Origin: a virus | Direction: 5' to 3' (one strand) | Virus record (IMG/VR): IMGVR_UViG_3300029237_000366 | DNA length: 64,000 nt | Part shown: positions 1-64,000 of the stretch, piece by piece | Numbering within the stretch: the first letter of the stretch is position 1 | Layout: each line of letters starts with the position of its first letter | Position numbers and translations under genes: made by a program | Notes under the pieces: generated by a model | What the model was told of the DNA's origin: nothing | Databases searched by the model: none | Seen by the model: only the letters and a program-made list of their open reading frames with translations

Positions 1-420
1 TCCGGCATCGATAACAGCAGTATCCATTCTGGTAGTGCGGGTATGTGCGTCAAAGCGGACGGTCATACCGGTATCCGTAAACTGTACAGGGTCACGACTG
101 GTAAGCCGGAATACCCGGTTCTCTTCATCGACAACAATGATGTCATCCAACGCCATGCCCGGATGATAGGTCATCCCAAGAACCGCAGGCGAGACCATCG
201 TGCGTTCAGTCGGCTCGTTGATAAGCGCAATACGATAGCCATAAAGGAAGCCGTAGTGGTCGCCGTCTCTGTTGGCGTGAATGTCTGCGGTGGCAAGAAG
301 CTCTCGATAAAAATCCGCTGTCATAATGAGGACGATTTCGTCTTGCGTACAATAAGTCCTCACACGCTCTGCCTCTTGCAGGGCATTATCAATGTATCTC
401 TGAAATTCTGCTCTATCCAT
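1..420 (-). CDS. Hypothetical protein, 5'-partial at the window edge; the ORF continues past coordinate 1
   Basis: Minus-strand ATG at 418-420, then an open frame to the window edge (MDRAEFQRYIDNALQEAERV...ADIHANRDGDHYGFLYGY...); not in the ORF track because no stop falls inside the window. Confidence 0.4.
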   Translation of the reverse strand, partial: MDRAEFQRYIDNALQEAERVRTYCTQDEIVLIMTADFYRELLATADIHANRDGDHYGFLYGYRIALINEPTERTMVSPAVLGMTYHPGMALDDIIVVDEENRVFRLTSRDPVQFTDTGMTVRFDAHTRTTRMDTAVIDAG

Positions 421-422
421 TC

Positions 423-650
423 TCAGCTTACCTCCTCAATGGGTGACACGGTACACATGGCAACGACCTTGTCGAAGCAGTCACAGCAGAACTGGAGATG
501 AACCTTGTCGCCGTCATGGACACTGCCATAACCGATTCTTGTATGTATTGTAAAGTTCTCCTGCCGGTCAAAGAAATCAAGCTCTTTGCCGCAGAGATTG
601 CAGACCTGTTTGTCCTGCAAAATTCGCACCTCCATGCTTATAAAATCCAT
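423..650 (-). CDS. Small Cys-rich (zinc-finger-like) protein
   Basis: 75-aa ORF with CNLCGK...CCDCF Cys pairs, co-directional and adjacent to the polymerase gene. Confidence 0.35.
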   Translation of the reverse strand: MDFISMEVRILQDKQVCNLCGKELDFFDRQENFTIHTRIGYGSVHDGDKVHLQFCCDCFDKVVAMCTVSPIEEVS

Positions 651-663
651 GTTTTATATGTAA

Positions 664-3600
664 TCAAAAAACCTGCTGATACGCTGTCAGCGTGTAATAC
701 TCGCCATCTCTCTCATAGCCTTTGCAGTAGATGATGTCACCCTTTTTGACAGGCTCCTTATCAAAGACTCTGTTGAAGACAGTGAACCGGCTCTCCTTGC
801 CGCTGCCGATAGATTTCGTGAACAAGCTATACCCGAACTGCTTATTGTCACGCTTACGGTACAGCGGCTTGATATCCGTGATGTAGAGTTTGCGCCGGTC
901 GGCTTCGTTGCCGGACACATAGCCGATGTAGCCCATAACATCATAGAAGTTGCGCACCTTGATAAGGTCGCTCAAGTCATCCATTCCTGCTGCTTTGATG
1001 ACGGTTTCTGCCTCTCGCAGGATAGATGCGACATCAAGAAGCGTATAACTCTTTGCGATGCCGCCTGACTTGGTTACGCCCACCGCATATCGCTTTACGA
1101 TTTCCTCCAACGGCGTTCCATCCACATCGCTTTTTCGTATCTGCTTGGCTTGTCCTTTCTTGAACATCTCGGAAAACAGACTTGTTATGCGGAGAAGTTC
1201 ACGCTGATTACCAAAGTCAGAGAAGAAATCCAGCTTAATGAGGATGTCAAGCTGCCTGGAGTTAATGCTGGTCTTTTCATCCAAATCCCTGAGCAAATCC
1301 ATGAAGTAGGAGTATTTATTTCTGGCAAGGTCATAGAGTTCATCGGCAAGATTGGCGCTCATATACTTGATGGAGGTGAGCCCCTTTGCAATGATTCTCT
1401 TTTCTCTGTCGAAGAAATACTCACCTCTGGACAATCCCCACTTTGGCAGTGTGACGCGGATGCCGACGCTGGTAGCGTAATTGGTAATGGCGGCGGTCTT
1501 ATCCATGTTATCGCCAAAGATATTGAGTGCCGCAGTGAGGAACTCCAACGGATAGTAGTAACGCAGATACCCACAGATGTATCCGATGGAGGAGTAAGCA
1601 TCAGAGTGGTTCCATGAAAAGCCATAGGCGGAAGCATCCAGAATGATTTGCAAGAAAGGCTTGATGATTTTCTCGCACTGTTCCGAAGTCATGCTGTATT
1701 GTTCCGAACAATAGGCAACGAACCGTTCCTCAATCTCAGGAAGCAGTGTTTCTGTACCCTTCTTCTTTGCAATAGCACGGCGCACATTATCAGACTCCGC
1801 CGCAGAATAACCGCAGAACTTAACAAGGAACTGCATGATGGTCTCCTGCATGGCAATGCGTCCGGCCTCGGGGGAAAGAAATTCATTCAGCGCATCAAAA
1901 CCGTTATCGTAAAACTCGCCCTTTGCAACGCTGTCACGGAAGCTGGCGCAGGCAGGGCGGAGAAGTCCGTTGCCAAAGGACATCCATTTCAGCATGGAGA
2001 AGTTCGGAATTTTAGAGCGAGCCGTTTCCAGTGTGCTATCCGACATAAATTGCCGGAGGTAATGCTGTGCGCTGTCTGACTCCCATTGGAAGATAAGCGT
2101 TGTATCATCGCGGATACTTTTCCATACGCTCATATCTTCCATATCTGTGTTATCGGGAGTAAGCCGCTCAATGCCGAGAGTTTTACAAGTTTCATTGATG
2201 ACACCGATATTATCAAGCCCCAGGATATCCAGTTTGACATACATCAAGTCGTCCAGCTCTTTCATGTTAATCATGGAGACCGGATACTCAGATGTAGATA
2301 CGCTGCAGAGGCCTACGGTCTGCTCAATGGGCAGGTCGCTGATAAGCACACCGCTTGGGTGGGTTCCGATGGAAACAATAGTGCCGTTGACAATATCCAC
2401 ATATCGGAAAACCTCCGGATACTTTTTGCGAACTGCCTCTTCATGCGTCTCGACTTCTTTGCAGATGTGGTTGGAAACCTGAATATAGTTAATGTCCTGA
2501 CGGTCTTTGTAGAGGGCACGGCACACATCTCGAACAGCTCCCTTCAACGCAATGGTGTTAAAGGTAATGATTTCTGCGGAACGGATGCTTGGCAGGTTCA
2601 TCTTGTCACGAAGCAGGAACCGTTTGACTGTGTCTCTGTCCTTGCCAGAGTAGTCCGTATCAATATCTGCATTGGTCACACGGGAGGGGTTCATAAAGCG
2701 GAAGAAGTTCAGCCCAAACCGTAGACTGTCCATTTGTGTAATACCAAGCAGATAGGCAATCATACTGCCGGACACAGAGCCTCTTCCGTAACCGCATTGG
2801 ATACCGTTTTCTTTTTCCCATTCCCGCAGGTATGTTTGCAGGAGCATAAAGTCAATAGACTTTGTCGCCTTGTAAACATCAAACTCTTCTTCGACAACAC
2901 GCTCCAGCTCCTCTTTGGTATGGTTCTTCAGCGCATAGGGATGCGTCTCCATAGCAGACTGGACTTTTTCTCGGAAAGTTTTCTCCGGCTCTGCGTAAAT
3001 GTGAGGATACTTGGTGCCTCTGTCCAACTCAAATGGTTCCACCATATCTGCCAGCCGGTTGGTGTTCTCAATGGCCTGCATATACTCGGTTTCCGGCAAC
3101 GAACCTTGTGCTCGATAGGCTGCGACCAATTCATCATAAGTTTTGAACTTCAAGTCCCAACGCTCTTCGCCGTCGAAGAAAATGTTTTTGGATGCCTGCA
3201 GGATGCTGCGGCCTTTCTCGTGCTCTTCATTCAAAACATGAGTATCTGTTCCAGCTATCAGTGGAATAGTGAGTTCCTGACTTAACGCAAGCAGCTTTTT
3301 GTTATAGGAAATCTGTTTTTCATCCATGTGATGTCCGACTTCCAGAAAACAGCGATGCCGGTTACGAGTCAAAAAATCGAGGAACACCCGCTGTACCTGC
3401 TCGTCACCTTTTCCAAGCACACCGCCGACACAAGCGGTAGTGACAAGGATGTTATCCGATGTGTGGAACAACTCGTCAAAGGTAATGCGGGGAGCATAGT
3501 AGAAATGGTTGTCCTTCCTACAAAAACTGTTAGACACGAGACGGTTCAATTCCAAAAAACCGCTGTAGTTTTTGGCGAGAAGAACGCAGTGATAATTGTC

Positions 3601-3888
3601 TCTGATTTTTTCTGCAAGCGTTGTGGTGAGATAGCACTCAACGGCGTGGATATACTTCATCCCGGCTGCTTCAATCGCACTTTTCTTGTGCCACCACTCA
3701 AAAACAGAACCGTGTTCGGAAAAGCCCATCGCATTCATGCCGCATTCTTTGGCTTTTACGATGTACTCTCCGTATTTTGTGACCGAATCAATATTGGTAA
3801 CGCCATTTGACAGGTCACTATGTAGATGATAGACGGTGTATTGCCCACTCATCGCCACGACAGCCTCCCTTCGTAGAGTTTTTTCCAA
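664..3888 (-). CDS. dnaE: DNA polymerase III alpha subunit (DnaE-type) with N-terminal PHP domain
   Basis: 1074 aa. The PHP motifs YTVYHLHSDLSNG...GFSEHG...GTDTHV are followed by the polymerase core (GYGRGSVSGSMIAYLLGIT, FNPSR...DIDTD). Confidence 0.85.
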   Translation of the reverse strand: MEKTLRREAVVAMSGQYTVYHLHSDLSNGVTNIDSVTKYGEYIVKAKECGMNAMGFSEHGSVFEWWHKKSAIEAAGMKYIHAVECYLTTTLAEKIRDNYHCVLLAKNYSGFLELNRLVSNSFCRKDNHFYYAPRITFDELFHTSDNILVTTACVGGVLGKGDEQVQRVFLDFLTRNRHRCFLEVGHHMDEKQISYNKKLLALSQELTIPLIAGTDTHVLNEEHEKGRSILQASKNIFFDGEERWDLKFKTYDELVAAYRAQGSLPETEYMQAIENTNRLADMVEPFELDRGTKYPHIYAEPEKTFREKVQSAMETHPYALKNHTKEELERVVEEEFDVYKATKSIDFMLLQTYLREWEKENGIQCGYGRGSVSGSMIAYLLGITQMDSLRFGLNFFRFMNPSRVTNADIDTDYSGKDRDTVKRFLLRDKMNLPSIRSAEIITFNTIALKGAVRDVCRALYKDRQDINYIQVSNHICKEVETHEEAVRKKYPEVFRYVDIVNGTIVSIGTHPSGVLISDLPIEQTVGLCSVSTSEYPVSMINMKELDDLMYVKLDILGLDNIGVINETCKTLGIERLTPDNTDMEDMSVWKSIRDDTTLIFQWESDSAQHYLRQFMSDSTLETARSKIPNFSMLKWMSFGNGLLRPACASFRDSVAKGEFYDNGFDALNEFLSPEAGRIAMQETIMQFLVKFCGYSAAESDNVRRAIAKKKGTETLLPEIEERFVAYCSEQYSMTSEQCEKIIKPFLQIILDASAYGFSWNHSDAYSSIGYICGYLRYYYPLEFLTAALNIFGDNMDKTAAITNYATSVGIRVTLPKWGLSRGEYFFDREKRIIAKGLTSIKYMSANLADELYDLARNKYSYFMDLLRDLDEKTSINSRQLDILIKLDFFSDFGNQRELLRITSLFSEMFKKGQAKQIRKSDVDGTPLEEIVKRYAVGVTKSGGIAKSYTLLDVASILREAETVIKAAGMDDLSDLIKVRNFYDVMGYIGYVSGNEADRRKLYITDIKPLYRKRDNKQFGYSLFTKSIGSGKESRFTVFNRVFDKEPVKKGDIIYCKGYERDGEYYTLTAYQQVF

Positions 3889-4829
3889 GTTTCTTGGCCT
3901 CTATCGACAGGACTGTCCTTTTCACCAAGTAAATTATCCTTATCCCAAAGATATTGCACATTGACAAACTGCTTTAACCGCTTGATATTGTGGTCGTCTC
4001 GGATGCAGACATCCTTATCAAGGGCAAAAACCACACGGCAGCCAAGTGCTGCCAGCAATTTCATCTGATTTGGGTTCAGATGCGAGGTCAAAATCGCCCC
4101 GGTATTGTGAATTCCGTAAGTATCGGCAAGTAGAACGGATTTGCAGCCCTCAAACAAGATGATTTCCCCTTTCTGGAGGATAGCATCTCTGTTTTCTGCA
4201 AGACCATAGATGGTTTTCAACTCACCCCACGACATGAAATAGGTGTATTTACGCAAACCCTTCTCTTTCCAGTGCGGGTCGAGGGTTCGCCCACCGATAT
4301 TGACGATTTTTCCGTCTGGATTTCGTATTGGATAGACAAGCCGGTCGGAAAAGCTGTCATAGTACACCGAAAACTTGTCTATGGATGCACGGGAAATGCC
4401 TTCATGTTCCCAAACAGCCAACTTATCGTCTCGTTTCTCATACCGCTCCATGTAATCATCCGGCAGCACTGTTCCTTTGGCCTTTTTTGCTGTGTTATGG
4501 GGTGGCGCAAACCGTTTTGCCACCTCTGTAGCTGCAAGACGCTTCCTTGAACTTACTTTGCCATTAAATCCGCTGTATTTTTTCAGCTTTTCTACGGCTT
4601 CTGCCATACTACACTTGTCATAGTACCGAATAAATGTCAGCACATTGCCGCCGATACCGGAGGAGAAGTCAAAAAACGAATTTGTTTCTTTACGAACGGA
4701 GAAAGACGGCGTGTTTTCATCTTTAAGAGGTGACAGTGCCCAGTATTCTCCGTTTTTCTCTGTGAAATCCGTATATTGAGAAATGTAATCCAGAATATCG
4801 ACTGACTCTATCAGTTCAGACAGCTCCAA
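3849..4829 (-). CDS. DnaG-like DNA primase (TOPRIM), degenerate N-terminal zinc finger
   Basis: An N-terminal CHC2-like segment (SPLKDENTPSFSV, Cys replaced by Ser) is followed by TOPRIM motifs (ILFEGCKSVLLAD, VVFALDKD). Confidence 0.7.
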   Translation of the reverse strand: MELSELIESVDILDYISQYTDFTEKNGEYWALSPLKDENTPSFSVRKETNSFFDFSSGIGGNVLTFIRYYDKCSMAEAVEKLKKYSGFNGKVSSRKRLAATEVAKRFAPPHNTAKKAKGTVLPDDYMERYEKRDDKLAVWEHEGISRASIDKFSVYYDSFSDRLVYPIRNPDGKIVNIGGRTLDPHWKEKGLRKYTYFMSWGELKTIYGLAENRDAILQKGEIILFEGCKSVLLADTYGIHNTGAILTSHLNPNQMKLLAALGCRVVFALDKDVCIRDDHNIKRLKQFVNVQYLWDKDNLLGEKDSPVDRGQETWKKLYEGRLSWR

Positions 4830-4871
4830 ACCGTCTCCTCCTTTCGCATATTATTTAATTGTCACGATAGA

Positions 4872-6203
4872 TTAAAATGGGGTCTCCGGAATATGCTGCT
4901 TGGCCTGTTCATAGAGGATGTGATTGCCGTCAAACAGCAAGTCTATGTATTCATCCTGAGTCATCTGCATACCGTTACGGTTGACTGTAACACGCAGCTT
5001 TTTATTGCCGCATTCCGCACCATCTGCCTCGATTTCCTCCGGTGTTTTATCGGAAATCATGGCAATGGTCGAAGCGTTTCGTGCAATCTTGGCGCTGTCG
5101 GCAAGCTTACCTGTGATAGTTGCCTGTGCCGCACCGATACCGGCAATATTCATCTCTCCGCAGATTTGGTTCTTCACCATATCCACAAAACGGCCAAGTT
5201 CCTGATAGCTATCGAAGGCATCACCCTCGCCTTTACCTTTGAAGTAGTCCACGATAAGGACATCCAACCCCTGAGTGTGCTTGACCTTGTTGACAGCGGT
5301 ATAAATACTCTGCTGGTCGAACATGGGGATGTAAATATGGGTGAACTTACGAGTCTTGAGCCACTCTTTTGCCGCCAGAATCCGCTGTTCCTCTTCCTCA
5401 CTGTAATTACCGGAGGTGAGGCGCTTATACTCAATGCCTGACAGATGAGCAAGAATACGGGAAGTAAATAGCCGTGTGTTCAACTCGCTGTCCAAATATA
5501 GCACGGCGTAATCCTGCTTAAGCAAATCCACTGCACAATTCAGCAACATCATACTCTTACCCTGCTTCTGTTCGGCGCCGAAGATGAACAACTCTCCACG
5601 CTCAATGGTGGCGTAATCGTTCAAAGCAGGGAACTTGAAGGGGATTCCTGCGTAACCGGCGCCCTGACGGCCTTTGATTTCCTCCCAGCATTTATCGACC
5701 ACATCTTTATAGGCCGGGACATCATTGGTTGTAGAAAACTCCATCATCACATCGTCAAGCATCTTATAGATTTTCTGCTCGATGTTCTCAGCAGAAGGTT
5801 GTGTACACAGCTTTTGGCATTCCTTTAATTGCTGGTATGTATCTCTGCGAAACGCTGCGTCCATCACATTATTTACGAGAAGCTTATACTCCTCGACTGT
5901 ATTTCGGCTGATGTTTTCGCTGTTTTCCATGAGCGTATAGAGCTGGTCGATGCTCAGCTCATCCGCAAAACGCCGGGTAGCCTCTTTAGCAGTCAACGCT
6001 TGGATAATATTGTATGGGTCAATGCGTTCAATGCCATCTCTTGCGAGAGAACAAATCGCCTGATAGATATAGCGGTTCTCTTCGTTTGTGAAATGGTTTG
6101 GCAGCAGCTGCTCGGAGTAGTATGAAAAATCAGGATGGTGAATCAGCGTGGCGATAATACCCGCTTCGCTTTCGACCCGCGCCATATCTTCATTTGCCAG
6201 CAT
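4872..6203 (-). CDS. dnaB: Replicative DNA helicase, DnaB family
   Basis: A DnaB N-terminal domain precedes the RecA-like core, with Walker A GAEQKQGKS and a DnaB-type arrangement (LYLDSELN...ILAHLSGI). Confidence 0.8.
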   Translation of the reverse strand: MLANEDMARVESEAGIIATLIHHPDFSYYSEQLLPNHFTNEENRYIYQAICSLARDGIERIDPYNIIQALTAKEATRRFADELSIDQLYTLMENSENISRNTVEEYKLLVNNVMDAAFRRDTYQQLKECQKLCTQPSAENIEQKIYKMLDDVMMEFSTTNDVPAYKDVVDKCWEEIKGRQGAGYAGIPFKFPALNDYATIERGELFIFGAEQKQGKSMMLLNCAVDLLKQDYAVLYLDSELNTRLFTSRILAHLSGIEYKRLTSGNYSEEEEQRILAAKEWLKTRKFTHIYIPMFDQQSIYTAVNKVKHTQGLDVLIVDYFKGKGEGDAFDSYQELGRFVDMVKNQICGEMNIAGIGAAQATITGKLADSAKIARNASTIAMISDKTPEEIEADGAECGNKKLRVTVNRNGMQMTQDEYIDLLFDGNHILYEQAKQHIPETPF

Positions 6204-6209
6204 TTCTCA

Positions 6210-6995
6210 TCACCTCTTCTTCATCAACTGATAGTACTCGCACTCATCCTGCATTTCGCAGAGGTGGGTACATTTGAAAAACTCACATGACGGTTTGAAA
6301 TCTGATTCTTGCCGTATCTCGGAAATCATTTCTGCAAGCCATTGTTTTGCACCTTCGTAGTCCTTATCCAAGAACGGCTCTTCGATGAAGGTATCGGTGC
6401 GGAAACAGTTGAAGCAAAGCTTGCAAGGCCGAACACCGTATTCCTCCTCGACCGCAGCCGAATAGAGGTATAACTGCTTAAGGTAAGCATCCAGTTCCTC
6501 GTCCGTTTTGGTCGGTTTCTCCCGCTTGCTCCGAGGCTTCAAAACCCTGGACTTGTTATCCACCACATAGAGGGAGCCGTCCAGCTCTCCAAGAAAATCA
6601 ATGTAGCCAATGAAGGGGATTCCATTCACCTTGAAATCCACCTTCTTTTCAATGGCTGCAGGTCGATACGGAAACGGGTGGATGCCCCGCAAATACTCAA
6701 GGCCACCAGTGAAGTAGTTCCCGAAGACCGTTTTATTTGGCGCCCGACCGACAACCTCTTTCTTGAAGTCTCGCAGGTAAATGTCTGTCAACTGACGCGG
6801 GGATTTTCCCTCCTTGAAGTAGGTTTCAATCAGCTTGTGCATGAATGTGCCATAGCTTGCGAAGAACATTTCTTTGCCGTGGATATGCCGGATGTACTTC
6901 AGATAAAATCGATACGGACAGTCTACGAAAGCTTTGATACGGGAGTAGCTCCAGACCATATCGTCAATGAGCGGTGCGTAATTGATTTCTCCCAT
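6210..6995 (-). CDS. Cas4-like PD-(D/E)XK nuclease with an Fe-S Cys cluster (phage exonuclease)
   Basis: One N-terminal Cys (FVDCPYRFYL) plus a C-terminal CEFFKCTHLC...C cluster, and RecB-nuclease motifs (IDFLGE..VVDNK, KQLYLY = QxxxY). Confidence 0.7.
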   Translation of the reverse strand: MGEINYAPLIDDMVWSYSRIKAFVDCPYRFYLKYIRHIHGKEMFFASYGTFMHKLIETYFKEGKSPRQLTDIYLRDFKKEVVGRAPNKTVFGNYFTGGLEYLRGIHPFPYRPAAIEKKVDFKVNGIPFIGYIDFLGELDGSLYVVDNKSRVLKPRSKREKPTKTDEELDAYLKQLYLYSAAVEEEYGVRPCKLCFNCFRTDTFIEEPFLDKDYEGAKQWLAEMISEIRQESDFKPSCEFFKCTHLCEMQDECEYYQLMKKR

Positions 6996-7007
6996 AGGCC
7001 GCCACCT

Positions 7008-7379
7008 TTAGAAAGGCAGGCGGTTGTCGTCGATTTCACCCTCATCAACTGTGGGCTGCGGCTCTGTACTGCTGTCACGAGGTTCCTCTCCGTCAAGCTC
7101 GAAGGAGAACATTTTGAAGTTGGTATATGTAACCTTTTTCTCTTTGTCGTACTTGGTCGTCACATCTACATCGCCGAGTTTGATGCGGTTGCCCTCTTTC
7201 AAACCGGCAGCTTTCTTTGCTGCCGCCGTTCCGATGGCAAGGACGAAACCGGAAAAATCCTGTTCATACTCGCCAGACTGTTTGTTCTTTCGACTGATGG
7301 ACATACGAACCTTCGTGCTGGTGTCGCTCATCGGCGTCACTTCCCAGACCTTTGCATAAGCACCTGTGCGAAAACCCAT
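7008..7379 (-). CDS. ssb: Single-stranded DNA-binding protein
   Basis: 123-aa OB-fold-like protein with a Gly/acidic tail ending DDNRLPF, typical of the SSB C-terminus. Confidence 0.7.
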   Translation of the reverse strand: MGFRTGAYAKVWEVTPMSDTSTKVRMSISRKNKQSGEYEQDFSGFVLAIGTAAAKKAAGLKEGNRIKLGDVDVTTKYDKEKKVTYTNFKMFSFELDGEEPRDSSTEPQPTVDEGEIDDNRLPF

Positions 7380-7382
7380 GTG

Positions 7383-8084
7383 TTACTCCTCCTTAATACT
7401 AAATGTCTCTTTGAAATCTGCCAGCAATTTACCGGCAAGAGCTGACTCGGTGATGGCAAAATAGTTGCCACCCTTTGCGTACTTGGACACAAACTTTTTC
7501 ACATCCTCCGCCTTATCCTTATTGGACTCAAGGAAGTGCTTGACTGTCTCGTCAAAACTCTGGATGATGCCTTCCGCAATCATCTTATCCTCAGCCGCCT
7601 CAGCAGCACGCTGCTTGCTGCGGAAATTATCGGGGTCGTCATCCGGCGTTGCGATGTTGAAATACTTGAGAAGGAAGTACCGACTTGAGTAAGTCAACCC
7701 GGAACCAAATGCCTGTGAAGCATCGCTCTGTTGTCCAACAAGAGCCCAACTGACATCGATGCGCTCTTCGGGATTGTCGTTGTTGACCCAAGACCATGTC
7801 ATATCGGCGCTTACCAGAATCTCGTTGCTATTTTCTTCGTAAAACTCGCCCTTACCAGTTGTCTTGGTTTTCTTATATGTATAGGGTTCTACCCTTGTAG
7901 TTCCAGACTGAATACTGGGAACCAGTGACAGGTGATACTTGTCCATAAAAACCGAGATTTTTGCGAGAATTTCATCTTCGGTGACATACTTGTAGCCGTA
8001 GCCGCTTTTGTTTTTCCGGATGACCTCGACCTGTTTTCTGACCTTGGCAAGCTTTTGATAAATGTTGCCTGTCTGCTCTGACAT
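7383..8084 (-). CDS. ERF-family single-strand annealing protein
   Basis: N-terminus IYQKLAKVRKQVEVIRKNKSGYGYKYVTEDEIL matches the ERF signature (KNxxxxxKYAxLD-like). Confidence 0.65.
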   Translation of the reverse strand: MSEQTGNIYQKLAKVRKQVEVIRKNKSGYGYKYVTEDEILAKISVFMDKYHLSLVPSIQSGTTRVEPYTYKKTKTTGKGEFYEENSNEILVSADMTWSWVNNDNPEERIDVSWALVGQQSDASQAFGSGLTYSSRYFLLKYFNIATPDDDPDNFRSKQRAAEAAEDKMIAEGIIQSFDETVKHFLESNKDKAEDVKKFVSKYAKGGNYFAITESALAGKLLADFKETFSIKEE

Positions 8085-8102
8085 AAATAACCTTCTTTCC
8101 TT

Positions 8103-8699
8103 TTATTCGCCGCAAAGATAGGTAGCTTCCATATCGGCAAGATGCAACAGGACAGCAAGCTTACTCCGCTCGAAAATTTTGCCGATAAAAGCATTCCCGC
8201 CCTTTACTGCTGTGTCCCAACCGCCCATATGAGCGCGGATAGCGAGAATTTCCTCCGGCTCAAGATGCATGAAGTTCTGAATAAGGATGACAGACTTGTC
8301 TGCGTGCTCTCCGCAGGGGAACTTCTCATCGATTTCATAGACCTCTTTCTTGTACCACTGGCCGGTCTCCTCATCCTTGACATTGCGAAAGCCTTTCTTG
8401 TAGAAGTTGACCTTGCAAATGTCGTGAAGCAGCGAAACAACTGCGACAGTTTCTTCGGGGTAGCTGTTCTGCAATCCGGCGTTTGCCAGCCCTCTCTTTA
8501 AGCAGTCATACACATTCAGGGAATGCTGAAGAAGCCCACCTTCATGGCAGCCGTGGAACTTTGTGGATGCTGGTGCAACGAAGAAGTCGGAATCCTCCAA
8601 CCATCGCAGAAGCATATCGGAGCCATCTCTGTGTACTGCGTTATTGTACACAGAAAAAAATCTCTCCTTTAACTCGCCCATAGGAACCACTCCTTTCAA
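8103..8699 (-). CDS. HD-domain phosphohydrolase
   Basis: The residues FHGCHEGGLLQHS...LLHDICK are consistent with HD-motif metal ligands. Confidence 0.6.
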   Translation of the reverse strand: MKGVVPMGELKERFFSVYNNAVHRDGSDMLLRWLEDSDFFVAPASTKFHGCHEGGLLQHSLNVYDCLKRGLANAGLQNSYPEETVAVVSLLHDICKVNFYKKGFRNVKDEETGQWYKKEVYEIDEKFPCGEHADKSVILIQNFMHLEPEEILAIRAHMGGWDTAVKGGNAFIGKIFERSKLAVLLHLADMEATYLCGE

Positions 8700-8764
8700 T
8701 CTTATATTTTATTTAATTGTGTTGATATATGTAAAGAGAAACCTGCTTGATGCAGGTTCTCTGA

Positions 8765-9286
8765 TTACCAATTTCGGTTGGATTTGGGAATGGGATAAAG
8801 CTTTTCTGCCGTTGTCTTTGCATGGGACAACTTCATTTTACCGTATGTCTGCATCAAAAGCATGACTGCGATATTACGGTTTCCGTCCAATTCCAAATCC
8901 TGATACTGGCTTTTCCCATACAGGCTTCCGTTTGCGGTGCGGAATGGGAGCCTCTCTTCACCGACATTCTGCCAGCCAAAACGGCTGGTATAACCATAAG
9001 TACCATCGTACTTCTTGATAAGAGACTTCTTGGCTTCCTCATCGCAGAAAACAGGATTGTCTCGCTTAAAAGACTCGATACGCTCCCAAACCGCATCGTA
9101 CATATCGGGATTCTTTACATCCTCCATCATACGCTGCTCCAGCTCGGGGTCGGTATGTTCTGCGATATATGCCTTGATTAAACGGCTGCGCTCTTCGCCG
9201 ACAGCTCGTTCACCAATCTCTTTGGCTGTTTCTGTGGCAAGCCAAGCACCGCCCGCAAAGATTGAAAACAAATCTCCGATACCCAT
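8765..9286 (-). CDS. Hypothetical protein
   Basis: 173-aa ORF inside the co-directional early operon; no recognisable motif. Confidence 0.4.
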   Translation of the reverse strand: MGIGDLFSIFAGGAWLATETAKEIGERAVGEERSRLIKAYIAEHTDPELEQRMMEDVKNPDMYDAVWERIESFKRDNPVFCDEEAKKSLIKKYDGTYGYTSRFGWQNVGEERLPFRTANGSLYGKSQYQDLELDGNRNIAVMLLMQTYGKMKLSHAKTTAEKLYPIPKSNRNW

Positions 9287-9298
9287 TTTTTCACCGCC

Positions 9299-10249
9299 TT
9301 ACATCAGGAAAGCCAGCTTCCAACGCTGGTAGTCTTCCATATAGTCTTTTTCAATTTTGTTTTGTTTGTGCTCCAGCTTGACCCTGCCTTTAACAACATA
9401 TGTCCGCCCGGACATGAAATCAACTGCTGCGTCAGAGAAGTCCACTGGAATACCAGCCCGCTCTCTCTCGTACATCCGATAGAAAAGCCCGGACATCCAT
9501 ACTCTGTAGAAGCTTAACTGCTGCTTTGTCTTGCCATCCTGAAGTGCGGCGGCAGAGCGGTGCGAAAGCATAGAGCGAATGGACATGGTTTTTGTGGTAG
9601 CCCGAACCCCACGCATAATGGTATCGCCAGGAACTCTGTCACGCCGAATTTCCTTTGCGTAATTCGGATGTTTGTACAAAAAGCCAGGAAGCTCCACCGC
9701 ATTATGAAATGCAGGAAGGGATTCGCGGTAAAGAGGAACACAGTTATCGCCGTACCGAATGGACATATCCATGAAGTCTACATCCGAAGCTGTGATGCTC
9801 AGCGTATCTTCTTCCCGGATACCGGAAAACGCCATCCAGTAGTAGCAGCGGTAGAGATTATCGATAGTCTCGTCGCCCTCTGGGTCAAAGACCTCGTTGA
9901 GATACCGCTGGAGATGTAGCGGGCTTGTGACCATCTGCTTTCTGACCTTGTCAAGACCGACCGCTGTGATGCGAAGCATCCCATCACAGGCACCCGGCAC
10001 ATTCATGGTAATACACCACTTGACATACTCTTTCAGTATCGTCAGTGACATCCATTGACTTTTGGAGCGCAATCCTACGATTTCATCAATCACAGGCTGT
10101 AGTTCCTCGGTGCTTTTCGTACACAAATCAGCACCCCATGCCTCTTCATGCGGCTCAAACGCGGTAAATACCGTTGTTGCCACATTCGCGGTATTGATGC
10201 TTTGTGTATAGTTGCGGATGAAGTTTATCTTTAACCCTTCATTGTACAT
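9299..10249 (-). CDS. Hypothetical protein with weak tyrosine-recombinase-like motifs; possibly a replication initiator
   Basis: 316 aa. The segments GIREEDTLSITASDVD and LSHRSAAAL loosely resemble integrase boxes I/II, but the Tyr box is not canonical. Confidence 0.35.
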   Translation of the reverse strand: MYNEGLKINFIRNYTQSINTANVATTVFTAFEPHEEAWGADLCTKSTEELQPVIDEIVGLRSKSQWMSLTILKEYVKWCITMNVPGACDGMLRITAVGLDKVRKQMVTSPLHLQRYLNEVFDPEGDETIDNLYRCYYWMAFSGIREEDTLSITASDVDFMDMSIRYGDNCVPLYRESLPAFHNAVELPGFLYKHPNYAKEIRRDRVPGDTIMRGVRATTKTMSIRSMLSHRSAAALQDGKTKQQLSFYRVWMSGLFYRMYERERAGIPVDFSDAAVDFMSGRTYVVKGRVKLEHKQNKIEKDYMEDYQRWKLAFLM

Positions 10250-10278
10250 GGCGAACCTCCCGTTAATTGTATGTAGGG

Positions 10279-10716
10279 TTATGCCGGAACGGCAGCATTC
10301 AAGCGGATTGCCTTATGCCAAACGGCAAGCAGCACCTCAGTATCCAGAAAGGAAATAGCGGAGGTAGCGAGGAGATTTGCTGCTGCTATCTGCCGCATAT
10401 AGCGGTTGGACAATGTGGTGATATACTGACCGATGCGTTCTTTCGACATACATTCGGGATTCTCGCACAGAACCATGCTATCCAAGCGAAGGCCACTGTC
10501 AGCCGACTTGATAACAACATGGGTGGGCTGTCCGGCTTTCTTAATGGAACTGGTGATGGGAAGGGCGATGATGTTGGGACTGTGTGCGTTGCCGACATTG
10601 TTCTGAAAAACAACACCGGGGCGCCAGCCATTTTGTTCGCAGCCGCTTCCTCCAAAGTTCATCAGATATACTTCCCCAATTTGAGGGACTCGCTGCTCAT
10701 TATGATGAAAACCCAA
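10279..10716 (-). CDS. MazF/PemK-family mRNA-interferase toxin
   Basis: IGEVYLMNFGGSGCEQNGWRPGVVFQNNVGNAHSPNIIALPITSS...PTHVVI matches the MazF/PemK core; no MazE-like partner is obvious. Confidence 0.7.
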   Translation of the reverse strand: MGFHHNEQRVPQIGEVYLMNFGGSGCEQNGWRPGVVFQNNVGNAHSPNIIALPITSSIKKAGQPTHVVIKSADSGLRLDSMVLCENPECMSKERIGQYITTLSNRYMRQIAAANLLATSAISFLDTEVLLAVWHKAIRLNAAVPA

Positions 10717-10810
10717 GGTACTAACTCCTTCAATTCAATTATGTTGATAGTTGGAGTATAGCATAATGGTGGTTTCAAGTCAAGTCAATTATATAGACAA
10801 CATAAAAAGT

Positions 10811-11155
10811 TTATGAGAAAATAAGGGTGTAGGTTTTCTCAGGCTCCACAGCTTTCATGTTACCGCAGCTTACCGTGAGTATAGTACCCAAAGGATTGGC
10901 GTCGCTATTGATTTCGGCAAATTTTATCCGGTCGATGCACATAGTACTTGTCTCGGACTTTAGGCAAATCAGATTGGGATTTTCGCATATCAACATAATT
11001 GGGAAGGACAATCTGATTTTGCAGGGGTCTGCCACACGATACCATTCCTGATTCTCCGTGCAGAAGAGAACCTGTTGCGGTTTGTTTCGGGAACAGTATT
11101 CCTTCAGTTCCCTCACAGAAACTCTTTTTTTCATCTCGTAGTCAGAAACCTCCAT
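10811..11155 (-). CDS. Hypothetical protein; first gene leftward of the lysogeny switch
   Basis: 114-aa ORF divergent from the repressor gene; no HTH seen. Confidence 0.35.
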   Translation of the reverse strand: MEVSDYEMKKRVSVRELKEYCSRNKPQQVLFCTENQEWYRVADPCKIRLSFPIMLICENPNLICLKSETSTMCIDRIKFAEINSDANPLGTILTVSCGNMKAVEPEKTYTLIFS

Positions 11156-11445
11156 TGATTTATGAGGAAGCCCATGTTATACTACAAGTGGGTCATGATG
11201 AGTGGTGTCGTTATGACCACGGCCTGTAAATCTATGGGCTGCTCGCATACTGTTTTCTTGAGTTTGTGTTCATCGGCAGTATGCAACATGGGATAGTCCG
11301 TCGAAAGGCGGGCTATTCTTTTTCCTATTGACAGAAACATAAGTTTATGCTATCCTGTCAATGCAAACAGTAGTTACGGTGTTAATGCTACCACAAATAA
11401 TGGGTCGTGTCAACAACCAATCTCAAATTACGGAGGATAGTCATC
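11156..11445. promoter_or_regulatory. Divergent promoter/operator region between the early leftward operon and the repressor gene
   Basis: TTGACAG-N20-CTGTCAA inverted repeat overlapping a -35-like TTGACA; GGTCATGA..TTATGACC inverted repeat; GGAGG RBS before the repressor ATG. Confidence 0.4.
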
Positions 11446-12252
11446 ATGGACTTCGGCCAGCGCCTGAAAAATCTGCGTTTGGAGCGCGGATATACACAGC
11501 AGGATTTGAGTTCTGCTGTCGGAGTCTCTACCGTTGCTGTTAGGTCGTGGGAACACAATACGAAAAAGCCGAACATGGACGCCTTGATTGCACTTGGGCG
11601 TTTTTTGAACACATCGATAGATACGCTTCTTGATATTCAGCCGAAAGGGAGCGAACAAAACTACACTTTTATACTTTCTCCCGCAGAGAAACGCTTTCTA
11701 CAGGACTATCGTGAGCTTGATTCCCACGGCAAAAAAATCGTGAACACCGTATGCTCTTTGGAGAAAGAGCGTATTGACCTGGCGGTAAAACCGAAGAACC
11801 GCAGCAAGGTTATCCAGCTTGCAAATACCGAGAGAGAGCGGTATATCCCACGATATACTACACCATCCGCAGCCGGTACATCTGTCCCGCTTGACGGCGC
11901 TGACTTTGAGATGATTCTGGTGGACAACAGTGTCCCAGACGAAGCAGATTACGCCGTAAACATCCAGGGAAACAGTATGTTCCCATATATTCACGATGGC
12001 GACATGGTATATGTGAAAAAGGATGCGGAAATGGCTATCGGCGATGTTGGTATCTTCTGTGTGGATGGCGCAATGTACTGCAAGCAGTACTATGTAGATG
12101 AAAATGGGAATCTTGAGTTAGTATCCGCGAACCCAGAACTTCGTAAAACGAATGTCTTTGTGTCATCGGATAGTGGCAGCTCCGTAAAGTGCTACGGAAA
12201 AGTCCTGATGGGGTTCAAACTGGAACTGCCGGACTATTTGTTTGAGGAGTAA
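11446..12252 (+). CDS. CI/LexA-like repressor (XRE-family HTH plus S24 peptidase domain)
   Basis: N-terminal HTH (LKNLRLERGYTQQDLSSAVGVSTVAVRSWEH) and C-terminal S24 peptidase motifs (GNSMFP...VYVKK). Start placed at the ATG with a GGAGG RBS at 11433-11437, rather than the upstream ATG at 11407. Confidence 0.8.
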   Translation: MDFGQRLKNLRLERGYTQQDLSSAVGVSTVAVRSWEHNTKKPNMDALIALGRFLNTSIDTLLDIQPKGSEQNYTFILSPAEKRFLQDYRELDSHGKKIVNTVCSLEKERIDLAVKPKNRSKVIQLANTERERYIPRYTTPSAAGTSVPLDGADFEMILVDNSVPDEADYAVNIQGNSMFPYIHDGDMVYVKKDAEMAIGDVGIFCVDGAMYCKQYYVDENGNLELVSANPELRKTNVFVSSDSGSSVKCYGKVLMGFKLELPDYLFEE

Positions 12253-12284
12253 AAGAGCAGGGCAATCACGCCCTGCTTTTTTCT

Positions 12285-12515
12285 TTACTGGATAGCAGAC
12301 TGAATGTGGCTTTTTGCGTCGTCGATTTTTTCGAGCGCATCATTCAGACTATCCAATGCGTCTTCCATCTTTTCAAACCGTTCTGTGCTTTGCAGATTTT
12401 CAGGGTAGTTATCAACACAGTCCTGCTCCTTGTCACAAACCCTTTCTACCACAGAAGCGGCATTGCTCAACATATTGAGGGCGTCTCTGAGCTGCCCCCG
12501 TCTTCTATCATCCAC
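12285..12515 (-). CDS. Hypothetical small acidic protein
   Basis: 76-aa ORF convergent with the repressor gene. Confidence 0.35.
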   Translation of the reverse strand: MDDRRRGQLRDALNMLSNAASVVERVCDKEQDCVDNYPENLQSTERFEKMEDALDSLNDALEKIDDAKSHIQSAIQ

Positions 12516-12550
12516 TCAATTCCTCCTATGAAAGCAATTTGCATAGTGAA

Positions 12551-12943
12551 TTAGGCCGCCTGCCACACACCAGCGATATTCATATCGAGCCGCAGAGTAT
12601 CTTCTGCCGCCTTAGAGATAGAGAACGAAGTGACTTCCTGCAAAAGCTTACAGAAACGATTCTCTCTACCGTTTTCCAAAATGACCTCGTCGCAGAAGAT
12701 GCTGATAGTCAGCACTTTGTTATCCATATTGACGCTTGCGTCAATGACGGAGCAATCAATCTCTTCAAAAAGCGCATCGACTTTCTCGCAAGCTCTGCTG
12801 ACTTGCTCGGATTTTTCCGGTGAGACAACAAAAGCCGCACCGAACTCTTTGGAGGCATCCTCAATCAAACCATGCACCGTGTCAAAACAACCTTTGTATT
12901 CCATATTGTCCGCCCCCTTATTCGATTGGTGTTGTGATACCAT
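12551..12943 (-). CDS. Hypothetical protein
   Basis: 130-aa ORF in the co-directional gene string. Confidence 0.35.
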   Translation of the reverse strand: MVSQHQSNKGADNMEYKGCFDTVHGLIEDASKEFGAAFVVSPEKSEQVSRACEKVDALFEEIDCSVIDASVNMDNKVLTISIFCDEVILENGRENRFCKLLQEVTSFSISKAAEDTLRLDMNIAGVWQAA

Positions 12944-13325
12944 GAAAGGTAAATGTCAGCCGAATCCTGTTTTTTGTCAGAGGATAGACCTCTGTATTGC
13001 TGGCAAACTCAGCGGCTCTGGCAAACCATTCCGGATTATCAAAGTCCAACTTCTTTGCCTCGATAGAGACGCTGCCCATTGTCTTGAACGGCTCACACAA
13101 CTTATATGAAAGAACGGCATCCGTTCCTTTTGCGAAATGCTTAAGCACCGAATATACAAACTTCATCTGCTGATGCTTGGGAAGATTGATGATGGTTGTC
13201 TTCATCTCATCATTCATCACCTCATCATAAATGGCATCGACGAAACTGTCGAACGCCGTTTCAATGTCGGCATCAAGCGCATACTGCAAATCCAAATTGT
13301 TATCCATAAAGACCACTCCTTCCAA
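12918..13325 (-). CDS. Hypothetical protein
   Basis: 135-aa ORF overlapping neighbouring genes in operon fashion. Confidence 0.35.
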   Translation of the reverse strand: MEGVVFMDNNLDLQYALDADIETAFDSFVDAIYDEVMNDEMKTTIINLPKHQQMKFVYSVLKHFAKGTDAVLSYKLCEPFKTMGSVSIEAKKLDFDNPEWFARAAEFASNTEVYPLTKNRIRLTFTFHGITTPIE

Positions 13326-13346
13326 TATCTATTATACCATACACAG

Positions 13347-14036
13347 TCAACTGCAGAGATGACAGGTGATTTCCACCTCGCCAACTGCGTTCTCTCCGAG
13401 AATTTGCAGCAGAGAGTTCGCAATCATGTTTGCGTTGATTTTTCCACTAAAAGAAAGAGAGACCTTTTTCATGGACATGGTTTCGTTCTTGTCAGGCGTT
13501 AAGGCGTGAGGTTCCACCAGCTTAGAAGGAGTTGGCGCAGGCTTTACCTCGCCCTTCAAAAAACCACCCCACGCTTCTCGCTGCTCGGCATTCATGGAAT
13601 GCCCAACGGGGAACTTAACCGCAAGACCATTTGCTTGAATAAACCGGCGTATGGTAAGCGGCTGCACATGAAACATAGCTGCCAAGCTGGTCGCATTTGC
13701 CCCGTAAACAGCCAGCAGGTGATTGAGATATTCCTCCTGCGTCGGCTTGGAAACCTCCTTAAAAACCTCCCATGAAGTAGGTTGGTTCAAGTTGATAGAC
13801 AATGTTTTTCCATTCCTTTCTTTCCACTGCTTTTTCGTCAAGCTATCTGACGGAAGAGAACACTTCCGGCTTTTGCTGCCACACTTGCGATGACGAGCCT
13901 GTTGAGCCAACTGCTTCTTTTGCCAGCAATCATAAGTAAAGTCATCCACCGTGTTCCTCCATCCTTTGATATACGCGGAACCTCTCCTCCAATTCTGTCG
14001 GCGACCGCGCTTTTCCAAGCTTGCGAAAGTTACCAT
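13347..14036 (-). CDS. Hypothetical protein with a putative HTH segment
   Basis: ATSLAAMFHVQPLTIRRFIQANGL looks like an HTH. Confidence 0.35.
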   Translation of the reverse strand: MVTFASLEKRGRRQNWRRGSAYIKGWRNTVDDFTYDCWQKKQLAQQARHRKCGSKSRKCSLPSDSLTKKQWKERNGKTLSINLNQPTSWEVFKEVSKPTQEEYLNHLLAVYGANATSLAAMFHVQPLTIRRFIQANGLAVKFPVGHSMNAEQREAWGGFLKGEVKPAPTPSKLVEPHALTPDKNETMSMKKVSLSFSGKINANMIANSLLQILGENAVGEVEITCHLCS

Positions 14037-14149
14037 CTACCAGTTCATACAAGAAATAGAAGTCGCGGCTGTCTTTGCTTGTCAGGATAAAGCGCAGTTC
14101 GTGATGGTTGTCATAGTATCCCACCCACACTCGCTCACCCTTTGGATAT

Positions 14150-15502
14150 TTAGGTTCGCTCAATAAGTTCCACCGCCTTTCGCAGCAAAACATCGTGTTC
14201 GTTGGGAAGCGTATCAAGAATAACTTCCTCCAGCAACTCATGGAGAATGACTCCGATTTGTTTCCCCTGCGGCACACCGAGAGAAATAATATCCTTGCCG
14301 TTGATTGCCAAATCTTTCAAGGAAAAGCATTTTTCCTGCTCAAGTATCTCTGCCATCAGCACGCCAAGTGCCACACACCGCTCGATTCTGGACTCCTGTG
14401 TACCCTCTGCGTGAGCTTTGATATCCGCCATCCTGACATCCAGCAGCTGAGAAAATCTGTGCTCGCCGATTTTGCAGAGCCACCGGCGAACTGTTTTCGT
14501 TGTTGGTTCTATGACGGTATCATGGTACAAAACAAGGTCAAGCACCTCCTGTTTTGTTGCGGTGTCAAAGCGCAGCCGTTCCAGAACGACTTTGGAAATA
14601 TCATAACTATAGTTTCCGTGTCCGTGAAAATGGCCGCCGTTCTCATCCTCGGTATAGCAGCAAGGCTTTCCGATGTCGTGCAGTAGTAGCGATACCTTAA
14701 CAGCGATGTCCTTGCCTGTATAGTTGGAAACTGCATGAGCGATGTGGTCATAAATGGTGTACTGGTGGTATTTGTTGTTCTGGTCAAAACCGATACATGG
14801 TTTCATCTCTGGAATGATAGTCGCAATCACATCAGGATAATCCAGCAGGACGGGAAGGACGCCGTTTCCGAGAAGCAGCTTACAAAGCTCACTGTGAATT
14901 CTTTCCGCAGCAATGTTCGTAAGCCGCCATGCATTATCGTGAATAGCCTGAGCCGTGTTCTTCTCAATCGAAAATCCATAGACAGAAGCAAACCGTAATG
15001 CACGCAGAATGCGAAGTGCGTCTTCACTGAATCGGGCATTCGGATTTCCAACGCATCGGATAATGCCATTCTTCAAATCGTCTACGCCGTGAAAGGGGTC
15101 AATAAGACCGGCACTGTTATACGCCATTGCATTGATGGTAAAGTCTCTGCGGGACAAATCCTGATAAATGCTCTCTGTGAATGTAACAGAATCAGGACGG
15201 CGATTATCTGAGTAATCCCCGTCAATGCGGAAGGTTGTAATTTCGTATTTGCCCGCTCGCTCCATATCCGCTGTAACAGTACCATGCTTCAGCCCTGTAT
15301 CAATCGTCCGGACACTACAACGGTTGAGATGCTCTTTAACCTCCTGCGGTGTAGCGGAGGTACAGATATCCCAATCCTTTGGCTCTCTGCCAAGCAGACT
15401 GTCTCGAACGCAGCCGCCAACGACATAAGCCTCATGATTTTCATAGCGAAGCCCAAGAATAATCGTCTTCGCGCCCTTTGGAATAGAAATCTTATGCATC
15501 AA
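14150..15502 (-). CDS. cca: CCA-adding enzyme (tRNA nucleotidyltransferase) with an HD domain
   Basis: Class II CCA-enzyme head (GGCVRDSLLGREPKDWDICT) followed by RDFTINAMA and an HD motif (LLLHDIGKP). Confidence 0.85.
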   Translation of the reverse strand: MMHKISIPKGAKTIILGLRYENHEAYVVGGCVRDSLLGREPKDWDICTSATPQEVKEHLNRCSVRTIDTGLKHGTVTADMERAGKYEITTFRIDGDYSDNRRPDSVTFTESIYQDLSRRDFTINAMAYNSAGLIDPFHGVDDLKNGIIRCVGNPNARFSEDALRILRALRFASVYGFSIEKNTAQAIHDNAWRLTNIAAERIHSELCKLLLGNGVLPVLLDYPDVIATIIPEMKPCIGFDQNNKYHQYTIYDHIAHAVSNYTGKDIAVKVSLLLHDIGKPCCYTEDENGGHFHGHGNYSYDISKVVLERLRFDTATKQEVLDLVLYHDTVIEPTTKTVRRWLCKIGEHRFSQLLDVRMADIKAHAEGTQESRIERCVALGVLMAEILEQEKCFSLKDLAINGKDIISLGVPQGKQIGVILHELLEEVILDTLPNEHDVLLRKAVELIERT

Positions 15503-16514
15503 GAGACCTCCTGTTCACGCTGACCACGAACTCTTCGACACGCTTCATATCGGGGTGCTCCGGCAGACTTGTGTTCCGCTTTGCATAATCAAGACGCCTT
15601 TCAAAATCCGAAACCATCTCGAAAAACTCTGGATGGTAGGTGCCATCCTCCAGTTGATAGTCTCCTCTGCGGATACTCATAAGAAGAGGCAGGTCGGCGC
15701 CACGATAAGTGATGATGTCACCTTTTTCAAGGATATCCAGACACATCAGATACAGGCGGATGAGATGCATGGCGTGCTTGTTGAGATGATTGTCATCCTT
15801 CTTATGGTTTCTGTGGTTCAACTTTTCATAGGTGCCGACAACATTGGTCAAGTCGTTTAGAATGCTGTTGAACTCTCGCACCGGATACTTTGTAAGATGG
15901 ATGTCTGCAAAAATCTCTCTGTCCAAATCCTCGCGTGAACTCTCAGCCGTGTAAAGAGTGATGCCGCCATTCTCAAAGACCCTATATCTGCTTTCAAACG
16001 CCTTGACAGCACTCTTCATGGAGTTCAGAATGTGTTCTTCCTTCCGTGCTTGCGGAAGTTTATCTCTGGCAAGAGCATTTTCCAGCCGCCGCAGCTGCTG
16101 ATTGGCGTATCCCCCGAAGGAATTCACCGCTCGCTTGGAGAGAAACAGTTTTCTGTTCTCAATCATTTCTCGCCCAATGTCAGTGCAAACCATGTATTGT
16201 TCTGGACGGCAGCCCAGCATCTCAATCGTATTGGGGTTGCAGTTAAGAAGCAAACTTACAAGCTTATTGAATGAGTAGACTGTGGTATCCGTTTCCGTAT
16301 GAACGACCTGTTCAAAATTGGATAGCCCCAACAAATCGGAACGGCTGTTCAAGGCACAACCACGGATATCCACATCAGAGGTTTCAACATTTGTGCCGTA
16401 AGAATAGCTGCCGCCCAGCGTGAGGAAAATGATTTTGTCTTTTAGGTGCTCATTGCTCCTGAGAAACTCATATGCAGGGCTTTGCAGCATTTCTCTGATT
16501 TGTTCTGTGGTCAT
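15492..16514 (-). CDS. Pol-beta-superfamily nucleotidyltransferase
   Basis: The GSYSYGTNVETSDVDIRG motif (GS..h[DE]h[DE]h) is followed by a helical domain; start/stop overlaps with neighbours suggest an operon. Confidence 0.6.
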   Translation of the reverse strand: MTTEQIREMLQSPAYEFLRSNEHLKDKIIFLTLGGSYSYGTNVETSDVDIRGCALNSRSDLLGLSNFEQVVHTETDTTVYSFNKLVSLLLNCNPNTIEMLGCRPEQYMVCTDIGREMIENRKLFLSKRAVNSFGGYANQQLRRLENALARDKLPQARKEEHILNSMKSAVKAFESRYRVFENGGITLYTAESSREDLDREIFADIHLTKYPVREFNSILNDLTNVVGTYEKLNHRNHKKDDNHLNKHAMHLIRLYLMCLDILEKGDIITYRGADLPLLMSIRRGDYQLEDGTYHPEFFEMVSDFERRLDYAKRNTSLPEHPDMKRVEEFVVSVNRRSLDA

Positions 16515-16529
16515 GGCTATTCCTCCTCG

Positions 16530-16784
16530 TTAAACATTCAGGGCAAGAGTATCATACATAGTAAGAATCCCGCCGACAACAGCAAACTCGTATGTGTGGT
16601 AAGCCGCTCCGGGAAGAACCCCATAGTTGTCGCTCTCATCAAAAACATTGAAGACTTGGCAGCGCTCGTCATGTGACAATTCAAGAAACTCTCTGCACTC
16701 TTCTTCCGAATCAAAGGAATACAGCGTAGCTTTTGTTGCCGACTCATCGAAGCCGACATAGCCTGATACAAACAGCTTCTTCAC
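16530..16784 (-). CDS. Hypothetical small protein
   Basis: 84 aa, lies between the nucleotidyltransferase and cysteine desulfurase genes. Confidence 0.3.
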   Translation of the reverse strand: MKKLFVSGYVGFDESATKATLYSFDSEEECREFLELSHDERCQVFNVFDESDNYGVLPGAAYHTYEFAVVGGILTMYDTLALNV

Positions 16785-17983
16785 TTTGCTACCTCGTTTG
16801 CTAATATCTCAATACAGGACGCAATGATATTCGCTGCGTCTACTGCTTCGTCTGCCGTATTCATTCTGGAGAATGAAATTCGGACAGAGCTTCTTGCTTC
16901 ATCTGCTGTCAAACCCATCGCTGTCAGCACATGGCTCGGCTCAGCCTCATGACTGCGGCAAGCGGAACCGGCAGAGATGCAGATGTTTTTTCCGTCGAGC
17001 ATCAGAAGCAAGGTCTGCCCATCAATGCCGAAAAGGCACAGGTTCAGTGTCTTACCTGGATTGAGAACGGACGGGCCGTTTGTATGGACAATATCAGCGT
17101 GTCCATTCTTTTTCAAGGCGTCTGTCAGCGCCATATAAAAACGCTGCTTAAGCGTAGAAACCCAGATACAATCTTCATGAAGACTCTTGGAGGAGATTTC
17201 ACAGGCTGCACCAAAGCCTACTATACCGGCAACATTTTCTGTTCCGCCACGGAGTCCGAATTCCTGCTCCGCACCGCCAAAGATGATGGGTGCCAACATA
17301 CTTTTTTCTTTGGCGAACAGTGCTCCGACACCTTTTGGCCCGTGAATTTTATGAGAAGAAATAGAGAGGAAATCGCACCCGATTTTCTCCACATCAATTG
17401 GATGACAGCCAGCGGCCTGAACACAATCTGTGTGGAACAGGATACCACGCTTCATGCAAATCGTGCCGATTTCTTCAATCGGATTAACGGCGCCGGTCTC
17501 ATTGTTGACATACATAACAGATACCAGCCCTGTCTTTGGGGTAATGGCATCCTCTACGCTCTGTGCGAACACTTTTCCGTCACTATGTGCGGGCAGATAT
17601 TCAATATAAAACTCGTCTTTTATAAGCGAATGAGCTGCTTTCAGAACGGAATCGTGTTCAATAGCAGAAACCAAAATATGCGTCTTTCCGATACTTTTAA
17701 GATATTCCTTTAAGCCCTGAAACACAAGACTATTTGCTTCGCTACCGCCGGAGGTAAACAGAATCTGCTCCGGCTGGGCATTAAGGAACTCAGCTACCTG
17801 AGTTCGTGCCTGTTTAACGGCTTCACCTGCACTGCGTCCAAACTTATAGAGTGTACCAGCATTACCGTACTGAGTAGTCAGATACGGCATCATAGCATCC
17901 AATACACGCTTGTCTATCTGCGTGGTGGCCGCATTATCCAGATAAATCATGTGCGCCACGCTCCTTTCTTTTCTGTGTTGCAT
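16781..17983 (-). CDS. Cysteine desulfurase (NifS/IscS-like, class V aminotransferase)
   Basis: The IYLDNAATT and SISSHKIHGPKGVGALF PLP-lysine motifs, plus a C-terminal Cys loop (SAGSACRS). Confidence 0.85.
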   Translation of the reverse strand: MQHRKERSVAHMIYLDNAATTQIDKRVLDAMMPYLTTQYGNAGTLYKFGRSAGEAVKQARTQVAEFLNAQPEQILFTSGGSEANSLVFQGLKEYLKSIGKTHILVSAIEHDSVLKAAHSLIKDEFYIEYLPAHSDGKVFAQSVEDAITPKTGLVSVMYVNNETGAVNPIEEIGTICMKRGILFHTDCVQAAGCHPIDVEKIGCDFLSISSHKIHGPKGVGALFAKEKSMLAPIIFGGAEQEFGLRGGTENVAGIVGFGAACEISSKSLHEDCIWVSTLKQRFYMALTDALKKNGHADIVHTNGPSVLNPGKTLNLCLFGIDGQTLLLMLDGKNICISAGSACRSHEAEPSHVLTAMGLTADEARSSVRISFSRMNTADEAVDAANIIASCIEILANEVAK

Positions 17984-18011
17984 TGATACAGCCCATCAAG
18001 CAGCTGCAAAA

Positions 18012-18623
18012 CTACTGTGCGGCAGGCGGTTCCGCCGTTTCATTTTTGTAAACAGCTTCAAGCCGCAGGACTTCATCCAGTGTTCGCGGGGTGTAATCCA
18101 TCCACGGCATCATCGAGCCGACATTATACATAAGGCATGGGTGCCCGTATAATTCCTGCATCAGGAAGCGGTCATGCTCCATCATGTTCCACTCAAAAGA
18201 GTTATGAACATGACCGTACAGATGATACCAGCCGTAATAGTGGTTCTTAAAACACGGGATTGGGTAATGACAGAGGACAACCTTACGGTCGGAGTCCTCA
18301 ACCTCCAGATACTCCGTGACCTTGACGAACTTCTTGAGAAACCGCCCATCGCTGCAGCGGTCATGGTTGCCCTTAATCAGAAATACCTGCCCGTTCAACT
18401 GGTTAAGGACAGAAATCGCTTCCTGCATATTGCACCAGAACATATCGCCAAGAACATAGACGGTGTCACCCGGATAAACGGCGGCATTCCATCGCTCAAC
18501 AAGTGCAGCGTTCATGTCCTCAACTGTTTTGAAAGGACGATTATCGAACGCCAGAATGTTATTATGGCCGTAATGCCAATCGGAGATATATAGTTTTCTG
18601 TTAGCTGCTTGCTGCTCGGACAC
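18012..18623 (-). CDS. Calcineurin-like metallophosphoesterase
   Basis: DWHYGH, GDMF and GNHD motifs. Confidence 0.7.
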   Translation of the reverse strand: MSEQQAANRKLYISDWHYGHNNILAFDNRPFKTVEDMNAALVERWNAAVYPGDTVYVLGDMFWCNMQEAISVLNQLNGQVFLIKGNHDRCSDGRFLKKFVKVTEYLEVEDSDRKVVLCHYPIPCFKNHYYGWYHLYGHVHNSFEWNMMEHDRFLMQELYGHPCLMYNVGSMMPWMDYTPRTLDEVLRLEAVYKNETAEPPAAQ

Positions 18624-18897
18624 CGCTTAACACCTCGATTCTATCTGCTGCTTGGAGCAGCACATTTTTAGGAATACGGCAATCATCACCCATCTGCCCA
18701 TTAGGTTGGGCGCTGCCGTACAGCCGAAGCTTTTCTACGAGACCCTTGTCAGGAAACTCATAGCGTTTCAGATACTCCGGTTTGCTGGCTGGGCATTCAT
18801 AGCATGAACGGTTTTCATATACACCACAGCCGCCGCTTTTATAACACTTCATAAAGTCCTCCTTAGAACGGCAGCTGAACACCGGGGTCTGCATCAA
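18601..18897 (-). CDS. Hypothetical Cys-rich protein
   Basis: CYKSGGCGVYENRSCYEC four-Cys cluster. Confidence 0.3.
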   Translation of the reverse strand: MMQTPVFSCRSKEDFMKCYKSGGCGVYENRSCYECPASKPEYLKRYEFPDKGLVEKLRLYGSAQPNGQMGDDCRIPKNVLLQAADRIEVLSGVRAASS

Positions 18898-19165
18898 AAA
18901 TCAGTTTCCTGACGGCGGCGGCAAACTCTTCCTCGTCGATTGCCTGAATATCATCGTAACGCAGGCGTTCAATCAGTTCGTGAACCGCTTTTGTAATGGC
19001 GGTCTCGACAATGATTTCCAAACGGTCAATGCGCTCATTGGCGCTTCCCACCATTCCCTGCATGATATTGTGGTATGCAGCAAGCTCTCGTTTGGATTCC
19101 CTGTTTTTCTCCATCAGTTCGTGAAGCATGATTTCCTGCTGCTGGACTTTCTCTTCCATTGTCAT
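18863..19165 (-). CDS. Hypothetical coiled-coil protein
   Basis: 100-aa ORF in the operon. Confidence 0.3.
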   Translation of the reverse strand: MTMEEKVQQQEIMLHELMEKNRESKRELAAYHNIMQGMVGSANERIDRLEIIVETAITKAVHELIERLRYDDIQAIDEEEFAAAVRKLIFDADPGVQLPF

Positions 19166-19956
19166 AGCCGTCGCTCCACATACTCTCTGTCTTGTGTAAA
19201 GACAGGCGGTTCACGGTCAACGACCCAACGGCTTCTGGAAACCTCCACAGTCGCACCCCCGTTTAATACAGAGACGGCCTCTGTTATCCTTATTTTGATG
19301 CAACAGGAGCCACGCTTGCAATCTGTGGGGAAATCATTCCAGTTGATATTGCGTTCTTTCCAAAGCATATCTTGAATTTTGTTGCAGTTCTTTCCGTGCA
19401 GCTCTCGCTGACTGAAATTCGCCTGTCCAACAGCTTCTATGCTGTTCCGTGTGGCATCCTGCTGACGCCAAATCAGACAGTTGCAGACCTCGTCCAGAGG
19501 AACGGTGAAAGCTCTGGCATCGAACATGGCAGTTTGGAACTTGCGGCGATAAACGGAAAGGTCGAGGCCGCCGTCTTCTTTTTCTGTCTGCTCGGCAAAC
19601 GCCTTATTGAACGCCAGCGTCGCCATTGATGCGGCAATGCTGCACATCTTCTGGACATTATAGCCGAACCATGCATCTGTACGAATAGAGGCGTAATCGG
19701 TCAAAACCAATGTGATTTCATCAGACTGCGTGTATCCGAAGACACAGCCCTGAATGTTAGCACACAGGAAGCGCATGGTATCCTGCATGGCAGACATAAG
19801 AATGCGGTCGAAAGGCTTTCTCATTCCCTTTGTAAAGGTGTGAAAAGCCTTGCCGTCAATACGGATGATGACAGGAACACGACGGGTCAGGTAATTGCGT
19901 GAAACACACTCGTACCGTTTCATCCTGTCGCCCAGCGAATCGCGTTGATTTCCCAT
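19162..19956 (-). CDS. Thg1-like protein (tRNA-His guanylyltransferase family, 3'-5' polymerase)
   Basis: MKRYE..RVPVIIRIDGKAFHTFTKG..KPFD...GYTQSDEITLVL matches the Thg1/TLP N-terminal palm motifs. Confidence 0.7.
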   Translation of the reverse strand: MGNQRDSLGDRMKRYECVSRNYLTRRVPVIIRIDGKAFHTFTKGMRKPFDRILMSAMQDTMRFLCANIQGCVFGYTQSDEITLVLTDYASIRTDAWFGYNVQKMCSIAASMATLAFNKAFAEQTEKEDGGLDLSVYRRKFQTAMFDARAFTVPLDEVCNCLIWRQQDATRNSIEAVGQANFSQRELHGKNCNKIQDMLWKERNINWNDFPTDCKRGSCCIKIRITEAVSVLNGGATVEVSRSRWVVDREPPVFTQDREYVERRL

Positions 19957-20046
19957 AAGCGTACCCTCCTGTAAATGTAGTTTGAAAATTGCTTGACATC
20001 ACGACCATTTGGTCGTAATATATAAGAAAAACACGACCAATCGGTC

Positions 20047-20376
20047 GTGCTGAAAGGAGATATGATTATGATAGATTTTGATATGAACTTTCAAGACACC
20101 TATAAAACTCCCAGTGAAGACCTGTTGAGCAATGGTGAGCAGTGGTTCTTCCTTGAAACCGAAAAAGACATTTTGAAGAATCGGCGTGAGGAGCTCGGAA
20201 TGACCCAGCAGCAGGTGGCAGACGCTGCACACATTCAAGCTCGCCAATATCAGAGACTGGAAAATGGAGAGCGCAATATAAGCGGCGCCAGCATGAGAAT
20301 TGGATTATCTGTATGTGCCGTCCTGAAGCTCGACCCCTATCGCTTTATGCCAGAGTTCCGTTGGAGCAAAGACTAA
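20047..20376 (+). CDS. XRE-family HTH regulator
   Basis: LGMTQQQVADAAHIQARQYQRLENGERNIS HTH segment; the only plus-strand gene in this block. Confidence 0.5.
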   Translation: MLKGDMIMIDFDMNFQDTYKTPSEDLLSNGEQWFFLETEKDILKNRREELGMTQQQVADAAHIQARQYQRLENGERNISGASMRIGLSVCAVLKLDPYRFMPEFRWSKD

Positions 20377-20887
20377 GTGTCTCCAAGAGTGCTTTTTGAG
20401 GGGCGAACTCCCGATAAAGCTCAATCTCTTTTGTGAGCCGTGCCATAATGGCATCTTCTTTAGCATCGTACCTGCCGAGGTAAATCTTCTTACTATTATA
20501 GGTAATACTGGCGACCCACTTTTCTCTCTGCCTATCAAAGAAAACGCCGGAAACGCCAGATGTGTTGGTGATATAGAGGCTGCGGTTTCTGTCGTTCTCT
20601 GACCGCTGACAACAGCGCAGATTCTCTTTTCGATTATCAGCCTTGTTTTTGTTGATATGGTCAACAAACTGGCCCGGCTTTGCGTGCATAACCAGCCGGT
20701 GAAAGCGGACAAACCGCCGTACACCGCAGTAAAAGTAACTGCTGACGAGGTAACCGTCCTTGTCACAATACCAACTGTCGCGTCCCTTTATGAGCGGCAA
20801 GTCCTCCAAATCGAATAAGAACTCGCTTGTCTTTATCCGAAGAACGCCGTATGTGTCGTGAAGTTCAATCTGCATCGCTTCGTCCAA
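20345..20887 (-). CDS. HNH endonuclease with an AP2 DNA-binding domain (homing-endonuclease-like)
   Basis: HNH motif HRLVMH...VDHINKNKADNRKENLR, then AP2 (SGVSGVFFDRQREKWVASITYNSKKIYLGRY). Confidence 0.7.
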   Translation of the reverse strand: MDEAMQIELHDTYGVLRIKTSEFLFDLEDLPLIKGRDSWYCDKDGYLVSSYFYCGVRRFVRFHRLVMHAKPGQFVDHINKNKADNRKENLRCCQRSENDRNRSLYITNTSGVSGVFFDRQREKWVASITYNSKKIYLGRYDAKEDAIMARLTKEIELYREFAPQKALLETLSLCSNGTLA

Positions 20888-21149
20888 GAGTAGCCGGGGG
20901 TTCGGCTAATCGCCTGTCGAGTATTCCTTTTATGGAATCCGCGCTAATTCGAAATGATGTGCATCCAATGCTGTTAAATTTATCTACGATGGCTTCGTCA
21001 ATAAAGTCATCACATTGCCCCTCATCTGGGACTTCAAACCTGCACACTTTTTTGTGTAAGCATTTATCACATAACAATTATCCACACCTCTTCACTGTAA
21101 CCGCTTTCCGCATCGGTCGTTTTTCTAACTCCCTCAACCGATGTGCATA

Positions 21150-21330
21150 AGCATTGGTCGTAAACCAGAACTCACGAGCGTTGCTTGCAATGCGAGTGAG
21201 TAAAAGGAAAACCGCCCGCGTAGCGGGCTTCTGGTTTACGAGCATAGTGCCGAATTCTTACTTTTGCCTTTGGCGAAAAGCTGCTGAAGGAAATATGTAT
21301 AACAGCAAATCTACAAAGCGGTTGGTCGTT
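21150..21330. ncRNA. Divergent copy (R4) of the structured noncoding element family described under 38385-40480
   Basis: ACTTTT-GCCTTTGGCG-AAAAGC hairpin at about 21262-21283, an upstream GC hairpin (GCCCGCGTAGCGGGC), and a downstream AAATCTACAAAGCGGT block shared with the 35740-35860 copy; the region has no credible ORF. Confidence 0.4.
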
Positions 21331-21524
21331 ATTCTTTGTCTGCTGGGAATAGTTTACCATCATGTAGGCAGTCTCTGGCTTTCTGGCTCATTTCAACGAG
21401 GCTGTCCACCAGTTTCTTCAATCCGTCTACGGTACTTTCACCATCGTAATCGCAGCCGATAGCCCAGATATCAAAAAGCCATTCATCCACGCAATCCGGT
21501 TCGCACATCTTGCAGCCGGTTGTT

Positions 21525-21938
21525 TCATCTGTCCAAGTCCTCACGGCATTCCTCCAACTCAAATCCCTTGTGGCAAAAACCGGTTATATCGGAGATATAG
21601 TCAGAGATGGCTTCCTCATCTTCGATGTCGTTGGGAATCGTGATTTCATTTGGCAATTCAACGCCGCCGTCATCCTCCGGGTCAATATCCCACTGAATGT
21701 TGACCGCCTTTCTCTGCGGGCATTCCACTTCGCGCCACTCTCCCTCGCACACCCAAATTTCCGAACCGAAACCACGGTCAAACTCCCATTCGTCAAACAG
21801 CTCTTGGATGGGGGTGGAGATGCGGTCGCTGTCTTCGGGGTCATCATACTGAAGCTCTGTCAACTCACGCATCAAGTCCTGTAAGGAATAACCGTGGTCA
21901 AGCATCCATTGAAGTTGGTACTTCTGGTAATCGGTCAT
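21525..21938 (-). CDS. Highly acidic hypothetical protein
   Basis: 137 aa, rich in D/E. Confidence 0.35.
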   Translation of the reverse strand: MTDYQKYQLQWMLDHGYSLQDLMRELTELQYDDPEDSDRISTPIQELFDEWEFDRGFGSEIWVCEGEWREVECPQRKAVNIQWDIDPEDDGGVELPNEITIPNDIEDEEAISDYISDITGFCHKGFELEECREDLDR

Positions 21939-21948
21939 ATCGAAAGTC

Positions 21949-22398
21949 TCACACTCCTCTTAGCGCGTCGAGAACTGCCTGCGGAACAACCCGCTTTATT
22001 TCCTCGTGAATTGCATTCATCACGACTGCGCCCTTTAAGTACTTCTCAACTTCGGTCTGGGCAAACTGCTTCGTTTTATCTTTACACTCAGCCACCGCCG
22101 CCTGTACGGTTCCCTGAATCAAATCCAGCATCTCCTTGTGCGACATCTGCTCTTTGATGTAAGACTGGACTTCTGCCTTCACCAGCTTGTCGGTCATCGG
22201 CTCAGTGTATCTGCTCTCGTAAAGGCGCCTTGCCCACACTTTGGCGGTATCAGCAACGCATTCCTCAACTTCGTTCTGGAATGCTTCTCGTGCGATTGTC
22301 TTTGCGTAAGCACGCATAGCCTTGATAACCTCCTGTTCAAAGAGGTCTCCGTTTGTAAATTCCAAATCGATTGTTGCTCTGTGCTTCATGAAACTCAC
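21949..22398 (-). CDS. Hypothetical protein
   Basis: 149-aa co-directional ORF. Confidence 0.35.
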   Translation of the reverse strand: MSFMKHRATIDLEFTNGDLFEQEVIKAMRAYAKTIAREAFQNEVEECVADTAKVWARRLYESRYTEPMTDKLVKAEVQSYIKEQMSHKEMLDLIQGTVQAAVAECKDKTKQFAQTEVEKYLKGAVVMNAIHEEIKRVVPQAVLDALRGV

Positions 22399-22410
22399 TC
22401 CTTTCTTCCA

Positions 22411-22722
22411 TCAGCTTAAGCCATCAACAAAATCCCATTCGACATTGTATCGGAACTCAGTACTCAGAATTCCATCCAACAGTTCGTCGATGTACTCCTC
22501 GTCATCCCGGTCTGTCGGGATGGGAATAATCATCTCAAACTCCGGAGCAAAGCAAGACGACTTTACCCAAATTGTTCTTTTCTCCATGTCAAAAACATCC
22601 TTATCGCATATCGGGCAGTACCCGGCAGCTCCATTGGAAGGTATGTTTATATGGTGCCCACATCTTGGACAATGGATGATGCCGCTCATACACATCGACC
22701 TTTCATAAATCGTTTCCCGCAC
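22411..22722 (-). CDS. Zinc-ribbon protein
   Basis: CPRCGH...CPICDK. Confidence 0.35.
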   Translation of the reverse strand: MRETIYERSMCMSGIIHCPRCGHHINIPSNGAAGYCPICDKDVFDMEKRTIWVKSSCFAPEFEMIIPIPTDRDDEEYIDELLDGILSTEFRYNVEWDFVDGLS

Positions 22723-22902
22723 AGTGGACAGTTGCGTATCTCAATGATATCTTGAGTCGTGAAACTGCCATCGTCGTCAAGCACTCTCACCCTCAACATT
22801 CCCTGCCTGTTTACAGCCATCTCAATGCCGCTGTATTCAACGGCTTGGTTCATTGGAACAAAATCATTTGTCCCAGACTCACAGTATGGACATCTCATAG
22901 AA

Positions 22903-23694
22903 TTAACCTTTTATATCTTTCCAGTAGCAGTAGAGACACCCGTGGGGGCATCTCGTCTTATGTTTCAGCAGTTCAGTTTTCCCTGCATAACACATACAGC
23001 CCTTTCGTTGATAGCCAGCCCCGTTTGATTCTGCATCCTCAGAAAATCCAAGCAGATTAAGGTCGTAGTCTGAAATGCAGCCACAGGCAATCGGCTCCGT
23101 AAGACCGGGTTCTGCACAGGACTCAATTCGGAGAACTTTGCCGTTATCCAGCCCTTCCCAGAACTGCTTTGCTTGCCGCAGCATATCGTCCACTTTTGAA
23201 AGCTGTGCTTGGGACGGAGCGAAACCGTTGTCGCCATAGGGAAGCGGCAATCCAGCCTTTTTGAACCGGCTTCTTGCGTGTGGATACATATCAATAACGC
23301 TCACTCTGTAGCGCTGAAATCCCATTTCCATAAAGGAAATCATTGTACGGTATGCAACTGAAAGTCCTTTCTCTGTGGGGATGATGGGGTCGATGCGAAT
23401 GACGATTTTCTCCATCGGGAACCCAGCTTTAACCAGCTCCATAATTGCGGCAAACTCCTCGTATGGAGTTGGTACATTAGGTTCCAAAGCAGAGTGCCCG
23501 TATCCAGTGATTGTTGCATGGACAATGAGTCTGTCTTTGTGTTCAAGAGCGGCATCGAAGAAATCCGGCGACACACACTTCGTAATTAGAACAGCAGCAT
23601 CAACTCTGCCTAATTTCTCGACCCAAGACAAATCAACGCCTGCGTCTCCCGCCTCCGTAATTCCAATTTTGTATAGTGCCATATCACACCTCAC
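22903..23694 (-). CDS. Cys-rich hypothetical protein (possibly DUF1848-like)
   Basis: C-terminal GCMCYAGK..CPHGCLYCYW Cys cluster. Confidence 0.35.
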   Translation of the reverse strand: MRCDMALYKIGITEAGDAGVDLSWVEKLGRVDAAVLITKCVSPDFFDAALEHKDRLIVHATITGYGHSALEPNVPTPYEEFAAIMELVKAGFPMEKIVIRIDPIIPTEKGLSVAYRTMISFMEMGFQRYRVSVIDMYPHARSRFKKAGLPLPYGDNGFAPSQAQLSKVDDMLRQAKQFWEGLDNGKVLRIESCAEPGLTEPIACGCISDYDLNLLGFSEDAESNGAGYQRKGCMCYAGKTELLKHKTRCPHGCLYCYWKDIKG

Positions 23695-25068
23695 TCGCTA
23701 TTTTGCAGCAATTAGCACAGATATTCTCTTTGATTACACTGTTGCGAGCGCCACGAACTTCCGTCCTATTACTTTCAATGAAAATCCCGTGTTCATTTGT
23801 AGTAACCTTTGGGAAGATAATCTCTCCGCAAGATTCGCATATAAAGGTTGCTGACTCAAATGTTTTTAGGAAAAGCTCACACGCTTCAGAAGCCGCTTTA
23901 TCCCACGAAACTTTTCCTTCAAAATAGGGCACAAGAGCATCTGTAATGTTCATAAAGAATCCCTCATCTCGCCTGAGTGTACAACTAAATATTCCCACCA
24001 GATACACTTGCTCATAGTGTGAGTACCAACAAGAGAAAGGCAAGATGTCTTGTTTTTACATTTATGACAAGCCGGTTTCAAAGCCTCGCTTACATCTTCA
24101 AAATCGCATACGAACCACGATTCATCCGAATCAAGGGTTATAAAAATTGAATAACCGCCATCTTGCTTCCGATATAATTCTATTGTCCAGATATCATTCT
24201 GCAATGCAACCGTGTCTGAGTTGCCGATAAACCCGATGCGTTCACGAGTTGCAAGCCATTCATCACGCTCATCCCATCTTGTTATCTCATGCATAAAATC
24301 AGCCTTTCATGTTCTCCAACATTCCTGTTCTTTGTCCCACCACTCAATCTTTCTCGGCCTGTCAATACTGTAGGTTACTCTCAACAGGTAATTGCGACCA
24401 CCACTACGATACGCCTGAAACGCCTCATTCTCATCAAGAGTTGTGATAACGCTGGAGAATGAAGAGCCAGAGCCAAGGATTTCCGGCGTTTCAATGCCGG
24501 TTTCATAATATGTTTTGCTCATCTTCTCAGAAATCATAGTCCAGTACCTGTCTACATTCTGGGCAGGTCTCGAAGAACGGATTTTGGTAGTATCCATCAT
24601 TACATTCGCCGCCGAGGTCGGCACCGCAATTCGGACAGGTATTCGGTGACCACGCCTCACGAATTGGTTTTGTTGGTATGCACTTCTTCATTTCGTTAAT
24701 TGCAAACTCCAATTCTCTTCTGACGGGTTCCCACTGATTTGTTGACAGCATAGACCGAAGAATACTAATACTGTCGAGTGCAGTCTGTATATCATTTTGT
24801 TTCACTTCGTAATCCTCTGTTCATCAATACACCTTGTGGATTTCTTGTCTGACTATCTCGCCTGTAGAATCCATTACCCATGAGTACATTTCTGTCTTCA
24901 CGATATCGCCCTTGCGATAGTTTCCCTGTTCGGGGTAACCAAATGCGCCAGAACCAGCGAACTCATCCGTATAAGTCAGTTGATACTCGTCGCTTCTTAC
25001 CGTTACATACACTATGTAGTGATGTAACGAAAATCTTTTTATTTAATTTCATATCAGCCGCCCTGCCT

Positions 25069-25239
25069 TCACTCTGACATTTTTGCTTTGCAAGACGGGC
25101 AGAACGCTTTTATTCTCCGCACTGTTTCCCCACATTTTGAGCAGGTATAACGGACTTCCCAGTGTGCGTGTTGATTTACACACCATGAACGGCGCTCATG
25201 AGGCGGCCATTCAATCGTCGGCATATCATCACCATTCAT
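25069..25239 (-). CDS. Small zinc-ribbon protein (56 aa, below the ORF-track cutoff)
   Basis: Translated by hand: MNGDDMPTIEWPPHERRSWCVNQHAHWEVRYTCSKCGETVRRIKAFCPSCKAKMSE, with two CxxC pairs. Confidence 0.3.
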   Translation of the reverse strand: MNGDDMPTIEWPPHERRSWCVNQHAHWEVRYTCSKCGETVRRIKAFCPSCKAKMSE

Positions 25240-26643
25240 CTCACATTTGTTGAAATCTGAGTAGATATCATCCCGGTTGCCATATTAAATCAGCTCTCCT
25301 TCTTATGATTCGCCGAATACCTACCCTTAATCATTTCAACAAAGCAGTTGCTATAAAACCATTTTTTCTTCACGACTTCACCCACTAAATCCAACGCTGT
25401 TTAATTCCATTGAAACAACATTATCGTTCCAAAATTCGACATTTTCACTTGTCCCGCCAAATAACAATAGTCCGTCCACCTCAACAAAGCCATGCGGATT
25501 CCATTTAATTGATTGTGTTACGCCCACGACTTTTTCTGTCCCTTGTTCATCATACTGAATAATGGGTAGGTTTGAAGCAGTTTCACAGGCTTTACGAATG
25601 GCAGGGATTGAATAGGAAACATGGTTATCATCGCAAAAACAGTTGTTTTTGTCCGCATATACAGGGATTTCAACATGAATCCGAATATTTCCACACCTCA
25701 TATAATCACCACCCTTACCACCGTTTTTTGTCTTGATATCGGTTTGGCGGAGGCAAAGAAAGCCGCTCCTCATCGTCACGAAGTTCAACCGAGAATTTGT
25801 TTGTATAATCCTCATCATCCTTGTTTGCATAGACGAGAACCTCAAATTTACCAGGGTTCCAATTAACAATGAGATTATCGTCAATGGAGTATGCGTTCCT
25901 AATAACGGCTAAGTCCTGGTGCCAAATTCCGTCCGGGGTCTCGATGCCAACATAGATTTCATTCTGATATTCCGGGTCAATATTCTGCTCTGCAACCAAC
26001 TTCAATCCCTTAGGCAACTCAATGGTAATACGATTATCGCCACTCTTCATCAGAATCCCTCCGTAATCATCTCCAACATTTTGTCAGGGGAGATATCAAG
26101 AAGCTCGGCACCGACGGCCAAGAGCAAGTCAGTGGTTGCCTCGTCACCTTTGTTGCAGAGGTAAAAGGACTGAATTACATTGGCAACATCTTCGGGGAAA
26201 AGCATTGTGTTCATAACGACCTACACTTTCTTACAACAACTTTCACATAACTCCAGTGTCTGCCTGCCAATCGTTGCTTCGTAGCGAACGCTATCTGCAT
26301 ACAATGGGGCGCCGCAATTATCACACCTACCAACAAAAGTAGGACGGAAAAAGAGATAATCGCGGACACGACACTCTCTTCTTCTTTGCTCAGAGCAGGA
26401 ATCATAGTTTTGACACATAGTACATTTACGCATTTGGAAGCACCTCAAAACAAAGCGTGAAGAATTGCACGCAGCGTTCGCTTCCAGCGGCCATTACGGT
26501 ATTCATACCCGTTGACATACAGTCTATTGCCTACCTGCGACAGGCTCACGCTTGACTTCGCGCCTGGAACCGGAGGCAGAAGAGACCCGTTTACAAAAAC
26601 CTTGTTTCCGATGATGTTTACATTCATAAAGGCACCCTCCTGA

Positions 26644-27081
26644 TTAACCGCAACCGTAGTCATAGATGTCATCATCAATCAGGGTCTCTACCTGCTCTCG
26701 TGTCATATCGCAGAGACGGAGGATGGCTTTGATAACCCGCTCATGGACTTCTGCAATACTTGATGGCTCATTTTCTGTCCGCTCCCACGGGTAAGAAGGC
26801 GGATAATAGAAGTAAGATTCCCCATCGCCATTGTCACCGTATGTCAGGGAATCCGTATCGTCACAAAAAGTGAAGACATCCGCCAGATTCTCAAAAGGTT
26901 CGCCATAAAGGTAGTCATCAATGTCAAACCCATCCTCTGAGATTTCTTCACCGGGCAGCTGCTCCTTCAAAAGCTGGATACACTTCTGCGGATTCAGAAA
27001 AGGGCGCAGCTGATTAACACGAACCCCGACGCCCTCGCAAATCCAGTAGCTCATACTCATTTTGGGATACCTCCACTTCAT
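26644..27081 (-). CDS. Acidic hypothetical protein
   Basis: 145-aa ORF rich in D/E. Confidence 0.35.
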   Translation of the reverse strand: MKWRYPKMSMSYWICEGVGVRVNQLRPFLNPQKCIQLLKEQLPGEEISEDGFDIDDYLYGEPFENLADVFTFCDDTDSLTYGDNGDGESYFYYPPSYPWERTENEPSSIAEVHERVIKAILRLCDMTREQVETLIDDDIYDYGCG

Positions 27082-27408
27082 TTTTCTTTATTGTTGCAAA
27101 AGTGACTCCACTCCCAGCCTCACCACACGCCTTTACGCTGTGCCATATTCCCACCACAGCATGACCTCTTGTGCCATGCGGTAGTCCTTTCAGCCTTTCT
27201 ATCGGGGAGCAGGGGGATTAGTGTTTCCCGTCTCAGTTTACCAAAGTATTATGTGCGGCTATGGCTTGTGCGCAGCTTCCGCAACGCCTTCGGTGGTGCA
27301 ACGCCACCTAACCGCTATTTCTTTTACGCCCGGTCACAATATGTGTGCCACTTTGGATTCCGACCGCCACTTACAGCCGCGATATGTTATCTCAATCGGG
27401 CAAGGTGG

Positions 27409-27906
27409 TTAATACCAGAGATGGAAGCACCACTTAGAAAATAGGCGCAGTGCCTCGGTTCGACACCGCTCCAGCTCTACACGAACCGACTCCCATTTTT
27501 CCGGGTCGTACTCGCCATCTTCATAGTAGCGTTTCTGATGCAGTCGTTGATACACATGGTCTTCATCGCAGTTCTCAAAGTAGAAAATCATCTCCTTAAT
27601 AACCGCATTTGTTTCTTCCTCATCAAGCTGTTTATCTGCTTCGACATCGTAGAACAGGCCGACATTGTTTTTCAGAAACTCTGTAAGTAGAACGGGCATC
27701 TTAGCTGTGAAGTTGTACCCAAGCTCGAAGACATCGGTGAAATCATAGCCGCGCCATGCACGCTGCCATGCATACCGCAGCTGCCACCAAAACTCTCTCA
27801 GCTTGTAGCGCAGAGAAGCGCCCTTTGTCCGCTCAAGAAAACCGTTCAAACCGAATTTTGTCAAGACCGCACCTCCTCCATGATTTGCTGGACTACTTCT
27901 GCCCAC
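27409..27906 (-). CDS. Hypothetical protein
   Basis: 165-aa ORF. Confidence 0.35.
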   Translation of the reverse strand: MGRSSPANHGGGAVLTKFGLNGFLERTKGASLRYKLREFWWQLRYAWQRAWRGYDFTDVFELGYNFTAKMPVLLTEFLKNNVGLFYDVEADKQLDEEETNAVIKEMIFYFENCDEDHVYQRLHQKRYYEDGEYDPEKWESVRVELERCRTEALRLFSKWCFHLWY

Positions 27907-28421
27907 TCGGGGTTTCCGTTATACCGAACGCAGACCCCTTCAACAGTTTCGCCGTTATAATATTTGCCATCGGGACTGAGATAATGTTTGGCGAGATATG
28001 CGGCGACCGTGTCAATGCACTCTTCCATACTGGAAAACTCCATCTGCCCGAAGCCCATAATGTTATTTGGGCGGAATTGATAGCGTCCCCAACCACTTTC
28101 CAGCGCCGCAACAGCAGCAAGGAAATCTGCACGAACCCCATGCTTAACCTCAGCATCAATGAATACTTGCTCCAATCCAATCAGGTTATGGCGAAGGTGT
28201 AAGTCTTCTGCCGCTAATCCTGACGGAGAGGTCAGCAAACCGTCATCAACCTCGACGGTCTCCGGCTCAGCTGCAAGGTTTGTCTCAAAAGTTCCTTCTG
28301 TATGCAGTGCTGTTGTTATAGGCTCGACCTGCTGCTGCTCTTTCTGTGCATCAATAGGTGTGGCAAATGCAATTACCACAACCACCATCAGCATAAAAAT
28401 CGGCGGAAGTATCCGCTTCAT
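27861..28421 (-). CDS. Secreted glucosaminidase/lysozyme-like protein (candidate lysis or peptidoglycan hydrolase)
   Basis: N-terminal signal/TM segment, then an AVAALESGWGR...NNIMGFG glucosaminidase-like motif. Confidence 0.5.
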   Translation of the reverse strand: MKRILPPIFMLMVVVVIAFATPIDAQKEQQQVEPITTALHTEGTFETNLAAEPETVEVDDGLLTSPSGLAAEDLHLRHNLIGLEQVFIDAEVKHGVRADFLAAVAALESGWGRYQFRPNNIMGFGQMEFSSMEECIDTVAAYLAKHYLSPDGKYYNGETVEGVCVRYNGNPEWAEVVQQIMEEVRS

Positions 28422-28434
28422 TCAATCCCTCCTG

Positions 28435-29082
28435 TCAGTGCTCGTTAAATACCACCTGTTCTCCTGTGTGCAAAGACCAGCAGCCACCAGATGTGCAGGC
28501 ACATTCCGTGCAGTTGCCGCCACATTCTTTTGCGTCTGACCTTGCGGTAGTTGTCCCATCTTTATATCGGACATGGGCTTCCGGCAGTTGGAAAGGATTA
28601 TCCATCCTTAGACCTTTCCATGCGCTGAAAATCATATGTAGGTTTGAAGGCAATGGTATGCCAGACGCCAGAACCTCATTGACGATTTCATACTTCTTTG
28701 TGAAGCATAGAATCTCACAATGGGAATTGCGCTTGGCGACCTCCATCATGATGTGAAAATAAGTGGTATTTGGAATATCTCCGGAAACATGAAAGCGGAA
28801 GAATCGAGACAGCATAATCGCCGCCTCGACCTCCCGCCAGTATGTTGCCGGTTCTGTCTCTAAAACCTGTAGATTATTTCGATAAGCCGCCGCAACACTT
28901 GGCCGACGGCGCTCTATGCGTCTTGCGTAACACTTCCTGCTGCAATCACACTCCCGGCAGGTCAAACCGGATGGAAGCGATACGCTCTGGATGCTGCCGA
29001 GCTTTTCATTCCCTCGACTAATACTAACTTTCAATAGTGAACCGCCTCCTATGTCATCGATTTTTTCTTCTGGCAAAATCAT
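28435..29082 (-). CDS. Cys-rich hypothetical protein
   Basis: CRECDCSRKC and C-terminal CGGNCTECAC..GGC clusters. Confidence 0.35.
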   Translation of the reverse strand: MILPEEKIDDIGGGSLLKVSISRGNEKLGSIQSVSLPSGLTCRECDCSRKCYARRIERRRPSVAAAYRNNLQVLETEPATYWREVEAAIMLSRFFRFHVSGDIPNTTYFHIMMEVAKRNSHCEILCFTKKYEIVNEVLASGIPLPSNLHMIFSAWKGLRMDNPFQLPEAHVRYKDGTTTARSDAKECGGNCTECACTSGGCWSLHTGEQVVFNEH

Positions 29083-29128
29083 TGAATTATGCCAAAGAAA
29101 AAGAGCCGAATAAATCGGCTCTTGGAAA

Positions 29129-29611
29129 TTAGATATAAGCTACGCTCAAAGTTCCACGATGCTCACGGCGCAAAAGCGCCAGCAGTCTATCTGGGTCTGT
29201 ATTCGTCAAGAGTTTATACCACGCTGAGTGAAAAAACTTTTCCAACTCTTTCTGCAGCGATTCGTTATTATCCTTTAGCGCGGTACGATAATCATCCGCA
29301 GCAACACAAACAATGGCGTTTGCCAAGCTCTGATATGGGTCTGCTCCATCGTACTGCAAGCGCATCCTGCTTTCGGAAGAGTCCCATTCCTCACGGCTTG
29401 TCATGGCTGTTGCGCTCTTTGCGCCACGAGGGATGCAACCACAGGATTTTGTCTTACCAGACTTGAGGTAGCGCCCCTCGGCGATATATGTATTGCCGCA
29501 CTTACATTCACAAAGCCACCGTGGCTGACGATTGTGATTGTTTTTAACACGGCGAATGACCTTCAGATTTCCAAAAGTCTCGCCTGTCAAGTCGATAGAT
29601 ACTCCGCTCAT
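29129..29611 (-). CDS. Zinc-ribbon hypothetical protein
   Basis: WLCECKCGNTYIAEGRYLKSGKTKSCGC. Confidence 0.35.
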   Translation of the reverse strand: MSGVSIDLTGETFGNLKVIRRVKNNHNRQPRWLCECKCGNTYIAEGRYLKSGKTKSCGCIPRGAKSATAMTSREEWDSSESRMRLQYDGADPYQSLANAIVCVAADDYRTALKDNNESLQKELEKFFHSAWYKLLTNTDPDRLLALLRREHRGTLSVAYI

Positions 29612-29641
29612 GGTTCACATCTCCTTTCGCAGATGTACGGG

Positions 29642-30727
29642 TCAATCCTTTTCTGCCAACAGGAAATCAGGATTGATGACCTTGAAACTGATGTTGTTTT
29701 TGACATTCCTCATGACAACACCCTCGCGCTTCTGCCCATTGCGAACCACAGAACACCCCTTAGAATACTCCACCAATTCCGCAATGGTATCAGGCAGCGT
29801 TTTGCCCTCTTCAACAATGGGAACAGAGCGAATACCATAAGGCGCCAACAGCTCCTTGATTTCCGCAGTCGTGCATTTGTGGTCAGGGAAAATCAGATTG
29901 AACGCAAACAGTTCGTAGTTGCTGATGTGATACTTGTTGCCCTGAATCTGGTTGCCGCAAATCTCACCCTGTAAAACGATGGTTTCATAATCACCGATGA
30001 GCTGCCGCAGCACATTTTCGATGTTGTACTTCTTGGCAACTGTCCAGTAGGAACTGTTGTCCGGTGTACCGAGATAGATATTGCGGCTGCACACGCCGAA
30101 CTCATACTTGCGTCTGGAAACCTTACGCAAATAGTAGGTCGCTGACTGACCGTCCATCTTCTCCGTAACAGAAAACTCTGTTCCCTTGTTGCGCTCTGCC
30201 TCAAAGAGCGCAGTAAGGTTCTGGATGCGAGTCTCATCGGTCTTAACAATCCAATCAGGGAAACCACCCTTGCGCTTGGACTTCATGAACAGCTTACGAT
30301 ACCACTTGAAGCGCATAAGGAATCGCACCAGTGCGCTCTTAGGTTTGGCGGGTTGCTTGGTCAGCAGCTGCGCCTCCTGCTGTGCTTCAGGGTCATATTT
30401 CTTGATGCCCAAAACATCGGTCACATCGGCACCCAAATCGGCGGGAGCGCCATTCGGCAGAATGGACAGTGGGAGAACCAAGCCCTGACTGACCTGACCA
30501 CGAAGCTTAATGGTGCGAACACGGAACTTACGGTCACGCAAAAACTCAAACTCCGGTCTCTCTGGAACAATGGAATCAACTTCGATATAGACGATGTGTT
30601 CCCCAGTGTGGAACTCGCCCTTCTGTACAACGCACTCCCATCCGTCAACCTGAGCAACCTCGATGCGGTCTGCTCCTGCAATCGGACGGAGGGTTGTAAT
30701 CTCACGAATAGTAGCTAAGTGTCGCAT
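29642..30727 (-). CDS. ATP-dependent RNA ligase (Rnl family; N-terminal OB-like domain plus nucleotidyltransferase)
   Basis: Motif I lysine in VTEKMDGQSATYY (KxDG), plus downstream ligase-like motifs; the N-terminal domain resembles the DraRnl/Rnl5 type. Confidence 0.65.
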   Translation of the reverse strand: MRHLATIREITTLRPIAGADRIEVAQVDGWECVVQKGEFHTGEHIVYIEVDSIVPERPEFEFLRDRKFRVRTIKLRGQVSQGLVLPLSILPNGAPADLGADVTDVLGIKKYDPEAQQEAQLLTKQPAKPKSALVRFLMRFKWYRKLFMKSKRKGGFPDWIVKTDETRIQNLTALFEAERNKGTEFSVTEKMDGQSATYYLRKVSRRKYEFGVCSRNIYLGTPDNSSYWTVAKKYNIENVLRQLIGDYETIVLQGEICGNQIQGNKYHISNYELFAFNLIFPDHKCTTAEIKELLAPYGIRSVPIVEEGKTLPDTIAELVEYSKGCSVVRNGQKREGVVMRNVKNNISFKVINPDFLLAEKD

Positions 30728-31036
30728 GAAACTTTCCTCCTAATTAAAACAGGATGCAGTCTCGGACAATTCTCTTTTTTAAGAGTTCATCATCCAACGC
30801 ATCCCAGTGTTCTACTTGATACTTTTCAGTTACATCACCAGTGATGTCATAAAGCCGACCTTGTATCTGGGTAACAAAATGATTTTCCACCTGGTCATAC
30901 ATCAGTGTGCTGTCAGAGAAGCGGCAGTGCAGAATAACTGCAAACCAGTAGCAACAGCCGTTGGTAAATACCGTATCGACATCATCGGCCAGATGAAAAC
31001 GGGCAAGGAAATGCTCAATGGTTGAAACCATCGTTC

Positions 31037-31537
31037 TCAATTCTTTCGGATGACTCTCTTGCATTTCAATAAACTCCGTTCGATGTACTCGTCTATCAGA
31101 CGGCTCTGTGCTTTTGTTTGAGCATAAGCGGTGATGGAAATGGATTTCCGGCTCCAGTCCAATGTGTAGCTATCGGTGGCAACATTGGTAATATGATTTT
31201 CAGCCAGAAAATCACGGAACTCTTTCATCTCTTCCTTGTCATCCGACAAGATGACATTCACATAGGTTCTGTCTTTTGAGAATCGATTACTGAGGGCAAC
31301 GGCAAGACAGCACCCAACGCCGCTTGCTATGGAAACTATCACAAGGGCGAGTGTGCTGTCGCTGGTAACGATGTCTTTTGTGATACTCAGGTAAATGAAG
31401 TTTGACAGGCCGAGAGCGACACCGGCAAGCAGGCAACGGTTGCGCTGAACAAGAATTGTCTTTGCTGTATTGAGCGTATTGTCCAGAACCTTTGCCAGAA
31501 ACAAAATGAACATATAAAAAGCGGTCGTCAAACTCAT
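31037..31537 (-). CDS. DUF2179/UPF0316-family membrane protein
   Basis: N-terminal transmembrane helices (AFYMFILFLAKVLDNTLNTAKTIL...) and a C-terminal soluble domain, in the YebE-like pattern. Confidence 0.45.
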   Translation of the reverse strand: MSLTTAFYMFILFLAKVLDNTLNTAKTILVQRNRCLLAGVALGLSNFIYLSITKDIVTSDSTLALVIVSIASGVGCCLAVALSNRFSKDRTYVNVILSDDKEEMKEFRDFLAENHITNVATDSYTLDWSRKSISITAYAQTKAQSRLIDEYIERSLLKCKRVIRKN

Positions 31538-31553
31538 TCCTCCTTAGTGTTTA

Positions 31554-32441
31554 TTAGGGTTCGATGCTGATAATGGAACTGGAACCGGTCACAGTAGGCA
31601 GTTCGCCGTTCCACTGCTCATACTTGATTTTTTCAATCAACTCACCGGTCAAAGAACCGGCAATCATACGGTTTGCCTCAGCCTCGGCCTCGGCTGCAAT
31701 ACGCAGAGCTTCTGCCTTTGCCTCCGCTTCGATAACCGCTTTTTCTGCGTTAATCTGGGCAACCTCTCTGTCCTTTTCTGCCTGAATCTTTGCGGTCTGC
31801 TTCTCAATATTCGCCAGCTCCAGCTCCTGCTGGGCGGTAACCTTTTTCTGGATAGCGGCAGCAGTCTCCTCATCGACGGAAATATCGGTGAAGTTCACCG
31901 TGTCGATGATAATGCCATACTGGTCGAACTTCTCACGCAGATAGGTGTCTAACTCGGCATTGATTTCGGTACGCTTGTCGCCGAAGATGTCAGTGACGGG
32001 ATAGTTGGCAGACACCTCCTGTGTCCACGCAATGACCTTGGGTTTGATGAACGAATCCTTGATTGCCTCGCCTGACTTTCCTTTGAACATAGCAAAGGTT
32101 TCGGAGACACGCGCCTCATCAAAACGATATGAGAACTCGATATTCACACGGACTGTCTTGCCATCTGAGGTGGGAATGTTAAAACTCTCATCCTTGGGCG
32201 AATCGCCCTTATCCTCAGCGGTCAAATAAGATTGCTCAATACCGATAGAATACTGGGTCACCTTCTTGGTCGGGGCAACCAGATGCCAGCCCTGTGTCAG
32301 AACCTCGCCATCAACGCCGCCGTTCATGTTGTACACGACGCCGACATAACCGGCGGGGATTTTCTCAAGACACACAATGCAGGCAATCAGGCAGAAGACC
32401 ATCACGATACCCAAAATAATTGCGCCGATTTTACCCTTCAT
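31554..32441 (-). CDS. SPFH/band-7 (prohibitin/HflC-like) membrane protein
   Basis: N-terminal TM helix, SPFH core, and a C-terminal Ala/Glu-rich coiled coil (AEAEAEANRMIAG). Confidence 0.7.
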   Translation of the reverse strand: MKGKIGAIILGIVMVFCLIACIVCLEKIPAGYVGVVYNMNGGVDGEVLTQGWHLVAPTKKVTQYSIGIEQSYLTAEDKGDSPKDESFNIPTSDGKTVRVNIEFSYRFDEARVSETFAMFKGKSGEAIKDSFIKPKVIAWTQEVSANYPVTDIFGDKRTEINAELDTYLREKFDQYGIIIDTVNFTDISVDEETAAAIQKKVTAQQELELANIEKQTAKIQAEKDREVAQINAEKAVIEAEAKAEALRIAAEAEAEANRMIAGSLTGELIEKIKYEQWNGELPTVTGSSSIISIEP

Positions 32442-32670
32442 CCTTTAACTCCTCTGTTGTTTTTTCAGATTTCTCTTCCGATTCCTCGGAGATTTCCTTT
32501 TTCGCATCGTTGTAAATTCGCAGGCCGAATGCACCAATGCCCTTAAAGGCAAAGCTCAGACAGAACCATAACAGCACAAGCGCAACGATGACAATGAGCC
32601 AGAACACGATGTTCACTTGCTTACCTCCTGTTCTAAAACTCGTGGTATGTATGTGCGGGTTTCCATGCAC
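32431..32670 (-). CDS. Small membrane protein
   Basis: Hydrophobic helix IVFWLIVIVALVLLWFCLSFAF, translationally coupled to the SPFH gene. Confidence 0.35.
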   Translation of the reverse strand: MHGNPHIHTTSFRTGGKQVNIVFWLIVIVALVLLWFCLSFAFKGIGAFGLRIYNDAKKEISEESEEKSEKTTEELKDEG

Positions 32671-33030
32671 TTCTCGACCTTTCTGGTCTTTCCCAGTGCC
32701 TCGCGCATCAAGTTCAAAAGGTTTTTGCCTTTGTCGCTTTCCAAAAACTGAACGAGCGGTTCAAGGATTTCTACCGTGTCTTTGTATTCACGGCGTGCCT
32801 GCCTGCATTTGGTAAGACTTGTGGCAACCTTTGCCCGTTCCTTATAGTCGAGGCCATCAAGCTCCAGTTTGTGGAGGTAGTCCTGCGTAAGCCTGTCCAT
32901 GCGGTTGACCTCGCTATAATTCCACGCATAATCTTTCTGCGCATCCTCCATCATTCTGCAGAACGCCCCGATGGATTCGGAGAACTGCGGTGGCTTTAAT
33001 TGTTTTTTCATGCAAGACCTCCTCTCTGAT

Positions 33031-34323
33031 TTATCCGAAGCTGACTTCGCTTTTATCGGTTCGGATAGAAATAAACACCGGGAACTGAAGACTCTCAGCA
33101 CCGGTGTTTTTATCACTGGATATTTCCTTGTACTTTACTTCGCAGAGCAAACCCGGCAGGCCATCTTTTCCTTGCCAGAATGTTGCTCGCTGCTCGTCGG
33201 TGAACCCGGAGCCGACCTTGACTTCATTCCCCTTATAGTCGAGTACAAGCGCACCTAAAGTCCCTGCCAATCTTCCGCTGCCTTCTTCGCAGCGGAGGAT
33301 ACGCAAGTCCATCGTGTAAAAGCGTTTGACCTTCAGGATTCCATTGTGTCGTCTGCACTGGTAGGGAACATTGAGGTTTACCATCAGCCCCTCTTTATCC
33401 TCACGAACCATCTGCTCCAGCAGTTCACTGATTTTGTTCTGGTCTTTTCCATGATACAGAACCGGCAGAATACTGACCCGGCCATCCTGCGGAATGAAGC
33501 GGTGAAGTTGGTCTAAGAAAGCACGGCGGTAGCCGTAACTGCCGTCGCTCTGCCCACGGTGGAACTCTTCAACCGTCAGAACATCAAAAATCGTGTAGCA
33601 AATCACCGTTTTATCACCATCGTCTGAGTTGATAATACCGGTGGCTTTGCGGAATGCCTCATTGTCTGAGAGGCTGCCCTTCTCACGAAGCGTCAGCTCA
33701 CCATCGAATACATAGCTATCCTCTTCATCAAAACAGAGAGCATCCAGAATATGGTCAAGTCCTTCATAGGGAACTCCGCTTCTTGCGTACAGTCTGCCTT
33801 TGTAATAGGTCGCCCGGACACCGTTCAGCTTTTGTGTTAGCCAGAACTCCGTGCCCTCCTTCAAAGGATACTTATCAATGGGGTACGCCTGCTGAACTTC
33901 CCATTCTGGAATCAGATTGGGGATAACCTTGTTCACGGTCTTTGCCGTGACGCCCAGCCTGAGTGTCTTGGAAAGAAGCTTGATATAAACATCAGCTTCA
34001 TCCGGCGGGCTGCTCTGAACGAATGCACAAACCTGATACACCGTACCGGCGTCCAATGCTTTTCTTTTAGACAACAGTTCGCAGACAGAAAAGATGTCTG
34101 TCATTGTCAGTGTGATGGCTGAGTCATACCGGGTAGGAGAGCGAAGCGTTTGCTCCGAAATCTTATAGGTGAGCATCGGGTTGAGCGCGTAATATAAAAA
34201 ATTACGGAAGTTCGCATCGTCTTGGAACTCCCGTAATAGCTGGGTCTTTCTTATTGAGCCGACCGCTTCCTGCAAACGGCGTAATTTTACGATAGAATCT
34301 GACAGCGGCGTTGCAGTAATCAA
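33031..34323 (-). CDS. ATP-dependent polynucleotide ligase-family protein (DNA-ligase-like, with Asn in motif I)
   Basis: Motifs KLNGVR (I, N instead of D), FDGELTL (III), EGLMVNL (IV) and ILKVKR (V), then an OB domain (GSGFTDEQR). Confidence 0.6.
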   Translation of the reverse strand: MITATPLSDSIVKLRRLQEAVGSIRKTQLLREFQDDANFRNFLYYALNPMLTYKISEQTLRSPTRYDSAITLTMTDIFSVCELLSKRKALDAGTVYQVCAFVQSSPPDEADVYIKLLSKTLRLGVTAKTVNKVIPNLIPEWEVQQAYPIDKYPLKEGTEFWLTQKLNGVRATYYKGRLYARSGVPYEGLDHILDALCFDEEDSYVFDGELTLREKGSLSDNEAFRKATGIINSDDGDKTVICYTIFDVLTVEEFHRGQSDGSYGYRRAFLDQLHRFIPQDGRVSILPVLYHGKDQNKISELLEQMVREDKEGLMVNLNVPYQCRRHNGILKVKRFYTMDLRILRCEEGSGRLAGTLGALVLDYKGNEVKVGSGFTDEQRATFWQGKDGLPGLLCEVKYKEISSDKNTGAESLQFPVFISIRTDKSEVSFG

Positions 34324-35525
34324 TCTTCATCACCCGCCTTGAAATTATAAATGGGCTTGATAATGGCATCGATGGTTACAGCTGGCTCGATATTACCGAC
34401 AATATCATCCATACCCTTATAGGCCATTGGGCATTCATCCAGCGTGCTGCGCCCAACGGAGGTCGTGTAGATACCCGCCATCTGCTTTTTGAATTCGGAT
34501 ACAGTGAAAGCTTCTTTTGCGGCGCTGCGGCTCATCAGCCGACCGGCACCATGAGGGGCGGAAAAGTTCCAATCCGGATTGCCCTTGCCGGTGCAAAGCA
34601 GGCTGCCGTCACGCATATTGATGGGAATCAACAGACGCTCACCGGCCTGTGCAGACACAGAACCCTTACGCAAAATCATGTTCTCCACATCAATATAGTT
34701 GTGAATCGTTGTAAACTGTTCAGTCACATGGAATCCCATCCCTTTGACAATGGTATCCATCATCGCCTGCCGGTTCAGCTCGGCAAAATGCTGTGCAATT
34801 TTCATGTCATGAAGATACTGCTCAAAGAGCTCGCCCTCCACATAAGCAAGCGGTTTGGGAACGGAGGAATGCTTTGACTTCATGGACTTCAACACTGCTT
34901 GAATCTCTTTCTGGCGGCCATCCGCTTTCAGCTGTTCAATAGCCGCCTCAACCTCTTCATGGCTATAAGAGGTCAGTGCCTTGAAAGCAGCCTCCTGATA
35001 GAAGTTGGCGATTTCTAAACCCAGATGACGGCTGCCGGAGTGGACAACGATATAGATATTCCCATCATCGTCCTTGTTCGCCTCAATAAAATGATTGCCG
35101 CCACCCAATGTACCGATACTGTGATAGGCACGGTCAGTGTTGACCTTTTTTGCGCAGCACAACTGCGACAAATCGATTTCTTTTGCGTAACGATGCGGTG
35201 CGGAACGGATTGCAAAGCCAGACGGAATGCCCTCACGGATAACCTTGTCCAACTTCTGCGGTTCGATATTGGTCTCTTTCAGGCGGATGGTTTCCATACC
35301 GCATCCAATATCAACGCCAACAAGGTTGGGGCAAATCTTATCCTTGATAGTCATGGTGGTTCCGATGGTGCAGCCAGCACCGGCATGAATATCCGGCATC
35401 ATACGAACCTTGCTTCCCTCGACATAGGGTTGGTTCAAGAGATTGATGACCTGAGAAATGGATTCGCTATCGACCACATCGGTAAATACTTTTGCCGAAG
35501 CGTATTTCCCCTGAAGCTCAAGCAT
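34320..35525 (-). CDS. rtcB: RtcB RNA-splicing ligase (3'-phosphate/5'-OH ligase)
   Basis: MPDIHAGAGCTIG, GGGNHFIE, VVHSGSRHLG and APHGAGR signatures. Confidence 0.9.
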   Translation of the reverse strand: MLELQGKYASAKVFTDVVDSESISQVINLLNQPYVEGSKVRMMPDIHAGAGCTIGTTMTIKDKICPNLVGVDIGCGMETIRLKETNIEPQKLDKVIREGIPSGFAIRSAPHRYAKEIDLSQLCCAKKVNTDRAYHSIGTLGGGNHFIEANKDDDGNIYIVVHSGSRHLGLEIANFYQEAAFKALTSYSHEEVEAAIEQLKADGRQKEIQAVLKSMKSKHSSVPKPLAYVEGELFEQYLHDMKIAQHFAELNRQAMMDTIVKGMGFHVTEQFTTIHNYIDVENMILRKGSVSAQAGERLLIPINMRDGSLLCTGKGNPDWNFSAPHGAGRLMSRSAAKEAFTVSEFKKQMAGIYTTSVGRSTLDECPMAYKGMDDIVGNIEPAVTIDAIIKPIYNFKAGDED

Positions 35526-35571
35526 TTTATCGCCCTCCTTTGGCTTGGTATATAGTCCTGTTATAGCACAG

Positions 35572-35597
35572 GTAAAAGGGGCTTGTGCCCCTTTATC
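35572..35597 (-). terminator. Rho-independent terminator-like hairpin
   Basis: The AAAGGGGC-TTGT-GCCCCTTT hairpin is followed by a T-run on the minus strand. Confidence 0.4.
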
Positions 35598-35739
35598 TGT
35601 ACCCGACCGCTTTCCGCAGGGGAGCGCGTTTGTACTGTGGCGCGACCCTGTGCATCAAGTGACATTTTTAACGAGAGATTTTGGCTGTATTAAAATGATT
35701 ATCCGCTGGATAATCTTTTTAATACTGGCTAAATCCGAA

Positions 35740-35860
35740 GTTAAAAATGAAGAACGCAAAGTGTTTCTTCTGCTTTGAGCGAGAAGATACCGCACGGAGA
35801 AGGGGGTATGTATGTGCGGAAAATCTACAAAGCGGTCATATCAAAAGCGAAAGATTTTTT
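35740..35860. ncRNA. Divergent copy (R5) of the structured noncoding element family
   Basis: TCTTCT-GCTTTGAGCG-AGAAGA hairpin with the same architecture as the other cores, a CCGCAC...GTGCGG hairpin, and the AAATCTACAAAGCGGT block shared with R4; lies in a 350-nt ORF-poor gap. Confidence 0.35.
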
Positions 35861-35875
35861 CGCTTAAGAACAAAG

Positions 35876-36415
35876 TTAGTGAAGAATCATCGGTCGATTG
35901 GTGTTAATGAGTTGATTCAATGCCTCGTCTTCTCTTGCTCGTTCAGCGGCTTCCTCTCGGCGGATATCCAGAAGAACAACGCCGCAGAACCCCATCAGCT
36001 CACCGATGGAAAAATCCTCTTCCTCCACAGGAGGCTCATCCGGCTCGGAATCTTCTTCATTAAACATGGTGTCGGTATCGAAATCGTCCTCGTCATCAGG
36101 CTCATCTTCCCAAACACCGTTGTTGTCGCCCCACTCCAGGACATCCTCCTTATAACTGTCAAAGTCATTTTCGTCCATACCGTCATAGTCGAAGCTGCCG
36201 TTCATACGGTAGTAACCATATCCGGTTGGGATTTCGGAAAGCGAGTCTCGAATGTCTCTCCATGAGTAATTGGTGTCGCGGATATCTTCCTCGACATACT
36301 CGTCAAGCTGGTCAGAGTCGATAATGTCTTCGCAGATATTGCAGCCCTCGTCGGAGCAGAAATCAAGCAACTCCCACCATTCGGTTACATCGTTAAGGAA
36401 ATCATTTCTTGTCAT
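35876..36415 (-). CDS. Highly acidic protein (candidate DNA mimic or anti-restriction protein)
   Basis: 179 aa with long D/E runs (EDEPDDEDDFDTD, EEDSEPDEPPVEEED). Confidence 0.4.
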   Translation of the reverse strand: MTRNDFLNDVTEWWELLDFCSDEGCNICEDIIDSDQLDEYVEEDIRDTNYSWRDIRDSLSEIPTGYGYYRMNGSFDYDGMDENDFDSYKEDVLEWGDNNGVWEDEPDDEDDFDTDTMFNEEDSEPDEPPVEEEDFSIGELMGFCGVVLLDIRREEAAERAREDEALNQLINTNRPMILH

Positions 36416-36903
36416 ACTGCATCCTCTCTTTCTACCATTTCGGTATCAATCAATGTTAATTTGGATAGCGCCTTTTCTGTCAAAAACGCATACTGCAATC
36501 CAAGATTAGTGCTGGTGAGGTCGTGCTTCATTATTGACATGACCTCTGCTATGGACATACTTGCCCGTCTAAATTTAGAGAACTTACTTTTGAGGTTTGC
36601 TCCGCCGCCAGCCATATTACCAATAACCAAATCATACTCAGTGGAAGTATAGCCCAGCCGAGATGCTACAGCAAACCGCAGCCATGCTTCGGAGTAGCCC
36701 GCAAACTCTAACACCGATAGACCGCCCAAATCCTTTACGGTATATGTCTGGATGAAACCTGCGGTTGAGTGCTTGATTGCCATCGGTAATGCGTCAAAAT
36801 AGTTTGGGGTAAGATAAAAGCCGCACCCGAAATCGCGGTACGGCTTGCAAAAAGATAAGGACGGTACAGTAAATGAAACTGGCGTGCCATGATACAGATA
36901 CAT
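36412..36903 (-). CDS. DUF3990-family protein (predicted ADP-ribosyltransferase fold)
   Basis: MYLYHGTPVSF...DFGCGFYLT matches the DUF3990 N-terminal signature. The track ORF was shortened to the internal Met so that it does not overlap tRNA-Thr. Confidence 0.5.
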   Translation of the reverse strand: MYLYHGTPVSFTVPSLSFCKPYRDFGCGFYLTPNYFDALPMAIKHSTAGFIQTYTVKDLGGLSVLEFAGYSEAWLRFAVASRLGYTSTEYDLVIGNMAGGGANLKSKFSKFRRASMSIAEVMSIMKHDLTSTNLGLQYAFLTEKALSKLTLIDTEMVEREDAV

Positions 36904-36926
36904 TACCAACCCTCCCATATGTTTTG

Positions 36927-37002
36927 TGGAGCTGGTGACAGGGCTCGAACCCGCGACCCTCGGAGTACAAAACCGATGCTCTACCAACTGAGCTACACCA
37001 GC
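36927..37002 (-). tRNA. tRNA-Thr(TGT)
   Basis: 76-nt cloverleaf: GCTGGTG acceptor, AGCTCAGTTGGTAGAGC D-arm, anticodon loop TTTGTAC, GGGTTCGAGCCC T-arm, CCA encoded. Confidence 0.85.
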
Positions 37003-37005
37003 AAA

Positions 37006-37081
37006 TGGAGCTGGAACTCGGAATCGAACCGAGAACCTACGCTGTACGAGAGCGTTGCTCTACCAGTTGAGCTATTCCAGC
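37006..37081 (-). tRNA. tRNA-Thr(CGT)
   Basis: 76 nt: GCTGGAA acceptor, anticodon loop CTCGTAC, T-arm TCGGTTCGATTCCGA, CCA encoded. Confidence 0.85.
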
Positions 37082-37270
37082 ATTGGTCGGCTTCCCGCTT
37101 AGATTGTCACACGCTCATGTGCGGCTGGCGCCCCGCAAGCATACCAACCGGCCACTCTTGGGCTAAATCACAAGGGAGACGCATCTCCTCGCGCAGTTTT
37201 CAGCGGGCATTGTTATTCTCTGTGAGGTAAGCCGATAATCTCTCACATCATCTGGGCGCTACCCAGCCTC

Positions 37271-37348
37271 TGGCACGGACGGTTGGGAATCGAACCCACC
37301 ACAAGCGATTTTGGAGACCGCCTCGCCAGCCTTGGAACATTCGCCCGT
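37271..37348 (-). tRNA. tRNA-Trp(CCA)-like; non-canonical D-arm and an extra nucleotide near the T-stem; possibly a pseudogene
   Basis: Acceptor ACGGGCG/CGTCCGT pairs at 7/7 and the anticodon arm GCGGT-CTCCAAA-ATCGC is good, with discriminator G and CCA. The D-stem barely pairs and the T-arm region is one nucleotide too long. Confidence 0.45.
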
Positions 37349-37530
37349 ATAAGTGGCAGACTATTGCGAACTTGCGGTCTGCCAGCGCGACTCTTTGGTA
37401 ACGCAGGTCTGTATCTGCGTTGCAGATTCCGTCTCTACAGGCTCTGCACAGCCCAGCCACTTTCTATGTGTCGGCACACCGGCATAATTCTGGAGAAACA
37501 TTAGTCCTTTCCACGGCAATGCCATGCCGA

Positions 37531-37588
37531 TGGCGCAGATGGCGGGGATTTGCACCCCGCATGACCTTACAGCGCATCGGTCTCCGCC
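37531..37588 (-). other. tRNA-like fragment (T-arm plus acceptor-like helix, no D-arm or anticodon arm)
   Basis: GCGGGG-TGCAAAT-CCCCGC T-arm-like hairpin, and GGCGGAG...CTGCGCC ends that pair at 6/7, in only 58 nt. The region 37350-37620 has no credible ORF. Confidence 0.25.
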
Positions 37589-37626
37589 ATTTGAGAGGTC
37601 GGCATCCTGTCTGTAATTTGTAGCGT

Positions 37627-38328
37627 CTACCTATTCCGCCACATCTGCATATCTGAAATCGGAATTACCCGATTGTACAGGGCGACAAACTGGTCGTTGA
37701 GCTGTTTGTCCACATGGTAGTGACCGAAGTACCACCGCTTAAAATGAAGGTCTTGACGAATGCGTTCCAAAAAACTGACCATCGGGTCGTTTTCATACCA
37801 ACTTGCCAGCATTGTCTGGATGCTGCGGGGAGCGCAGTGCGTTACAACATAATCAACTGTCCAGTTGTTCTGCTCCAGAGCACAAACTGCACGCTCCATC
37901 TCCTCGTTTGACGGCATCTCCTGCTGCCACCATGAAATATGCTCCGTGCGATACGCCTTGTCCACTGAGCGAGCACCGCCCATACAGAAGATTTTTCTAC
38001 CGTCAATGGTAAGAACCTGACCTCTGTCCAAATGATAAATGTCCGGTGCAATTTGCCTGACTTTACCGCCGAACCTATCCTCTAACGGGAACTGGTATAG
38101 CATATCAAAGTTTTCGTGGTTTCCGTCAATCCAGAGAGTGGTGAAATTTTTGGCTGTGAGCCAGTCTTGCCACCACATCTCCCTGCGTGAGCCATCCCAG
38201 CATAATCCAAAGTCGCCACATATTATCAAGTAATCATCTTTTGTCAGATTTTTCTGCTGCGGGAATTTTGTTGTGTTAAGTTTTTCAATATCGATATTGG
38301 CGTGAGTATCACCTGTTACATATATCAT
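37627..38328 (-). CDS. Calcineurin-like metallophosphoesterase
   Basis: GDTHAN, GDFG, GNHE and GHYH motifs. Confidence 0.7.
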   Translation of the reverse strand: MIYVTGDTHANIDIEKLNTTKFPQQKNLTKDDYLIICGDFGLCWDGSRREMWWQDWLTAKNFTTLWIDGNHENFDMLYQFPLEDRFGGKVRQIAPDIYHLDRGQVLTIDGRKIFCMGGARSVDKAYRTEHISWWQQEMPSNEEMERAVCALEQNNWTVDYVVTHCAPRSIQTMLASWYENDPMVSFLERIRQDLHFKRWYFGHYHVDKQLNDQFVALYNRVIPISDMQMWRNR

Positions 38329-38384
38329 GGAATCCGATTCCTTTCTTCATTTGCAATCTACACGGAGCGTGTACCTGGAGACCG

Positions 38385-38680
38385 GTACCGGATGACGGCC
38401 CGGCTACTTGAGTTGGTGATTTCAAGGGAATTTGTTGGTATGGGGAAGCGCTTGTGGCTCAGTGGTTTATCGACCTTGCTATATCTCGTGCTCCTGCTGC
38501 TCGGCTTCTATCGGGGTGTATCACTTCGGCGATGAGTCCTGAGCCTTCGTTCCGCCTTCGTGGCGGGCGGCCTTTGTTTTCCCAACAAATTGTTACTTTG
38601 GCCTTTGGCGCAAAGCACATTCCTTTCGGGATGTTATTCATTGCAAATGATTTTGGTGTTCCTGTAATCTACATAGGATA
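38385..38680. ncRNA. Structured noncoding repeat element, copy R1
   Basis: Core hairpin CTTTG-GCCTTTGGCG-CAAAG at 38586-38605, second hairpin ACATTCC-TTTC-GGGATGT, flanking conserved blocks (GTGTTTTCC..CCAACAA.TTGTTAC; TTATTCATTGCA..AAATG), and an upstream GC hairpin CCGCC-TTCGT-GGCGG. Confidence 0.45.
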
Positions 38681-38689
38681 AGCGTGCCG

Positions 38690-38950
38690 GATGCGAGGCG
38701 CCTGGAGCGCATTGCAGGTGCGGTTAGTTCCTATTTTAATTCTCTACTGGTGTGGAACCCATTGTGCCGCAATGACCGCTGACTCTATTTTTCATGCCTG
38801 ATGACGAGCCCGACTGGGTCGCAGCCGCGTCGGCAGCCGGTCTTCAGGAAGAGGCGAGGGTGTTCCTTCCCAACAAGTTGTTACTTATGCCTTTGGCGAT
38901 AAGCATTGCTTTCGCAATTATCCATTACAGGAAATGGCGGTTTAACCTCA
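38690..38950. ncRNA. Structured noncoding repeat element, copy R2
   Basis: Core hairpin CTTAT-GCCTTTGGCG-ATAAG at 38874-38893 (compensatory relative to R1), second hairpin ATTGC-TTTC-GCAAT, a terminal GGCGG...CCGCC hairpin; homologous upstream arm. Confidence 0.45.
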
Positions 38951-38964
38951 ATCCGCCAAAGAGA

Positions 38965-40122
38965 TTATCTTAAATCGTCTTTGATAAGCCGCAGGACATC
39001 TGTCTCCATTTTTTCGTTGGTGTGCTTCACGATGGCATCGATAGTCTCCGGCTCTACCATACGATAGTAGCTATGTAAGCCCTGCATGGTTTGAACATCT
39101 TCTCTCGGCCACGAGACGCCCTTGCGTTTATCGGTAATGTAGTTGTAAAGCATGGACTGGAACTGGCGCTTCTTCTTATGGCCGACAGTAATTTCATTGT
39201 CCTTGTTGAGCATGACACCAAGATTCCAGTTACGACCTGCGGAAGAGCCGTATCTCGTTTTGCTTTCGTTGATGGTGAACGGTGCTCCAAATTCATGCAG
39301 CGTATCCACCACGAGTTTTTCTACACGATGCACATCGAAATCAACCTTAGACGAAATGATGAAGTCATCGGCATATCTGGTGTAAATGAACCGCTGCTTG
39401 TCAAAATCACGGAATGCATTGGCAAGCTTATAGTCAACAGGAATCATCATTACATTGGTAATCAGCGGGGAAAGCGGAGTTCCCTGCGGCAGACCTCCAT
39501 TGAGAAAAGCCAAATCCAAGGCCTTCCGCAACTCTGCCTCGCCGTTGGGAAACTTTACGATTTCGCTGAATGGGAACACCATAGAAAACATTTTGATAAC
39601 ATAATCCAGTGTAGTGCTACCAAAGAAATCGTGCAAATCCAGCTTGCCGAACCACTTGCTGTTGTTTTTCTGATGACGCTTGACCGCATCAACCGTACAT
39701 CTGTTTTTTACATAGGCGAATGCAGAAGTGTGATACAACGCATGGAAATCTTCCTCAAAAATAGTCTTGAGATTCCGCAATGCGTTCATCAGCTCCGGTT
39801 TAGGGGCATCAATACGACGCAAACCACCAGACTTTTTGGGGATGTGGAATGTTTCATACAAAGTACTGCGTTCTTGTGCGCGAAGCGCCTCCGTTTGCTC
39901 ATTAAAGCGCACCAGTTTGCGGATAAGAGCATCCGTATCAATGCGGCTTGTAAAATGCTCACTTACCGTTTCATATGCATAGGTTCGTGTGTTGGAAACA
40001 TTTGTGTTTAATATGGTTTGTGCTTGGAAGTTTTGAAAGAGGAACTCCTCCAGTGTCATTTGGTGATAAATCGGGGATTGCATGACCGTGATATATACCA
40101 TAGTTCTATGCCTCCTTTTCAT
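38965..40122 (-). CDS. Reverse transcriptase (retron/group-II-intron-like, free-standing, no endonuclease domain)
   Basis: RT motifs IPKKSGGLRRI (1), AFAYVKNRCTVDA (2), LDLHDFFGS (3), GLPQGTPLSPL (4, QG type), YTRYADDFIISS (5, YADD), and a thumb-like C-terminus (ITVGHKKKRQFQSMLY; GLHSYYRMV). Confidence 0.8.
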   Translation of the reverse strand: MKRRHRTMVYITVMQSPIYHQMTLEEFLFQNFQAQTILNTNVSNTRTYAYETVSEHFTSRIDTDALIRKLVRFNEQTEALRAQERSTLYETFHIPKKSGGLRRIDAPKPELMNALRNLKTIFEEDFHALYHTSAFAYVKNRCTVDAVKRHQKNNSKWFGKLDLHDFFGSTTLDYVIKMFSMVFPFSEIVKFPNGEAELRKALDLAFLNGGLPQGTPLSPLITNVMMIPVDYKLANAFRDFDKQRFIYTRYADDFIISSKVDFDVHRVEKLVVDTLHEFGAPFTINESKTRYGSSAGRNWNLGVMLNKDNEITVGHKKKRQFQSMLYNYITDKRKGVSWPREDVQTMQGLHSYYRMVEPETIDAIVKHTNEKMETDVLRLIKDDLR

Positions 40123-40199
40123 AGTCGTAACTGTAACCTACATAAGGTAATGCCGCGTTTGAATCAAAAGAAGGTACCTGCAGCGAGCTTTGGTGAGCT

Positions 40200-40480
40200 G
40201 CGTTGGTGGGTATTCTTTTGATAAAAGTGGTGAGTACTTGTCGAGATTGGGTTGATTTCGTGATGGTTTTCACTTGACAGTCTCGGTTTGTTGTGTTATT
40301 CCTTCTACCGGTTCCCTGGCGGATGTCTATCGGCTTCGAGTCTCCTGAGGAGTCTCCAGTCGTCGCTCTGGGCAGGCGGTGTTTTCCACCCCGACAATTT
40401 GTTACTTCAGCCTTTGGCGTGAAGCCCCCGAAAAGGGTAATTCGTTACAGTTAAATGGCGCATTTTAAGGCTGCGCCACA
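40200..40480. ncRNA. Structured noncoding repeat element, copy R3
   Basis: Core hairpin CTTCA-GCCTTTGGCG-TGAAG at 40405-40424 (a third compensatory variant), second hairpin CCC-GAAAA-GGG, a terminal GGCGC...GCGCC hairpin; the upstream arm is homologous to R1. Confidence 0.45.
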
Positions 40481-41274
40481 CCTAATAGCTCGAACAGTTC
40501 TGCATCTGTGCAGGTTTCGTTTTTCAATGCGTATGGTTTGATGTGGGCTACGCCGTTTTCATCAACCTCTACCACTGTTTCCGGTTTCAACCGGCACAAC
40601 GGCCTAAGCCCCGCACAGTCACGGGGATATTTCCTCTCACAATACCCAGACCTACTAAGAGTCAAAGCATAGCCTCTGAATTCATCCTGCTTGCCTGCCA
40701 ACCAGAAGTTCATGTAAGACTCCCAACTGAAATTACCAAACCGGCCTTTTTTATCAGCACAGTCTTCTGTTGCTTTGGGACGAATACCTTTCTTGGAAAA
40801 CAGCTTCAGCTTCAACTGGTCATCAAAGATATCGGTGATAGTAGGAAGTCGAATGAGGGAACTGAGCGTCTCACCGTCAACAACATACTGCTGCATCTGC
40901 AAGCTATCGAGTTCATAATCTTCAAAGAAGTATAGAAACCCATAATGGTTGCGATAGCTTTGTGCTCGGTTGCTGAAAACATTATTCGGAGGGGCATCTG
41001 CTTCATGAGTTTTGCGAAACCAATCGTCTCTGTCGCTGTTTAGGTATGTATGAATATTGGACAGACGATAGTCGGGATTGCCAAGATTGCGCCTGCCGTC
41101 TCCAGTTCTTTCCGGTGCATCAAAGCAAAGATAATCCACGGCACACTCGGTGATAAAATCGCAGTTTGGACTACCTTTCAGCCAAACAACGGGGTGCGGT
41201 TCATCATTGTTGACTCCGTAAGAACCAATGATGACCTGTGTGCCGACCTTAAGGCGTTCGACGGTAGTATCCAT
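40465..41274 (-). CDS. Hypothetical protein, DUF1566/Lcl-C-terminal-like; paralog of the 45474-46148 gene
   Basis: RLPTITD..., ...SRSGYCERK...CAGLRPLCRL C-terminal pattern. Confidence 0.35.
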   Translation of the reverse strand: MDTTVERLKVGTQVIIGSYGVNNDEPHPVVWLKGSPNCDFITECAVDYLCFDAPERTGDGRRNLGNPDYRLSNIHTYLNSDRDDWFRKTHEADAPPNNVFSNRAQSYRNHYGFLYFFEDYELDSLQMQQYVVDGETLSSLIRLPTITDIFDDQLKLKLFSKKGIRPKATEDCADKKGRFGNFSWESYMNFWLAGKQDEFRGYALTLSRSGYCERKYPRDCAGLRPLCRLKPETVVEVDENGVAHIKPYALKNETCTDAELFELLGVAQP

Positions 41275-41308
41275 AATGCACCGCCCTCCTTTCGTTTCTC
41301 ATCGCTGA

Positions 41309-41986
41309 TTAAAAAGCGTCCAACATAAAGTTGAACGCATCCAAGATAATCAGTTTTTTCAGTCCCTTGCCACGAATGAAGTTGACAAAGTTGGCGACGC
41401 CGAGTGCGCAGATAGCCCTGACGGTTGGCGCAACGCCCAGTGTAACACCGCAAGCGGAGACAGGTGTTTCCTCAGACGCCTCTTCATGACTGAAGTTCAT
41501 GGAGTTCAGCAAGTCTTTCTTCATCTTGTAGTCAGACCAGTCGGCAGCATAATGCTGTGCAGATTCCAATAGAGTGCGGAAGTCCAGCATTGCTTTGACA
41601 TAGGGATTGTCGAAGTGCTTTTCAACAATCTGGCGACGAAGTTCGATATTGTCTACGCAAAGGAAGACATACCCGGAAAGCTGCTGCCCACTCCACCCCT
41701 TGCCATAAAGCTTGAGGTCGTCCTTAATTTCGGGATTGATTTCAAACAGGATATCTGCCAGAGCCTCCACTTTGGGGCGGCCAATATCCTGCTGGCGGAA
41801 AATCTGGTTTGCCAGATTATGCGGATTCACAACATCCATATCCCACAGAGCGAGATTGGTGATGCCAAGACGGACGAGGTTCTCTGCCAGCGTTGCACCA
41901 ACAGAACCACATCCAACAATGTTAATGCGAGCCTCAACCTTTTCAGGCTGGAAATACTCGTAGCTTTTGGACAAATCCATTGCCAT
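41309..41986 (-). CDS. E1-like adenylyltransferase (ThiF/MoeB/HesA family)
   Basis: The Rossmann nucleotide-binding loop IVGCGSVGATLAENLVRLGITNLALWDMDVVNPHNLANQ is typical of the E1/ThiF family. Confidence 0.75.
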   Translation of the reverse strand: MAMDLSKSYEYFQPEKVEARINIVGCGSVGATLAENLVRLGITNLALWDMDVVNPHNLANQIFRQQDIGRPKVEALADILFEINPEIKDDLKLYGKGWSGQQLSGYVFLCVDNIELRRQIVEKHFDNPYVKAMLDFRTLLESAQHYAADWSDYKMKKDLLNSMNFSHEEASEETPVSACGVTLGVAPTVRAICALGVANFVNFIRGKGLKKLIILDAFNFMLDAF

Positions 41987-41988
41987 TG

Positions 41989-42957
41989 TTACTCACCTCC
42001 AAGATACTGGTCGCTGTAGCCGCCATAGGGATATACGGAACCATCATCGTCTTCATCCCACATGGACTGCTGACAGCTATTCTTCCCCTGCCAACCTGCA
42101 CCGATTCTTGTGCGCGGCTTCTCGGCCTTTTCGGATTTTTGCTCTGATTTCTTATCAGACTTCTTGCCGTCTTTGTCATCCTTCTCATCTTTTTTGCTGC
42201 CCGGAAGAGGATTATAAGGGGCTCCGGAATAAGGTGGACGATTGCCGCTATATCCGCTATATCCACCATAGTTTCCGTAGGTATAGCTTTTCTGCTTTAC
42301 CATATCCTTGGCGGTCTTGAGGAACTCAGCCAGCCCCTCATGTTCACCCTCAAGTTTGACGGTGATGTCCTTATCTTCAAACAGGACATTCTTCTTGAGG
42401 TCATAGATTTTATTTGTACTGACAAATGACTTGTTCCAAATCATGAAGATGTAGAAGTCGTCGTCCCCCAGCATATTGAGGATTTCCTCCTGATGATTGA
42501 GGTCTACGGAAGATGGGCTGGTCGCCATATTGACATGGGAATGTCCCTGCATATGAATGTTGTTGAAACGCTCATCGTCTGCATTCTGCATCAACCACTC
42601 AGCGTACTTCTCAGTATCCATCTCAACCGTGGTTCCGGAGACCTCCTGCGGATAAACCACGATGTCTTCGATGATGTACTCATCTACGGCTTCGTCAGCT
42701 GCACGATGTGCAACGCCATGCCAAGCGACCTCCTTATCAAACTCTTTGACGAGGAGTGCCATCTTCGCCCATGCTCCGGCAGTAAAGACGACAGTTGCTT
42801 TTCTGTCGCCACAGGTGAACACCTTTGTGAAAGACAGTTTCCCATCTGCAAGCTTTGTAAGCTGCAAAGCCTTTTCAAAATCTGCACGGCACTCAGCCAT
42901 GTACTGTTCGGTCATCTTAATGGGTTTACTCATTTTGCGCCTCCTCCGCTTACTCAT
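41989..42957 (-). CDS. JAB/MPN (JAMM) metalloprotease-domain protein with a disordered Lys/Tyr-rich C-terminal tail
   Basis: HSHVNMATSPSSVD fits the JAMM motif HxHx7Sx2D. The C-terminus is low-complexity (YSGYSGNRPPYSG...KKDEKDDKDGKKSDKK); 4-bp overlap with the E1-like gene. Confidence 0.7.
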   Translation of the reverse strand: MSKRRRRKMSKPIKMTEQYMAECRADFEKALQLTKLADGKLSFTKVFTCGDRKATVVFTAGAWAKMALLVKEFDKEVAWHGVAHRAADEAVDEYIIEDIVVYPQEVSGTTVEMDTEKYAEWLMQNADDERFNNIHMQGHSHVNMATSPSSVDLNHQEEILNMLGDDDFYIFMIWNKSFVSTNKIYDLKKNVLFEDKDITVKLEGEHEGLAEFLKTAKDMVKQKSYTYGNYGGYSGYSGNRPPYSGAPYNPLPGSKKDEKDDKDGKKSDKKSEQKSEKAEKPRTRIGAGWQGKNSCQQSMWDEDDDGSVYPYGGYSDQYLGGE

Positions 42958-44413
42958 TTGCCTGCGTTTCCTGCTGCTCCAACCAGCTGATGGCTTCGTT
43001 GGGTTTTACGATACGGCCATCGGGCAGTTCAATGCAGCGATTGTTGCTACCGTTGCCCCACATAGACCGCATAAACGAAGTCATGACAGCAGAGTCTCCC
43101 CAGTTAAGGCTCTTGCAGGAAGCAACGCACTGCTCCAAAGCGCCAATATAGTCGTGGTTCCTAAGCAGCCGATTGATAGTGGTGGTATAATTACCCATGC
43201 AGTTGTAATCATTGATATGGGGATTGGGGAGGTAGTCACCATACTCCGCGCCAAAATCCCGATGCCCATTGGGAGCAACGCTACCATTAAGGTCAAAACG
43301 GTAGGAAGCACAGACACGAATTCTCAGGCGCGGCTCTTCACTGACAAAGATTTCAGTCATCAGCTTCTTCATTTTCTCAGCAGCTGCGCCTGTATGACCG
43401 GAGCCTCCGTCGGGGCGGTACACGAAACTCGTAGCGTGGTTAATGATTTGTTCTGCCATATCCCGGTCAAAATATTCCAGACAATCCTTGACCGTGAAGT
43501 ACATATCGGTATTGGTCACACGCTCCAGAACCAGCTTGGTATTACACAGGAAGTACTCCATGATTTCAGAGTCCTCACCGCCATCGGCAACTTTCTGCTC
43601 AAGTCCCAGCAAGCGAATACACTGTTCATTACGCTTTGTGAACTGCTCACCGATATTGTCATTTAGACGGGTGATTTCTCTATCGATATTTTGAATTACC
43701 TGCCTGACACGGTCACACTCAACTTGCTCATAGCGAGTTTCAAAACCCTTCAGCAGCTGACGGATTCTTGCTGTGCGGAAATCGTACCGTTCTGCAAGCT
43801 TGGCAAGACAGCGTTCATAGTCTTCTGAGCTCTTTTCGCGGAGGGATTTGACCAATGCAAGCTCATCTTCGGTGATACCCTCCTGCTGATTCAGATACCA
43901 CGGCAGGAATGCGAGGATAGATACCTGCAAGTAGTGCATTTTGCGAATGTCAAGATTGTCCGCAAAGATGATAACACTCTTAAGCTCAGGATTGATGTAG
44001 CAATCCACGGCAAAGGATTTGCGGTAAAACTCGGCGAACTTTTCAAGCCGGTGATACCCTGCAAACACGGAAACGAACTTGTCAACAATAATTTTCATGT
44101 TGGCAAGATTGCTATCCGAGTCTGCCCGCAAACTATGAATAATAACCTGACCGGTTGCGCTCATATCATAGTTGTTGCAGATAGCCGAAACGGCTCTGTC
44201 CGCCGGAACACTACGAATCGTGTCTGCCGTATAATCGGAAGAACCGAACACCAAATTGACGGACTCTCCCTCTTTGATTCGAGGTGCAACTAAGGCACGA
44301 AGCGTCGCAAGGAAAGAGCAGTCGTTTCCGAAAGCACCGCCGGTGATATTGGTGAAGTAGCTATTGGCAGCTTCCGTAGTAAACGGCGTTGACGAAATGC
44401 TTGTTTTGAACAT
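42950..44413 (-). CDS. Hypothetical large protein (about 488 aa) upstream of the JAB gene
   Basis: Start moved to the internal Met (MFKTSISS, AGAGGTG RBS) to avoid overlapping tRNA-Leu; no recognisable domain. Confidence 0.4.
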   Translation of the reverse strand: MFKTSISSTPFTTEAANSYFTNITGGAFGNDCSFLATLRALVAPRIKEGESVNLVFGSSDYTADTIRSVPADRAVSAICNNYDMSATGQVIIHSLRADSDSNLANMKIIVDKFVSVFAGYHRLEKFAEFYRKSFAVDCYINPELKSVIIFADNLDIRKMHYLQVSILAFLPWYLNQQEGITEDELALVKSLREKSSEDYERCLAKLAERYDFRTARIRQLLKGFETRYEQVECDRVRQVIQNIDREITRLNDNIGEQFTKRNEQCIRLLGLEQKVADGGEDSEIMEYFLCNTKLVLERVTNTDMYFTVKDCLEYFDRDMAEQIINHATSFVYRPDGGSGHTGAAAEKMKKLMTEIFVSEEPRLRIRVCASYRFDLNGSVAPNGHRDFGAEYGDYLPNPHINDYNCMGNYTTTINRLLRNHDYIGALEQCVASCKSLNWGDSAVMTSFMRSMWGNGSNNRCIELPDGRIVKPNEAISWLEQQETQANE

Positions 44414-44440
44414 AGGAACACCTCTATTCATTTTGTTATA

Positions 44441-44525
44441 TGGTGGGGAATATCGGAGTCGAACCGATATGGTATGCACCAGCGGATTTTAAGTCCGCAG
44501 CGTCTGCCTGTTCCGCCAATTCCCC
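44441..44525 (-). tRNA. tRNA-Leu(TAA)
   Basis: 85 nt: GGGGAAT acceptor, anticodon loop CTTAAAA, long variable arm, ATCGG-TTCGACT-CCGAT T-arm, CCA encoded. Confidence 0.85.
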
Positions 44526-44575
44526 ATAGAAAGAGCCGCCCGAATGGGCGGCTCAATTGGTCTATTGCTTGTGAA

Positions 44576-44803
44576 TCAGGCGTTATCGGCCTTGACCACA
44601 TTCAGCAGGAAGCACTTCTCGGTGATACCGAACTGAGCGAAGGTCTTGTCGAGGTCGCCGGGGTTCAGGGAAGACCCGTCGAGGTGCATGACGCCACGGG
44701 TATAGTCAACACCGTTCGCCTCCAGACAGGCACGCAGGGTGGTGGACTCGTCGATGATAACGGACTCGCGCTTGACATTGTTGCCAACAGTAACCTTAAT
44801 CAT
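44576..44803 (-). CDS. Small hypothetical protein with beta-grasp-like alternation of strands
   Basis: 75 aa (MIKVTVGNNVKRESVIID...GITEKCFLLNV); no C-terminal GG. Confidence 0.3.
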   Translation of the reverse strand: MIKVTVGNNVKRESVIIDESTTLRACLEANGVDYTRGVMHLDGSSLNPGDLDKTFAQFGITEKCFLLNVVKADNA

Positions 44804-44882
44804 AATGTTTCTCCTTTAATTCAAAATTTGTTTTGTTGTGAACGGAAGGGGGCGGCATAAGCCGCCCCTTTGCGACCAGTGA

Positions 44883-45281
44883 TTACTGAGCGACCGTGAT
44901 GTTGCTCAGCACATTTGCCTTCTCAGCCGCAATCTCATCGAGAACGGCAGGCAGCTTCTCCTCAAGCTTGTTGAGGCTGATGATGGCGGCGCCCAGACGG
45001 TCAGCGACCCAGTCCTTAACATCGCCGGTCACACCGTCGAGGAACAGGGTGATGCACGCCAGCTTCTCATCGTCGCGGGTCTCAGCGCCGAAAGAAGCGC
45101 CGAAAGCGTTGATGTTACCGGCACCATTGGTGGTACCCACAGCGAAGATAGGCTCCTTGCCGTCCTCGCCACCCTTGAGAACCAGCTCCTTGGGACGATA
45201 CTTCTCAATGGTCTTGATGTCCTCCAGCTTTATTGCGGAAGTTACGACAGCTGCGTCGCCTGCGATAGTGATTTTTGCCAT
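44883..45281 (-). CDS. Hypothetical protein
   Basis: 132-aa ORF with a clean context. Confidence 0.4.
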   Translation of the reverse strand: MAKITIAGDAAVVTSAIKLEDIKTIEKYRPKELVLKGGEDGKEPIFAVGTTNGAGNINAFGASFGAETRDDEKLACITLFLDGVTGDVKDWVADRLGAAIISLNKLEEKLPAVLDEIAAEKANVLSNITVAQ

Positions 45282-45473
45282 GATGTATGTACTCCTTCAA
45301 TACTGATGTACTCCTATTTGTTCACCTTTCGGTTATCCGCCCACACCACGAGGAGGTTGGAGCCGTTGTGGGTATGAAACGCGCCCGGTCTCCTTCGCGG
45401 AGCGCCGGGCGCTTGTAAAAAGCTATTTGATTTTACTGGTTCGGGCAAAAGCTGATGGCTACGCCATGCAGCT

Positions 45474-46148
45474 TTAAGTGCAGAAGCCGAAAGCGACGCC
45501 ATGACTGCTGTCGGCGTAGTAATTGTTGGCGGTGCCGGTGCTGTAGACATCACAGAAACGATCGCTGTTGCCAGAACGAGGAGAACGCAACATGGTGTAA
45601 TCAGGATTACCGTTGCGGAGCTTAAACCATGCGACATCTTCCTGACGATACCACTCGTACCAATGCCCCTCACCGGGAGCGGAGTAAATATTGCGTCCAT
45701 ACAATTCCTTCTCAGACTTTATCCAGAAAGAGTCCAGCGTCTCGATAATACGATTCTCGCCAGTGTACACATCAGCTGTCTGCTTAATGACTGGTGTGAC
45801 AACATCCAAAATCTCGTCGGGAATCAGACGATGAATGTCGCCGTCCGCATCGTTGAGCCGATGGCGAATCTGCGTTGCTTCCCACGACCCTTCATTGGTG
45901 TCGCGCCTGTTCCAGGGGTAAGTGTTAGGCAGACAATCCACCATCTCCCAAGAGATAGGAGCCAAAGAACCGTCGCTCGTCTTGTCGTGATTGAAGCCGA
46001 TGATGCGAAACTGAACCTGCGCACCGTTCTTCAGCACAACATTGCGGTAATCTCCGAGCTGCAAGAAATCAGCCGCATATTTTCCAAGCCCCTTTAAGGA
46101 ACGCCATGGCATATTATCCAAACAGTTTGGCATTTCACAGACCTCCAA
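45474..46148 (-). CDS. Hypothetical protein, DUF1566/Lcl-C-terminal-like
   Basis: C-terminal MLRSPRSGNSDRFCDVYS...GVAFGFCT pattern; paralogous to 40465-41274 and to the fragment at 62614-62832. Confidence 0.4.
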   Translation of the reverse strand: MEVCEMPNCLDNMPWRSLKGLGKYAADFLQLGDYRNVVLKNGAQVQFRIIGFNHDKTSDGSLAPISWEMVDCLPNTYPWNRRDTNEGSWEATQIRHRLNDADGDIHRLIPDEILDVVTPVIKQTADVYTGENRIIETLDSFWIKSEKELYGRNIYSAPGEGHWYEWYRQEDVAWFKLRNGNPDYTMLRSPRSGNSDRFCDVYSTGTANNYYADSSHGVAFGFCT

Positions 46149-46158
46149 TCAAAAAATG

Positions 46159-46249
46159 TGGCGGGGAGTGTAGGATTTGAACCCACGGACGGCTCATCAC
46201 CGTCAACGGTTTTCAAGACCGCCGCCATAAGCCACTCGGCCAACTCCCC
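46159..46249 (-). tRNA. tRNA-Ser(TGA)
   Basis: 91 nt: GGGGAGT acceptor, anticodon loop CTTGAAA, long variable arm, GTGGG-TTCAAAT-CCTAC T-arm, discriminator G, CCA. Confidence 0.85.
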
Positions 46250-46265
46250 ATAAAAGAAGGGCGGG

Positions 46266-46949
46266 TCATCTCAGACCGCCGCCCTTAATATCATCCCAAA
46301 AGCCTCCACTAAACTCTTCATCATCCACTGGATAACCAGCATCATCCTCATACGGAAACTCCGTATAGACCTCGCAGCCAGTTTCTTCATCCGTGATAAT
46401 CATGGGGCGGTAAATTGGCAGGCACTGCTCCTGAGCGAGGTACTCCAAGAAGTGGTCTAAGACCTCGTTTACAAACATTTCTCCGTATGTATCCATGATT
46501 TCAGGGCTGTTGTCTATCGACTCCTGCAAGACAACGGACAGGAAATCACACAGAGCGAGAGAAAGCTCGTCCTCGCGCTCATACTGAGCATCCTCCATAT
46601 CCTGCCGAGTCAAATCTTCTGGCTCTTCCTCCGGCAATTCCGGCGGGCATTTCTTCCCATCAACAATCATGACAGGGAAAAGATATTGTGCATACAGGCG
46701 TTTCGCCGCTTCATTACAACCTGTCTCGGTCAGAACACACTCCTCATACTCCGGTTTTGCATCGCCCTTACACACGGAAAACAAAGGAAGTGCATTATCC
46801 TCGGTAAGATATACCGCATACTCTGTGTCCTTGTTCTCTGCGATGACGACCATTTCCTTTGACAGGCGGTCTTTATGACTTTGGAAAAAAGCCCACACTG
46901 TATTTGCGGCTACATAAATATGAACCCCCATGATAGATGACCTCCTCAC
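46266..46949 (-). CDS. Acidic hypothetical protein
   Basis: 227-aa ORF rich in D/E. Confidence 0.35.
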   Translation of the reverse strand: MRRSSIMGVHIYVAANTVWAFFQSHKDRLSKEMVVIAENKDTEYAVYLTEDNALPLFSVCKGDAKPEYEECVLTETGCNEAAKRLYAQYLFPVMIVDGKKCPPELPEEEPEDLTRQDMEDAQYEREDELSLALCDFLSVVLQESIDNSPEIMDTYGEMFVNEVLDHFLEYLAQEQCLPIYRPMIITDEETGCEVYTEFPYEDDAGYPVDDEEFSGGFWDDIKGGGLR

Positions 46950-46959
46950 GAAATAGAAT

Positions 46960-47035
46960 TGGTGCCCCCGATGGGGCTTGAACCCATGACACCCGCCTTA
47001 AAAGGGCGGTGCTCTACCGACTGAGCTACGGAAGC
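46960..47035 (-). tRNA. tRNA-Lys(TTT)
   Basis: 76 nt: GCTTCCG acceptor, anticodon loop CTTTTAA, ATGGG-TTCAAGC-CCCAT T-arm, CCA. Confidence 0.85.
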
Positions 47036-47175
47036 ATAAACCGGCTGTTACGGAGCGCCCTAAATGGTGGACACGCTTGGATTCCACAGCAGCTTTGCCG
47101 TTTGAAAGGAAAACGATGAACGACGGACGAAAAGGAGGGAGCTACTGAAAGGACACAACACCGTGGCAAAGCTAA

Positions 47176-47259
47176 TGGTGCAGGATAAGAGACTTGAACT
47201 CTTACGCCAAAGGCAACGGGACTTGAATCCGCCGTGTCTGCCAATTCCACCAATCCTGC
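47176..47259 (-). tRNA. tRNA-Leu(CAA)-like (type II; the anticodon stem has one mismatch)
   Basis: 84 nt: GCAGGAT acceptor, AATTGGCAGA D-loop, loop TTCAAGT read as anticodon CAA, variable-arm hairpin GCC-TTT-GGC, AAGAG-TTCAAGT-CTCTT T-arm, CCA. With the alternative loop register the anticodon would be UCA. Confidence 0.6.
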
Positions 47260-47387
47260 GTATGAAAGTGGCCTTTAGGTCGGCCAACCACCATCTGACT
47301 AACTATTTTGTCATTACAAGCGTACTCTCTATTGGAAAGCCGTTAGCTTGTAATCTTGCCCCAGTCATGTTTGTTAGAAGGGCTCCG

Positions 47388-47474
47388 TGGTGCGGGTAGT
47401 GAGATTTGAACTCACACGCCCTAATGGGCACAAGCACCTCAAGCTTGCCTGTCTGCCGATTCCAGCATACCCGC
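47388..47474 (-). tRNA. tRNA-Leu(GAG)
   Basis: 87 nt: GCGGGTA acceptor, anticodon arm CAAGC-TTGAGGT-GCTTG, long variable arm, GTGAG-TTCAAAT-CTCAC T-arm, CCA. Confidence 0.8.
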
Positions 47475-47700
47475 ATAAAACCCAGAACCTTTTACTCGAC
47501 AATGAGGATAATGGAGCTTCCACGCCGTGGAAGGCACCACTTTCTGATTGTGGCACACTTCACTTCGGACTTCATGTAACGCTCGTCATCGATAGCTCCG
47601 TTGTACAGCGTCTCGCAGAAACCGTCTGTGTTGCGCCGAACCAGCAGGTTATCGACCTGAGAATCCAGCGAAAAGTGCGCTCTTATAAAATCCAAAACCG

Positions 47701-48129
47701 TCATGAGATGGCCTCCCTTGAGAAAGATTCAAAGAGCTTGTCAAACTCTGTTGTGTCAGCATCAAACTCGTCATCGTCATCAATGCGCTTAATATCACTT
47801 GGCGTAACAAACCATCCGTATCCATGAGAGCACGCCCCGTGACAGTCATGACCTCCATCGACTTTTTCGTTCCATCTGACTCCGATGTGCGGGGAGGACT
47901 CAACGATAACACAGATAACTCCCTGCATTCCAATAGCGATGCTATCATTATTGTCCGGCGAGTCCCGAACGCATTCGACCTTATCGCCGACATTGAGGGT
48001 ATCAGCAATCTTATCTTCGTCCATCTTCTTCCTCCTCAAAATGCTTGATGATTTCGGCAATGGAGTAATCATCCCACCATCCACCAGAATACTGGACGGC
48101 AGAACCGAAGAAACCCCGTTTAACGACAA
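47701..48129 (-). CDS. Hypothetical protein (GGHDCHGACSHGYGW motif)
   Basis: 142-aa ORF; conserved-looking CHGAC..GYGW block. Confidence 0.35.
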   Translation of the reverse strand: MSLNGVSSVLPSSILVDGGMITPLPKSSSILRRKKMDEDKIADTLNVGDKVECVRDSPDNNDSIAIGMQGVICVIVESSPHIGVRWNEKVDGGHDCHGACSHGYGWFVTPSDIKRIDDDDEFDADTTEFDKLFESFSREAIS

Positions 48130-48185
48130 CTGTCTTGTTGGGAATGTCGATATGTACTCTTATCCGACGCATTTTAACCCTCCAT

Positions 48186-48998
48186 TTATCTCCAGTTGGT
48201 GGACACACGGCCATCCGGATGGATGATGATATTGGAATAGCCGTCACCGTAATCATTGTGACGCTGCTGCCACATATCACCGAGTGTTACACGAGCGTGT
48301 TTTCCTGCATAGTCAAAGGTTGCATACACAAAGAAATCGCCGATTCTGAATGTATGCACATCGACATCTGCGTCCTGCTGCAAATCATTCCAAATATCTA
48401 CAGGGTAATCTTTCTTTTCAAGACCGCTCAGGAACCGAAAAGAAAAGCTGCTGGCATCCATCTTCATGTAGTCCTTGATAAAAGTAAGCGTAGGATTCTC
48501 AACTATCGTTTGGACAGTACACCCCGGAAAACCAGCCGGGTCTGTCCAGACATAGTCGTTGCGGGAAAGGTTGATGTGCGCCAGCCCATTCAGTTCCGTG
48601 CTGAAACCCGTAGTGTTGATGGAACAAAACACACCATTACCGTTCTTACGATAAGTCTCAACGATATTGGCGATGTGCTTGGGATAAAGGCCGGGTTCGC
48701 CGCCCGTGATAGACAACCGTGCGTTGGGATGCTCCAGCAAAACCCGCCTCAACGCCTCGATTTGTGCATCAAAATCATTGTCTCCCGACATGGGATTCTG
48801 TCGTTCCAAGCAGAAGGGGCAGTGGAACGGACACTCCTGTGTCGTAATCATCTGGACATTGATGCGATAATAGAGAGGGCGTCCGAGAGAAGTTCTGACA
48901 GTCCTGTTCGCCAGCCTATACTGCAAGTCGTTGCTCATTTCGGCTCGAATATCCTCGTAGGAAGATATGTATGGTATGTAGTTCATCTTGCTGCTCAT
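48186..48998 (-). CDS. Radical SAM enzyme
   Basis: CPFHCPFC (CxxxCxxC) near the N-terminus and a SAM-binding ITGGEP motif; 270 aa, no SPASM extension. Confidence 0.7.
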   Translation of the reverse strand: MSSKMNYIPYISSYEDIRAEMSNDLQYRLANRTVRTSLGRPLYYRINVQMITTQECPFHCPFCLERQNPMSGDNDFDAQIEALRRVLLEHPNARLSITGGEPGLYPKHIANIVETYRKNGNGVFCSINTTGFSTELNGLAHINLSRNDYVWTDPAGFPGCTVQTIVENPTLTFIKDYMKMDASSFSFRFLSGLEKKDYPVDIWNDLQQDADVDVHTFRIGDFFVYATFDYAGKHARVTLGDMWQQRHNDYGDGYSNIIIHPDGRVSTNWR

Positions 48999-49252
48999 CG
49001 GCGTCCCTCCTCATGAATTGTTCTTAGCCTCTACCCACCAAGAGAAAGGCTATAAATGCGACAAGAACCGTTATTACGACGCTGTCATAAGCTACTCGAA
49101 CATAGTTGTCGGTTCTCATTCGCTCCATCTTTGTACGGAGGCGCTGGATTTCTTCGTTCTTGCTTTCACGCTCAAATTTGTATCGGTAGTACGCATCACC
49201 AGATATAAAATCATTACGCTCCACGCTTTTGCCTCCTTACCAAAGTCATGTT

Positions 49253-49579
49253 TTATTGAATGCCGTCTACCCACAACTCTAAAGTGCGACGATTTGCGTA
49301 CTGTTTACAGAGCTCTTCGATGGACACACCATGTGCCTTTGCATCCGTTTTCATTGCCGTAAACTGGTCTCTGTATTTTTTGACTATCTTTTCAACGGCA
49401 AGAAAATGTTCTTTGTCTTTAGGATAGAAGGCAATATCATCAAGGCAAACACTACTTATATCTCCCGTGTGGCAAATTGCTTTCCAGCAATTTTTGCATG
49501 GCGCATCATCTATACTCACCATATGATTGATGCAGTCGCTGCAGTGGACAACCACTCCATTTACCTTAATTGGTTTCAT
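49253..49579 (-). CDS. Cys-rich hypothetical protein
   Basis: HCSDCINH..CKNCWKAICH. Confidence 0.3.
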   Translation of the reverse strand: MKPIKVNGVVVHCSDCINHMVSIDDAPCKNCWKAICHTGDISSVCLDDIAFYPKDKEHFLAVEKIVKKYRDQFTAMKTDAKAHGVSIEELCKQYANRRTLELWVDGIQ

Positions 49580-49602
49580 TGGTCGCTCCTCCTTTTATGA
49601 GG

Positions 49603-49678
49603 TGGTGGAGATAGCCGGACTCGAACCGGCGACCCTCTGCGTGCAAAGCAGATGCTCTCCCAACTGAGCTATATCCCC
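49603..49678 (-). tRNA. tRNA-Ala(TGC)
   Basis: 76 nt: GGGGATA acceptor with the G3-U70 pair, anticodon loop TTTGCAC, GCCGG-TTCGAGT-CCGGC T-arm, CCA. Confidence 0.85.
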
Positions 49679-49805
49679 ATACTTTTACGGCATAAAACCC
49701 AAGTCAACTCCGCCGTTTGATGTTCCCCACACTAATACCTCAATGCTTCGGATTGCATCAATAAGCCTTGCGCTCCGATACTCAAGGAATGAACATCGTT
49801 CCCGC

Positions 49806-49885
49806 TGGTGCCGAGAGCCGGTCTTGAACCGCCATTATAGCCTGATGTTGACAGCACTATGTTTTACCAATTAAACTACCTCGGC
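49806..49885 (-). tRNA. tRNA-Asp(GTC)-like, non-canonical (80 nt, extended variable region, imperfect stems)
   Basis: GCCGAGG/TCTCGGC acceptor, anticodon loop CTGTCAA, T-loop TTCAAGA, CCA; the anticodon and T-stems each carry a mismatch. Confidence 0.5.
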
Positions 49886-49920
49886 AAAAAGCGCCGCCGT
49901 TTTTTCGGCGGCGCTAAAAA
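49886..49920 (-). terminator. Rho-independent terminator (minus-strand sense; the palindrome is flanked by A/T runs)
   Basis: AAAAA-GCGCCGCCG-TTTTTT-CGGCGGCGC-TAAAAA perfect palindrome. Confidence 0.5.
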
Positions 49921-50471
49921 CTCATTCAATCTATCTCACTTAATCTCCGCTACATTTGAATTAGGGCTGGTCTCGTGCTTTTCCCATAGTAGAGCCTCCT
50001 AACTACATCCCATGTGGTGCGCCGAATGTCGGCGCTGTTGAAGCATTAGGTATTGCAGATTGAACTGCTTTATATAAACAACTCGCTACCGTCCAGCCAA
50101 GTGGTACTCCCTGCGGTCACATATACACCCGACGAACCATCAATCTTGGATTTTATAAAAGGTTGGTGTTTATGCTTTAAGGCTTGAGCTTTGTTCAAAG
50201 AAAATCTTTAAGCGTTGAGCCTTTAACCTTCAGCTTTGATTTTTGAGTTTTACAGTGATGCTTCACCAGAACCAAGCCGACATTCATCTTATGTCGCTTG
50301 ATTGCAGTGACTCTTTTCATCATAATTTGATTTTGTAAAACCCATTACAAAAGCAGTATAGACAGCTTAGCAGGCTGGAGCCAAATTCTTTTTTACTTTA
50401 CTTATCTGTATTTGGCGGAAACAGAGAAGGTATATGATTCAGGGTTTTCGGGCGGCAGCGAAGTTGATTGC

Positions 50472-51113
50472 TTAATAGGCGATTTCCAGCTCAGTCAGAG
50501 CGTTGGACACAGACAGAGCGGAATCAATCTCGACAACGAAGTCATTGATTTCCTTTTCCAGCGTAGTCAGCTCTGTCGTAATGTTGATGGGGTCAACAAT
50601 CTCCATCGTCTGAGCGGCGATAAAGTCAGCGCGAACCTTTTTGATTTCGTCGCTGGCACCCTTCATATCAACATTGCCGTAGAGGGACTTGACATACTCG
50701 TCGGCACGCATCTCCAGCATATCGCCGTTGTTCTTATCCGCCTCAAGACGGGCACGGCGATTGTCATTGTCCAGCTTCTTGAGAAGCAACTGCTTCAGCG
50801 GGATACCGTGGTTCTTCATCTCGATTGCCTCGGCAACCGTGTACTCTTTGCCACCAATCGTCACCTTAACAGTAGCGTTGGACAGCGTAACCGCACGCTT
50901 GATAGCGTCGCGGCGAGCGATGAGGTCTTTTGCCGACTGATATGCAGCACGAATCTCCTCGCTGTAAGTGCCGATGCTAACACCAGCAACCTTGTTGTTG
51001 CTGTGCTTGTTGGCAAAAACGAATGTACTCTGCTGGACGCTCTTCTGGATACGAGCATCGAGCGTCTTCAGCTCACAGAGCGCCTTATGGACGGTCATCT
51101 TTTCAGTGGTCAT
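50472..51113 (-). CDS. Hypothetical protein
   Basis: 213-aa ORF; first gene after an 800-nt ORF-free region. Confidence 0.4.
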   Translation of the reverse strand: MTTEKMTVHKALCELKTLDARIQKSVQQSTFVFANKHSNNKVAGVSIGTYSEEIRAAYQSAKDLIARRDAIKRAVTLSNATVKVTIGGKEYTVAEAIEMKNHGIPLKQLLLKKLDNDNRRARLEADKNNGDMLEMRADEYVKSLYGNVDMKGASDEIKKVRADFIAAQTMEIVDPINITTELTTLEKEINDFVVEIDSALSVSNALTELEIAY

Positions 51114-51146
51114 AACTTGTTCTCCTAATCTTTGATTTTTGATAGA

Positions 51147-51428
51147 TTACTTGCCGCGTTCAACGGCTGCTTTCAGCCCTTCGCTGGGCTTGAAGAATGG
51201 TACCCGTTTGGCAGGAATCGGGACAGGCACATTGGCTTTGGGATTTCTGCCGACCCTCGGCGCTCGTTCTCTTGCCTCAAAAACGCCCAGCTCCGTCAGC
51301 TTGATTTTCTCACCGGCAGACAAAGTGTCTGTGATGATTTGAAAAACAGCATCCAAAGCGACACGGGCGTTTACCTTTGTCATCCCTGTACGGTGTGCGA
51401 GAGCAGAAATCATCTCTTCCTTGTTCAA
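51147..51428 (-). CDS. HU/IHF-family DNA-binding protein
   Basis: RVGRNPKANVPVPIPAKRVPFFKPSEGLKAAV matches the HU arm and C-terminus. Confidence 0.8.
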   Translation of the reverse strand: MNKEEMISALAHRTGMTKVNARVALDAVFQIITDTLSAGEKIKLTELGVFEARERAPRVGRNPKANVPVPIPAKRVPFFKPSEGLKAAVERGK

Positions 51429-51469
51429 TAAATCAGCCCCTTTCCTTTATTGGATGAACCGTAAGCCAG

Positions 51470-51856
51470 TCAACCCGCTTTCAGTTCGCTATATGCTTCC
51501 TGCATGGTATCGGCAGAAAACTGAAACTCGCCATCGAGAAAAACCTCGATATGCCCATTGATATGACGGAACTCATACATACCGCCGACCTCCAATCCTC
51601 TATCAAGAATGAAATCATATCGTTCCATAATGTCATCTATGTAATTGTTGTCAGGGTTATATACCATATAGGACAGAAAAACTGTTCCATCCCGCATCTG
51701 GTAATCCCAAATCTTGTACGGGATATAGCAGCCATCTGTCGGGCAGGCAATATACCATTTGTGGATTGGCGGCTTTAGGCATAAGAAAAACCGCCGGACG
51801 ATTACCCATTCTACAAAACTGCCAGCATTGGCATGGGTTCGGCGGCGGTTCTTCAA
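51470..51856 (-). CDS. Hypothetical protein
   Basis: 128-aa ORF. Confidence 0.3.
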   Translation of the reverse strand: MKNRRRTHANAGSFVEWVIVRRFFLCLKPPIHKWYIACPTDGCYIPYKIWDYQMRDGTVFLSYMVYNPDNNYIDDIMERYDFILDRGLEVGGMYEFRHINGHIEVFLDGEFQFSADTMQEAYSELKAG

Positions 51857-51865
51857 AACCCGCAG

Positions 51866-52615
51866 TTAGTTGTCTTTCTTGGTACGATAGTCCAACTCGT
51901 AGGACTTGCCGGTGACGATGCGATGGCAAACCTCAGCCAGATAATTGCGGAAATACCGGTGATTGGAACAGGTGACGGTCAGAGCCTTGCGGTTCTTCTT
52001 GGAATACACGGACATCAGGAAGTTGACATCGTGAGATGTCGCCTTATACTGTTCGCCCAGCATGGCGGTGATAACCGTCTGCAAAGTCTTGAGCAGATTG
52101 GTCTTGCTCACGGGGTTCTTGCCCATGTCAAACTCGCGGGCAATCTCGCTCATAGCGTAACTGTCGTTGACCGCTTTGGGGTCGATACCCAAATCCACGG
52201 CTTTCTGTGCGGTCAGCAGAAAGTTCATCTTCTGGGCGATATGCGCCCAATTCTCGTTGGCACCGATTTTGCCGCAATACTTGTGGAGCTTGAGCAGGTC
52301 AATCTGACGCTCTTTATCCACGATAGTGCGGACAGGAACCTTGTCATCGCCCTTCTGCTCGTCCTTGACCCCGATGGTAACATAGGACAAGGTCGTGACT
52401 GCGGTGAGCATGGGATTATCAGTGTTTTTGCAGTCCTCAAAGCACATATCCCGGACAGTAGCGGTGTACTCATTGACCTTTTCGGTCATAGCCTTTTCCG
52501 CTTTGGTTGCGTCCTCATACTTGCCGTTCTGGATTGCATCATTGTAATCCTTGACAAGGGCTTCGGCGTCAGAGCGCAACTGTGCCAATTTGGCGATGTT
52601 TTCTTCTCTGGTCAT
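51866..52615 (-). CDS. Hypothetical protein
   Basis: 249-aa ORF with a GAAAGGGG RBS. Confidence 0.4.
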   Translation of the reverse strand: MTREENIAKLAQLRSDAEALVKDYNDAIQNGKYEDATKAEKAMTEKVNEYTATVRDMCFEDCKNTDNPMLTAVTTLSYVTIGVKDEQKGDDKVPVRTIVDKERQIDLLKLHKYCGKIGANENWAHIAQKMNFLLTAQKAVDLGIDPKAVNDSYAMSEIAREFDMGKNPVSKTNLLKTLQTVITAMLGEQYKATSHDVNFLMSVYSKKNRKALTVTCSNHRYFRNYLAEVCHRIVTGKSYELDYRTKKDN

Positions 52616-53177
52616 TTTGAAATGCCCCTTTCACAGTTTTTTCTTGGGTGATAACAGGTTTATCACTCAATGAAGCCGCCGAAGAAAACCCTCGGCGGCT
52701 CTATCAATGATAAACCCGATATTTGAAATGGTTCCGGCTCTGCATTTCGGCGCATGGGGTATATTTTTCCCCACAGCCGTTGCAGTATCGAACGGAACAC
52801 GCACCATTTCCGATACTCATTTCTATCGGGGACTGTTCTGTTCAATTCGCAATACTTGACCAAATTCGGCTTTCATATCTATATGCCCTTGCTTTCGGCT
52901 CCTCGGAGCACAATACCCTTGGGTAGAAAACTCGGACGATACTACTTACTTTCAAAAGTCGTTCTTGTATAGCCATCAGTTATGCAAGCCGCACTTAGGT
53001 TCATAGGCGCAAACCTCCGGGGATTTTCACTATCTCGTACCATGAGCCTAACTCTCATGCACCGGCGACGCCTTTGATAGCAAAGGTACTCTATTGACAT
53101 TCGCTCAATAGTGCGTTGGCTTGCCATTCCCGGAAGTGGCGAACATCTCCGCTTGTATTCCGTGGCTTGCCTTGCGG

Positions 53178-53289
53178 GGTCTTGCCCTGCACCCTTAACC
53201 GCAAGGGGTGTACCCTGTGAGCGGCGGGGCGGCGGGGTCTTGCCCTGCACCCTTAACCGCAAGGGGTGTACCCTGTGAGCGGCGGGGCG
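53178..53289. repeat. Exact 56-bp tandem duplication (2 copies) in the GC-rich insertion
   Basis: GGTCTTGCCCTGCACCCTTAACCGCAAGGGGTGTACCCTGTGAGCGGCGGGGCGGCGG occurs twice in direct tandem; the AACCGCAAGGGGTGTACCCTGT core recurs at 54514-54535. Confidence 0.6.
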
Positions 53290-53324
53290 GCGGGTGTTCC
53301 TTGCGGTTGCGGGTGGTCTGTCCA

Positions 53325-53360
53325 AAAGAAAAGGGCGGGGGCTTTTCGCCCCCGCCTTTC
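53325..53360 (-). terminator. Rho-independent terminator downstream of the regulator gene
   Basis: The GGCGGGGGC-GAAAAG-CCCCCGCC hairpin is followed by TTTTCTTTT on the minus strand. Confidence 0.45.
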
Positions 53361-53379
53361 GTGCGGTGTTGTGTTCGGT

Positions 53380-54369
53380 TTAGTCCTGTGCGGTGGTCAG
53401 TCCGTGCGGGGTCAGTCCCGCCGCCGTGGCTTTCGTCTGTATCTGTCCCACGGTCTTTGCAATCGCCCTTTGCGTTACGCCTAAATAGGTTGCTATCGCC
53501 TTGTATCCCTTGCCCTGCATACGCAAGCGGAGAATTTGCGCTTGTCTGTCGGTCAAGTTCAGACTTGCGACAAGCGTTTCATAATCGGCGGCGGCTTGTC
53601 TGTCGGTGGTGTAATTGCCGTTACAATCGTACCCGCCTAAATCGGTGTACTTGCCCATACGGTAGTAAATATTGTCCAGTCCGTCCGCTGTCATATCCTC
53701 TATGTAGCTGTACCCGTTGCGGGGGTCAGTCTGGACGGCGCGGGAATTTTGGACGGCCTGCCTCACAGCCCTGTAAACCTCTTGAATGGGGGTTGTTTCA
53801 TCGTCCCTATATGCGGCACTTTCGTCCGAACGGATATAGACACGGCGGGACAGGCGGCGAACAATGTACTTGCTGTCAAGCCAGCTTTCGCCGTTGGCGT
53901 GTTCGGCGGCTTGTTCCAAAATGGCAAGGGCGGCGGTCTGCACAAGGTCTACACCGTCGGAAAGGGTTGTTTCCATAAGGTCAACAAGGGCGGCGGCGGC
54001 GTCCTTGTCCGCCGTGACGGTCACTAAATCGCCGTCGGCGTTGTAGGTTGTGGCGGTTGCGGCGTTGGCGTTGCGGCGGGTGTTGTCCAGCGTGGCAAGG
54101 TCAGCGGCTATGCCTCTTTTCAGTGCTACCATAGCGGGATTAAATCCGGTGTTGCTTGCGGTGTCCCGCTGTGCGGCGGTCTTGCGCTGTGGGTCAATAC
54201 ACTTGTTGATGACAGAATATGCAACGGCGGTTGCAAGGGCGGTCAATTCCTGTGCGGTGTCCTTGCCCTGTGCAAGGGCGGTTTCATAGTTGCGCTTGAC
54301 GGTTTCAAAGGTGGTTGCGGTGGTGGTGTTGGCTTTCGCCTGTGCGGTTGCTTTCGTGTTCGTGTTCAT
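53380..54369 (-). CDS. Transcriptional regulator with a C-terminal sigma-70 region-4/LuxR-type HTH
   Basis: C-terminus LTDRQAQILRLRMQGKGYKAIATYLGVTQRAIAKTV; start set at the internal Met (MNTNTK, AAGGAA RBS); the DNA is GC-rich, unlike the surroundings. Confidence 0.5.
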   Translation of the reverse strand: MNTNTKATAQAKANTTTATTFETVKRNYETALAQGKDTAQELTALATAVAYSVINKCIDPQRKTAAQRDTASNTGFNPAMVALKRGIAADLATLDNTRRNANAATATTYNADGDLVTVTADKDAAAALVDLMETTLSDGVDLVQTAALAILEQAAEHANGESWLDSKYIVRRLSRRVYIRSDESAAYRDDETTPIQEVYRAVRQAVQNSRAVQTDPRNGYSYIEDMTADGLDNIYYRMGKYTDLGGYDCNGNYTTDRQAAADYETLVASLNLTDRQAQILRLRMQGKGYKAIATYLGVTQRAIAKTVGQIQTKATAAGLTPHGLTTAQD

Positions 54370-54986
54370 CTTGTGTTTCCTTTCTGCCGTTGGTGTTTTT
54401 GGCTTGCGGTGGTGTTGTGGCGTTGTGGTGTCCCGCTTGCCTTGTTCGGCATGAACAAGTATAGCACCACTTGCATACAATGTCAACACAATTTTTTGAC
54501 ATACACACATAGCCGCAAGGGGTGTACCCTGTTGCAACCGTCCCCGCCTTGCTTGCCGCCTGTCGTGCCGCCGTTGCCGCTGTGGTGTCTACTTGCCTTT
54601 TCGGTGCTATGGCAAGTAGGGGGGTGGTTATGGTCTTTTCAGCCCCTGCCGACAGCGTAAACAGATGTAGTCGGTTCATCTGACCCAAACCATCACTATT
54701 TATTGCAAGCCCAACACGCCTTGATTTTACTTGCTTTCTCGGCAAAGAATGTCCAGAGGAACATGATTGGTTAAGCCCTTTGCGTGGATGCTTGTGAGGA
54801 GGATTCAACTTGTCCAAAAGAGAAAAGGGCTTAACTACGCCGCCTGTTATTTATACTTCTGTTTTTCACTGTTTTTCCTATGTTGTCTACTAATTATACT
54901 TACATTCCATAAAGGAATGTGGTATAATATCGGTATAATCAAGATAATTAAATAGACTACATTTTGATTGAGAAAGGAGAGCTACG

Positions 54987-55814
54987 ATGGCTAAGATAAT
55001 CCACATCGACTTCACACAGGAGGCTAAGCCCTCAACTGTCATCGACATCGCCACCGTCCAGCAGAGCTGTCGTAAGCTCAAGGCTGGCCTCATCGCCCCC
55101 GCTGCTGAAGAGGTACATACCGACCTTGCTGTCGAGCACTCCGCTGAACCTATCAAGAGCATGGATGACATCATCCGCATCTCTCAGTTCCTGATTGGAC
55201 AAAAGCGGTTCAGAGATAATATGCTGTTCATTGTTGGTATCAACTTTGGACTTCGTATCAGCGACCTCCGTATGCTTCGGTTCACTTACATCATCAATGA
55301 TGATTGTACTTTTCGCGACCGCTTTCCGGTTCTGGAGAAGAAGACGAGAAACACCCGCAAGCGTCAGCGCAACCGCTACATCACCATCAACACAGCAGTT
55401 GTAGAAGCTGTGACCCTGTACCTTGAGAACACGCCCGGAGTTCACCTCAGCGACTATATGTTCCGCAGCCAGTCTAATAATGGAGTGAACGAAAACAAGC
55501 CTATCAGCAAGCAGGCCGTTGACCTTATGCTTAAGGGTATCGCTAAAGACCTTGGCCTTGGTAATCGTATGGCGACCCACACACTGCGTAAGACCTTCGC
55601 CTATCATCAGATGGTGATGAGCGGTAACGACCCCCGCAAGCTGCTGCTCCTCCAGAAGATATTCGGTCACTCCACCGCTGCTCAGACTTTGGATTACATC
55701 GGTATCACCAGCGAAGAGATTGATGAAGCCTATCGGAACCTCAACCTCGGCAGCGTCAATCACAACTATCTGGTCGATAGTGACATTGGAGAGACTGAGA
55801 TTTTGATGGCCTGA
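54987..55814 (+). CDS. Tyrosine recombinase/integrase (small, catalytic domain only)
   Basis: GLRISDL (Arg I), HTLRKTFAYH (HxxR), GHSTAAQTLDYIG (catalytic Tyr); preceded by an extended -10 (TGGTATAAT) and an ACATTCC..GGAATGT palindrome. Confidence 0.85.
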   Translation: MAKIIHIDFTQEAKPSTVIDIATVQQSCRKLKAGLIAPAAEEVHTDLAVEHSAEPIKSMDDIIRISQFLIGQKRFRDNMLFIVGINFGLRISDLRMLRFTYIINDDCTFRDRFPVLEKKTRNTRKRQRNRYITINTAVVEAVTLYLENTPGVHLSDYMFRSQSNNGVNENKPISKQAVDLMLKGIAKDLGLGNRMATHTLRKTFAYHQMVMSGNDPRKLLLLQKIFGHSTAAQTLDYIGITSEEIDEAYRNLNLGSVNHNYLVDSDIGETEILMA

Positions 55815-56102
55815 TGACCATCTGCTGCACCTTGATAATCGCATATCGGATAAACAAGTTAGGACACACCGAGTGTCCTGGCCGTTTTGGAAAGTCCTTG
55901 TGTTGCAAGGATTTTCGATTCAAAGGTTATAAAGAAGGAGGAGTTTGAAAAAAGAGCTATTAAAAAAGCTACTCAAAGCAGGTTACAGGAGCTGCGTTGA
56001 TAGCGACAGTATAACCAGTCGAGCGGCTTTTTTGTGTCCTAAAATTTTTTGGATGGTTTGGTTAATCAAAAATACGCAGAAAGGATGTGATGACACCACC
56101 CA

Positions 56103-57320
56103 ATGAACCAGATAACTATTGTTGACGCCCGTATGGGCAGAGGTAAATCGTCGGCAGCTATTCGTTACATGAACCGGCACAAGGACAGCAAGCGGTTTTT
56201 GTACATCACCCCATATCTGGACGAGGTCGGGCGTATCTGCGAACGCTGCGACTTTGACCAGCCGGACAGTGACCACATGAGCAAGTCATCTGAGTTGAAG
56301 CTCCACCTTCGTCTTGGACACAATGTCTCCGCAACGCATTCGCTGTTTTATCTGATGGACGACGAGGCGCTGAAGCTAATTCGAGAGAAGCACTATTCTC
56401 TTATCGTAGATGAGAGCATCCAGGTGATAGAGAGGTTGAATATCACTGATAAAGATTTCGACCTGATTGTCACACAGCTCGCTGAAGTTTTAGAAGACGG
56501 ATGCATCCAGTGGAAAGATGAGGAGTACACCGGGCGGTTTAGCGATTACAAGGAGATGGCAAACACCCGCTCACTATTCCGGCTGGACAATGCGCTGCTG
56601 AACATTCTTAACCCAGAACTACTTCGCTCATTTGATGAAGTGTTCATGCTGACCTATCTTTTCAATGGGCAGTACCAGAAAGCATACCTGGATTATTTCG
56701 GGTTTGACTACAGAGTAGTTGGTGTGGAGAGCGACGCCAATGGCTATCGATTCTCTGACAGGCCGGACGAACCGCCGCCCTTGGATTACCACGACCTGAT
56801 ACATATTGTGGACAGCCCAAAACTCAATGCTGTTGGGGACAAGACTTATACCCTGTCCAAGTCATGGTACGACAAACGGGGGTATAACAACGCTGAGATT
56901 CGCACGCTGCGAAACGGCATGAAGAAGTTCTTTCAAAGTGTCCAAGGCGGTGGTCAGGATACACGACTGTGGACTTGCTACAAGAGCGATGTAAACAAAC
57001 TGGTGGACAGCAAAACAGGAAGGTTCCGAAAGAACTTTTTACAGACCAGTGCCAGAGCGACCAATGAGTACAAAGACCGTACCGATGTGGCATACATGGT
57101 CAACCGGTTTGCAGACCCCAACATCATGAAATTCTTCCATGCCCAGAATATTACTATTGATGCGGATGCCTTCGCACTGTCAGAGATGCTGCAGTGGATA
57201 TGGAGAAGCGCCATTCGTGATGACCGCCCCATTAACCTATACATACCGAGCAAGCGCATGAGAGAGTTGCTCATAAATTGGATAGACACAACGAACGGAG
57301 GAAAGACGATTGCAGAATAG
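56103..57320 (+). CDS. P-loop NTPase (putative helicase or replication-initiation ATPase)
   Basis: Walker A VDARMGRGKSSAAI and Walker B LIVDESIQ. Confidence 0.5.
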   Translation: MNQITIVDARMGRGKSSAAIRYMNRHKDSKRFLYITPYLDEVGRICERCDFDQPDSDHMSKSSELKLHLRLGHNVSATHSLFYLMDDEALKLIREKHYSLIVDESIQVIERLNITDKDFDLIVTQLAEVLEDGCIQWKDEEYTGRFSDYKEMANTRSLFRLDNALLNILNPELLRSFDEVFMLTYLFNGQYQKAYLDYFGFDYRVVGVESDANGYRFSDRPDEPPPLDYHDLIHIVDSPKLNAVGDKTYTLSKSWYDKRGYNNAEIRTLRNGMKKFFQSVQGGGQDTRLWTCYKSDVNKLVDSKTGRFRKNFLQTSARATNEYKDRTDVAYMVNRFADPNIMKFFHAQNITIDADAFALSEMLQWIWRSAIRDDRPINLYIPSKRMRELLINWIDTTNGGKTIAE

Positions 57321-57684
57321 TTACCCTTATACATATGAAGATTCCGATGAGCTGTGGCTCAAGCAGGAGGAGATTCTTGAGAACCCGTTTGAAAACGAAG
57401 CGGAGCTGGAACGATACATAGAGCGTGAGCGGATGCGCTTTTACCGAGAATGGTTCCAATATACAGCCGAAGACTACGAGTAAGGATTTTATTTTTCCCT
57501 TATCATAGCAATTAAATATAATACAACTGTGAGGTGAGCAAGTCTGGCAAAACAGTTAGTATGTCAGAAGTATATCTTCAAACTGCATAGCAGCAGACTG
57601 CGAAAGGCTAAGTGGAAGCTGACGCTACCCATAGCGGAGGCGCGACGAAACGATGAGGTCATTTCGCTTGCAGACAGCCAGGTA

Positions 57685-60288
57685 TTGCGCTGGCTGGATG
57701 AGCTGAACGGGATTACCGATGCTGAGGTCAGAGCGAAGGAAATCAAGATGGAAATTCGGCGTCTGCGCAAAGAGCAGAACAGTGTGCAGAACCGCCGCCG
57801 TATCAAGCAGCTTTATGCTCAGCTGGATACTATCCAGTTCAAGCCGGATTATCTGTGCGTAATCATCGACAAGGAAAAAGACTATCACCGTGCCTGCCGT
57901 GGATTCAGCATTAACGGCATCAAGTATCAGCGGCTCTTGGGGACGAATGGCGGCGTCAAGAATGAGACGATTGTCTTTGTCAGCGAACGGCACGCAGATG
58001 AAATCCGTAGGCGTATCAACAACGGTCGCAATATGGAAAAGGCGATGGTGCCTGCCAAGCTGGAAGCTTATAACGCATTGACTTGCAGCGCATCCATCCC
58101 CGTGTCTATGCCGCACGGTATTCTGGTGGTAAGCGACTGTGAGACGGAGTTCCTGTCCGATATCATTTACCTGAACGATGAGGGCGACGGCGAACCTGTA
58201 ATGGAGGAGCGTAAGCAAACAACGGTGCAGCTTAAGGAGTCAGACGGATATGGCCTGATGCTTCCATCTCTGGCAAGGCGTTGGTCAGAGGAGCTTGAAC
58301 TTGACTATCTTGTCAGCGGAGTGAACACCAGATTCTCATGGGAGAAGGGTATGGTATTTACCTTTGACTTTTTGGACTTCGCCGAGAATATCGCAGGGAC
58401 TTACATTGTCAAGGACGCATGGGGTAACGATGTGGATGTGCGGAATGTGGAACTGATACTGACAACATCCATGTTGAAGCTGTGGGACGCCTATGACAGC
58501 TGCGATGACTATGTGCAGAATTGTCTCCGCAACGGTTATACCTTCGGCGTGGCGAAGACCTGCCCCAGAGAGCTGGAAAGCGAGAGAACACTGAACTATC
58601 AGTTCATCCAGAGCTATGAGCTGGATGACGCAGATATGGAGCAGCTCATCAAGCCAACAATGGATGAGATAAAGGATGTGCTGTATGCCGATTGGGCAAA
58701 AACCGTTCTGTTTCTCAAAGGCGCAGGGCTGAACGAAGAGAATGTCGGCTGCATGGAAAACGACTTTATAAAAGCACTGATGATTGAGCCCCACATTCTT
58801 AACGACCCCTATGTTCAGAGTAGCGTTTACCAGATGATAAAGAACCGCATTAACGAGGCTAAGGTGGGTGTGCTGAAGGTACACGGAAATTATTCCATTG
58901 TGTCCGGCGACCCCTACTCCCTCTGTCAGCACATCTTTGCCATGCCGGTGACGGGGCTGTTAAAGGCCGGTGAAATCTATAACCAGTACTGGTGCCGACA
59001 GGGCGCGCAGAAGCTTGCCTGCTATCGAGCACCCATGACCTGCCACAATAATATTCGATTGGTGTATCCGAACCACAGCGAGGTGGCGGCTTACTGGTAT
59101 CAGTATATGACGACCTGCACTATCTTCAATTCGTGGGACACTGCTGCCCATGCCCTGAATGGCATGGACAAAGATGGCGACCTTGTGATGTTGACCGATA
59201 ACGATGTTCTCGTCCGCAACCTGAGAGAACTTCCTGCGCTGATGTGTGTGCAGCGTAATGCCAAAAAGAAAATCGTCACCGAGGCAGACTTCATTCAGGC
59301 GAATATCGACAGCTTCGGCGACGATATCGGAAAAACAACAAACTGGATTACCTCCATGTTTGATGTGCGGGCGCAATTCAAAAAGGGCAGCGAAGAATAC
59401 GAGGCGCTTGATTATCGTATCAAGTGTGGACAGCTATTCCAACAGAATGCTATCGACAAGGCCAAAGGTATTATTGCCAAACCCATGCCGAGAGAATGGC
59501 ACGACCGCCACAGCGTCAACACCATTGAAGACCCCGCCAAGCGCCGCTTTTATCAGAAAATCGTAGCGGATAAGAAGCCGTATTTCATGCGTATTATCTA
59601 TCCTGCGCTGATGAAGCAATACAATACATACATAAAAAACACCAATAAGAATGCCATGCGTGAATTCCAGATGACGGTAGATGAATTGCTGGAGCTGCCG
59701 CCTACCGAACTGAGTGACCGGCAGAAGGATTTCCTCCGCTATTATGAGTCCCGGATGCCCGTGGGTAATCACGACTGTGTGATGAACCGGATATGCCACC
59801 GTTTCGAGCAAGAGTTTGACGGGTATCTCGGACGGCACAGTGCAGAGACGGAGTTTGACTACACCGTTATGAAAAGCGGCGCCGCTTATACCCGTTCACA
59901 GTACAACGCAATTCTGAAGCTGTATGAGAATTATAACCACCGGCTGCGCAGCTATGCTGTGTTTGCGAACTACGAAAGGGTAGACGAGTATGACACCTTC
60001 TCAAAGATGATGGAAATGCGCACTGAGTTTGAGCAGGAGTGCAGCAAGATTTGCTCCAATCGGTTTGCTCTGTGCGACATCGTATTGGACATTTGCTACC
60101 GGAAGAGCTCGACCAAACGGTTTGCATGGGAGATGTGCGGAAATGAAATCATCTGCAATCTGCTGAACAAGCACGAGGGATTGATTTCTTATCCGACTAT
60201 CGACCCCGCCGGAGAAATCGTGTTCTGCGGGAATCGCTTTACCCTGAGACAAAAAAGACTGGAGGAATTCAATGAGCATTGTTCTTAA
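57685..60288 (+). CDS. Large hypothetical protein (867 aa), possibly a replication or primase-type protein
   Basis: Long ORF translationally coupled to the next gene; no confident motif. Confidence 0.4.
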   Translation: MRWLDELNGITDAEVRAKEIKMEIRRLRKEQNSVQNRRRIKQLYAQLDTIQFKPDYLCVIIDKEKDYHRACRGFSINGIKYQRLLGTNGGVKNETIVFVSERHADEIRRRINNGRNMEKAMVPAKLEAYNALTCSASIPVSMPHGILVVSDCETEFLSDIIYLNDEGDGEPVMEERKQTTVQLKESDGYGLMLPSLARRWSEELELDYLVSGVNTRFSWEKGMVFTFDFLDFAENIAGTYIVKDAWGNDVDVRNVELILTTSMLKLWDAYDSCDDYVQNCLRNGYTFGVAKTCPRELESERTLNYQFIQSYELDDADMEQLIKPTMDEIKDVLYADWAKTVLFLKGAGLNEENVGCMENDFIKALMIEPHILNDPYVQSSVYQMIKNRINEAKVGVLKVHGNYSIVSGDPYSLCQHIFAMPVTGLLKAGEIYNQYWCRQGAQKLACYRAPMTCHNNIRLVYPNHSEVAAYWYQYMTTCTIFNSWDTAAHALNGMDKDGDLVMLTDNDVLVRNLRELPALMCVQRNAKKKIVTEADFIQANIDSFGDDIGKTTNWITSMFDVRAQFKKGSEEYEALDYRIKCGQLFQQNAIDKAKGIIAKPMPREWHDRHSVNTIEDPAKRRFYQKIVADKKPYFMRIIYPALMKQYNTYIKNTNKNAMREFQMTVDELLELPPTELSDRQKDFLRYYESRMPVGNHDCVMNRICHRFEQEFDGYLGRHSAETEFDYTVMKSGAAYTRSQYNAILKLYENYNHRLRSYAVFANYERVDEYDTFSKMMEMRTEFEQECSKICSNRFALCDIVLDICYRKSSTKRFAWEMCGNEIICNLLNKHEGLISYPTIDPAGEIVFCGNRFTLRQKRLEEFNEHCS

Positions 60289-61039
60289 CGAATATGACTG
60301 GGCGGAGAGAATGTTGAACAACCACGAGCTTGGGCAGAAACCCGTGGAGACGCTTAACCGCATTTCAAGATACTACTATGCGAACCAATACAGCAAAAAA
60401 GAGATTCGGCGGCTGCTCGACTCCTTTATGCTGCAGTGCGACCCGTCTGTTTCGCTTGTCCAGTGGTCGGATATTCTGGATAAGCTGACAAAGAATGTCG
60501 CCAAGTTCCCATTGATTCGGTTGGACGGGGTTGACATCACCGAGAACGAACTGCGAAAGATTGAGTCGCTTGAAGGAAAGCAGCTTCGGCGATTGGCGTT
60601 CACGCTGTTGTGTGTTGCCAAGTACTGGGACGCCGCATCCGACAAGAACAATCATTGGGTCAACAGTTCCGATAAGGAAGTTATGCAGATGGCGAATATC
60701 AATACATCTATCAAACGGCAGAGCCTTATGTTCGCAGAACTGCGCAGTGCTGGTTTTATTCGGTTTTCCAAAAAGATTGACAATCTGAATGTGCAGGTGT
60801 GTTTTATGGAAAACGGTAAAACAGCGATACATATTCAGGACTTCCGCAACCTGGGCTATCAGTACATGAAGCATTATGGCGGACAATACTTTGAGTGCGA
60901 GAACTGTGGTCTGACGGTAAAGGTACAAGAACCCGCCAAAGGCCGTCCGCAAAAGTATTGTCCCAACTGCGCTGTGGAGCTTCACACAAGACAGATTGTA
61001 AATTCAGTAATGCGCCGAAGACAGGCTTTGAAAAATTGA
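60272..61039 (+). CDS. Hypothetical protein with a C-terminal zinc ribbon
   Basis: CENCGL...CPNC. Confidence 0.4.
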   Translation: MSIVLNEYDWAERMLNNHELGQKPVETLNRISRYYYANQYSKKEIRRLLDSFMLQCDPSVSLVQWSDILDKLTKNVAKFPLIRLDGVDITENELRKIESLEGKQLRRLAFTLLCVAKYWDAASDKNNHWVNSSDKEVMQMANINTSIKRQSLMFAELRSAGFIRFSKKIDNLNVQVCFMENGKTAIHIQDFRNLGYQYMKHYGGQYFECENCGLTVKVQEPAKGRPQKYCPNCAVELHTRQIVNSVMRRRQALKN

Positions 61040-61392
61040 ATCTGTTTACAAAAAGTACCCCCGTCAAACCGTTGTGCCACAAGGTAAAAGGGCGTGTTTG
61101 ATGGGGTGTTGTAATGAATGATAAAAGCAAATCTATAAAATAAAAATTTGAAGCAAAGGATGATAGTTCAGTGATTGCAATTACTTTATCAGAAAAAGAG
61201 GCCATTCGTGAGAGGTTCCCCCGTGTTCACATTGTGCGCACGATGAAGAGCGACTCAAAACGGCATCATTATTATATGGTTGAGGAGGGCGCCCCCATGA
61301 GACTGCTGCGCAGCCTGCGTGGGCAGGAGCGCCCTCGTGACAAACGAAAGGGAGTGTAAGCCATAGGCACCAATACAGCAAGCTATAAAGAA

Positions 61393-62559
61393 ATGCGCAA
61401 CATCGTTATGGGAAAGCTGGTTGACCACACCATAGACGATGAGTACGAGGATTTGAGCGAGCGTCTGTTTGGTGAGGGCAACTGCTTCAACTCCAGTGAA
61501 GTCCGGAAGAGGATGTACGGGATGCGTACCATCATCGAAGCTATTGAGCGTGACGGTGAGGACGCCGTATGCGATGAAGAGCAGCTGTCTGCACTGGAGA
61601 CCAGACGCATTGAGCTGCTCAAGGAACGACAGAAGTTCTTTGACCAGAGAAATGCATTCAACAAACTAATTCGTGAGCGTTCCCGACAGGAGGAACTTAA
61701 CGAGATTCTTGTGGAGGCAGTCAGGAACGGAAACTTACCTCGCCTTGCCTATGAGCCGTGCCACATCGAGCCGTCCGACAATGACCTATTGGTCAGTCTC
61801 AACGACATCCATTACGGTGCGGATGTGGACAACCATTGGAATACATACAACTCAGATGTGTGCAGAGAGATGATGTGCCGATATCTGGATAAGGTCGTTG
61901 CTATTGGTGAGACTCACGGCAGCGAGAATTGTATTGTCTGGTCAAACGGCGACGCAATCAGCGGCAATATTCACCAGTCTATTGCTGTCACCAACAAAGA
62001 GAATGTGATTGAGCAAATCAAGGGTGTTTCAGAATTGATTGCAGAGTTCATTGCCGAACTGAGCAAGCATTTCAAGTCTGTGGTGTTTGTCAGTGTGGCG
62101 GGCAATCACAGCCGCATTACGCCCAACAAGGATGACGCTTTGCTCAGCGAGCGTTTAGACGACTTGGTCGAGTGGTATCTCGGCGCACGATTGCAGAACT
62201 TTGAGAATGTAACGATTGGTGCAGCGGAAGGAAGCTCCGTCAAAATCGACAGCACCATGTATCTTATCAATATCCGTGGCAAGACATACTGTGGCGTACA
62301 CGGAGATTTTGATGGTTCCGCCAGCAAAGTGCAGGCATTGCAGACAATGGCAAGAACTCCGCTGTACGCCGTGTTGTCCGGGCACTTGCACCATAACAAG
62401 ATTGATGAAGTGCAAGGCGTCAAGACCATCATGGCAGGAAGCTTTCTCGGAATGGATGATTACTGCGTACAGAAACGAATTTACGGGAAAGCAGAGCAGA
62501 TGGTATGTATCTGCGATGCAGAGGGAGTTCGCTGTTCTTACGGCGTCCCACTTCAATAA
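61393..62559 (+). CDS. Calcineurin-like metallophosphoesterase (SbcD/Mre11-like nuclease or phosphatase)
   Basis: DIHYGAD, GNHS and GHLHH motifs after an N-terminal coiled coil. Confidence 0.65.
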   Translation: MRNIVMGKLVDHTIDDEYEDLSERLFGEGNCFNSSEVRKRMYGMRTIIEAIERDGEDAVCDEEQLSALETRRIELLKERQKFFDQRNAFNKLIRERSRQEELNEILVEAVRNGNLPRLAYEPCHIEPSDNDLLVSLNDIHYGADVDNHWNTYNSDVCREMMCRYLDKVVAIGETHGSENCIVWSNGDAISGNIHQSIAVTNKENVIEQIKGVSELIAEFIAELSKHFKSVVFVSVAGNHSRITPNKDDALLSERLDDLVEWYLGARLQNFENVTIGAAEGSSVKIDSTMYLINIRGKTYCGVHGDFDGSASKVQALQTMARTPLYAVLSGHLHHNKIDEVQGVKTIMAGSFLGMDDYCVQKRIYGKAEQMVCICDAEGVRCSYGVPLQ

Positions 62560-62568
62560 ACAACCCGC

Positions 62569-62607
62569 GAGGGCTGTCCGCAATGGGCAGCCCTCTTCTG
62601 ATTTTGG
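62569..62607 (+). terminator. Rho-independent terminator
   Basis: GAGGGCTG-N11-CAGCCCTC followed by TTCTGATTTTGG. Confidence 0.5.
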
Positions 62608-62613
62608 TTTGGT

Positions 62614-62832
62614 TCCACCACCTATTCCGTTTCTGGAGAAGGAACGCAGTACGCATATTACAAGGCAGGCAACTCGAAGGTGAAGAACAAAGGTGGCTCC
62701 GCTACCTCCTGGTGGGAGCGTTCTCCTTTTTCTGGCAACAGCTATTATTTCTGTCGTGTCTACAGCAACGGCAGCGCCATCTATTACAACGCCAGCGACA
62801 GTTTTGGCGTCGCTTTCGGCTTCTGCGTCTAA
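62614..62832 (+). pseudogene. Start-less C-terminal fragment paralogous to the DUF1566-like gene at 45474-46148
   Basis: Frame translates ...SWWERSPFSGNSYYFCRVYSNGSAIYYNASDSFGVAFGFCV*, against ...MLRSPRSGNSDRFCDVYSTGTANNYYADSSHGVAFGFCT* in the paralog; the last ~40 nt are nearly identical, and there is no ATG or RBS. Confidence 0.5.
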
Positions 62833-62883
62833 CCTCTCCACCCTGCCGCATTTGCTTTGACGCAGAATATAAGTTTTTACATG

Positions 62884-62959
62884 GGGTCGTGGTCAAGCGG
62901 CTAAGACACCGCCCTTTCACGGCGGTAACGATGGGTTCGATTCCCTCCGACCTCACCAT
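62884..62959 (+). tRNA. tRNA-Glu(TTC)
   Basis: 76 nt: GGGGTCG acceptor, 3-bp D-stem GTC/GAC, anticodon arm CCGCC-CTTTCAC-GGCGG, TTCGATT T-loop (stem with a bulged T), CCA. Confidence 0.8.
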
Positions 62960-62965
62960 ACTTTG

Positions 62966-63051
62966 GGAGAGTGGTAGAGCGGTCAATTACAGCAGACTGT
63001 AAATCTGCCGCCTTCGGGCTGCGTTGGTTCAAATCCAACCTCTCCCACCAT
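62966..63051 (+). tRNA. tRNA-Tyr(GTA)
   Basis: 86 nt: GGGAGAG acceptor, anticodon arm GCAGA-CTGTAAA-TCTGC, long variable arm CGCC-TTCG-GGCTGCG, TTGG-TTCAAAT-CCAA T-arm, CCA. Confidence 0.85.
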
Positions 63052-63054
63052 ATT

Positions 63055-63130
63055 GCGGGCAGGACAAGCGGTTAAGTCGCAGGTCTCATAAACCTTGAGG
63101 AATCGGTTCAACTCCGATGCCCGCAACCAG
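63055..63130 (+). tRNA. tRNA with a CAT anticodon (Met, or Ile2 if lysidine-modified)
   Basis: 76 nt: TGCGGGC/GCCCGCA acceptor with a U1-A72 pair, D-stem GAC/GTC, anticodon loop CTCATAA, ATCGG-TTCAACT-CCGAT T-arm, CCA. Confidence 0.75.
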
Positions 63131-63163
63131 TTTTTAATTCAATAGAAAGCGAGGTGGCTTGTA

Positions 63164-64000
63164 TGCCCCGAAAAACAAAGCAAAACGAAATCACAAGCCC
63201 TGAGCTTTTAAGTCAGGTCAACTCGGAAAACATCCGGCTAAAACAGGATTTTATTGCCTATCTGCAGTCTGTGCAGCGCAGTCCGAAGACGATTGCGGGC
63301 TATGCAAATGACCTTGATATTTTCTGGGTTTGGAATTTACAGAACAACGGGAACAAGTTTTTCCCGAAAATCTCCAAGCGTGATTACGCAGCATATCAGC
63401 ATTGGCTCATCAATGAGAACGGTAATTCTCCCGCTCGTGTGCGGCGATTGAAGTCTGCGATTTCCTCGCTCTCCAATTATGTGGAGAACATCTTGGATGA
63501 TGAAGATGAGTTTAAGGGGTTCCGTTCTACCGTAAGAAAGATAGAGAACCCTGCTATGCAACAGGTGCGAAAGAAAACGGTGTGGAGCGATGAGGCGCTG
63601 GATAAGCTACTTGATGACCTGCTTGCTTCCGGGCAAAACAAAAAAGCCTGTGCCGTGGCTCTCGCTATGTGCAGTGGACGGCGTAAGGCAGAGCTTTGCC
63701 GATTCCGGGTTGACGATTTCAAAGACGACAACCTTGTATGCGGCGGGGCGTTGTACAAGACCAGTGAGCCGATTCAGACAAAAGGGTTCGGCCTGGGCAA
63801 ATACATTTACTGCTACACGCTGGCAAAAAAGTTCAAACCATATTTTGATGCATGGATGCGTGAACGGACGGAACTTGGTATTGAAAGTGAGTGGCTGTTT
63901 CCTGCTGGAACGACAAGTGAACAAATGAGTGAGACAACGCTCAACAGCTGGGCGAACACCTTTAGCAGGATGACAGGTGAAGATTTTTACTGGCACAGTC
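63164..64000 (+). CDS. Tyrosine integrase, 3'-partial (runs off the right edge)
   Basis: Translated by hand; N-terminal SAM-like domain (FIAYLQSVQRSPKTIAGYANDLDIFWVW) and catalytic motifs (ALAMCSGRRKAEL; EDFYWHS...); lies 33 bp after the tRNA(CAT). Confidence 0.8.

Follow-up and report, generated by a model that had tools for sequence, protein, structure and literature searches.

Eight genes packed on the minus strand of a gut phage, at positions 14150-19956, encode three RNA-end nucleotidyltransferases together with a cysteine desulfurase, a calcineurin-type phosphoesterase and three small proteins, and we estimate at roughly 65% the probability that they are the promoter-proximal genes of an accessory operon, ~13 genes long, acting as a tRNA-end repair and counter-defence kit, with the desulfurase as a general sulfur donor. 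The window analysed, 64,000 nucleotides of the IMG/VR virus record IMGVR_UViG_3300029237_000366, belongs to an SPbeta-like temperate phage of ~120 kb (about 119-126 kb; contigs of 117-126 kb) that is abundant in gut metagenomes and infects gut Clostridia, probably Oscillospirales. On the left, the window is flanked by ThyX, NrdD and further nucleotide-metabolism genes. To its right stand an SPbeta-type terminase, a YonO-like RNA polymerase, YonG, YonD and YonB, and these, with the presence of a relative of the Thg1-like gene on 40 IMG/VR viral contigs, bear out the phage context proposed in the first-pass annotation. The genes do not look like host-derived housekeeping copies, since the desulfurase is 43-47% identical to the nearest bacterial genes, which lie in iscS-iscU(-mnmA) clusters of Oscillospiraceae and Ruminococcus, compared with 51-97% to its homologues in a large phage clade; by these identities the cluster genes are long-standing phage versions rather than recent acquisitions from a host. 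In GC content the cluster (0.481) equals the window.

The eight genes proved to be tightly packed and co-directional, as first described, in the order (5' to 3') Thg1-like protein, orf100, orf98, phosphoesterase, cysteine desulfurase, orf84, RlaP and CCA-adding enzyme. With Shine-Dalgarno-supported starts, which match independent gene calls on metagenome contigs, the successive junctions measure -4, +10, -23, +61, -4, +15 and -8 nt, and each gene is preceded by a ribosome-binding site of its own. Almost all genes between 664 and 46949 lie on the minus strand, so the co-directionality of the cluster alone is nothing special. All eight genes are under strong purifying selection (dN/dS 0.02-0.23 at dS 0.06-0.58, against three relatives), indicating that orf100, orf98 and orf84 are real genes too. 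In profile searches the five domain assignments all exceeded the Pfam gathering thresholds, and the catalytic motifs are intact in all five enzymes. The transcription unit probably extends past 14150, via five more small minus-strand ORFs (13942-14163, 13347-13949, 12918-13307, 12551-12903 and 12285-12515), to a hairpin at 12256-12277. These ORFs, which were called as genes on seven related loci and gave no match in a Pfam search, appear to be co-transcribed with the cluster; the block is conserved across the phage clade, and homologues come after the CCA or desulfurase gene in four loci. The hairpin (minus strand; nine pairs, six of them G-C, then a T-run), recognized by consensus match only, is likely to be the 3' end of the unit, and stands back to back with a LexA-like repressor gene (11407-12252, plus strand). 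The claim that the operon is 'dedicated' to tRNA was not borne out, as three of the eight products have no assigned function and the operon runs on into unrelated small genes.

The last two genes form its most stable element. A product first called a Pol-beta nucleotidyltransferase (15492..16514, minus strand, 340 aa) was confirmed as such by profiles, which place it more precisely in the RNA-repair family RlaP (Pfam RlaP, 67 bits, cut-off 23; PHROG 388, E 4e-54), with GGS at residue 34 and DVD at 47 and 49% identity to a protein of Clostridioides phage AR1086-1. Its predicted activity is the extension of damaged RNA by one or two nucleotides at the 3'-OH, the family being described as adding 1-2 NMP to such RNA and having been proposed to counter RloC-type toxins (PMC12776372). 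The following gene (14150..15499, minus strand; ORF open to 15502, ATG at 15499) overlaps the RlaP stop by 8 nt and encodes the class II CCA-adding enzyme of 449 aa that had been proposed, an identification upheld by Pfam (PolyA_pol, 136 bits; PolyA_pol_RNAbd; tRNA_NucTran2_2) and by the structures 6ibp and 1miv (E 1e-53). The motifs GGCVRD, DWD, RRDFTINA and EDALRILRALRF were all found, and the C-terminal HD domain (26.4 bits, cut-off 22) is intact, with H253, H275-D276 and D328 in place. When every related locus having both genes was compared (59-79% identity), RlaP and CCA were adjacent and overlapping in 14 and ~120 nt apart in one more, so that the overlapping pair is, by this comparison, the sole invariant unit; in an unrelated Vequintavirinae phage the two lie on the same strand, 2 kb apart. 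The order of genes varies across the clade, and RlaP-CCA often stands without Thg1 beside it. Broken or fused versions of the phosphoesterase, RlaP, desulfurase or CCA genes occur in part of the population, so that the phage can, at least on occasion, do without these genes.

The cluster opens with a gene (19162..19956, minus strand, AGGAGG before the ATG) for a Thg1-like protein of the bacterial TLP type, 264 aa long. This assignment was sustained by Pfam Thg1 (108 bits, cut-off 29.2), by PHROG 4717 (E 2e-94), which bears the Thg1-like name, and by a match of residues 6-262 to the Bacillus thuringiensis TLP (PDB 4kgk, E 2e-66), with the catalytic D34 and D79-E80 in place. The predicted activity is templated 3'-5' addition to 5'-truncated tRNA. 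Bacillus TLP acts preferentially in the templated repair of truncated 5' ends, G-1 addition being less favoured, and its biochemistry also fits a purpose in tRNA repair. The suggestion that phages are not commonly described as having Thg1-like proteins was contradicted by 164 phage GenBank records, mostly so annotated; RlaP was present in 295 and CCA in 498. The three co-occur in unrelated phages, with Thg1, RlaP and CCA in 15, 15 and 15 Prevotella phage records and in 13, 11 and 13 Caulobacter phage records, respectively. A repair role for phage Thg1-like proteins was put forward in 2010 and again in 2021 (PMC7824862), and experimental work on a phage Thg1-like or CCA-adding enzyme did not turn up in a literature search. 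At 22 of 30 loci of ≤69% identity, Thg1 stood without other cluster genes within 10 kb, so the tight clustering is specific to this lineage, in which it could reflect shared ancestry. In relatives, and likewise in Bacillus phage FADO, NAD+ salvage genes (nicotinamidase, NAMPT and NAD synthase) directly adjoin Thg1, an arrangement that may be read as a counter-defence island.

As claimed, RtcB, an Rnl-type RNA ligase and 13 tRNA genes accompany the cluster. The RtcB 3'-phosphate/5'-OH RNA ligase (34320..35525; Pfam RtcB 215 bits; PHROG 1075, E 4e-142) and an Rnl5-type ATP-dependent RNA ligase with an N-terminal OB and an adenylyltransferase domain (29642..30727; Pfam PHA02142 OB-fold and RNA_ligase; PHROG 968; Naegleria RNA ligase 5cot, E 8e-49) are both encoded on the same minus strand, 10-15 kb from the cluster and outside the operon. 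The 'KxNG ligase' at 33031-34323, at first counted as RNA repair, matched phage ATP-dependent DNA ligases instead. No end-healing gene of the polynucleotide 5'-kinase, 2H, Macro or KptA kinds was found in the window, which would leave 5'-OH ends to RtcB only. The tRNA genes (Thr x2, Trp, Leu x3, Ser, Lys, Ala, Asp, Glu, Tyr and Met; ARAGORN and Rfam) are scattered over 36927..63129. With at least 13 such genes in the phage, the enzymes might serve maturation instead of repair, adding CCA to the phage's own tRNAs and G-1 to a phage tRNA-His, and Bacillus phage genome papers suggest that they 'may modify phage or host tRNAs'. We consider this quite improbable: by their 3' ends, 13 of 13 tRNA genes carry an encoded CCA, and the window with ~18 kb of flanks (~83 kb examined) yielded no tRNA-His, both of which favour repair over maturation, as does the closeness of the Thg1-like protein to the repair-prone Bacillus TLP.

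In the repair scheme, whose activities, substrates, sequence of steps and purpose in counter-defence we infer throughout, the three nucleotidyltransferases would form a core that rebuilds a damaged tRNA acceptor end or fills in excised nucleotides. The Thg1-like protein would put back missing 5' nucleotides with the 3' strand as template, RlaP would extend a shortened 3'-OH end by one or two nucleotides, and the translationally coupled CCA-adding enzyme would remake the CCA tail and could, through its HD domain, remove 2',3'-cyclic or 3'-phosphate ends; the phosphoesterase may help to convert phosphate-blocked 3' ends to 3'-OH. Together with RtcB, the Rnl5-type ligase and the phage tRNAs, the cluster would thus constitute a kit against tRNA-cutting host nucleases. 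Such a purpose, already suggested in the first-pass annotation, agrees with the RlaP biochemistry (PMC12776372) and with the predictions for jumbo phages made in 2021, in which tRNAs, RtcB, Rnl, RlaP, CCA, Thg1 and a calcineurin/HD phosphatase compose an RNA-repair system (PMC7824862, section 3.4.9). Phage RNA-repair kits of this kind have been described before, and the cluster is a further example rather than a new type of system.

The phosphoesterase (18012..18623, minus strand, 203 aa) proved to be calcineurin-like, as proposed, by Pfam (Metallophos_2, 29.5 bits, cut-off 27; Metallophos, 28, cut-off 21.5), by PHROG 547 (E 1e-43) and by its motifs DxH, GD, GNHD, H and GHxH, all of which are there. 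The further proposal of a Pnkp-kind end-healing phosphatase was not supported, since no sequence match to solved Pnkp-type or lambda-phosphatase enzymes was detected; structurally, it has one clear relative only, Aquifex aq_1665 (PDB 1xm7, E 4e-9), itself uncharacterised. We infer that it strips 3'-phosphate or 2',3'-cyclic phosphate from RNA ends. As the family occurs in 1550 phage records of all kinds, its presence carries little information on RNA repair.

The class I (IscS/NifS-type) cysteine desulfurase (16781..17950, minus strand) most likely starts at the ATG at 17950, which follows AAAGGAG in an ORF open to 17983 and gives a protein of 389 aa; database homologues measure 385-390 aa. 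Its NifS/IscS identity held (Pfam Aminotran_5, 276 bits; NFS1 and IscS structures, E 1e-70 to 5e-81), with the PLP lysine (SSHKIHG) and the catalytic cysteine loop (SAGSAC) in place. Its proposed link to thio-modified nucleosides appears overstated, given that the gene belongs to the core of the phage clade and is kept where the repair enzymes are absent, which makes its tie to tRNA repair weak, and that no thiouridylase gene and no MnmA-, ThiI- or TtcA-like candidate was found near it in 54 related loci, whose PP-loop proteins include NAD synthases and PAPS-reductase-type proteins. In eight relatives that keep the desulfurase (51-67% identity) RlaP, CCA and Thg1 are all absent within 10 kb, and, conversely, the desulfurase is missing from the Prevotella, Caulobacter and Bacillus phages having Thg1, RlaP and CCA. 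These distributions, with the lack of a neighbouring thiouridylase, also support a competing explanation, to which we give slightly less than even odds, namely that the cluster is a mosaic accessory island in which only the three nucleotidyltransferases concern tRNA. The desulfurase would then serve iron-sulfur proteins, and the same phage has candidate clients in a 176-aa gene downstream of NrdD (the presumed NrdG activase) and in a DUF1848 protein with a CX3CX2C motif; the phosphoesterase would act on nucleotides, second messengers or DNA ends, in line with its weak NCBIfam match to PdeM, a DNA-damage-response enzyme. Against the mosaic, one tightly packed transcription unit holds all these genes here, many divergent relatives keep the phosphoesterase and desulfurase side by side, next to RlaP-CCA or Thg1, and calcineurin-type phosphatases are among the RNA end-healing enzymes of jumbo phages (PMC7824862). 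Within the repair-kit reading, the desulfurase is a core clade gene sitting by chance in an accessory hot spot and probably not a dedicated repair component, and it would most likely act as a general sulfur donor, via host IscU and/or MnmA, for phage iron-sulfur enzymes or tRNA thiolation.

That the desulfurase instead serves a DNA phosphorothioation (Dnd or Ssp) system guarding the phage genome seems to us barely credible. The PADLOC DndA and SspA models did score 418 bits, but they pick up any IscS-type desulfurase, and the NCBIfam DndA score of 349 bits falls below the cut-off of 480. One relative has a PAPS-reductase-type gene 5.7 kb away; the window contains no homologue of DndC, DndD, DndE, SspB, SspC or SspD and no PP-loop protein.

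Upstream of the cluster, two copies of the palindrome ACGACC-N4-GGTCGT (20033-20048 and 20001-20016) lie between the Thg1 start and a divergent gene for an Xre-family helix-turn-helix protein of 102-109 aa (20047..20376, plus strand), which matches PHROG transcriptional regulators, has Pfam HTH_3 on the same gene in six related loci and is a candidate local regulator of the cluster. Promoter-like hexamers overlap both palindromes on both strands, and the first palindrome with its T-run scores as terminator-like; the pair might act as operators, and the first copy alternatively as a terminator. This arrangement would also suit lysogenic conversion, in which a prophage expresses the operon under the Xre-type regulator and shields the tRNAs of the lysogen from tRNase toxins of competitors (colicin or contact-dependent inhibition) or from its own PemK/MazF-family toxin, encoded at 10279-10716, rather than aiding lytic growth. 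The phage is temperate, with two tyrosine integrases, the LexA-like repressor adjoining the operon and a few occurrences on contigs of 0.2-1 Mb; however, the operon lies within a long co-directional block with replication genes, as is typical of lytic early/middle genes, and we hold this use to be unlikely.

Of the three small proteins, neither orf100 nor orf84 matched a family in Pfam, NCBIfam or PHROG searches. The start of orf100 (18863..19165, minus strand, 100 aa; dN/dS 0.02-0.04) overlaps the Thg1 stop (ATGA), and a 43%-identical homologue lies immediately 5' of the phosphoesterase gene in five loci. The product of orf98 has four cysteines (C-x5-C-x8-C-x2-C); its start is most likely at 18852 (18601..18852, minus strand, in an ORF of 18601-18897), where AAGGAGG precedes the ATG, giving the 83-aa form called on metagenome contigs (dN/dS 0.07-0.18; AlphaFold model unusable, pLDDT 43). 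The GTG start of orf84 (16530..16784, minus strand, 84 aa; dN/dS 0.06-0.18, AlphaFold model pLDDT 51) overlaps the desulfurase stop, and in two related loci its homologues lie away from the desulfurase.

The cluster comprises eight minus-strand genes at positions 14150-19956, which in the 5'-3' order encode a Thg1-like protein (19162-19956), orf100 (18863-19165), orf98 (18601-18897; a start at 18852 is backed by a Shine-Dalgarno sequence and gives 83 aa), a metallophosphoesterase (18012-18623), a cysteine desulfurase (16781-17983; the start backed by a Shine-Dalgarno sequence is at 17950, giving 389 aa), orf84 (16530-16784), a nucleotidyltransferase of the RlaP family (15492-16514) and a CCA-adding enzyme (14150-15499). 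With the supported starts, the successive junctions were −4, +10, −23, +61, −4, +15 and −8 nt; every one of the eight genes has its own ribosome-binding site, and the starts matched independent gene calls on metagenome contigs. Comparison with three relatives (dS 0.06-0.58) gave dN/dS values of 0.02-0.23 for all eight genes, indicating that orf84, orf98 and orf100 are real, constrained genes. Profile searches returned no family match for these three, and single-sequence AlphaFold2 models of orf84 (pLDDT 51) and orf98 (pLDDT 43) were too poor for fold searches. The ORF map, junctions, ribosome-binding sites and dN/dS values thus agree with the eight tightly packed co-directional genes described by the first-pass annotation, and profile searches showed its enzyme assignments to be right, while its view of the operon as dedicated to tRNA end-repair was overstated.

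Almost every gene between 664 and 46949 lies on the minus strand, so the shared direction of the cluster is not special; nor does the cluster differ from the window in GC content. The transcription unit probably runs on past 14150, taking in another five small ORFs as far as a terminator-like hairpin (12256-12277). Promoter and terminator scans exceeded the shuffled expectation only about 2-fold, and the operon boundaries are inferred. Upstream of the cluster lies a divergent gene for an Xre-type HTH protein, and two palindromes (ACGACC-N4-GGTCGT, 20001-20048) occupy the stretch between this gene and the Thg1 start; the palindromes coincide with promoter-like hexamers on both strands, and the first copy, together with a T-run, scores as terminator-like.

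The CCA-adding enzyme gave 136 bits with PF01743 (PolyA_pol head) and is built of a class II head, an RNA-binding domain, a tail and, above threshold, an HD domain (PF01966, 26.4 bits vs a cut-off of 22) with the full H...HD...D set (H253, H275-D276 and D328). Head motifs A-D were all found (GGCVRD, DWD, RRDFTINA and EDALRILRALRF), and the solved CCA-adding enzymes 6ibp and 1miv matched with an E value of 1e-53, so that Pfam, structure matches and motifs agree on the class II enzyme with an HD domain proposed earlier. The family is clear from these matches, exact equivalence not being certified by NCBIfam, where NF009814 was narrowly missed (281.5 vs 290 bits) and the other models fell far below their cut-offs; the motifs are arranged much as in full CCA-adding enzymes, and CCA specificity, rather than CC-adding, A-adding or poly(A) activity, is predicted. 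CCA enzymes occur in 498 GenBank phage records.

The adjoining gene, previously called a Pol-beta nucleotidyltransferase, could be refined to RlaP: it scored 67.1 bits with PF10127 (cut-off 23) and carries the Pol-beta motif GS...DxD, with GGS at 34 and DVD at 47. A PDB sequence search with the phage protein detected no chain; homologues were present in 295 GenBank phage records. The RlaP family puts one or two nucleotides onto the 3'-OH of damaged RNA, and a proposed role of the family is to act against toxins like RloC, which excise a nucleotide after the cut (PMC12776372). The Pseudomonas rtcB-rlaP-rtcA operons (PMC12776372) share with the phage gene both Pfam PF10127 and the predicted addition of 1-2 nt at a 3'-OH before ligation, whereas in the phage the coupling partner of RlaP is a CCA-adding enzyme instead of RtcB/RtcA. 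The operon itself has no RNA ligase; the genes for Rnl5 and RtcB share its strand, at distances of 10 and 15 kb; in the related loci L025 and L087 the distance from Rnl to RlaP was 1.4 and 6.5 kb. Wherever both are present in the phage clade, the RlaP and CCA genes adjoin and overlap, apart from a gap of about 120 nt in the related locus L065, and in an unrelated Vequintavirinae phage they lie 2 kb apart on one strand. Given this pairing, RlaP may act at the 3' side of the acceptor, for instance by putting back the discriminator base ahead of the CCA tail; as the coupling is invariant, we suggest that RlaP also restores this position, which the CCA enzyme is unable to rebuild.

The nearest GenBank RlaP (49% identity) belongs to Clostridioides phage AR1086-1, a 130 kb C. 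difficile phage (related locus L007, 6211-23995). There, KptA (RNA 2'-phosphotransferase), RtcB and NrnB are encoded near RlaP, and an amidoligase-like and a DUF1653 protein adjoin it; the 25 kb examined contained no homologue of the CCA, Thg1-like or desulfurase proteins of the window.

The first gene of the cluster encodes a protein matching the Thg1 catalytic domain (PF04446) with 108.3 bits (cut-off 29.2), as well as PHROG 4717, while its Thg1C domain is weak (19 bits vs a cut-off of 26.3). The Bacillus thuringiensis Thg1-like protein (TLP; PDB 4kgk/4kgm) matched over the full length with an E value of 2e-66 and roughly 50% identity, whereas yeast and human Thg1 were far weaker (E 1e-5 to 2e-6). 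The metal-binding palm carboxylates D34 (RIDGKAF) and D79-E80 (SDE) align with those of the Bacillus enzyme, which mends 5'-truncated tRNAs by templated 3'-5' addition. By sequence, the phage protein is thus of the bacterial TLP subtype, distinct from the eukaryotic, G-1-adding Thg1. It shares the catalytic carboxylates and full-length similarity with the B. thuringiensis protein, from which it differs in being phage-borne and in having two short insertions, and the same activity is predicted for it. A repair role of Thg1 in large viruses was put forward in 2010 (PMC2904730). The rarity that the first-pass annotation attributed to Thg1-like proteins in phages was overstated, given that homologues are found in 164 GenBank phage records and that genome papers have annotated such genes for years. 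Since a literature search found no experimental study on a phage Thg1-like or CCA-adding enzyme, the function of both is a prediction everywhere.

In the metallophosphoesterase, all five calcineurin-superfamily motifs were found (DWH, GD, GNHD, HYP and GHVH), and its Pfam scores exceed the cut-off. A PDB sequence search (E <= 0.1) retrieved one clear relative, the uncharacterised Aquifex protein aq_1665, besides which there were GpdQ-type phosphohydrolases and no chain of Pnkp or lambda phosphatase; the comparison with the Clostridium-type Pnkp made in the first-pass annotation thus drew no Pnkp/lambda-phosphatase match. The phage protein has the calcineurin-superfamily phosphoesterase fold in common with Clostridium thermocellum Pnkp/Hen1, but is a stand-alone protein of 203 aa with one domain and no fused kinase or adenylyltransferase; no Hen1 was found in the window. 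Its family counts 1550 GenBank phage records, and within the clade the gene often lies directly upstream of the desulfurase gene, often with an orf100 homologue before it. A second metallophosphoesterase gene is located at 37627-38328, and a PDB sequence search with its product retrieved nothing.

Outside the cluster, the window encodes RtcB (34320-35525) and an RNA ligase of the Rnl5 (Naegleria) type (29642-30727), confirming both the RtcB and the Rnl-type ligase noticed earlier. The proposed 'KxNG ligase' (33031-34323) fared differently, as it matches ATP-dependent DNA ligases of phages and was left out of the RNA-repair set. A search of the window for genes of polynucleotide kinase, 2H, Macro, KptA and archease was negative; its Walker A motifs occur only in DnaB, MrpR and a YonV-like protein, and the Pfam sweeps detected no kinase family that could supply a polynucleotide 5'-kinase. 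We counted 13 tRNA genes, in line with the previous figure of at least 13, and 13/13 encode the 3'-CCA, so that a CCA-adding enzyme is not needed for maturing the phage's own tRNAs. In addition, no tRNA-His gene was detected in the about 83 kb examined. Since the tRNA genes all encode CCA and no tRNA-His was found, repair is favoured over maturation as the role of these enzymes.

The cysteine desulfurase scored 275.7 bits with PF00266 (Aminotran_5), and the NFS1 and IscS structures matched it with E values of about 5e-81. The fold, the PLP lysine (SSHKIHG) and the catalytic cysteine loop (SAGSAC) support the earlier assignment to NifS/IscS, and its sequence places it as a class I enzyme of the IscS/NifS type, scoring below all NCBIfam equivalogs (NifS 390 vs 530.75, DndA 349 vs 480 and IscS 326-330 vs 548-643). 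PADLOC recognized it with its DndA and SspA models only, and the window contains neither Dnd/Ssp partners (DndC, DndD, DndE, SspB, SspC and SspD) nor a PP-loop protein. The nearest bacterial relatives come from iscS-iscU(-mnmA) clusters of Oscillospiraceae/Ruminococcus. These clostridial clusters hold the closest bacterial type, in which the PLP lysine and cysteine loop match, whereas identity is only 43-47% and the window encodes no IscU or MnmA; the phage desulfurases form a large clade of their own, on contigs of <= 130 kb. Relatives were found on 34 IMG/VR viral contigs. The desulfurase is also the constant element of the region, being kept without RlaP, CCA or Thg1 within 10 kb in the related loci L070, L072, L075, L076, L078, L081, L093 and L094. 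GenBank matches of the desulfurase labelled as phage (uncultured fecal contigs and fragments from Listeria, Enterococcus and Staphylococcus) have nothing else in common with the window and were set aside as probably bacterial DNA.

One reading of the cluster combines repair with re-modification: RlaP, CCA and Thg1 would rebuild both strands of the acceptor end, and the desulfurase and phosphoesterase would supply a dedicated re-thiolation step, s2U34 or s4U8 being restored via host MnmA or ThiI on tRNAs with replaced nucleotides or on the phage's own Lys and Glu tRNAs. If true, the cluster would be the first known case of an RNA-repair module that gives back a base modification besides the backbone. 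However, we consider it unlikely, at roughly one chance in eight, and a dedicated tRNA re-thiolation role for the desulfurase is equally doubtful. No thiouridylase or PP-loop partner (MnmA-, ThiI- or TtcA-like) was found in the window or in 54 related loci; among the latter, the PP-loop proteins examined turned out to be NAD synthase and one of the PAPS-reductase type. The phage itself offers candidate iron-sulfur clients in the gene after nrdD and in DUF1848. Given these candidates, the iscS-iscU(-mnmA) relatives and the lack of a nearby thiouridylase, we favour a role of the desulfurase as a general sulfur donor. The DUF1848 protein (22903-23694, minus strand) has a C-terminal CX3CX2C motif, may be an iron-sulfur enzyme and lies near the desulfurase region in several relatives; a literature search provided no useful account of its function.

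From the families, motifs, constraint and context found here, we infer a series of enzyme steps for the repair of tRNAs. With the 3' strand as its template, the Thg1-like protein would replace nucleotides lost from the 5' end, RlaP would return one or two nucleotides to a shortened 3' end, the discriminator position included, and the CCA enzyme would rebuild the tail. Phosphate-blocked 3' ends would be cleared by the HD domain and/or the phosphoesterase, internal breaks would be sealed by RtcB and Rnl5, and the phage tRNAs could stand in for those beyond repair.

The concept has already been published for jumbo phages, whose RNA repair systems were predicted in 2021 by Iyer, Anantharaman, Krishnan, Burroughs and Aravind (PMC7824862, section 3.4.9), building on Burroughs and Aravind 2016. 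The arsenal as defined there is present in the window in full (tRNAs, RtcB, an ATP-dependent RNA ligase, RlaP, CCA enzyme and Thg1), calcineurin- and HD-type phosphatases are shared as well, and so is the proposed purpose, a prediction in both cases, of undoing tRNA cleavage by second-line immunity of the host. The present phage differs in being non-jumbo (about 120 kb), temperate, SPbeta-like and from the gut, in gathering three end-repair nucleotidyltransferases in one tight operon, in the translational coupling of RlaP and CCA, in that searches of the window found neither a polynucleotide kinase nor a HAD phosphatase, and in including within the cluster a cysteine desulfurase, a term with zero occurrences in the text of PMC7824862. 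A second precedent is the T4 Pnkp/Rnl1 pathway, which heals and then ligates tRNAs cut by the anticodon nuclease PrrC, T4 also encoding the RlaP-family protein NrdC.11 (PMC12776372). The present phage is predicted to share with T4 the restoration of cut tRNAs by enzymes of its own, through end healing followed by ligation; however, the window encodes no Pnkp-type kinase-phosphatase or Rnl1, so that sealing would fall to RtcB or Rnl5, and the cluster adds nucleotide-restoring enzymes that are unused in the T4 pathway as summarised (PMC12776372). The present case stands out by its new lineage, by the gathering of the genes in a single operon, by the overlap of RlaP with CCA and by an embedded desulfurase of uncertain relevance, and the added value is incremental.

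Megablast of the cluster against GenBank phages gave no match, showing that it has no close annotated relative there. Relatives of the Thg1-like protein were found on 40 IMG/VR viral contigs, and the eight-gene order was identical in ten contigs at 94-97% identity, whereas gene order was fluid among the more divergent contigs of this phage clade (51-79% identity), only some of which have Thg1. Among more distant phages, the Thg1 gene occurred alone in 22 of 30 loci. In GenBank, jumbo phages of Prevotella and Caulobacter combine Thg1, RlaP and CCA but lack the desulfurase. In relatives of the phage, NAD+ salvage genes (nicotinamidase, a phosphoribosyltransferase-domain protein, NAMPT and NAD synthase) lie immediately upstream of Thg1, as in the related locus L079 (4050-9132), with similar ORFs in L023-25, L035, L038 and L080-86; NAD+ salvage genes were also recorded in L008 (3409-5776), and in Bacillus phage FADO, Prs and NAMPT are encoded 2-4 kb from the Thg1 gene. 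The presence of NAD+ salvage genes beside Thg1 in relatives suggests that the region is a counter-defence island.

Metagenomes also revealed population members with broken or deletion-fused phosphoesterase, RlaP, desulfurase or CCA genes. These decayed variants are represented by the database proteins P0011, P0019 and P0020 and the related loci L002 (11364-11945) and L091 (1-680), and include an in-frame phosphoesterase-desulfurase deletion fusion at an 'MMP' microhomology and a second fusion that joins the desulfurase to RlaP's C-terminal half, besides a phosphoesterase gene that is broken and a CCA gene that is split. P0019/P0020 (phosphoesterase-desulfurase) and P0011 (desulfurase-RlaP) were considered as functional domain fusions and rejected, as their sequences are in-frame deletions that leave one partner without essential parts; being deletion products, all three were dropped as evidence of coupling.

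Other proteins encoded in the window are DNA polymerase III alpha, DnaG, DnaB, a PD-(D/E)XK nuclease, ERF and an MrpR-like recombinase, together with two integrases, a LexA-like repressor and the two-barrel RNA polymerase of YonO-like type. YonG, terminase, YonD and YonB are encoded on the right flank, and ThyX, a dNMP kinase and NrdD on the left. Contigs bearing identical proteins measured 117-126 kb; the metagenome collection indexes the exact Thg1-like protein in 107 blocks, all of them within 200 kb, and other phage genes had a few occurrences on contigs of 0.2-1 Mb. Window genes, flanking genes and contig sizes together indicate an SPbeta-like temperate phage. The genes thus stand in a phage context, and are not the host housekeeping copies that the first-pass annotation had named as speaking against its view. 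The host probably belongs to the Oscillospirales, although the evidence is weak, consisting of the nearest bacterial desulfurases, from Oscillospiraceae/Ruminococcus, and of the genome bins of related phage contigs (Oscillospiraceae, Ruminococcus and Acutalibacteraceae).

Should the prediction hold, a compact kit for mending both tRNA ends is carried by temperate phages that are widespread in Clostridia of the human gut, which would make defences or toxins that target tRNAs a major selective force there. The compact operon, and the RlaP-CCA pair above all, provides a testable hypothesis for Thg1-like proteins of the bacterial type and for RlaP; for experiments, however, phages of Bacillus, Staphylococcus and Caulobacter that can be cultured and carry these enzymes are better suited.

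Several other features of the window were recorded. The YonO-like single-subunit two-barrel RNA polymerase (57685-60288, plus strand) matches Pfam RdRP, to which the RNA-dependent RNA polymerases of eukaryotes belong, and is preceded by a protein with a YonV C-terminal domain, a pair that marks the phage as SPbeta-like. A retron-type reverse transcriptase (38965-40122, minus strand; PADLOC RT_II-A, 160 bits, E 2e-47; Pfam RVT_1) is flanked by the second metallophosphoesterase gene and an Ig/Hoc-like ORF, with tRNA genes close by, and its homologues (58-60% identity) adjoin a ThiF-like gene in the distant relatives L093 and L094. At 41309-44479 (minus strand), a ThiF/E1-like adenylyltransferase (41309-41986) is followed by ORFs of 322 aa (weak JAB match) and 509 aa (no match), which could make up a phage-borne ubiquitin-like conjugation or Cap2/Cap3-like set. 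The orphan structured-RNA families RAGATH-4 (52704-52838, minus strand, 111.9 bits) and RAGATH-16 (53015-53086, minus strand, 95.6 bits), both above the gathering score, are neighbours upstream of a LuxR/sigma-70 region 4-like gene. Finally, a 145 aa endoribonuclease toxin of the PemK/MazF family is encoded at 10279-10716 (minus strand; Pfam PemK_toxin on the identical gene in the related contig L001), with a 114-aa ORF upstream as a possible antitoxin, and this RNA-cutting toxin sits a few kb from RNA-repair genes in the same phage.

Follow-up and report, generated by a model that had tools for sequence, protein, structure and literature searches.

Structured RNAs distant from a phage retron-type reverse transcriptase are candidate detached template RNAs

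Do structured RNA elements that lie kilobases away from a reverse transcriptase (RT) gene belong to the RT, or do they serve the genes that happen to follow them? This question is raised by two elements, R4 and R5, in a 64,000-nt stretch of viral DNA (IMG/VR record IMGVR_UViG_3300029237_000366; hereafter the window). A first-pass annotation, made from the letters alone, had described R4 and R5 as diverged copies of an element of which three further copies, R1–R3, occur at about 38590, 38878 and 40399, around the ORF 38965-40122. All the sequences that it quoted were found in the window. The R4 core, ACTTTTGCCTTTGGCGAAAAGC, occupies positions 21260-21281 on the minus strand, 2 nt away from the estimated position, and a GC hairpin, GCCCGCGTAGCGGGC, lies near it at 21214-21228. 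The R5 core, TCTTCTGCTTTGAGCGAGAAGA, lies at 35766-35787, also on the minus strand. The 16-mer AAATCTACAAAGCGGT, noted as common to R4 and R5, occurs exactly twice in the window, at 21307 and 35821. R4 and R5 share a second block that had gone unremarked, ACCGCTTTCCGCA, at 21100 and 35606. With AAAGCGGT of the 16-mer it forms an inverted pair that closes both units, which was the first sign that the short hairpins sit within a larger closed element.

We searched the window with two covariance models. The first, representing the 5′ module of the family, gave exactly five matches in the 64 kb, all on the minus strand (R3, 71.5 bits; R2, 67.5; R4, 64.9; R1, 61.2; R5, 43.6), the next match scoring 12 bits. 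The second followed the annotation's own suggestion of a search from R1–R3, and was built solely from R1–R3-type sequences of other phages. It recovered R4 at 40.9 bits (E = 4e-6) and R5 at 24.7 bits (E = 0.007), and apart from R1–R5 no match in the window exceeded 9.4 bits. Thus, a model that had seen neither R4 nor R5 recognizes both as diverged members of the R1–R3 structured-RNA family, and the claim that all five copies share one orientation holds.

The shared structure is supported statistically. An exact-pattern scan of viral contigs, using the core with two free positions per side, returned 90 loci on related phage contigs of about 60–130 kb. The free positions were Watson-Crick complementary in 130 of 139 matches, with six different dinucleotides in use; five non-Watson-Crick exceptions read as C.A on the plus strand and as G.U on the minus strand. 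Among 39 distinct diverged sequences the core hairpin was 99% paired, in an alignment that was fitted to the model and whose pair counts lean towards structure, and six of its nine pairs had changed on both sides. Neither the covariation score nor the percentage of paired cells was reached by any of 500 shuffles. R4 and R5 almost certainly belong to the RT-associated RNA family.

What does a complete unit look like? R4, as delimited by its closing stem, fold and covariance-model matches, spans 225 nt (21099-21323, minus strand; MFE −78.6 kcal/mol, z = −4.7). It is closed by a 9-bp stem between AACCGCTTT (21315-21323) and AAAGCGGTT (21099-21107). Just inside the 5′ arm lies G21314, the candidate priming (branching) G, and the opposing G is G21108. 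Hairpin 2 (21283-21306, GCUG...CAGC) carries a UACAUA motif in its loop; it is predicted in all 12 R4/R5-type members compared, the stem varying in sequence and the UACAUA loop being conserved. Hairpin 1 (21260-21281), marked by covariation, is the core first noticed, GCUUUU-C-GCC-AAA-GGC-AAAAGU. It is followed by a long, msd-like central hairpin (21159-21240) that holds GCCCGC-UAC-GCGGGC and a CAUUG...CAACG sub-hairpin on a 12-bp basal stem, CGUAAACCAGAA with UUCUGGUUUACG. The GC hairpin had been placed before the core; it is indeed present, but the minus strand is the one transcribed, so that it comes after the core, within this central hairpin. In MFE folds, to which this comparison is limited, a central hairpin of different sequence occupies the same place in other phages. 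A 3′ hairpin, CAUCGG...CCGAUG (21111-21143), then CGG and the 3′ arm complete the unit; the position of this hairpin is conserved, whereas R5 (CAGGG with CCCUG) and other members have a different stem there.

R5, delimited by the same three kinds of evidence, measures 235 nt (35604-35838, minus strand; MFE −81.1 kcal/mol, z = −9.4). Its 10-bp closing stem joins TGACCGCTTT (35829-35838) to AAAGCGGTCG (35604-35613), with G35828 after the 5′ arm and G35614 opposite. Hairpin 2, CCGCAC...GUGCGG (35790-35819), had already been pointed out in its DNA form. Hairpin 1 (UCUUCU-C-GC-UCAAA-GC-AGAAGA) closes with a U-A pair where the other copies have G.U. The folded msd-like central hairpin (35663-35749) stands on a base stem of the CAUUUUUARC/GYUAAAAAUG type, which recurs in one other phage locus (L091; CAUUUUUAGC/GCUAAAAAUG), and a similarly A/U-rich base stem of different sequence is found in another (L092). 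The 3′ hairpin (35617-35650) is followed, as in R4, by CGG and the 3′ arm.

The three copies around the RT gene form a second sub-type. R3 (326 nt, 40128-40453; arms TAACTGTAAC with GTTACAGTTA) lies directly upstream of the RT gene, R2 (275 nt, 38659-38933; arms TTCCTGTAAT with ATTACAGGAA) directly after its stop codon, and R1 (304 nt, 38347-38650; arms TCATTTGCAAT with ATTGCAAATGA) is the second unit downstream; all are on the minus strand. With R4 and R5 they have in common the closing stem together with the G residues, as well as both 5′ hairpins. Their interior is longer and A+C-rich, with only one short conserved hairpin, CCAUUG...CAAUGG, and no obvious long msd hairpin was seen in it. 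An extra helix, in which UAGGG downstream of hairpin 1 would pair with CCUAU ahead of the 3′ arm, was considered and set aside, since by inspection it fits only some of the sequences.

To locate closing stems in other phages we searched for exact reverse complements, with no other condition imposed. This recovered the stem in nearly all loci, and in each complete unit the 5′ arm was followed by G. R4-type arm pairs include ACCGCTTT/AAAGCGGT, CCGGTTGCCCT/AGGGCAACCGG, GGCCAGTCGCCTT/AAGGCGACTGGCC, AGACGCCTT/AAGGCGTCT and GACCCGCCGT/ACGGCGGGTC. When G.U pairs were allowed and 27 more distant loci added, 44 distinct arm pairs contained 443 Watson-Crick pairs, 13 G.U pairs and no A.C pair. All seven inner pairs had changed on both sides; the arms were located through complementarity, so that the 100% pairing in this inner-pair count is partly by construction. 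The covariation, the consistent position of the arms and the opposing G, which was not targeted, are not products of that construction: the search never required a G before the 3′ arm, and one was present at 36 of 36 distinct junctions.

The same counts identify the functional strand. Folding energy was of no use for this purpose, as R4 folds well on either strand (z = −4.7 and −6.7), and the G.U counts decide instead. Because the closing stem tolerates G.U and never A.C, and because hairpin 1 is closed by a conserved G.U pair, the minus strand is the functional RNA strand; it is also the strand of the genes here. These observations bear on the idea that the copies are DNA-level repeats with no RNA function, such as remnants of retro-copied RNA, sites for recombination or packaging, or miniature mobile elements with inverted repeats. 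The units do have terminal inverted repeats and are dispersed, the arms of R4 and R5 are identical within this genome, and HNH homing endonuclease genes occur near R4 and beside an R4-type copy in another phage. Against DNA repeats stand pairing selected on one strand only, as the 13 G.U against no A.C indicate, a conserved closing G.U in hairpin 1, compensatory changes in three separate helices and strict strand use relative to genes. Neither target-site duplications nor a transposase were seen, and we regard this explanation as very improbable.

How far is the whole architecture kept? The R4/R5 layout reads, from 5′ to 3′: 5′ arm, G, (U/A/C)AGAUU, hairpin 2 with its UACAUA loop, hairpin 1, long central hairpin, 3′ hairpin, (U)GCRG and 3′ arm. 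All 12 diverged R4/R5-type members, taken from phages whose RTs are 58–79% identical to that of the window, share this layout in their MFE folds, and their central hairpins are quite different in sequence. Unit lengths across phages range from 215 to 350 nt. Persistence of the layout at such RT divergence indicates purifying selection on the full template-like architecture.

To which kind of enzyme is the family attached? The window holds a single RT gene and no second RT or RT paralogue. It encodes a retron-type protein of 378 aa (38965-40101, minus strand; Pfam RVT_1) from an ATG preceded by AAAGGAGG. Against the PADLOC models its best match was RT_II-A (1.6e-47, 160 bits over nearly the full model length), and the top 25 matches were all retron RT models. 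Among NCBIfam models the best was retron_St85_RT (4e-52, 177 bits), below the curated cut-off of 235 bits; Drt2 reached 40 bits, and retron models far outscored both Drt2 and Drt3. The best relatives of solved structure are the RTs of retrons Ec83, Ec78 and Ec67. By sequence, the protein thus scores as a member of the retron RT clade. We gathered RT homologues at 41–99% identity from genome bins and viral contigs, and YTRYADD is present in 96 of 96. In alignment with Ec83 the VTG triplet reads NLG, only the G being kept, and NAxxH is approximate (..VDAVKRH), with the H kept and N-A shifted. A diversity-generating retroelement was also considered, and no template or variable repeat was found in 37600-41400.

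The RNA family is linked to this RT clade. At 65 RT-homologue loci, with identity down to about 46%, all 91 model matches lay on the RT strand and flanked the gene. They cluster about 210–400 nt before the RT start and directly after the RT stop, often with a second or third unit next to them. Wherever contigs could be checked, R4-type copies and the RT occurred on one contig. The RT gene also keeps company with three other minus-strand genes upstream of it: a ThiF/E1-like gene (41309-41986) and a JAB-like gene (41989-42957), both assigned by domain matches, and a gene for a 509-aa protein (42950-44479). The order RT, ThiF/E1-like, JAB-like, 509-aa gene is kept beside RT homologues down to 46% identity, from which we infer that the three proteins may play a role in the RT system. 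The neighbourhood often also has an acidic protein and a metallophosphoesterase. In the window the acidic protein (179 aa) is encoded at 35876-36415 on the minus strand, and an R5-type unit follows such a gene at about 40–290 nt in five loci (the window, L091, L092, L093 and L100). The RT protein sequence itself is present on thousands of metagenomic contigs.

R4 and R5 lie 17.6 kb and 3.1 kb from the RT gene, both downstream of it and on the same strand. Could such units be cis-acting 5′-UTR or leader elements that act by processive antitermination (like HK022 put or EAR), by RNase processing or mRNA stabilization, or through translational control of the next gene? The first-pass annotation had leaned this way, favouring antitermination, RNase processing or regulator binding over a role tied exclusively to the RT, and had placed every copy just upstream of a minus-strand gene. 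The position is largely as described: all five copies occupy intergenic gaps, and four of five end, at their 3′ side, 18–78 nt before a start codon, as a leader would. R2 is the exception, since it is followed by another unit, R1, and by no gene. Nearly all units end 10–80 nt before a ribosome-binding site, which in many diverged loci comes directly after the 3′ arm, and some cis effect on the following gene is conceivable. That they lie within co-directional operons and lack promoter-like sites of their own would also suit a leader, as would the two-hairpin 5′ module; put RNAs, and EAR RNAs too, likewise have a pair of neighbouring hairpins in the transcribed leader that precedes genes.

What follows the units, however, does not fit. 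The genes after R4/R5-type units are unrelated among phages (small ORFs, RtcB, an isochorismatase-like gene, an HNH endonuclease), and even R5-type units are followed by RtcB, the isochorismatase-like gene or small ORFs according to the locus; this variability argues against a gene-specific leader. The closed 215–350-nt architecture and the pair of opposing G residues are foreign to known antiterminator RNAs: to our knowledge, neither put nor EAR RNAs have a long-range closing stem, opposing G residues or any link to an RT. In addition, the family goes with a single RT clade, all 91 matches being on the RT strand. No sigma-70-like promoter was found upstream of R1–R5 on the minus strand. A leader function is thus unlikely as the main role, and the adjacency of the family to RT homologues, its template-RNA architecture, the variable downstream genes and the missing promoter-like sites point away from a regulatory role without a tie to the RT. 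The earlier reading is therefore upheld in part: it was right about a genuine, dispersed family, whose tie is, however, to the RT and not to promoters. R4 and R5 look physically detached from the RT and functionally tied to it.

Other features of the sites were surveyed as well. The sole terminator-like site lies in R4, within the central hairpin. A gene for an HNH homing endonuclease is found about 200 nt beyond R4, and one directly follows the R4-type copy of locus L088. Rfam gave no meaningful match over R1–R5 at E <= 10, the gathering-threshold matches of the window lying elsewhere, and neither tRNA nor tmRNA was found at the five sites. A close annotated phage was absent from the phage collection, where matches were limited to tRNA genes. 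Antisense targeting was set aside, as the unit interiors gave only chance-level matches of 11–13 nt elsewhere in the window; a 15-mer common to R5 and 32644-32658 was dismissed as it falls in a coding region.

What, then, could the RT do with these RNAs? According to Mestre et al. 2020 (PMC7736814), the terminal inverted repeats of retron transcripts hybridize, 'two opposing G residues' lie at the end of the resulting stem, the msr forms one to three hairpins, and the msd has a stem-loop that is long and stable. Reverse transcription starts at the 2′-OH of the branching G, a conserved residue, and the RT proceeds along the msd in the direction of its 5′ end (PMC7736814). Paired terminal repeats, opposing G residues and two 5′ hairpins are all features that our units share with retrons such as Ec86/Eco1, Ec78/Eco7, Ec83 and St85/Sen2, and the R4/R5-type units also share the long internal hairpin. 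On the protein side, the window's RT has YxRYADD, and its best matches are retron models and retron RTs of solved structure. R3, directly upstream of the RT gene in the same orientation, fits the adjacency of retron RNA and RT; R4 and R5 do not. R4 and R5 thus have the structure expected of retron RNAs and depart from it only in lacking RT adjacency, and we therefore propose that they are detached retron-type (msr-msd-like) template RNAs, encoded as free-standing genes and serving this phage RT, a reading that we hold with moderate confidence.

From this resemblance we infer template use, a priming site, action in trans and a biological role along the following lines. R1–R5 would be transcribed from the minus strand, probably inside long gene transcripts or operons; that the units are carried within operon transcripts is suggested by the lack of promoter-like sites upstream. 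The ends of each RNA would pair, placing the conserved G at the inner 5′ side of the stem and the second G opposite. The two family-conserved 5′ hairpins are the likely handle recognized by the RT, and the long, sequence-variable central hairpin together with the short 3′ hairpin is the likely template. The single RT (38965-40101) would act in trans, binding the conserved 5′ module, priming on the 2′-OH of the G after the 5′ arm (G21314 in R4, G35828 in R5), and copying the 3′ hairpin and the central hairpin into a short single-stranded DNA. One enzyme would in this way make several different small DNAs in the phage, maybe for anti-defence, for exclusion of rival phages or for something else.

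Alternatively, the RNAs may bind the RT, or the 509-aa, JAB-like or ThiF-like proteins, without being copied, as scaffolds, regulators or decoys; or only the RT-adjacent copies may be templates, with R4 and R5 as decayed or repurposed paralogues. In favour of these readings, the RT keeps synteny with three other genes, and what is conserved in the RNA is the 5′ module and not the putative template; R5 has the weakest score against the R1–R3-only model (24.7 bits), and the R4/R5 layout is somewhat different from that of R1–R3. Decay is hard to reconcile with units that retain the closing stem, the two G residues and a long hairpin across phages whose RTs are 58–79% identical to that of the window, and of the two sub-types it is the R4/R5 type that is closer to canonical retron RNAs. 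We consider such uncopied or repurposed RNAs improbable, if less so than leaders, and retain detached templates as the preferred reading.

Known retrons have one ncRNA, adjoining the RT. A set of five, with two members at distances of 3.1 and 17.6 kb from the RT gene, would be unprecedented for a retron. The present system differs from retrons in having five RNA units per RT, some of them downstream and at distances of 3 and 18 kb, in being found on contigs catalogued as viral, in its long units (215–350 nt) and in a VTG triplet that is not conserved; the msDNA of its units is, moreover, a prediction. No recognized retron effector was found in the system, whose conserved neighbours are the ThiF/E1-like, JAB-like and 509-aa proteins.

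The closest functional parallel, by analogy, is provided by the UG27 phage RTs with their ncRNA arrays. UG27 RTs of gut phages and prophages are accompanied by arrays of sequence-diverse ncRNA units of about 150 nt, which give rise to short cDNA hairpins, and some units lie in neighbouring intergenic regions (10.64898/2026.09.22.753630; preprint, September 2026). These RTs belong to UG/Abi class 2, have a YSDD active site and are found in the human gut, in phages of Bacillota and Bacteroidota (PMC9226505; 10.64898/2026.09.22.753630). Their RNA units measure 135–167 nt and follow one another in tandem; AUCN7UANAG and UUYA motifs are present in them, as is a pseudoknot (10.64898/2026.09.22.753630). 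The accessory ORFs of UG27 systems are required. The likeness consists in a phage-borne RT, several structurally conserved and sequence-diverse units, and conserved accessory proteins. In contrast, the active site is YSDD there and YADD in 96 of 96 homologues here, and the UG27 partners have no detectable domain (Mestre et al. 2022, PMC9226505), whereas a ThiF domain is present here. The UG27 motifs are lacking here: a scan for AUCN7UANAG matched 5 of 67 units, at inconsistent positions. We therefore rejected identity with UG27 on the YADD motif, the retron scores, the longer units and the other partner genes, a separation that relies on motifs, models and published descriptions. Another phage RT deserves mention, gp206 of the Staphylococcus jumbo phage MarsHill, which is retron-like, lacks DGR features and an effector, and adjoins a long non-coding region suspected to hold an ncRNA (10.1101/2020.12.14.422802). 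It differs in its length of 501 aa and its extra N-terminal domain, and neither an RNA structure nor multiple copies were described for it. Our searches of the open literature turned up no phage retron-type RT for which several or detached ncRNA units are described. Our findings suggest a new phage retron-type system with multiple, partly dispersed templates, parallel to the UG27 arrays.

Retrons are understood as bacterial defence modules of one RNA, one enzyme and one toxin. Here, in contrast, a retron-type enzyme is fixed in a large gut-phage clade, with no known effector and with several template-like RNAs, two of them far off. More broadly, and only tentatively, we suggest that a widespread clade of human and animal gut phages may combine a retron-clade RT with variable, partly dispersed msr-msd-like templates (five in this window) to produce a repertoire of single-stranded DNAs, with the ThiF/E1-like, JAB-like and 509-aa proteins as possible partners. 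Such a repertoire might be used for counter-defence, competitor exclusion or genome replication, and not for abortive infection, and would be convergent with the UG27 arrays. Multi-donor genome editing with retrons also calls for such a modular layout, in which a conserved 5′ handle is joined to a hairpin that is free to vary. Should the RNAs be copied, it would follow that natural retron RTs can work on multiple templates in trans, that phages put small cDNAs to uses of their own, and that multi-template RT systems arose at least twice in gut phages, once in UG27 and once in the present clade.

How are the two sub-types of RNA unit related? The five minus-strand, retron msr-msd-like units carry the same short motifs at different places with respect to the 5′ and 3′ arms, the two strands of the long-range stem that closes each unit: (i) GUAGAUU directly follows the 5′ arm in R4 and R5 (21307-21314 and 35821-35828), and in R1-R3 it lies before the 3′ arm and runs into it (38358-38365, 38669-38676 and 40138-40145); and (ii) UACAG is found past the 3′ arm in R4 and R5 and within the 3′ arm itself in R2 and R3. 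This switched placement of both motifs is a hint that a rearrangement of the unit ends links one sub-type to the other.

The otherwise variable interiors of R1-R3-type units have at their centre a short hairpin that is conserved, CCAUUG-(5 nt)-CAAUGG (for example at ~38760-38780), and R4-type units contain a similar element, GCAUUGC-AAG-CAAUGC (21182-21197 in R4). R1-R3-type units also carry a CYGRAGRC motif ~30 nt past hairpin 1, the conserved core of the 5′ module.

At the unit borders, conserved minus-strand hairpins of the form GGCGN-loop-NCGCC, with YYUUAA within the loop, lie upstream of R2 (38936-38957) and R3 (40457-40477), in both cases 3 nt from the 5′ arm; in related phages the gap is within ~3-8 nt. 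The gene upstream has its stop codon in the loop or adjoining it, and the hairpin might serve as a processing site or mark a boundary. Another minus-strand hairpin, AAAGGGGC-ACAA-GCCCCUUUU (35566-35599), is located 11 nt past the 3′ arm of R5 and ends 46 nt ahead of the RtcB start codon. It resembles a weak intrinsic terminator, one that could set the 3′ end of an R5 transcript.

About 200 nt beyond R4 lies a minus-strand gene for an HNH/AP2-type homing endonuclease (20345-20887), a homologue of which immediately follows the R4-type unit at a locus in another phage (L088). This proximity may reflect chance or local mobility.

Two further candidate structured RNAs, separated by 176 nt, were matched on the gene strand above the Rfam gathering thresholds: RAGATH-4 (52704-52838, minus strand, 111.9 bits) and RAGATH-16 (53015-53086, minus strand, 95.6 bits). 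Adjoining the RAGATH-16 match is a perfect tandem repeat of the 58-nt sequence GCGGGGTCTTGCCCTGCACCCTTAACCGCAAGGGGTGTACCCTGTGAGCGGCGGGGCG (53174-53289), and a third copy, 1.2 kb away at 54488-54545, is 62% identical and has the block CCGCAAGGGGTGTACCCTGT in common with it.

The window also holds an RNA-repair and tRNA tool-kit made up of a Thg1-like tRNA-His guanylyltransferase, RtcB, an ATP-dependent ligase and a metallophosphoesterase (genes at 19162-19956, 33031-35525 and 36927-37348), together with 13 tRNA genes (44441-49885 and 62883-63129). Such a gene set is consistent with a phage counter to tRNA-cleaving host defences.

Which proteins might act with the reverse transcriptase (RT)? A minus-strand gene for a very acidic protein of 179 aa without any family match (35876-36415) accompanies the RT module, where it precedes either the ThiF-like gene or an R5-type unit (the latter in five loci, at a distance of ~40-290 nt); its product might mimic DNA or form part of the system. 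Three minus-strand companion genes (41309-44479) encode a 509-aa protein, for which no family was found in Pfam, PHROGs, NCBIfam or PADLOC, a JAB-like protein and a ThiF/E1-like protein. In homologous loci (L091-L115), the order 509-aa protein, JAB-like, ThiF/E1-like, RNA unit and RT is conserved down to 46% RT identity. In the UG27 systems of gut phages, accessory ORFs partner the RT; by analogy, the 509-aa, JAB-like and ThiF/E1-like proteins may work together with the RT here.

Follow-up and report, generated by a model that had tools for sequence, protein, structure and literature searches.

A phage DNA ligase with paired Asn and Gln substitutions, encoded beside two RNA ligases and a set of RNA maintenance genes

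Results

Ligase genes and their surroundings

The DNA analyzed here is a 64-kb stretch of IMG/VR record IMGVR_UViG_3300029237_000366 (hereafter the window), which belongs to a gut phage with a genome of some 110-170 kb (about 120 kb); this phage combines a replication module with a large toolkit for tRNA and RNA maintenance. Three intact ligase genes lie on its minus strand: an Rnl5-type RNA ligase (29642-30727), a DNA ligase (33031-34323) and RtcB (34320-35525). A sequence-only reading had proposed three distinct ligases in one element (RtcB, an Rnl-type enzyme and a DNA-ligase-like protein); the ORFs were found at exactly the coordinates it gave, on the minus strand, and all three family assignments are right by Pfam, NCBIfam and PHROG matches. 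The same gene set recurs across many independent metagenome assemblies and therefore these ORFs are genuine genes rather than chance reading frames.

Four further minus-strand genes separate the DNA ligase from the Rnl5-type gene, encoding a YunG-like protein (30744-31064, Pfam match), a predicted membrane protein of 166 aa (31037-31537), an SPFH/Band 7 protein (31554-32441, Pfam match) and a small membrane protein of 79 aa (32431-32670). In many related loci the Band 7 protein is 92-100% identical and is kept between the same two ligases. The window holds 13 tRNAs, as found with ARAGORN and Rfam, three of which, tRNA-Thr(TGT), tRNA-Thr(CGT) and tRNA-Trp(CCA), lie a short way upstream of the genes for RtcB and the DNA ligase (36927..37348, minus strand). 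A calcineurin-type phosphoesterase (Metallophos, Pfam 4.1e-12; 37627..38328, minus strand) is in synteny with the ligase module, an arrangement conserved in related loci; it has no sequence match in the PDB and may act in the healing of 3' ends.

Other minus-strand genes encode a CCA-adding enzyme (14150-15502; Pfam PolyA_pol 9.8e-40, and tRNA_NucTran2_2), an RlaP-family nucleotidyltransferase (15492-16514; Pfam RlaP 2.6e-18) and a Thg1-like protein of the 3'-5' nucleotidyltransferase family (19162..19956; Pfam Thg1 3.4e-31), the last a candidate for tRNA 5'-end repair. CCA-adding enzyme and RlaP are RNA-end restoration enzymes that accompany the RNA ligases of phages, and Thg1 is also listed in phage RNA repair sets (PMC7824862). 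No polynucleotide kinase was found within the 64 kb window.

The start of the DNA ligase gene overlaps the stop codon of RtcB, so that the two are probably co-expressed; the overlap would also fit a shared RNA-related role, a point against a DNA-only role of the ligase. This adjacency is not conserved: in relatives the two genes are separated by two small ORFs or by about 2.9 kb. Of 58 IMG/VR loci that carry the DNA ligase, 19 show neither RtcB nor Rnl5 within 10 kb, and these 19 retain it within the same ThiF-RT...GP88 backbone.

The two RNA ligases

RtcB (401 aa) is preceded by a strong Shine-Dalgarno sequence and matches Pfam RtcB (2.6e-63) and phrog_1075 (4.1e-142). Residues D45/H47, C75, H145, H162, H275 and H325 (in PHGAGR) align to conserved sites of Pyrococcus RtcB, and the phage protein shares the conserved Cys/His metal ligands and the histidine of HGAGR with the enzymes of Pyrococcus horikoshii and E. 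coli. The phage protein belongs to a short, divergent subfamily, scoring 136.5 bits against the NCBIfam RtcB equivalog cutoff of 407, yet its phrog_1075 match is strong.

The ATP-dependent RNA ligase (361 aa) is of the Rnl5 (DraRnl/NgrRnl) type, with an N-terminal OB domain, as had been proposed, followed by an NTase domain (Pfam PHA02142 OB-fold, PF21189, 8.6e-32; RNA_ligase, PF09414, 1.5e-24). It scores 165.6 bits against TIGR02306 (RNA_lig_DRB0094), for which the NCBIfam equivalog cutoff is 151.15, and it matches phrog_968 (1.6e-78) and NgrRnl 5COT (E 8e-49). Motif I is KMDG at K190. The layout of Naegleria gruberi NgrRnl and Deinococcus DraRnl is kept, as are all the residues that contact ATP and metal: R2, T163, R167, K190, D192, E255, E335 and K349 correspond to R4, T145, R149, K170, D172, E227, E312 and K326 of NgrRnl. 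Unlike these enzymes, the phage protein is about 20 residues longer between its two domains. The sequence-only reading had pointed to Rnl5/DraRnl for comparison with the KxNG protein; the Rnl5 relative is instead this first ORF.

Identity of the DNA ligase

The third gene (minus strand, TTG start) encodes an ATP-dependent DNA ligase of 430 aa, here called N/Q type, with DNA-binding, NTase and OB domains. It scores above the Pfam thresholds for DNA_ligase_A_M (PF01068) and DNA_ligase_OB_2 (PF14743), matches phrog_114 (ATP-dependent DNA ligase, 2.2e-72) and aligns to Pmar-Lig 6RAU across residues 25-422 (E 5e-21), while against Pfam RNA_ligase it scores 16.8 bits, short of the 27-bit threshold. 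An AF2 model (pLDDT 81) searched against the PDB with Foldseek has Pmar-Lig, T4 ligase and the Rhizobium phage ligase as leading matches, and the best 50 matches are all DNA ligases, with no RNA ligase among them. Pmar-Lig (6RAR/6RAS/6RAU), the closest solved ligase, T4 ligase (6DT1) and the Rhizobium phage ligase (9FZX) have the same helical DNA-binding, NTase and OB layout, and motifs I, III, IIIa, IV, V and VI can be aligned with theirs at an identity of only about 20-23%.

Motif I reads K165-L-N167-G-V-R170 (33814..33831, minus strand; Asn167 codon AAC at 33823-33825) and is aligned to K167-L-D169-G-V-R172 of Pmar-Lig. K165 shares a column with the adenylated Lys167 and is thus the motif I lysine, as the earlier reading had it. 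The motifs III (D207-G-E209), IV (E311-G) and V (K331/K333) and the OB domain that had been called intact are all present, as are motif IIIa (F246-D) and the RxDK of motif VI (R421/D423/K424). The motif VI region reads L412-Q413-F-P-V-F-I-S-I-R421-T-D-K424 (33052..33090, minus strand; Gln413 codon 33085-33087), with Q413 aligned to Pmar-Lig R426. Across 41 N-type (Asn at motif I) and 85 D-type (Asp) representatives, K165, G168, G208, E209, E311, G312, K331 and K333 are invariant and R170, D207, F246, D247 and R421 nearly so.

Two other residues mark the clade. Lys399 in the OB domain (33127..33129, minus strand) is Lys in 38/41 N-type representatives and Phe in 77/85 D-type ones, and it is invariant in 68 related genes, with both Lys codons in use. 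Asp220 (33664..33666, minus strand), the first residue of the helix after the motif III strand in the AF2 model, is Asp in 37/41 N-type representatives; D-type ones have Ser or a gap here, a state that varies with the alignment used.

Coupling of the motif I and motif VI substitutions

The motif I Asn covaries with replacement of Arg by Gln in motif VI, where LRFP becomes LQFP. Among 126 full-length D- or N-type representatives, 80 are D/R, 40 combine Asn with a residue other than Arg (Gln in 36), one is N/R and five combine Asp with a residue other than Arg; the mixed states include P0164 (N/R) and P0196 (D/Q). On a crude NJ tree most of the N-type sequences group in a single large clade, and thus much of this covariation count is shared ancestry. 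The ligase of Brevibacillus phage Sundance (ALA47925.1) is also N/Q. It is 35% identical over its full length to the ligase described here and shares the pair, with KLNG in motif I and SLQFP in motif VI, but it has Phe at the K399 position and lies amid D/R-type ligases, so that its pair looks independently arisen: its 8 nearest neighbours are all D-type, and its single closest relative is D-type in 200/200 bootstrap resamples. P0152 is likewise N/Q with Phe at this position, and K399 is therefore not strictly coupled to the pair. Sundance was the only N/Q example from a cultured phage found in this analysis. From these sequences the swap appears to have arisen at least twice, Sundance included.

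The Asp-Arg and Asp-water-metal contacts considered here are taken from published structures. In DNA-bound Pmar-Lig (D169-R426; PMC6698739) and in DNA-bound LigIV (Asp275-Arg577; PMC6035275), a salt bridge between domains links the two positions. T4 ligase keeps the Asp and has Phe where the Arg would be (PMC6698739), and LigIV R577A is close to wild type (PMC6035275); the clade of the present ligase additionally has K399 and D220. In human LigIV, nick sealing is nearly abolished by Asp-to-Ala at the motif I position, and Chlorella virus ligase D29A, as cited in the same paper, has little or no activity with pre-adenylated substrate (PMC6035275); the motif I side chain therefore matters in DNA ligases. 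We found no published Asp-to-Asn mutant data at this position. Asn167 and Gln413 probably still touch each other; AF2 confidence is low at residues 401-413, Q413 included. The case for coupling is carried by Sundance, which is clearly independent, by a few less clear origins and by the published contact.

The motif I Asn is, on sequence evidence, a conserved and selected change with no sign of decay. KLNGVR is present in 120/120 closest homologs, and KxNG in 55/150 more distant ones (50%-identity representatives). Among the 68 related genes dN/dS is about 0.05, N167 is encoded by AAC in 34 and AAT in 34, Q413 by CAG in 51 and CAA in 17, and no reversion of N167 to Asp occurs, though one transition would suffice.

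Discussion

This analysis established what the genes are, how their residues are conserved and covary, the selection on them and their synteny; the activity of the DNA ligase, its Asn-Gln contact and the in vivo substrates of all three ligases we infer. The explanation that we favor, and consider likely as a whole, is an active replication and repair DNA ligase with a neutralized latch, encoded together with an RNA-repair toolkit. The 430-aa protein would be an active DNA ligase of the three-domain class of T4 ligase and Pmar-Lig, and its most likely task is to close nicks when phage DNA is replicated, recombined or repaired. The Asp of motif I has two roles in canonical ligases: it keeps a water bound to the catalytic metal and, once the ligase has clamped round nicked DNA, it is salt-bridged to the Arg of the OB-domain 'LRFP'. 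In the N/Q clade both latch partners have been neutralized together (Asp to Asn167 and Arg to Gln413), and an amide-amide hydrogen bond has probably replaced the charged latch. By analogy with Asn150 of fungal tRNA ligase, Asn167 probably still hydrogen-bonds the metal-bound water.

KxNG is native to active ATP-dependent ligases: fungal Trl1 (Rnl6), in which Asn150 contacts Mn1 waters, and archaeal MthRnl (Rnl3), in which Asn99 is not essential. In the literature we found this motif otherwise only for these two RNA ligases, which have other appended domains and lack an OB domain and motif VI; the phage ligase is in neither family, because its Pfam RNA_ligase score is below threshold and no RNA ligase is among its best 50 folds. 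KxNG does not speak for the unusual nucleotidyl-transfer chemistry that had been suggested, since the Asn is native to Trl1 and MthRnl and is here half of a coupled salt-bridge swap. A diverged RNA or hybrid substrate had also been suggested, and a related reading is that the enzyme has shifted to nicks that contain RNA, whether RNA-splinted, in an RNA/DNA hybrid or with an RNA 3'-OH strand, as a partner of RtcB and Rnl5 and not as a replication ligase. The start/stop overlap with RtcB, the position among tRNAs and RNA repair genes, the extra clade-specific residues K399 and D220 and the restriction of known KxNG motifs to RNA ligases are in its favor. We nevertheless regard it as unlikely, because adjacency to RtcB is not kept, 19/58 loci have the ligase in the phage backbone with no RtcB or Rnl5 inside 10 kb, the Pfam RNA_ligase score falls short of its threshold, each of the 50 leading folds is a DNA ligase that has a DNA-binding domain, the N/Q pair is accounted for by a contact of ordinary DNA ligases, and Sundance gained the pair within a clade of ordinary phage DNA ligases. 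No evidence for a new chemistry or an RNA substrate of the N/Q ligase was found.

The pairing of Asn167 and Gln413 could also be shared ancestry only, two unrelated neutral substitutions fixed in one ancestor, as the single large clade, the mixed states and the clade markers K399, D220 and H191, which separate the groups almost as well, would allow. This is somewhat less likely still, given that solved structures of two distantly related ligases show the two positions directly touching, that Arg is kept in just 1/41 N-type representatives, and that Sundance has N/Q in a D/R background with K399 and D220 absent, so that only the contacting pair switched together. Least probable, to the point of being very doubtful, is a dead or crippled homolog kept for a non-enzymatic role, for instance as a scaffold or to bind DNA or nicks. 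The LigIV Asp-to-Ala defect, the reported D29A defect and the alteration of both the Asp and Arg positions point that way; against it, the Lys nucleophile, the III/IV carboxylates, the V lysines and the VI RxDK are all (nearly) invariant across the N-type clade, and such a complete adenylylation site is unexpected of a pseudo-enzyme. Moreover, the low dN/dS, the active KxNG enzymes, the near-wild-type LigIV R577A, the natural lack of the Arg in T4 ligase, and the occurrence of the variant in a cultured phage and with more than one origin all argue for an enzyme that is neither degenerate nor inactive.

Returning to the toolkit that would accompany this active DNA ligase, RtcB is expected to join 2',3'-cyclic-P or 3'-P ends directly to 5'-OH ends, such as those left by metal-independent ribonucleases, host anticodon nucleases among them. 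Published work has Rnl5 enzymes sealing 3'-OH/5'-PO4 nicks in duplexes, and the NgrRnl D172A mutant still ligates; the phage enzyme would seal such nicks in duplex RNA or RNA-DNA duplexes. The earlier proposal that both ribotoxin chemistries are covered is plausible, but Rnl5 seals duplex nicks, and its route to ribotoxin-cut ends is incomplete because no kinase for 5'-OH ends was found in the window.

Bacteriophage T4 carries Rnl1, Rnl2 and a DNA ligase. Several ligases in one large phage is an already described pattern, and Burkholderia phages BcepSaruman and BcepSauron carry RtcB, Rnl1 and Rnl2 (PMC7824862). Like these sets, that of the present phage has several RNA ligases and repair genes; it differs in that its ATP-dependent RNA ligase is of Rnl5 type and not Rnl1 or Rnl2, that the phage is below jumbo size and that the window yielded no polynucleotide kinase. 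In large phages, non-redundant RNA ligases with tRNAs, RlaP, CCA-adding enzyme and Thg1 are described as counter-defence against host RNases (PMC7824862). An RNA-repair reading of RtcB and Rnl5, backed by the 13 tRNAs, CCA-adding enzyme, RlaP and Thg1-like protein, is plausible here, and together these genes may serve the phage as counter-defence RNA repair.

Identity of the DNA ligase

The three ligase ORFs described in the sequence-only reading are real, lie on the minus strand at exactly the coordinates proposed there, and keep their family assignments in Pfam, NCBIfam and phrog matches. The one with Asn in place of the motif I Asp (33031-34323, minus strand) encodes 430 aa and matches the nucleotidyltransferase (NTase) domain PF01068 with 42.9 bits (Pfam cutoff 26.2), the OB domain PF14743 with 44.7 bits (cutoff 28) and phrog_114, ATP-dependent DNA ligase, at 2.2e-72. 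Its HMMER alignment with the Prochlorococcus marinus ATP-dependent DNA ligase Pmar-Lig (PDB 6RAU) spans residues 25-422. The AlphaFold2 model (mean pLDDT 81.2) has an N-terminal helical domain, with helices to about residue 144, followed by a domain of mixed alpha/beta structure and, at the C-terminus, a beta-rich region, the last two consistent with the NTase and OB domains. The top Foldseek matches in the PDB are 6RAR and 6RAS (Pmar-Lig), 6DT1 (T4 DNA ligase) and 9FZX (a Rhizobium phage ligase), and all 50 of the top 50 are DNA ligases; global TM-scores are modest, about 0.48, which a differing domain arrangement would fit.

The protein is an otherwise canonical ATP-dependent DNA ligase of the three-domain class to which T4 ligase and Pmar-Lig belong: the NTase and OB domains, the motif I Lys, motifs III, IIIa, IV and V, the RxDK of motif VI and an N-terminal DNA-binding domain are all present. 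What it lacks is the motif I +2 Asp paired with the Arg of the OB-domain LRFP motif, in place of which it has N167 and Q413. T4 ligase is naturally without the LRFP Arg, and the Asp/Arg pair is typical of DNA ligases, not universal (PMC6698739). N167/Q413 makes the window ligase a variant, still inside the ATP-dependent DNA ligase family.

Conservation and selection of the motif I Asn

K165-L-N-G-V-R170 aligns column by column with K167-L-D169-G-V-R172 of Pmar-Lig (HMMER), and the coordinates and codons of KLNGVR were confirmed directly on the window sequence. This identifies K165 as the motif I lysine and the Asn as genuine, which removes the concern that this Lys might be a different one. 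The motif I consensus of the superfamily is written Kx(D/H/N)G (PMC4797309). KLNGVR is found in all 120 of the closest database homologs (66-99% identity). Searching 1.84 billion cluster representatives exhaustively gave 7,505 matching proteins; in the best 150 of these (31-79% identity) motif I is KxNG in 55, KxDG in 88 and KxSG in 1.

The gene was then compared with 68 related ligase genes from metagenome and viral contigs. Where dS is measurable against the window gene, dN/dS is about 0.05; beyond that range synonymous sites are saturated. Asn167 is encoded by AAC in 34 genes and by AAT in 34, and none of the 68 has reverted to Asp, though one A-to-G transition would suffice; at Gln413 both Gln codons are likewise in use. 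Moreover, K165, G168, R170, D207-G-E209, F246-D247, E311-G312, K331, K333 and R421-x-D423-K424 are near- or fully invariant in the groups with Asn (N-type) and with Asp (D-type) at position 167. Taken together, the invariant catalytic sites, the low dN/dS and the codon usage argue that Asn167 is no accident and bear the signature expected of a working enzyme. A degenerate pseudo-ligase, the other doubt raised from sequence, was rejected on the conservation of the catalytic residues and on purifying selection. The Asn316 that follows EGLMV at the motif IV position was also considered as a clade-specific oddity and discarded, being common to 83 of 85 D-type relatives.

Among the homologs, P0005 and P0006 (about 79% identity, 676 aa) carry an extra NAD synthase domain (PF02540, PP-loop), which may reflect either a true fusion or an error of gene calling. 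Two isolated matches cover only the final 67 ligase residues (364-430) at 66% identity: 10001-10201 of L076 and 6001-6201 of L088, one of them a viral contig and the other an Oscillospiraceae isolate genome. They may be remnants of a ligase, or a C-terminal module that is shared.

Covariation of motif I and motif VI

A column-wise comparison of the two groups showed that the Asp/Asn state of motif I tracks one residue of the OB domain, the Arg of the motif VI sequence LRFP, which is Gln (LQFP) in the N-type. Across 126 full-length D- and N-type representatives, the states at 167/413 are D/R in 80, N/non-R in 40 (Gln in 36), N/R in 1 and D/non-R in 5. D169 of Pmar-Lig makes two contacts: ahead of step 3 it coordinates W1, a water of the catalytic Mn2+, and it forms a salt bridge with R426 (PMC6698739). 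Counted through the HMMER alignment, whose numbering reproduces the R120, F143, C145, K167 and D169 of that paper, R426 falls exactly opposite Gln413. The same bridge exists in human LigIV as Asp275-Arg577 (PMC6035275). Given this bridge in both enzymes, Asn167 is one half of a pair with Gln413, and the better-grounded explanation of the Asn is that a conserved charged latch has lost the charges of its two partners jointly, as a compensated change in an otherwise canonical DNA ligase. The water on the metal would remain hydrogen-bonded to Asn167, which together with Gln413 would exchange the salt bridge for a neutral hydrogen bond; the loop 401-413, which includes Gln413, has low confidence in the AlphaFold2 model.

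In a crude neighbour-joining tree most sequences with Asn167 and Gln413 (N/Q) fall in one clade, so that much of the raw 167/413 association is shared ancestry. In the cultured Brevibacillus phage Sundance the ligase reads KLNGIR and SLQFPSF at these motifs; each of its eight nearest neighbours is D-type, and all 200 of 200 bootstrap resamples gave it a D-type sequence as its single closest relative. P0152, another N/Q homolog, is placed among D/R sequences in the same tree. Both have Phe at 399, where the main N clade has Lys, and both are without the Asp at 220 (P0152 in the first alignment, Sundance in the tree alignment). In these two lineages, judging from the alignments, only the contacting pair 167/413 has switched, and the N/Q pair is therefore counted as having arisen independently at least twice. 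A D/R/F subclade nested in the N clade was not counted as a reversion, its nearest-neighbour bootstrap ranging from 8 to 90% by sequence and so not being robust.

Compatibility of Asn with catalysis

The published evidence on Asn at the motif I Asp position is mixed. The fungal tRNA ligase Trl1 has a native KxNG, in which Asn150 contacts the catalytic metal through water (PMC6379707); archaeal MthRnl also has a native KxNG, and its Asn99 is dispensable (PMC4797309). Changing the motif I Asp to Ala reduces ligation little in the Naegleria RNA ligase NgrRnl (PMC7261155) and nearly abolishes nick sealing in LigIV (PMC6035275), and the motif I Asp of the Chlorella virus ligase is reported to be essential for DNA adenylylation (PMC4797309, PMC6035275). 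[quoted passage not shown] No Asp-to-Asn mutant data for any DNA ligase were found in the searchable literature.

An RNA ligase of the Trl1/Rnl6 or MthRnl/Rnl3 kind would share the KxNG of the window protein. This identity was rejected: the match to the RNA_ligase family PF09414 reaches 16.8 bits only (cutoff 27), the protein has an OB domain and motif VI, which are absent from those families, and no RNA ligase is found among its top 50 fold matches. The comparison with Rnl5/DraRnl suggested by the sequence-only reading leads to the same result, since the sub-threshold RNA_ligase match and fold matches that are all DNA ligases place the protein outside Rnl5. That reading had also proposed an unusual nucleotidyl-transfer chemistry or a diverged substrate such as RNA nicks. 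Neither finds support: neutralisation of the Asp/Arg latch explains the Asn better than an unusual chemistry, and the protein is otherwise a canonical DNA ligase. A stronger form of the idea, which we regard as unlikely, is that the N/Q-type forms a functional class of its own among phage DNA ligases, in which the latch is replaced, possibly by a relocated K399-D220 ion pair, with altered clamp closure, turnover or metal/pH dependence, or with a relaxed acceptance of RNA-containing nicks that aids the co-transcribed RtcB in mixed RNA/DNA lesions.

RNA ligases and RNA repair

The ORF at 29642-30727 (minus strand, 361 aa) matches PF21189 (PHA02142 OB-fold, 8.6e-32) and PF09414 (RNA_ligase, 1.5e-24), and scores 165.6 bits (cutoff 151.15) against the NCBIfam DRB0094/DraRnl equivalog TIGR02306. 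It has the Rnl5 layout, an N-terminal OB domain fused to an NTase domain, without a C-terminal domain. Its best solved relative is NgrRnl (E 8e-49), with which the alignment equates R2 with R4, T163 with T145, R167 with R149, K190 with K170, D192 with D172, E255 with E227, E335 with E312 and K349 with K326, and these NgrRnl residues contact ATP and both metals (PMC7261155). Members of the Rnl5 family seal 3'-OH/5'-PO4 nicks in duplex substrates whose 3'-OH strand is RNA (PMC7261155), a family property that is predicted for this ORF.

The RtcB ORF (34320-35525, minus strand, 401 aa) matches PF01139 with 215 bits (cutoff 27; 2.6e-63) and phrog_1075 at 4.1e-142. Its segments MPDIHAG, DIGCGM, GGGNHF, VHSGSR, IHNY and PHGAGR align with Pyrococcus RtcB, and the conserved Cys/His sites, which bind metal in RtcB, and the HGAGR histidine, the RtcB nucleophile, are kept. 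It falls far below the cellular equivalog models (136.5 against 407 and 106.1 against 271.8 bits; NCBIfam PRK09588 or TIGR03073) and belongs to a divergent phage subfamily, phrog_1075.

RtcB and the Rnl5-type enzyme had been proposed to cover both chemistries that ribotoxins produce. As a reading in terms of RNA repair this holds and is plausible, but it is incomplete, because Rnl5 seals 3'-OH/5'-PO4 nicks and a Pfam scan of about 70 window ORFs found no polynucleotide kinase or other 5'-end healing enzyme that would act on 5'-OH ends. A MazF/PemK-like toxin ORF is present at 10279-10716 (minus strand, Pfam 1.3e-22). MazF-type cleavage leaves 2',3'-cyclic phosphate and 5'-OH ends, the substrate of RtcB, so the phage may make as well as mend such RNA breaks.

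Genomic setting

The window encodes a phage replication module (Pol III alpha, DnaG, DnaB, a PD-(D/E)XK nuclease and ERF), 13 tRNAs, enzymes acting on RNA ends (a CCA-adding enzyme, an RlaP nucleotidyltransferase and a Thg1-like enzyme) and three calcineurin-type phosphoesterases; for one of these, the syntenic Metallophos protein (37627-38328, minus strand), a PDB search found no sequence relative. Megablast of the 28-38 kb region against cultured phages matched only tRNA-Thr, so there is no close known relative among them. For the exact ligase protein the assembly collection lists 56 blocks, and gene order is the same in the loci examined (24 contigs, up to 217 kb). All three ligases occur within 10 kb in 34 of 58 IMG/VR loci, in all of which the ligases share at least 67% identity with the query; 5 loci have the DNA ligase and Rnl5, and 19, with more distant relatives, the DNA ligase alone within 10 kb. 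Recognisable ThiF, reverse transcriptase or GP88 backbone genes lie nearby in 11 of these 19. From this distribution the DNA ligase belongs to the phage backbone, and the RNA ligases are cargo of particular lineages. Genome contigs carrying the locus were metagenome bins only, with inconsistent labels (Clostridia, Prevotella, Odoribacter, Alistipes), and the host is uncertain.

Between the DNA ligase and Rnl5 lie an SPFH/Band 7 protein (31554-32441, minus strand), 92-100% identical across related phages against about 80% for the DNA ligase, and small membrane proteins (31037-31537, 32431-32670). A DUF3990 ORF (36412-36987, minus strand) matches the PADLOC candidate defence families PDC-M13B and M10A (5e-24); its listed 5' end overlaps tRNA-Thr (36927-37002), the true start is probably downstream, and public assemblies give 163 aa.

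A reverse transcriptase (38965-40122, minus strand; PADLOC retron-type RT_II-A, 1.6e-47) is conserved beside the ligase module and is flanked by three 45-nt direct repeats of 78-80% identity (38572-38616, 38860-38904, 40381-40425), which could be part of a non-coding RNA; a retron-like reverse transcriptase is unusual as a conserved phage backbone gene. Conserved beside it in related phages are two adjacent ORFs (41309-41986 and 41989-42957, minus strand), one ThiF/E1-like (defence E1-E2 models, 5e-17) and the next with a weak JAB match (9e-4), which together suggest a ubiquitin-like conjugation/deconjugation pair.

Near the MazF-like ORF are a LexA-like HTH and S24 peptidase repressor (11407-12252, plus strand) and a tyrosine-recombinase-like ORF (9299-10249, minus strand), and the phage may be temperate. 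An 867-aa ORF (57685-60288, plus strand) matches the eukaryotic-type RdRP family PF05183 above threshold (1.7e-14) and is possibly a phage RNA polymerase of the single-subunit, two-barrel kind, resembling YonO. The structured RNAs RAGATH-4 (52704-52838, 111.9 bits) and RAGATH-16 (53015-53086, 95.6 bits), both on the minus strand and above the Rfam gathering score, lie close together near an HTH/sigma-70 region 4-like ORF (53380-54537). A class V aminotransferase (16781-17983; cysteine desulfurase-like, 7e-82), a radical SAM protein (48186-48998) and a DUF1848 protein (22903-23694), all on the minus strand, hint at phage-encoded RNA/DNA modification, e.g. thiolation, beside the tRNA repair genes. 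The tRNA-maintenance gene block also contains an ORF with HNH and AP2 domains (20345-20887, minus strand), a pair typical of homing endonucleases.

Significance

Several ligases in one phage are an established pattern: T4 has a DNA ligase, Rnl1 and Rnl2. RlaP, CCA-adding enzyme, Thg1 and tRNA sets accompany phage RNA ligases as a counter-defence against host RNases (PMC7824862). Compared with known multi-ligase phages, two particulars are modestly new, an Rnl5-type enzyme in place of Rnl1/Rnl2 and a phage genome of about 120 kb; the combination of RtcB and Rnl5 is an incremental addition to the catalogue of phage RNA-repair toolkits.

No description of the N/Q ligase variant was found in the searchable literature. 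The motif I Asp and the OB-domain Arg have been treated as near-constant in DNA ligases, and most work on them has used alanine mutants. The N/Q ligases are a large and abundant natural set, the protein clusters closest to the window ligase alone holding thousands of metagenome sequences, in which strong purifying selection acts and both residues have been exchanged together more than once. For annotation, KxNG in a DNA ligase should be taken neither for a pseudogene nor for a sign of new activity. The set amounts to a natural double-mutant experiment on the role of the latch in clamp closure and in ligation steps 2 and 3, and is a source of ligases that may behave differently as reagents. The finding overturns nothing and is useful to ligase enzymologists as a testable swap at a much-studied contact.
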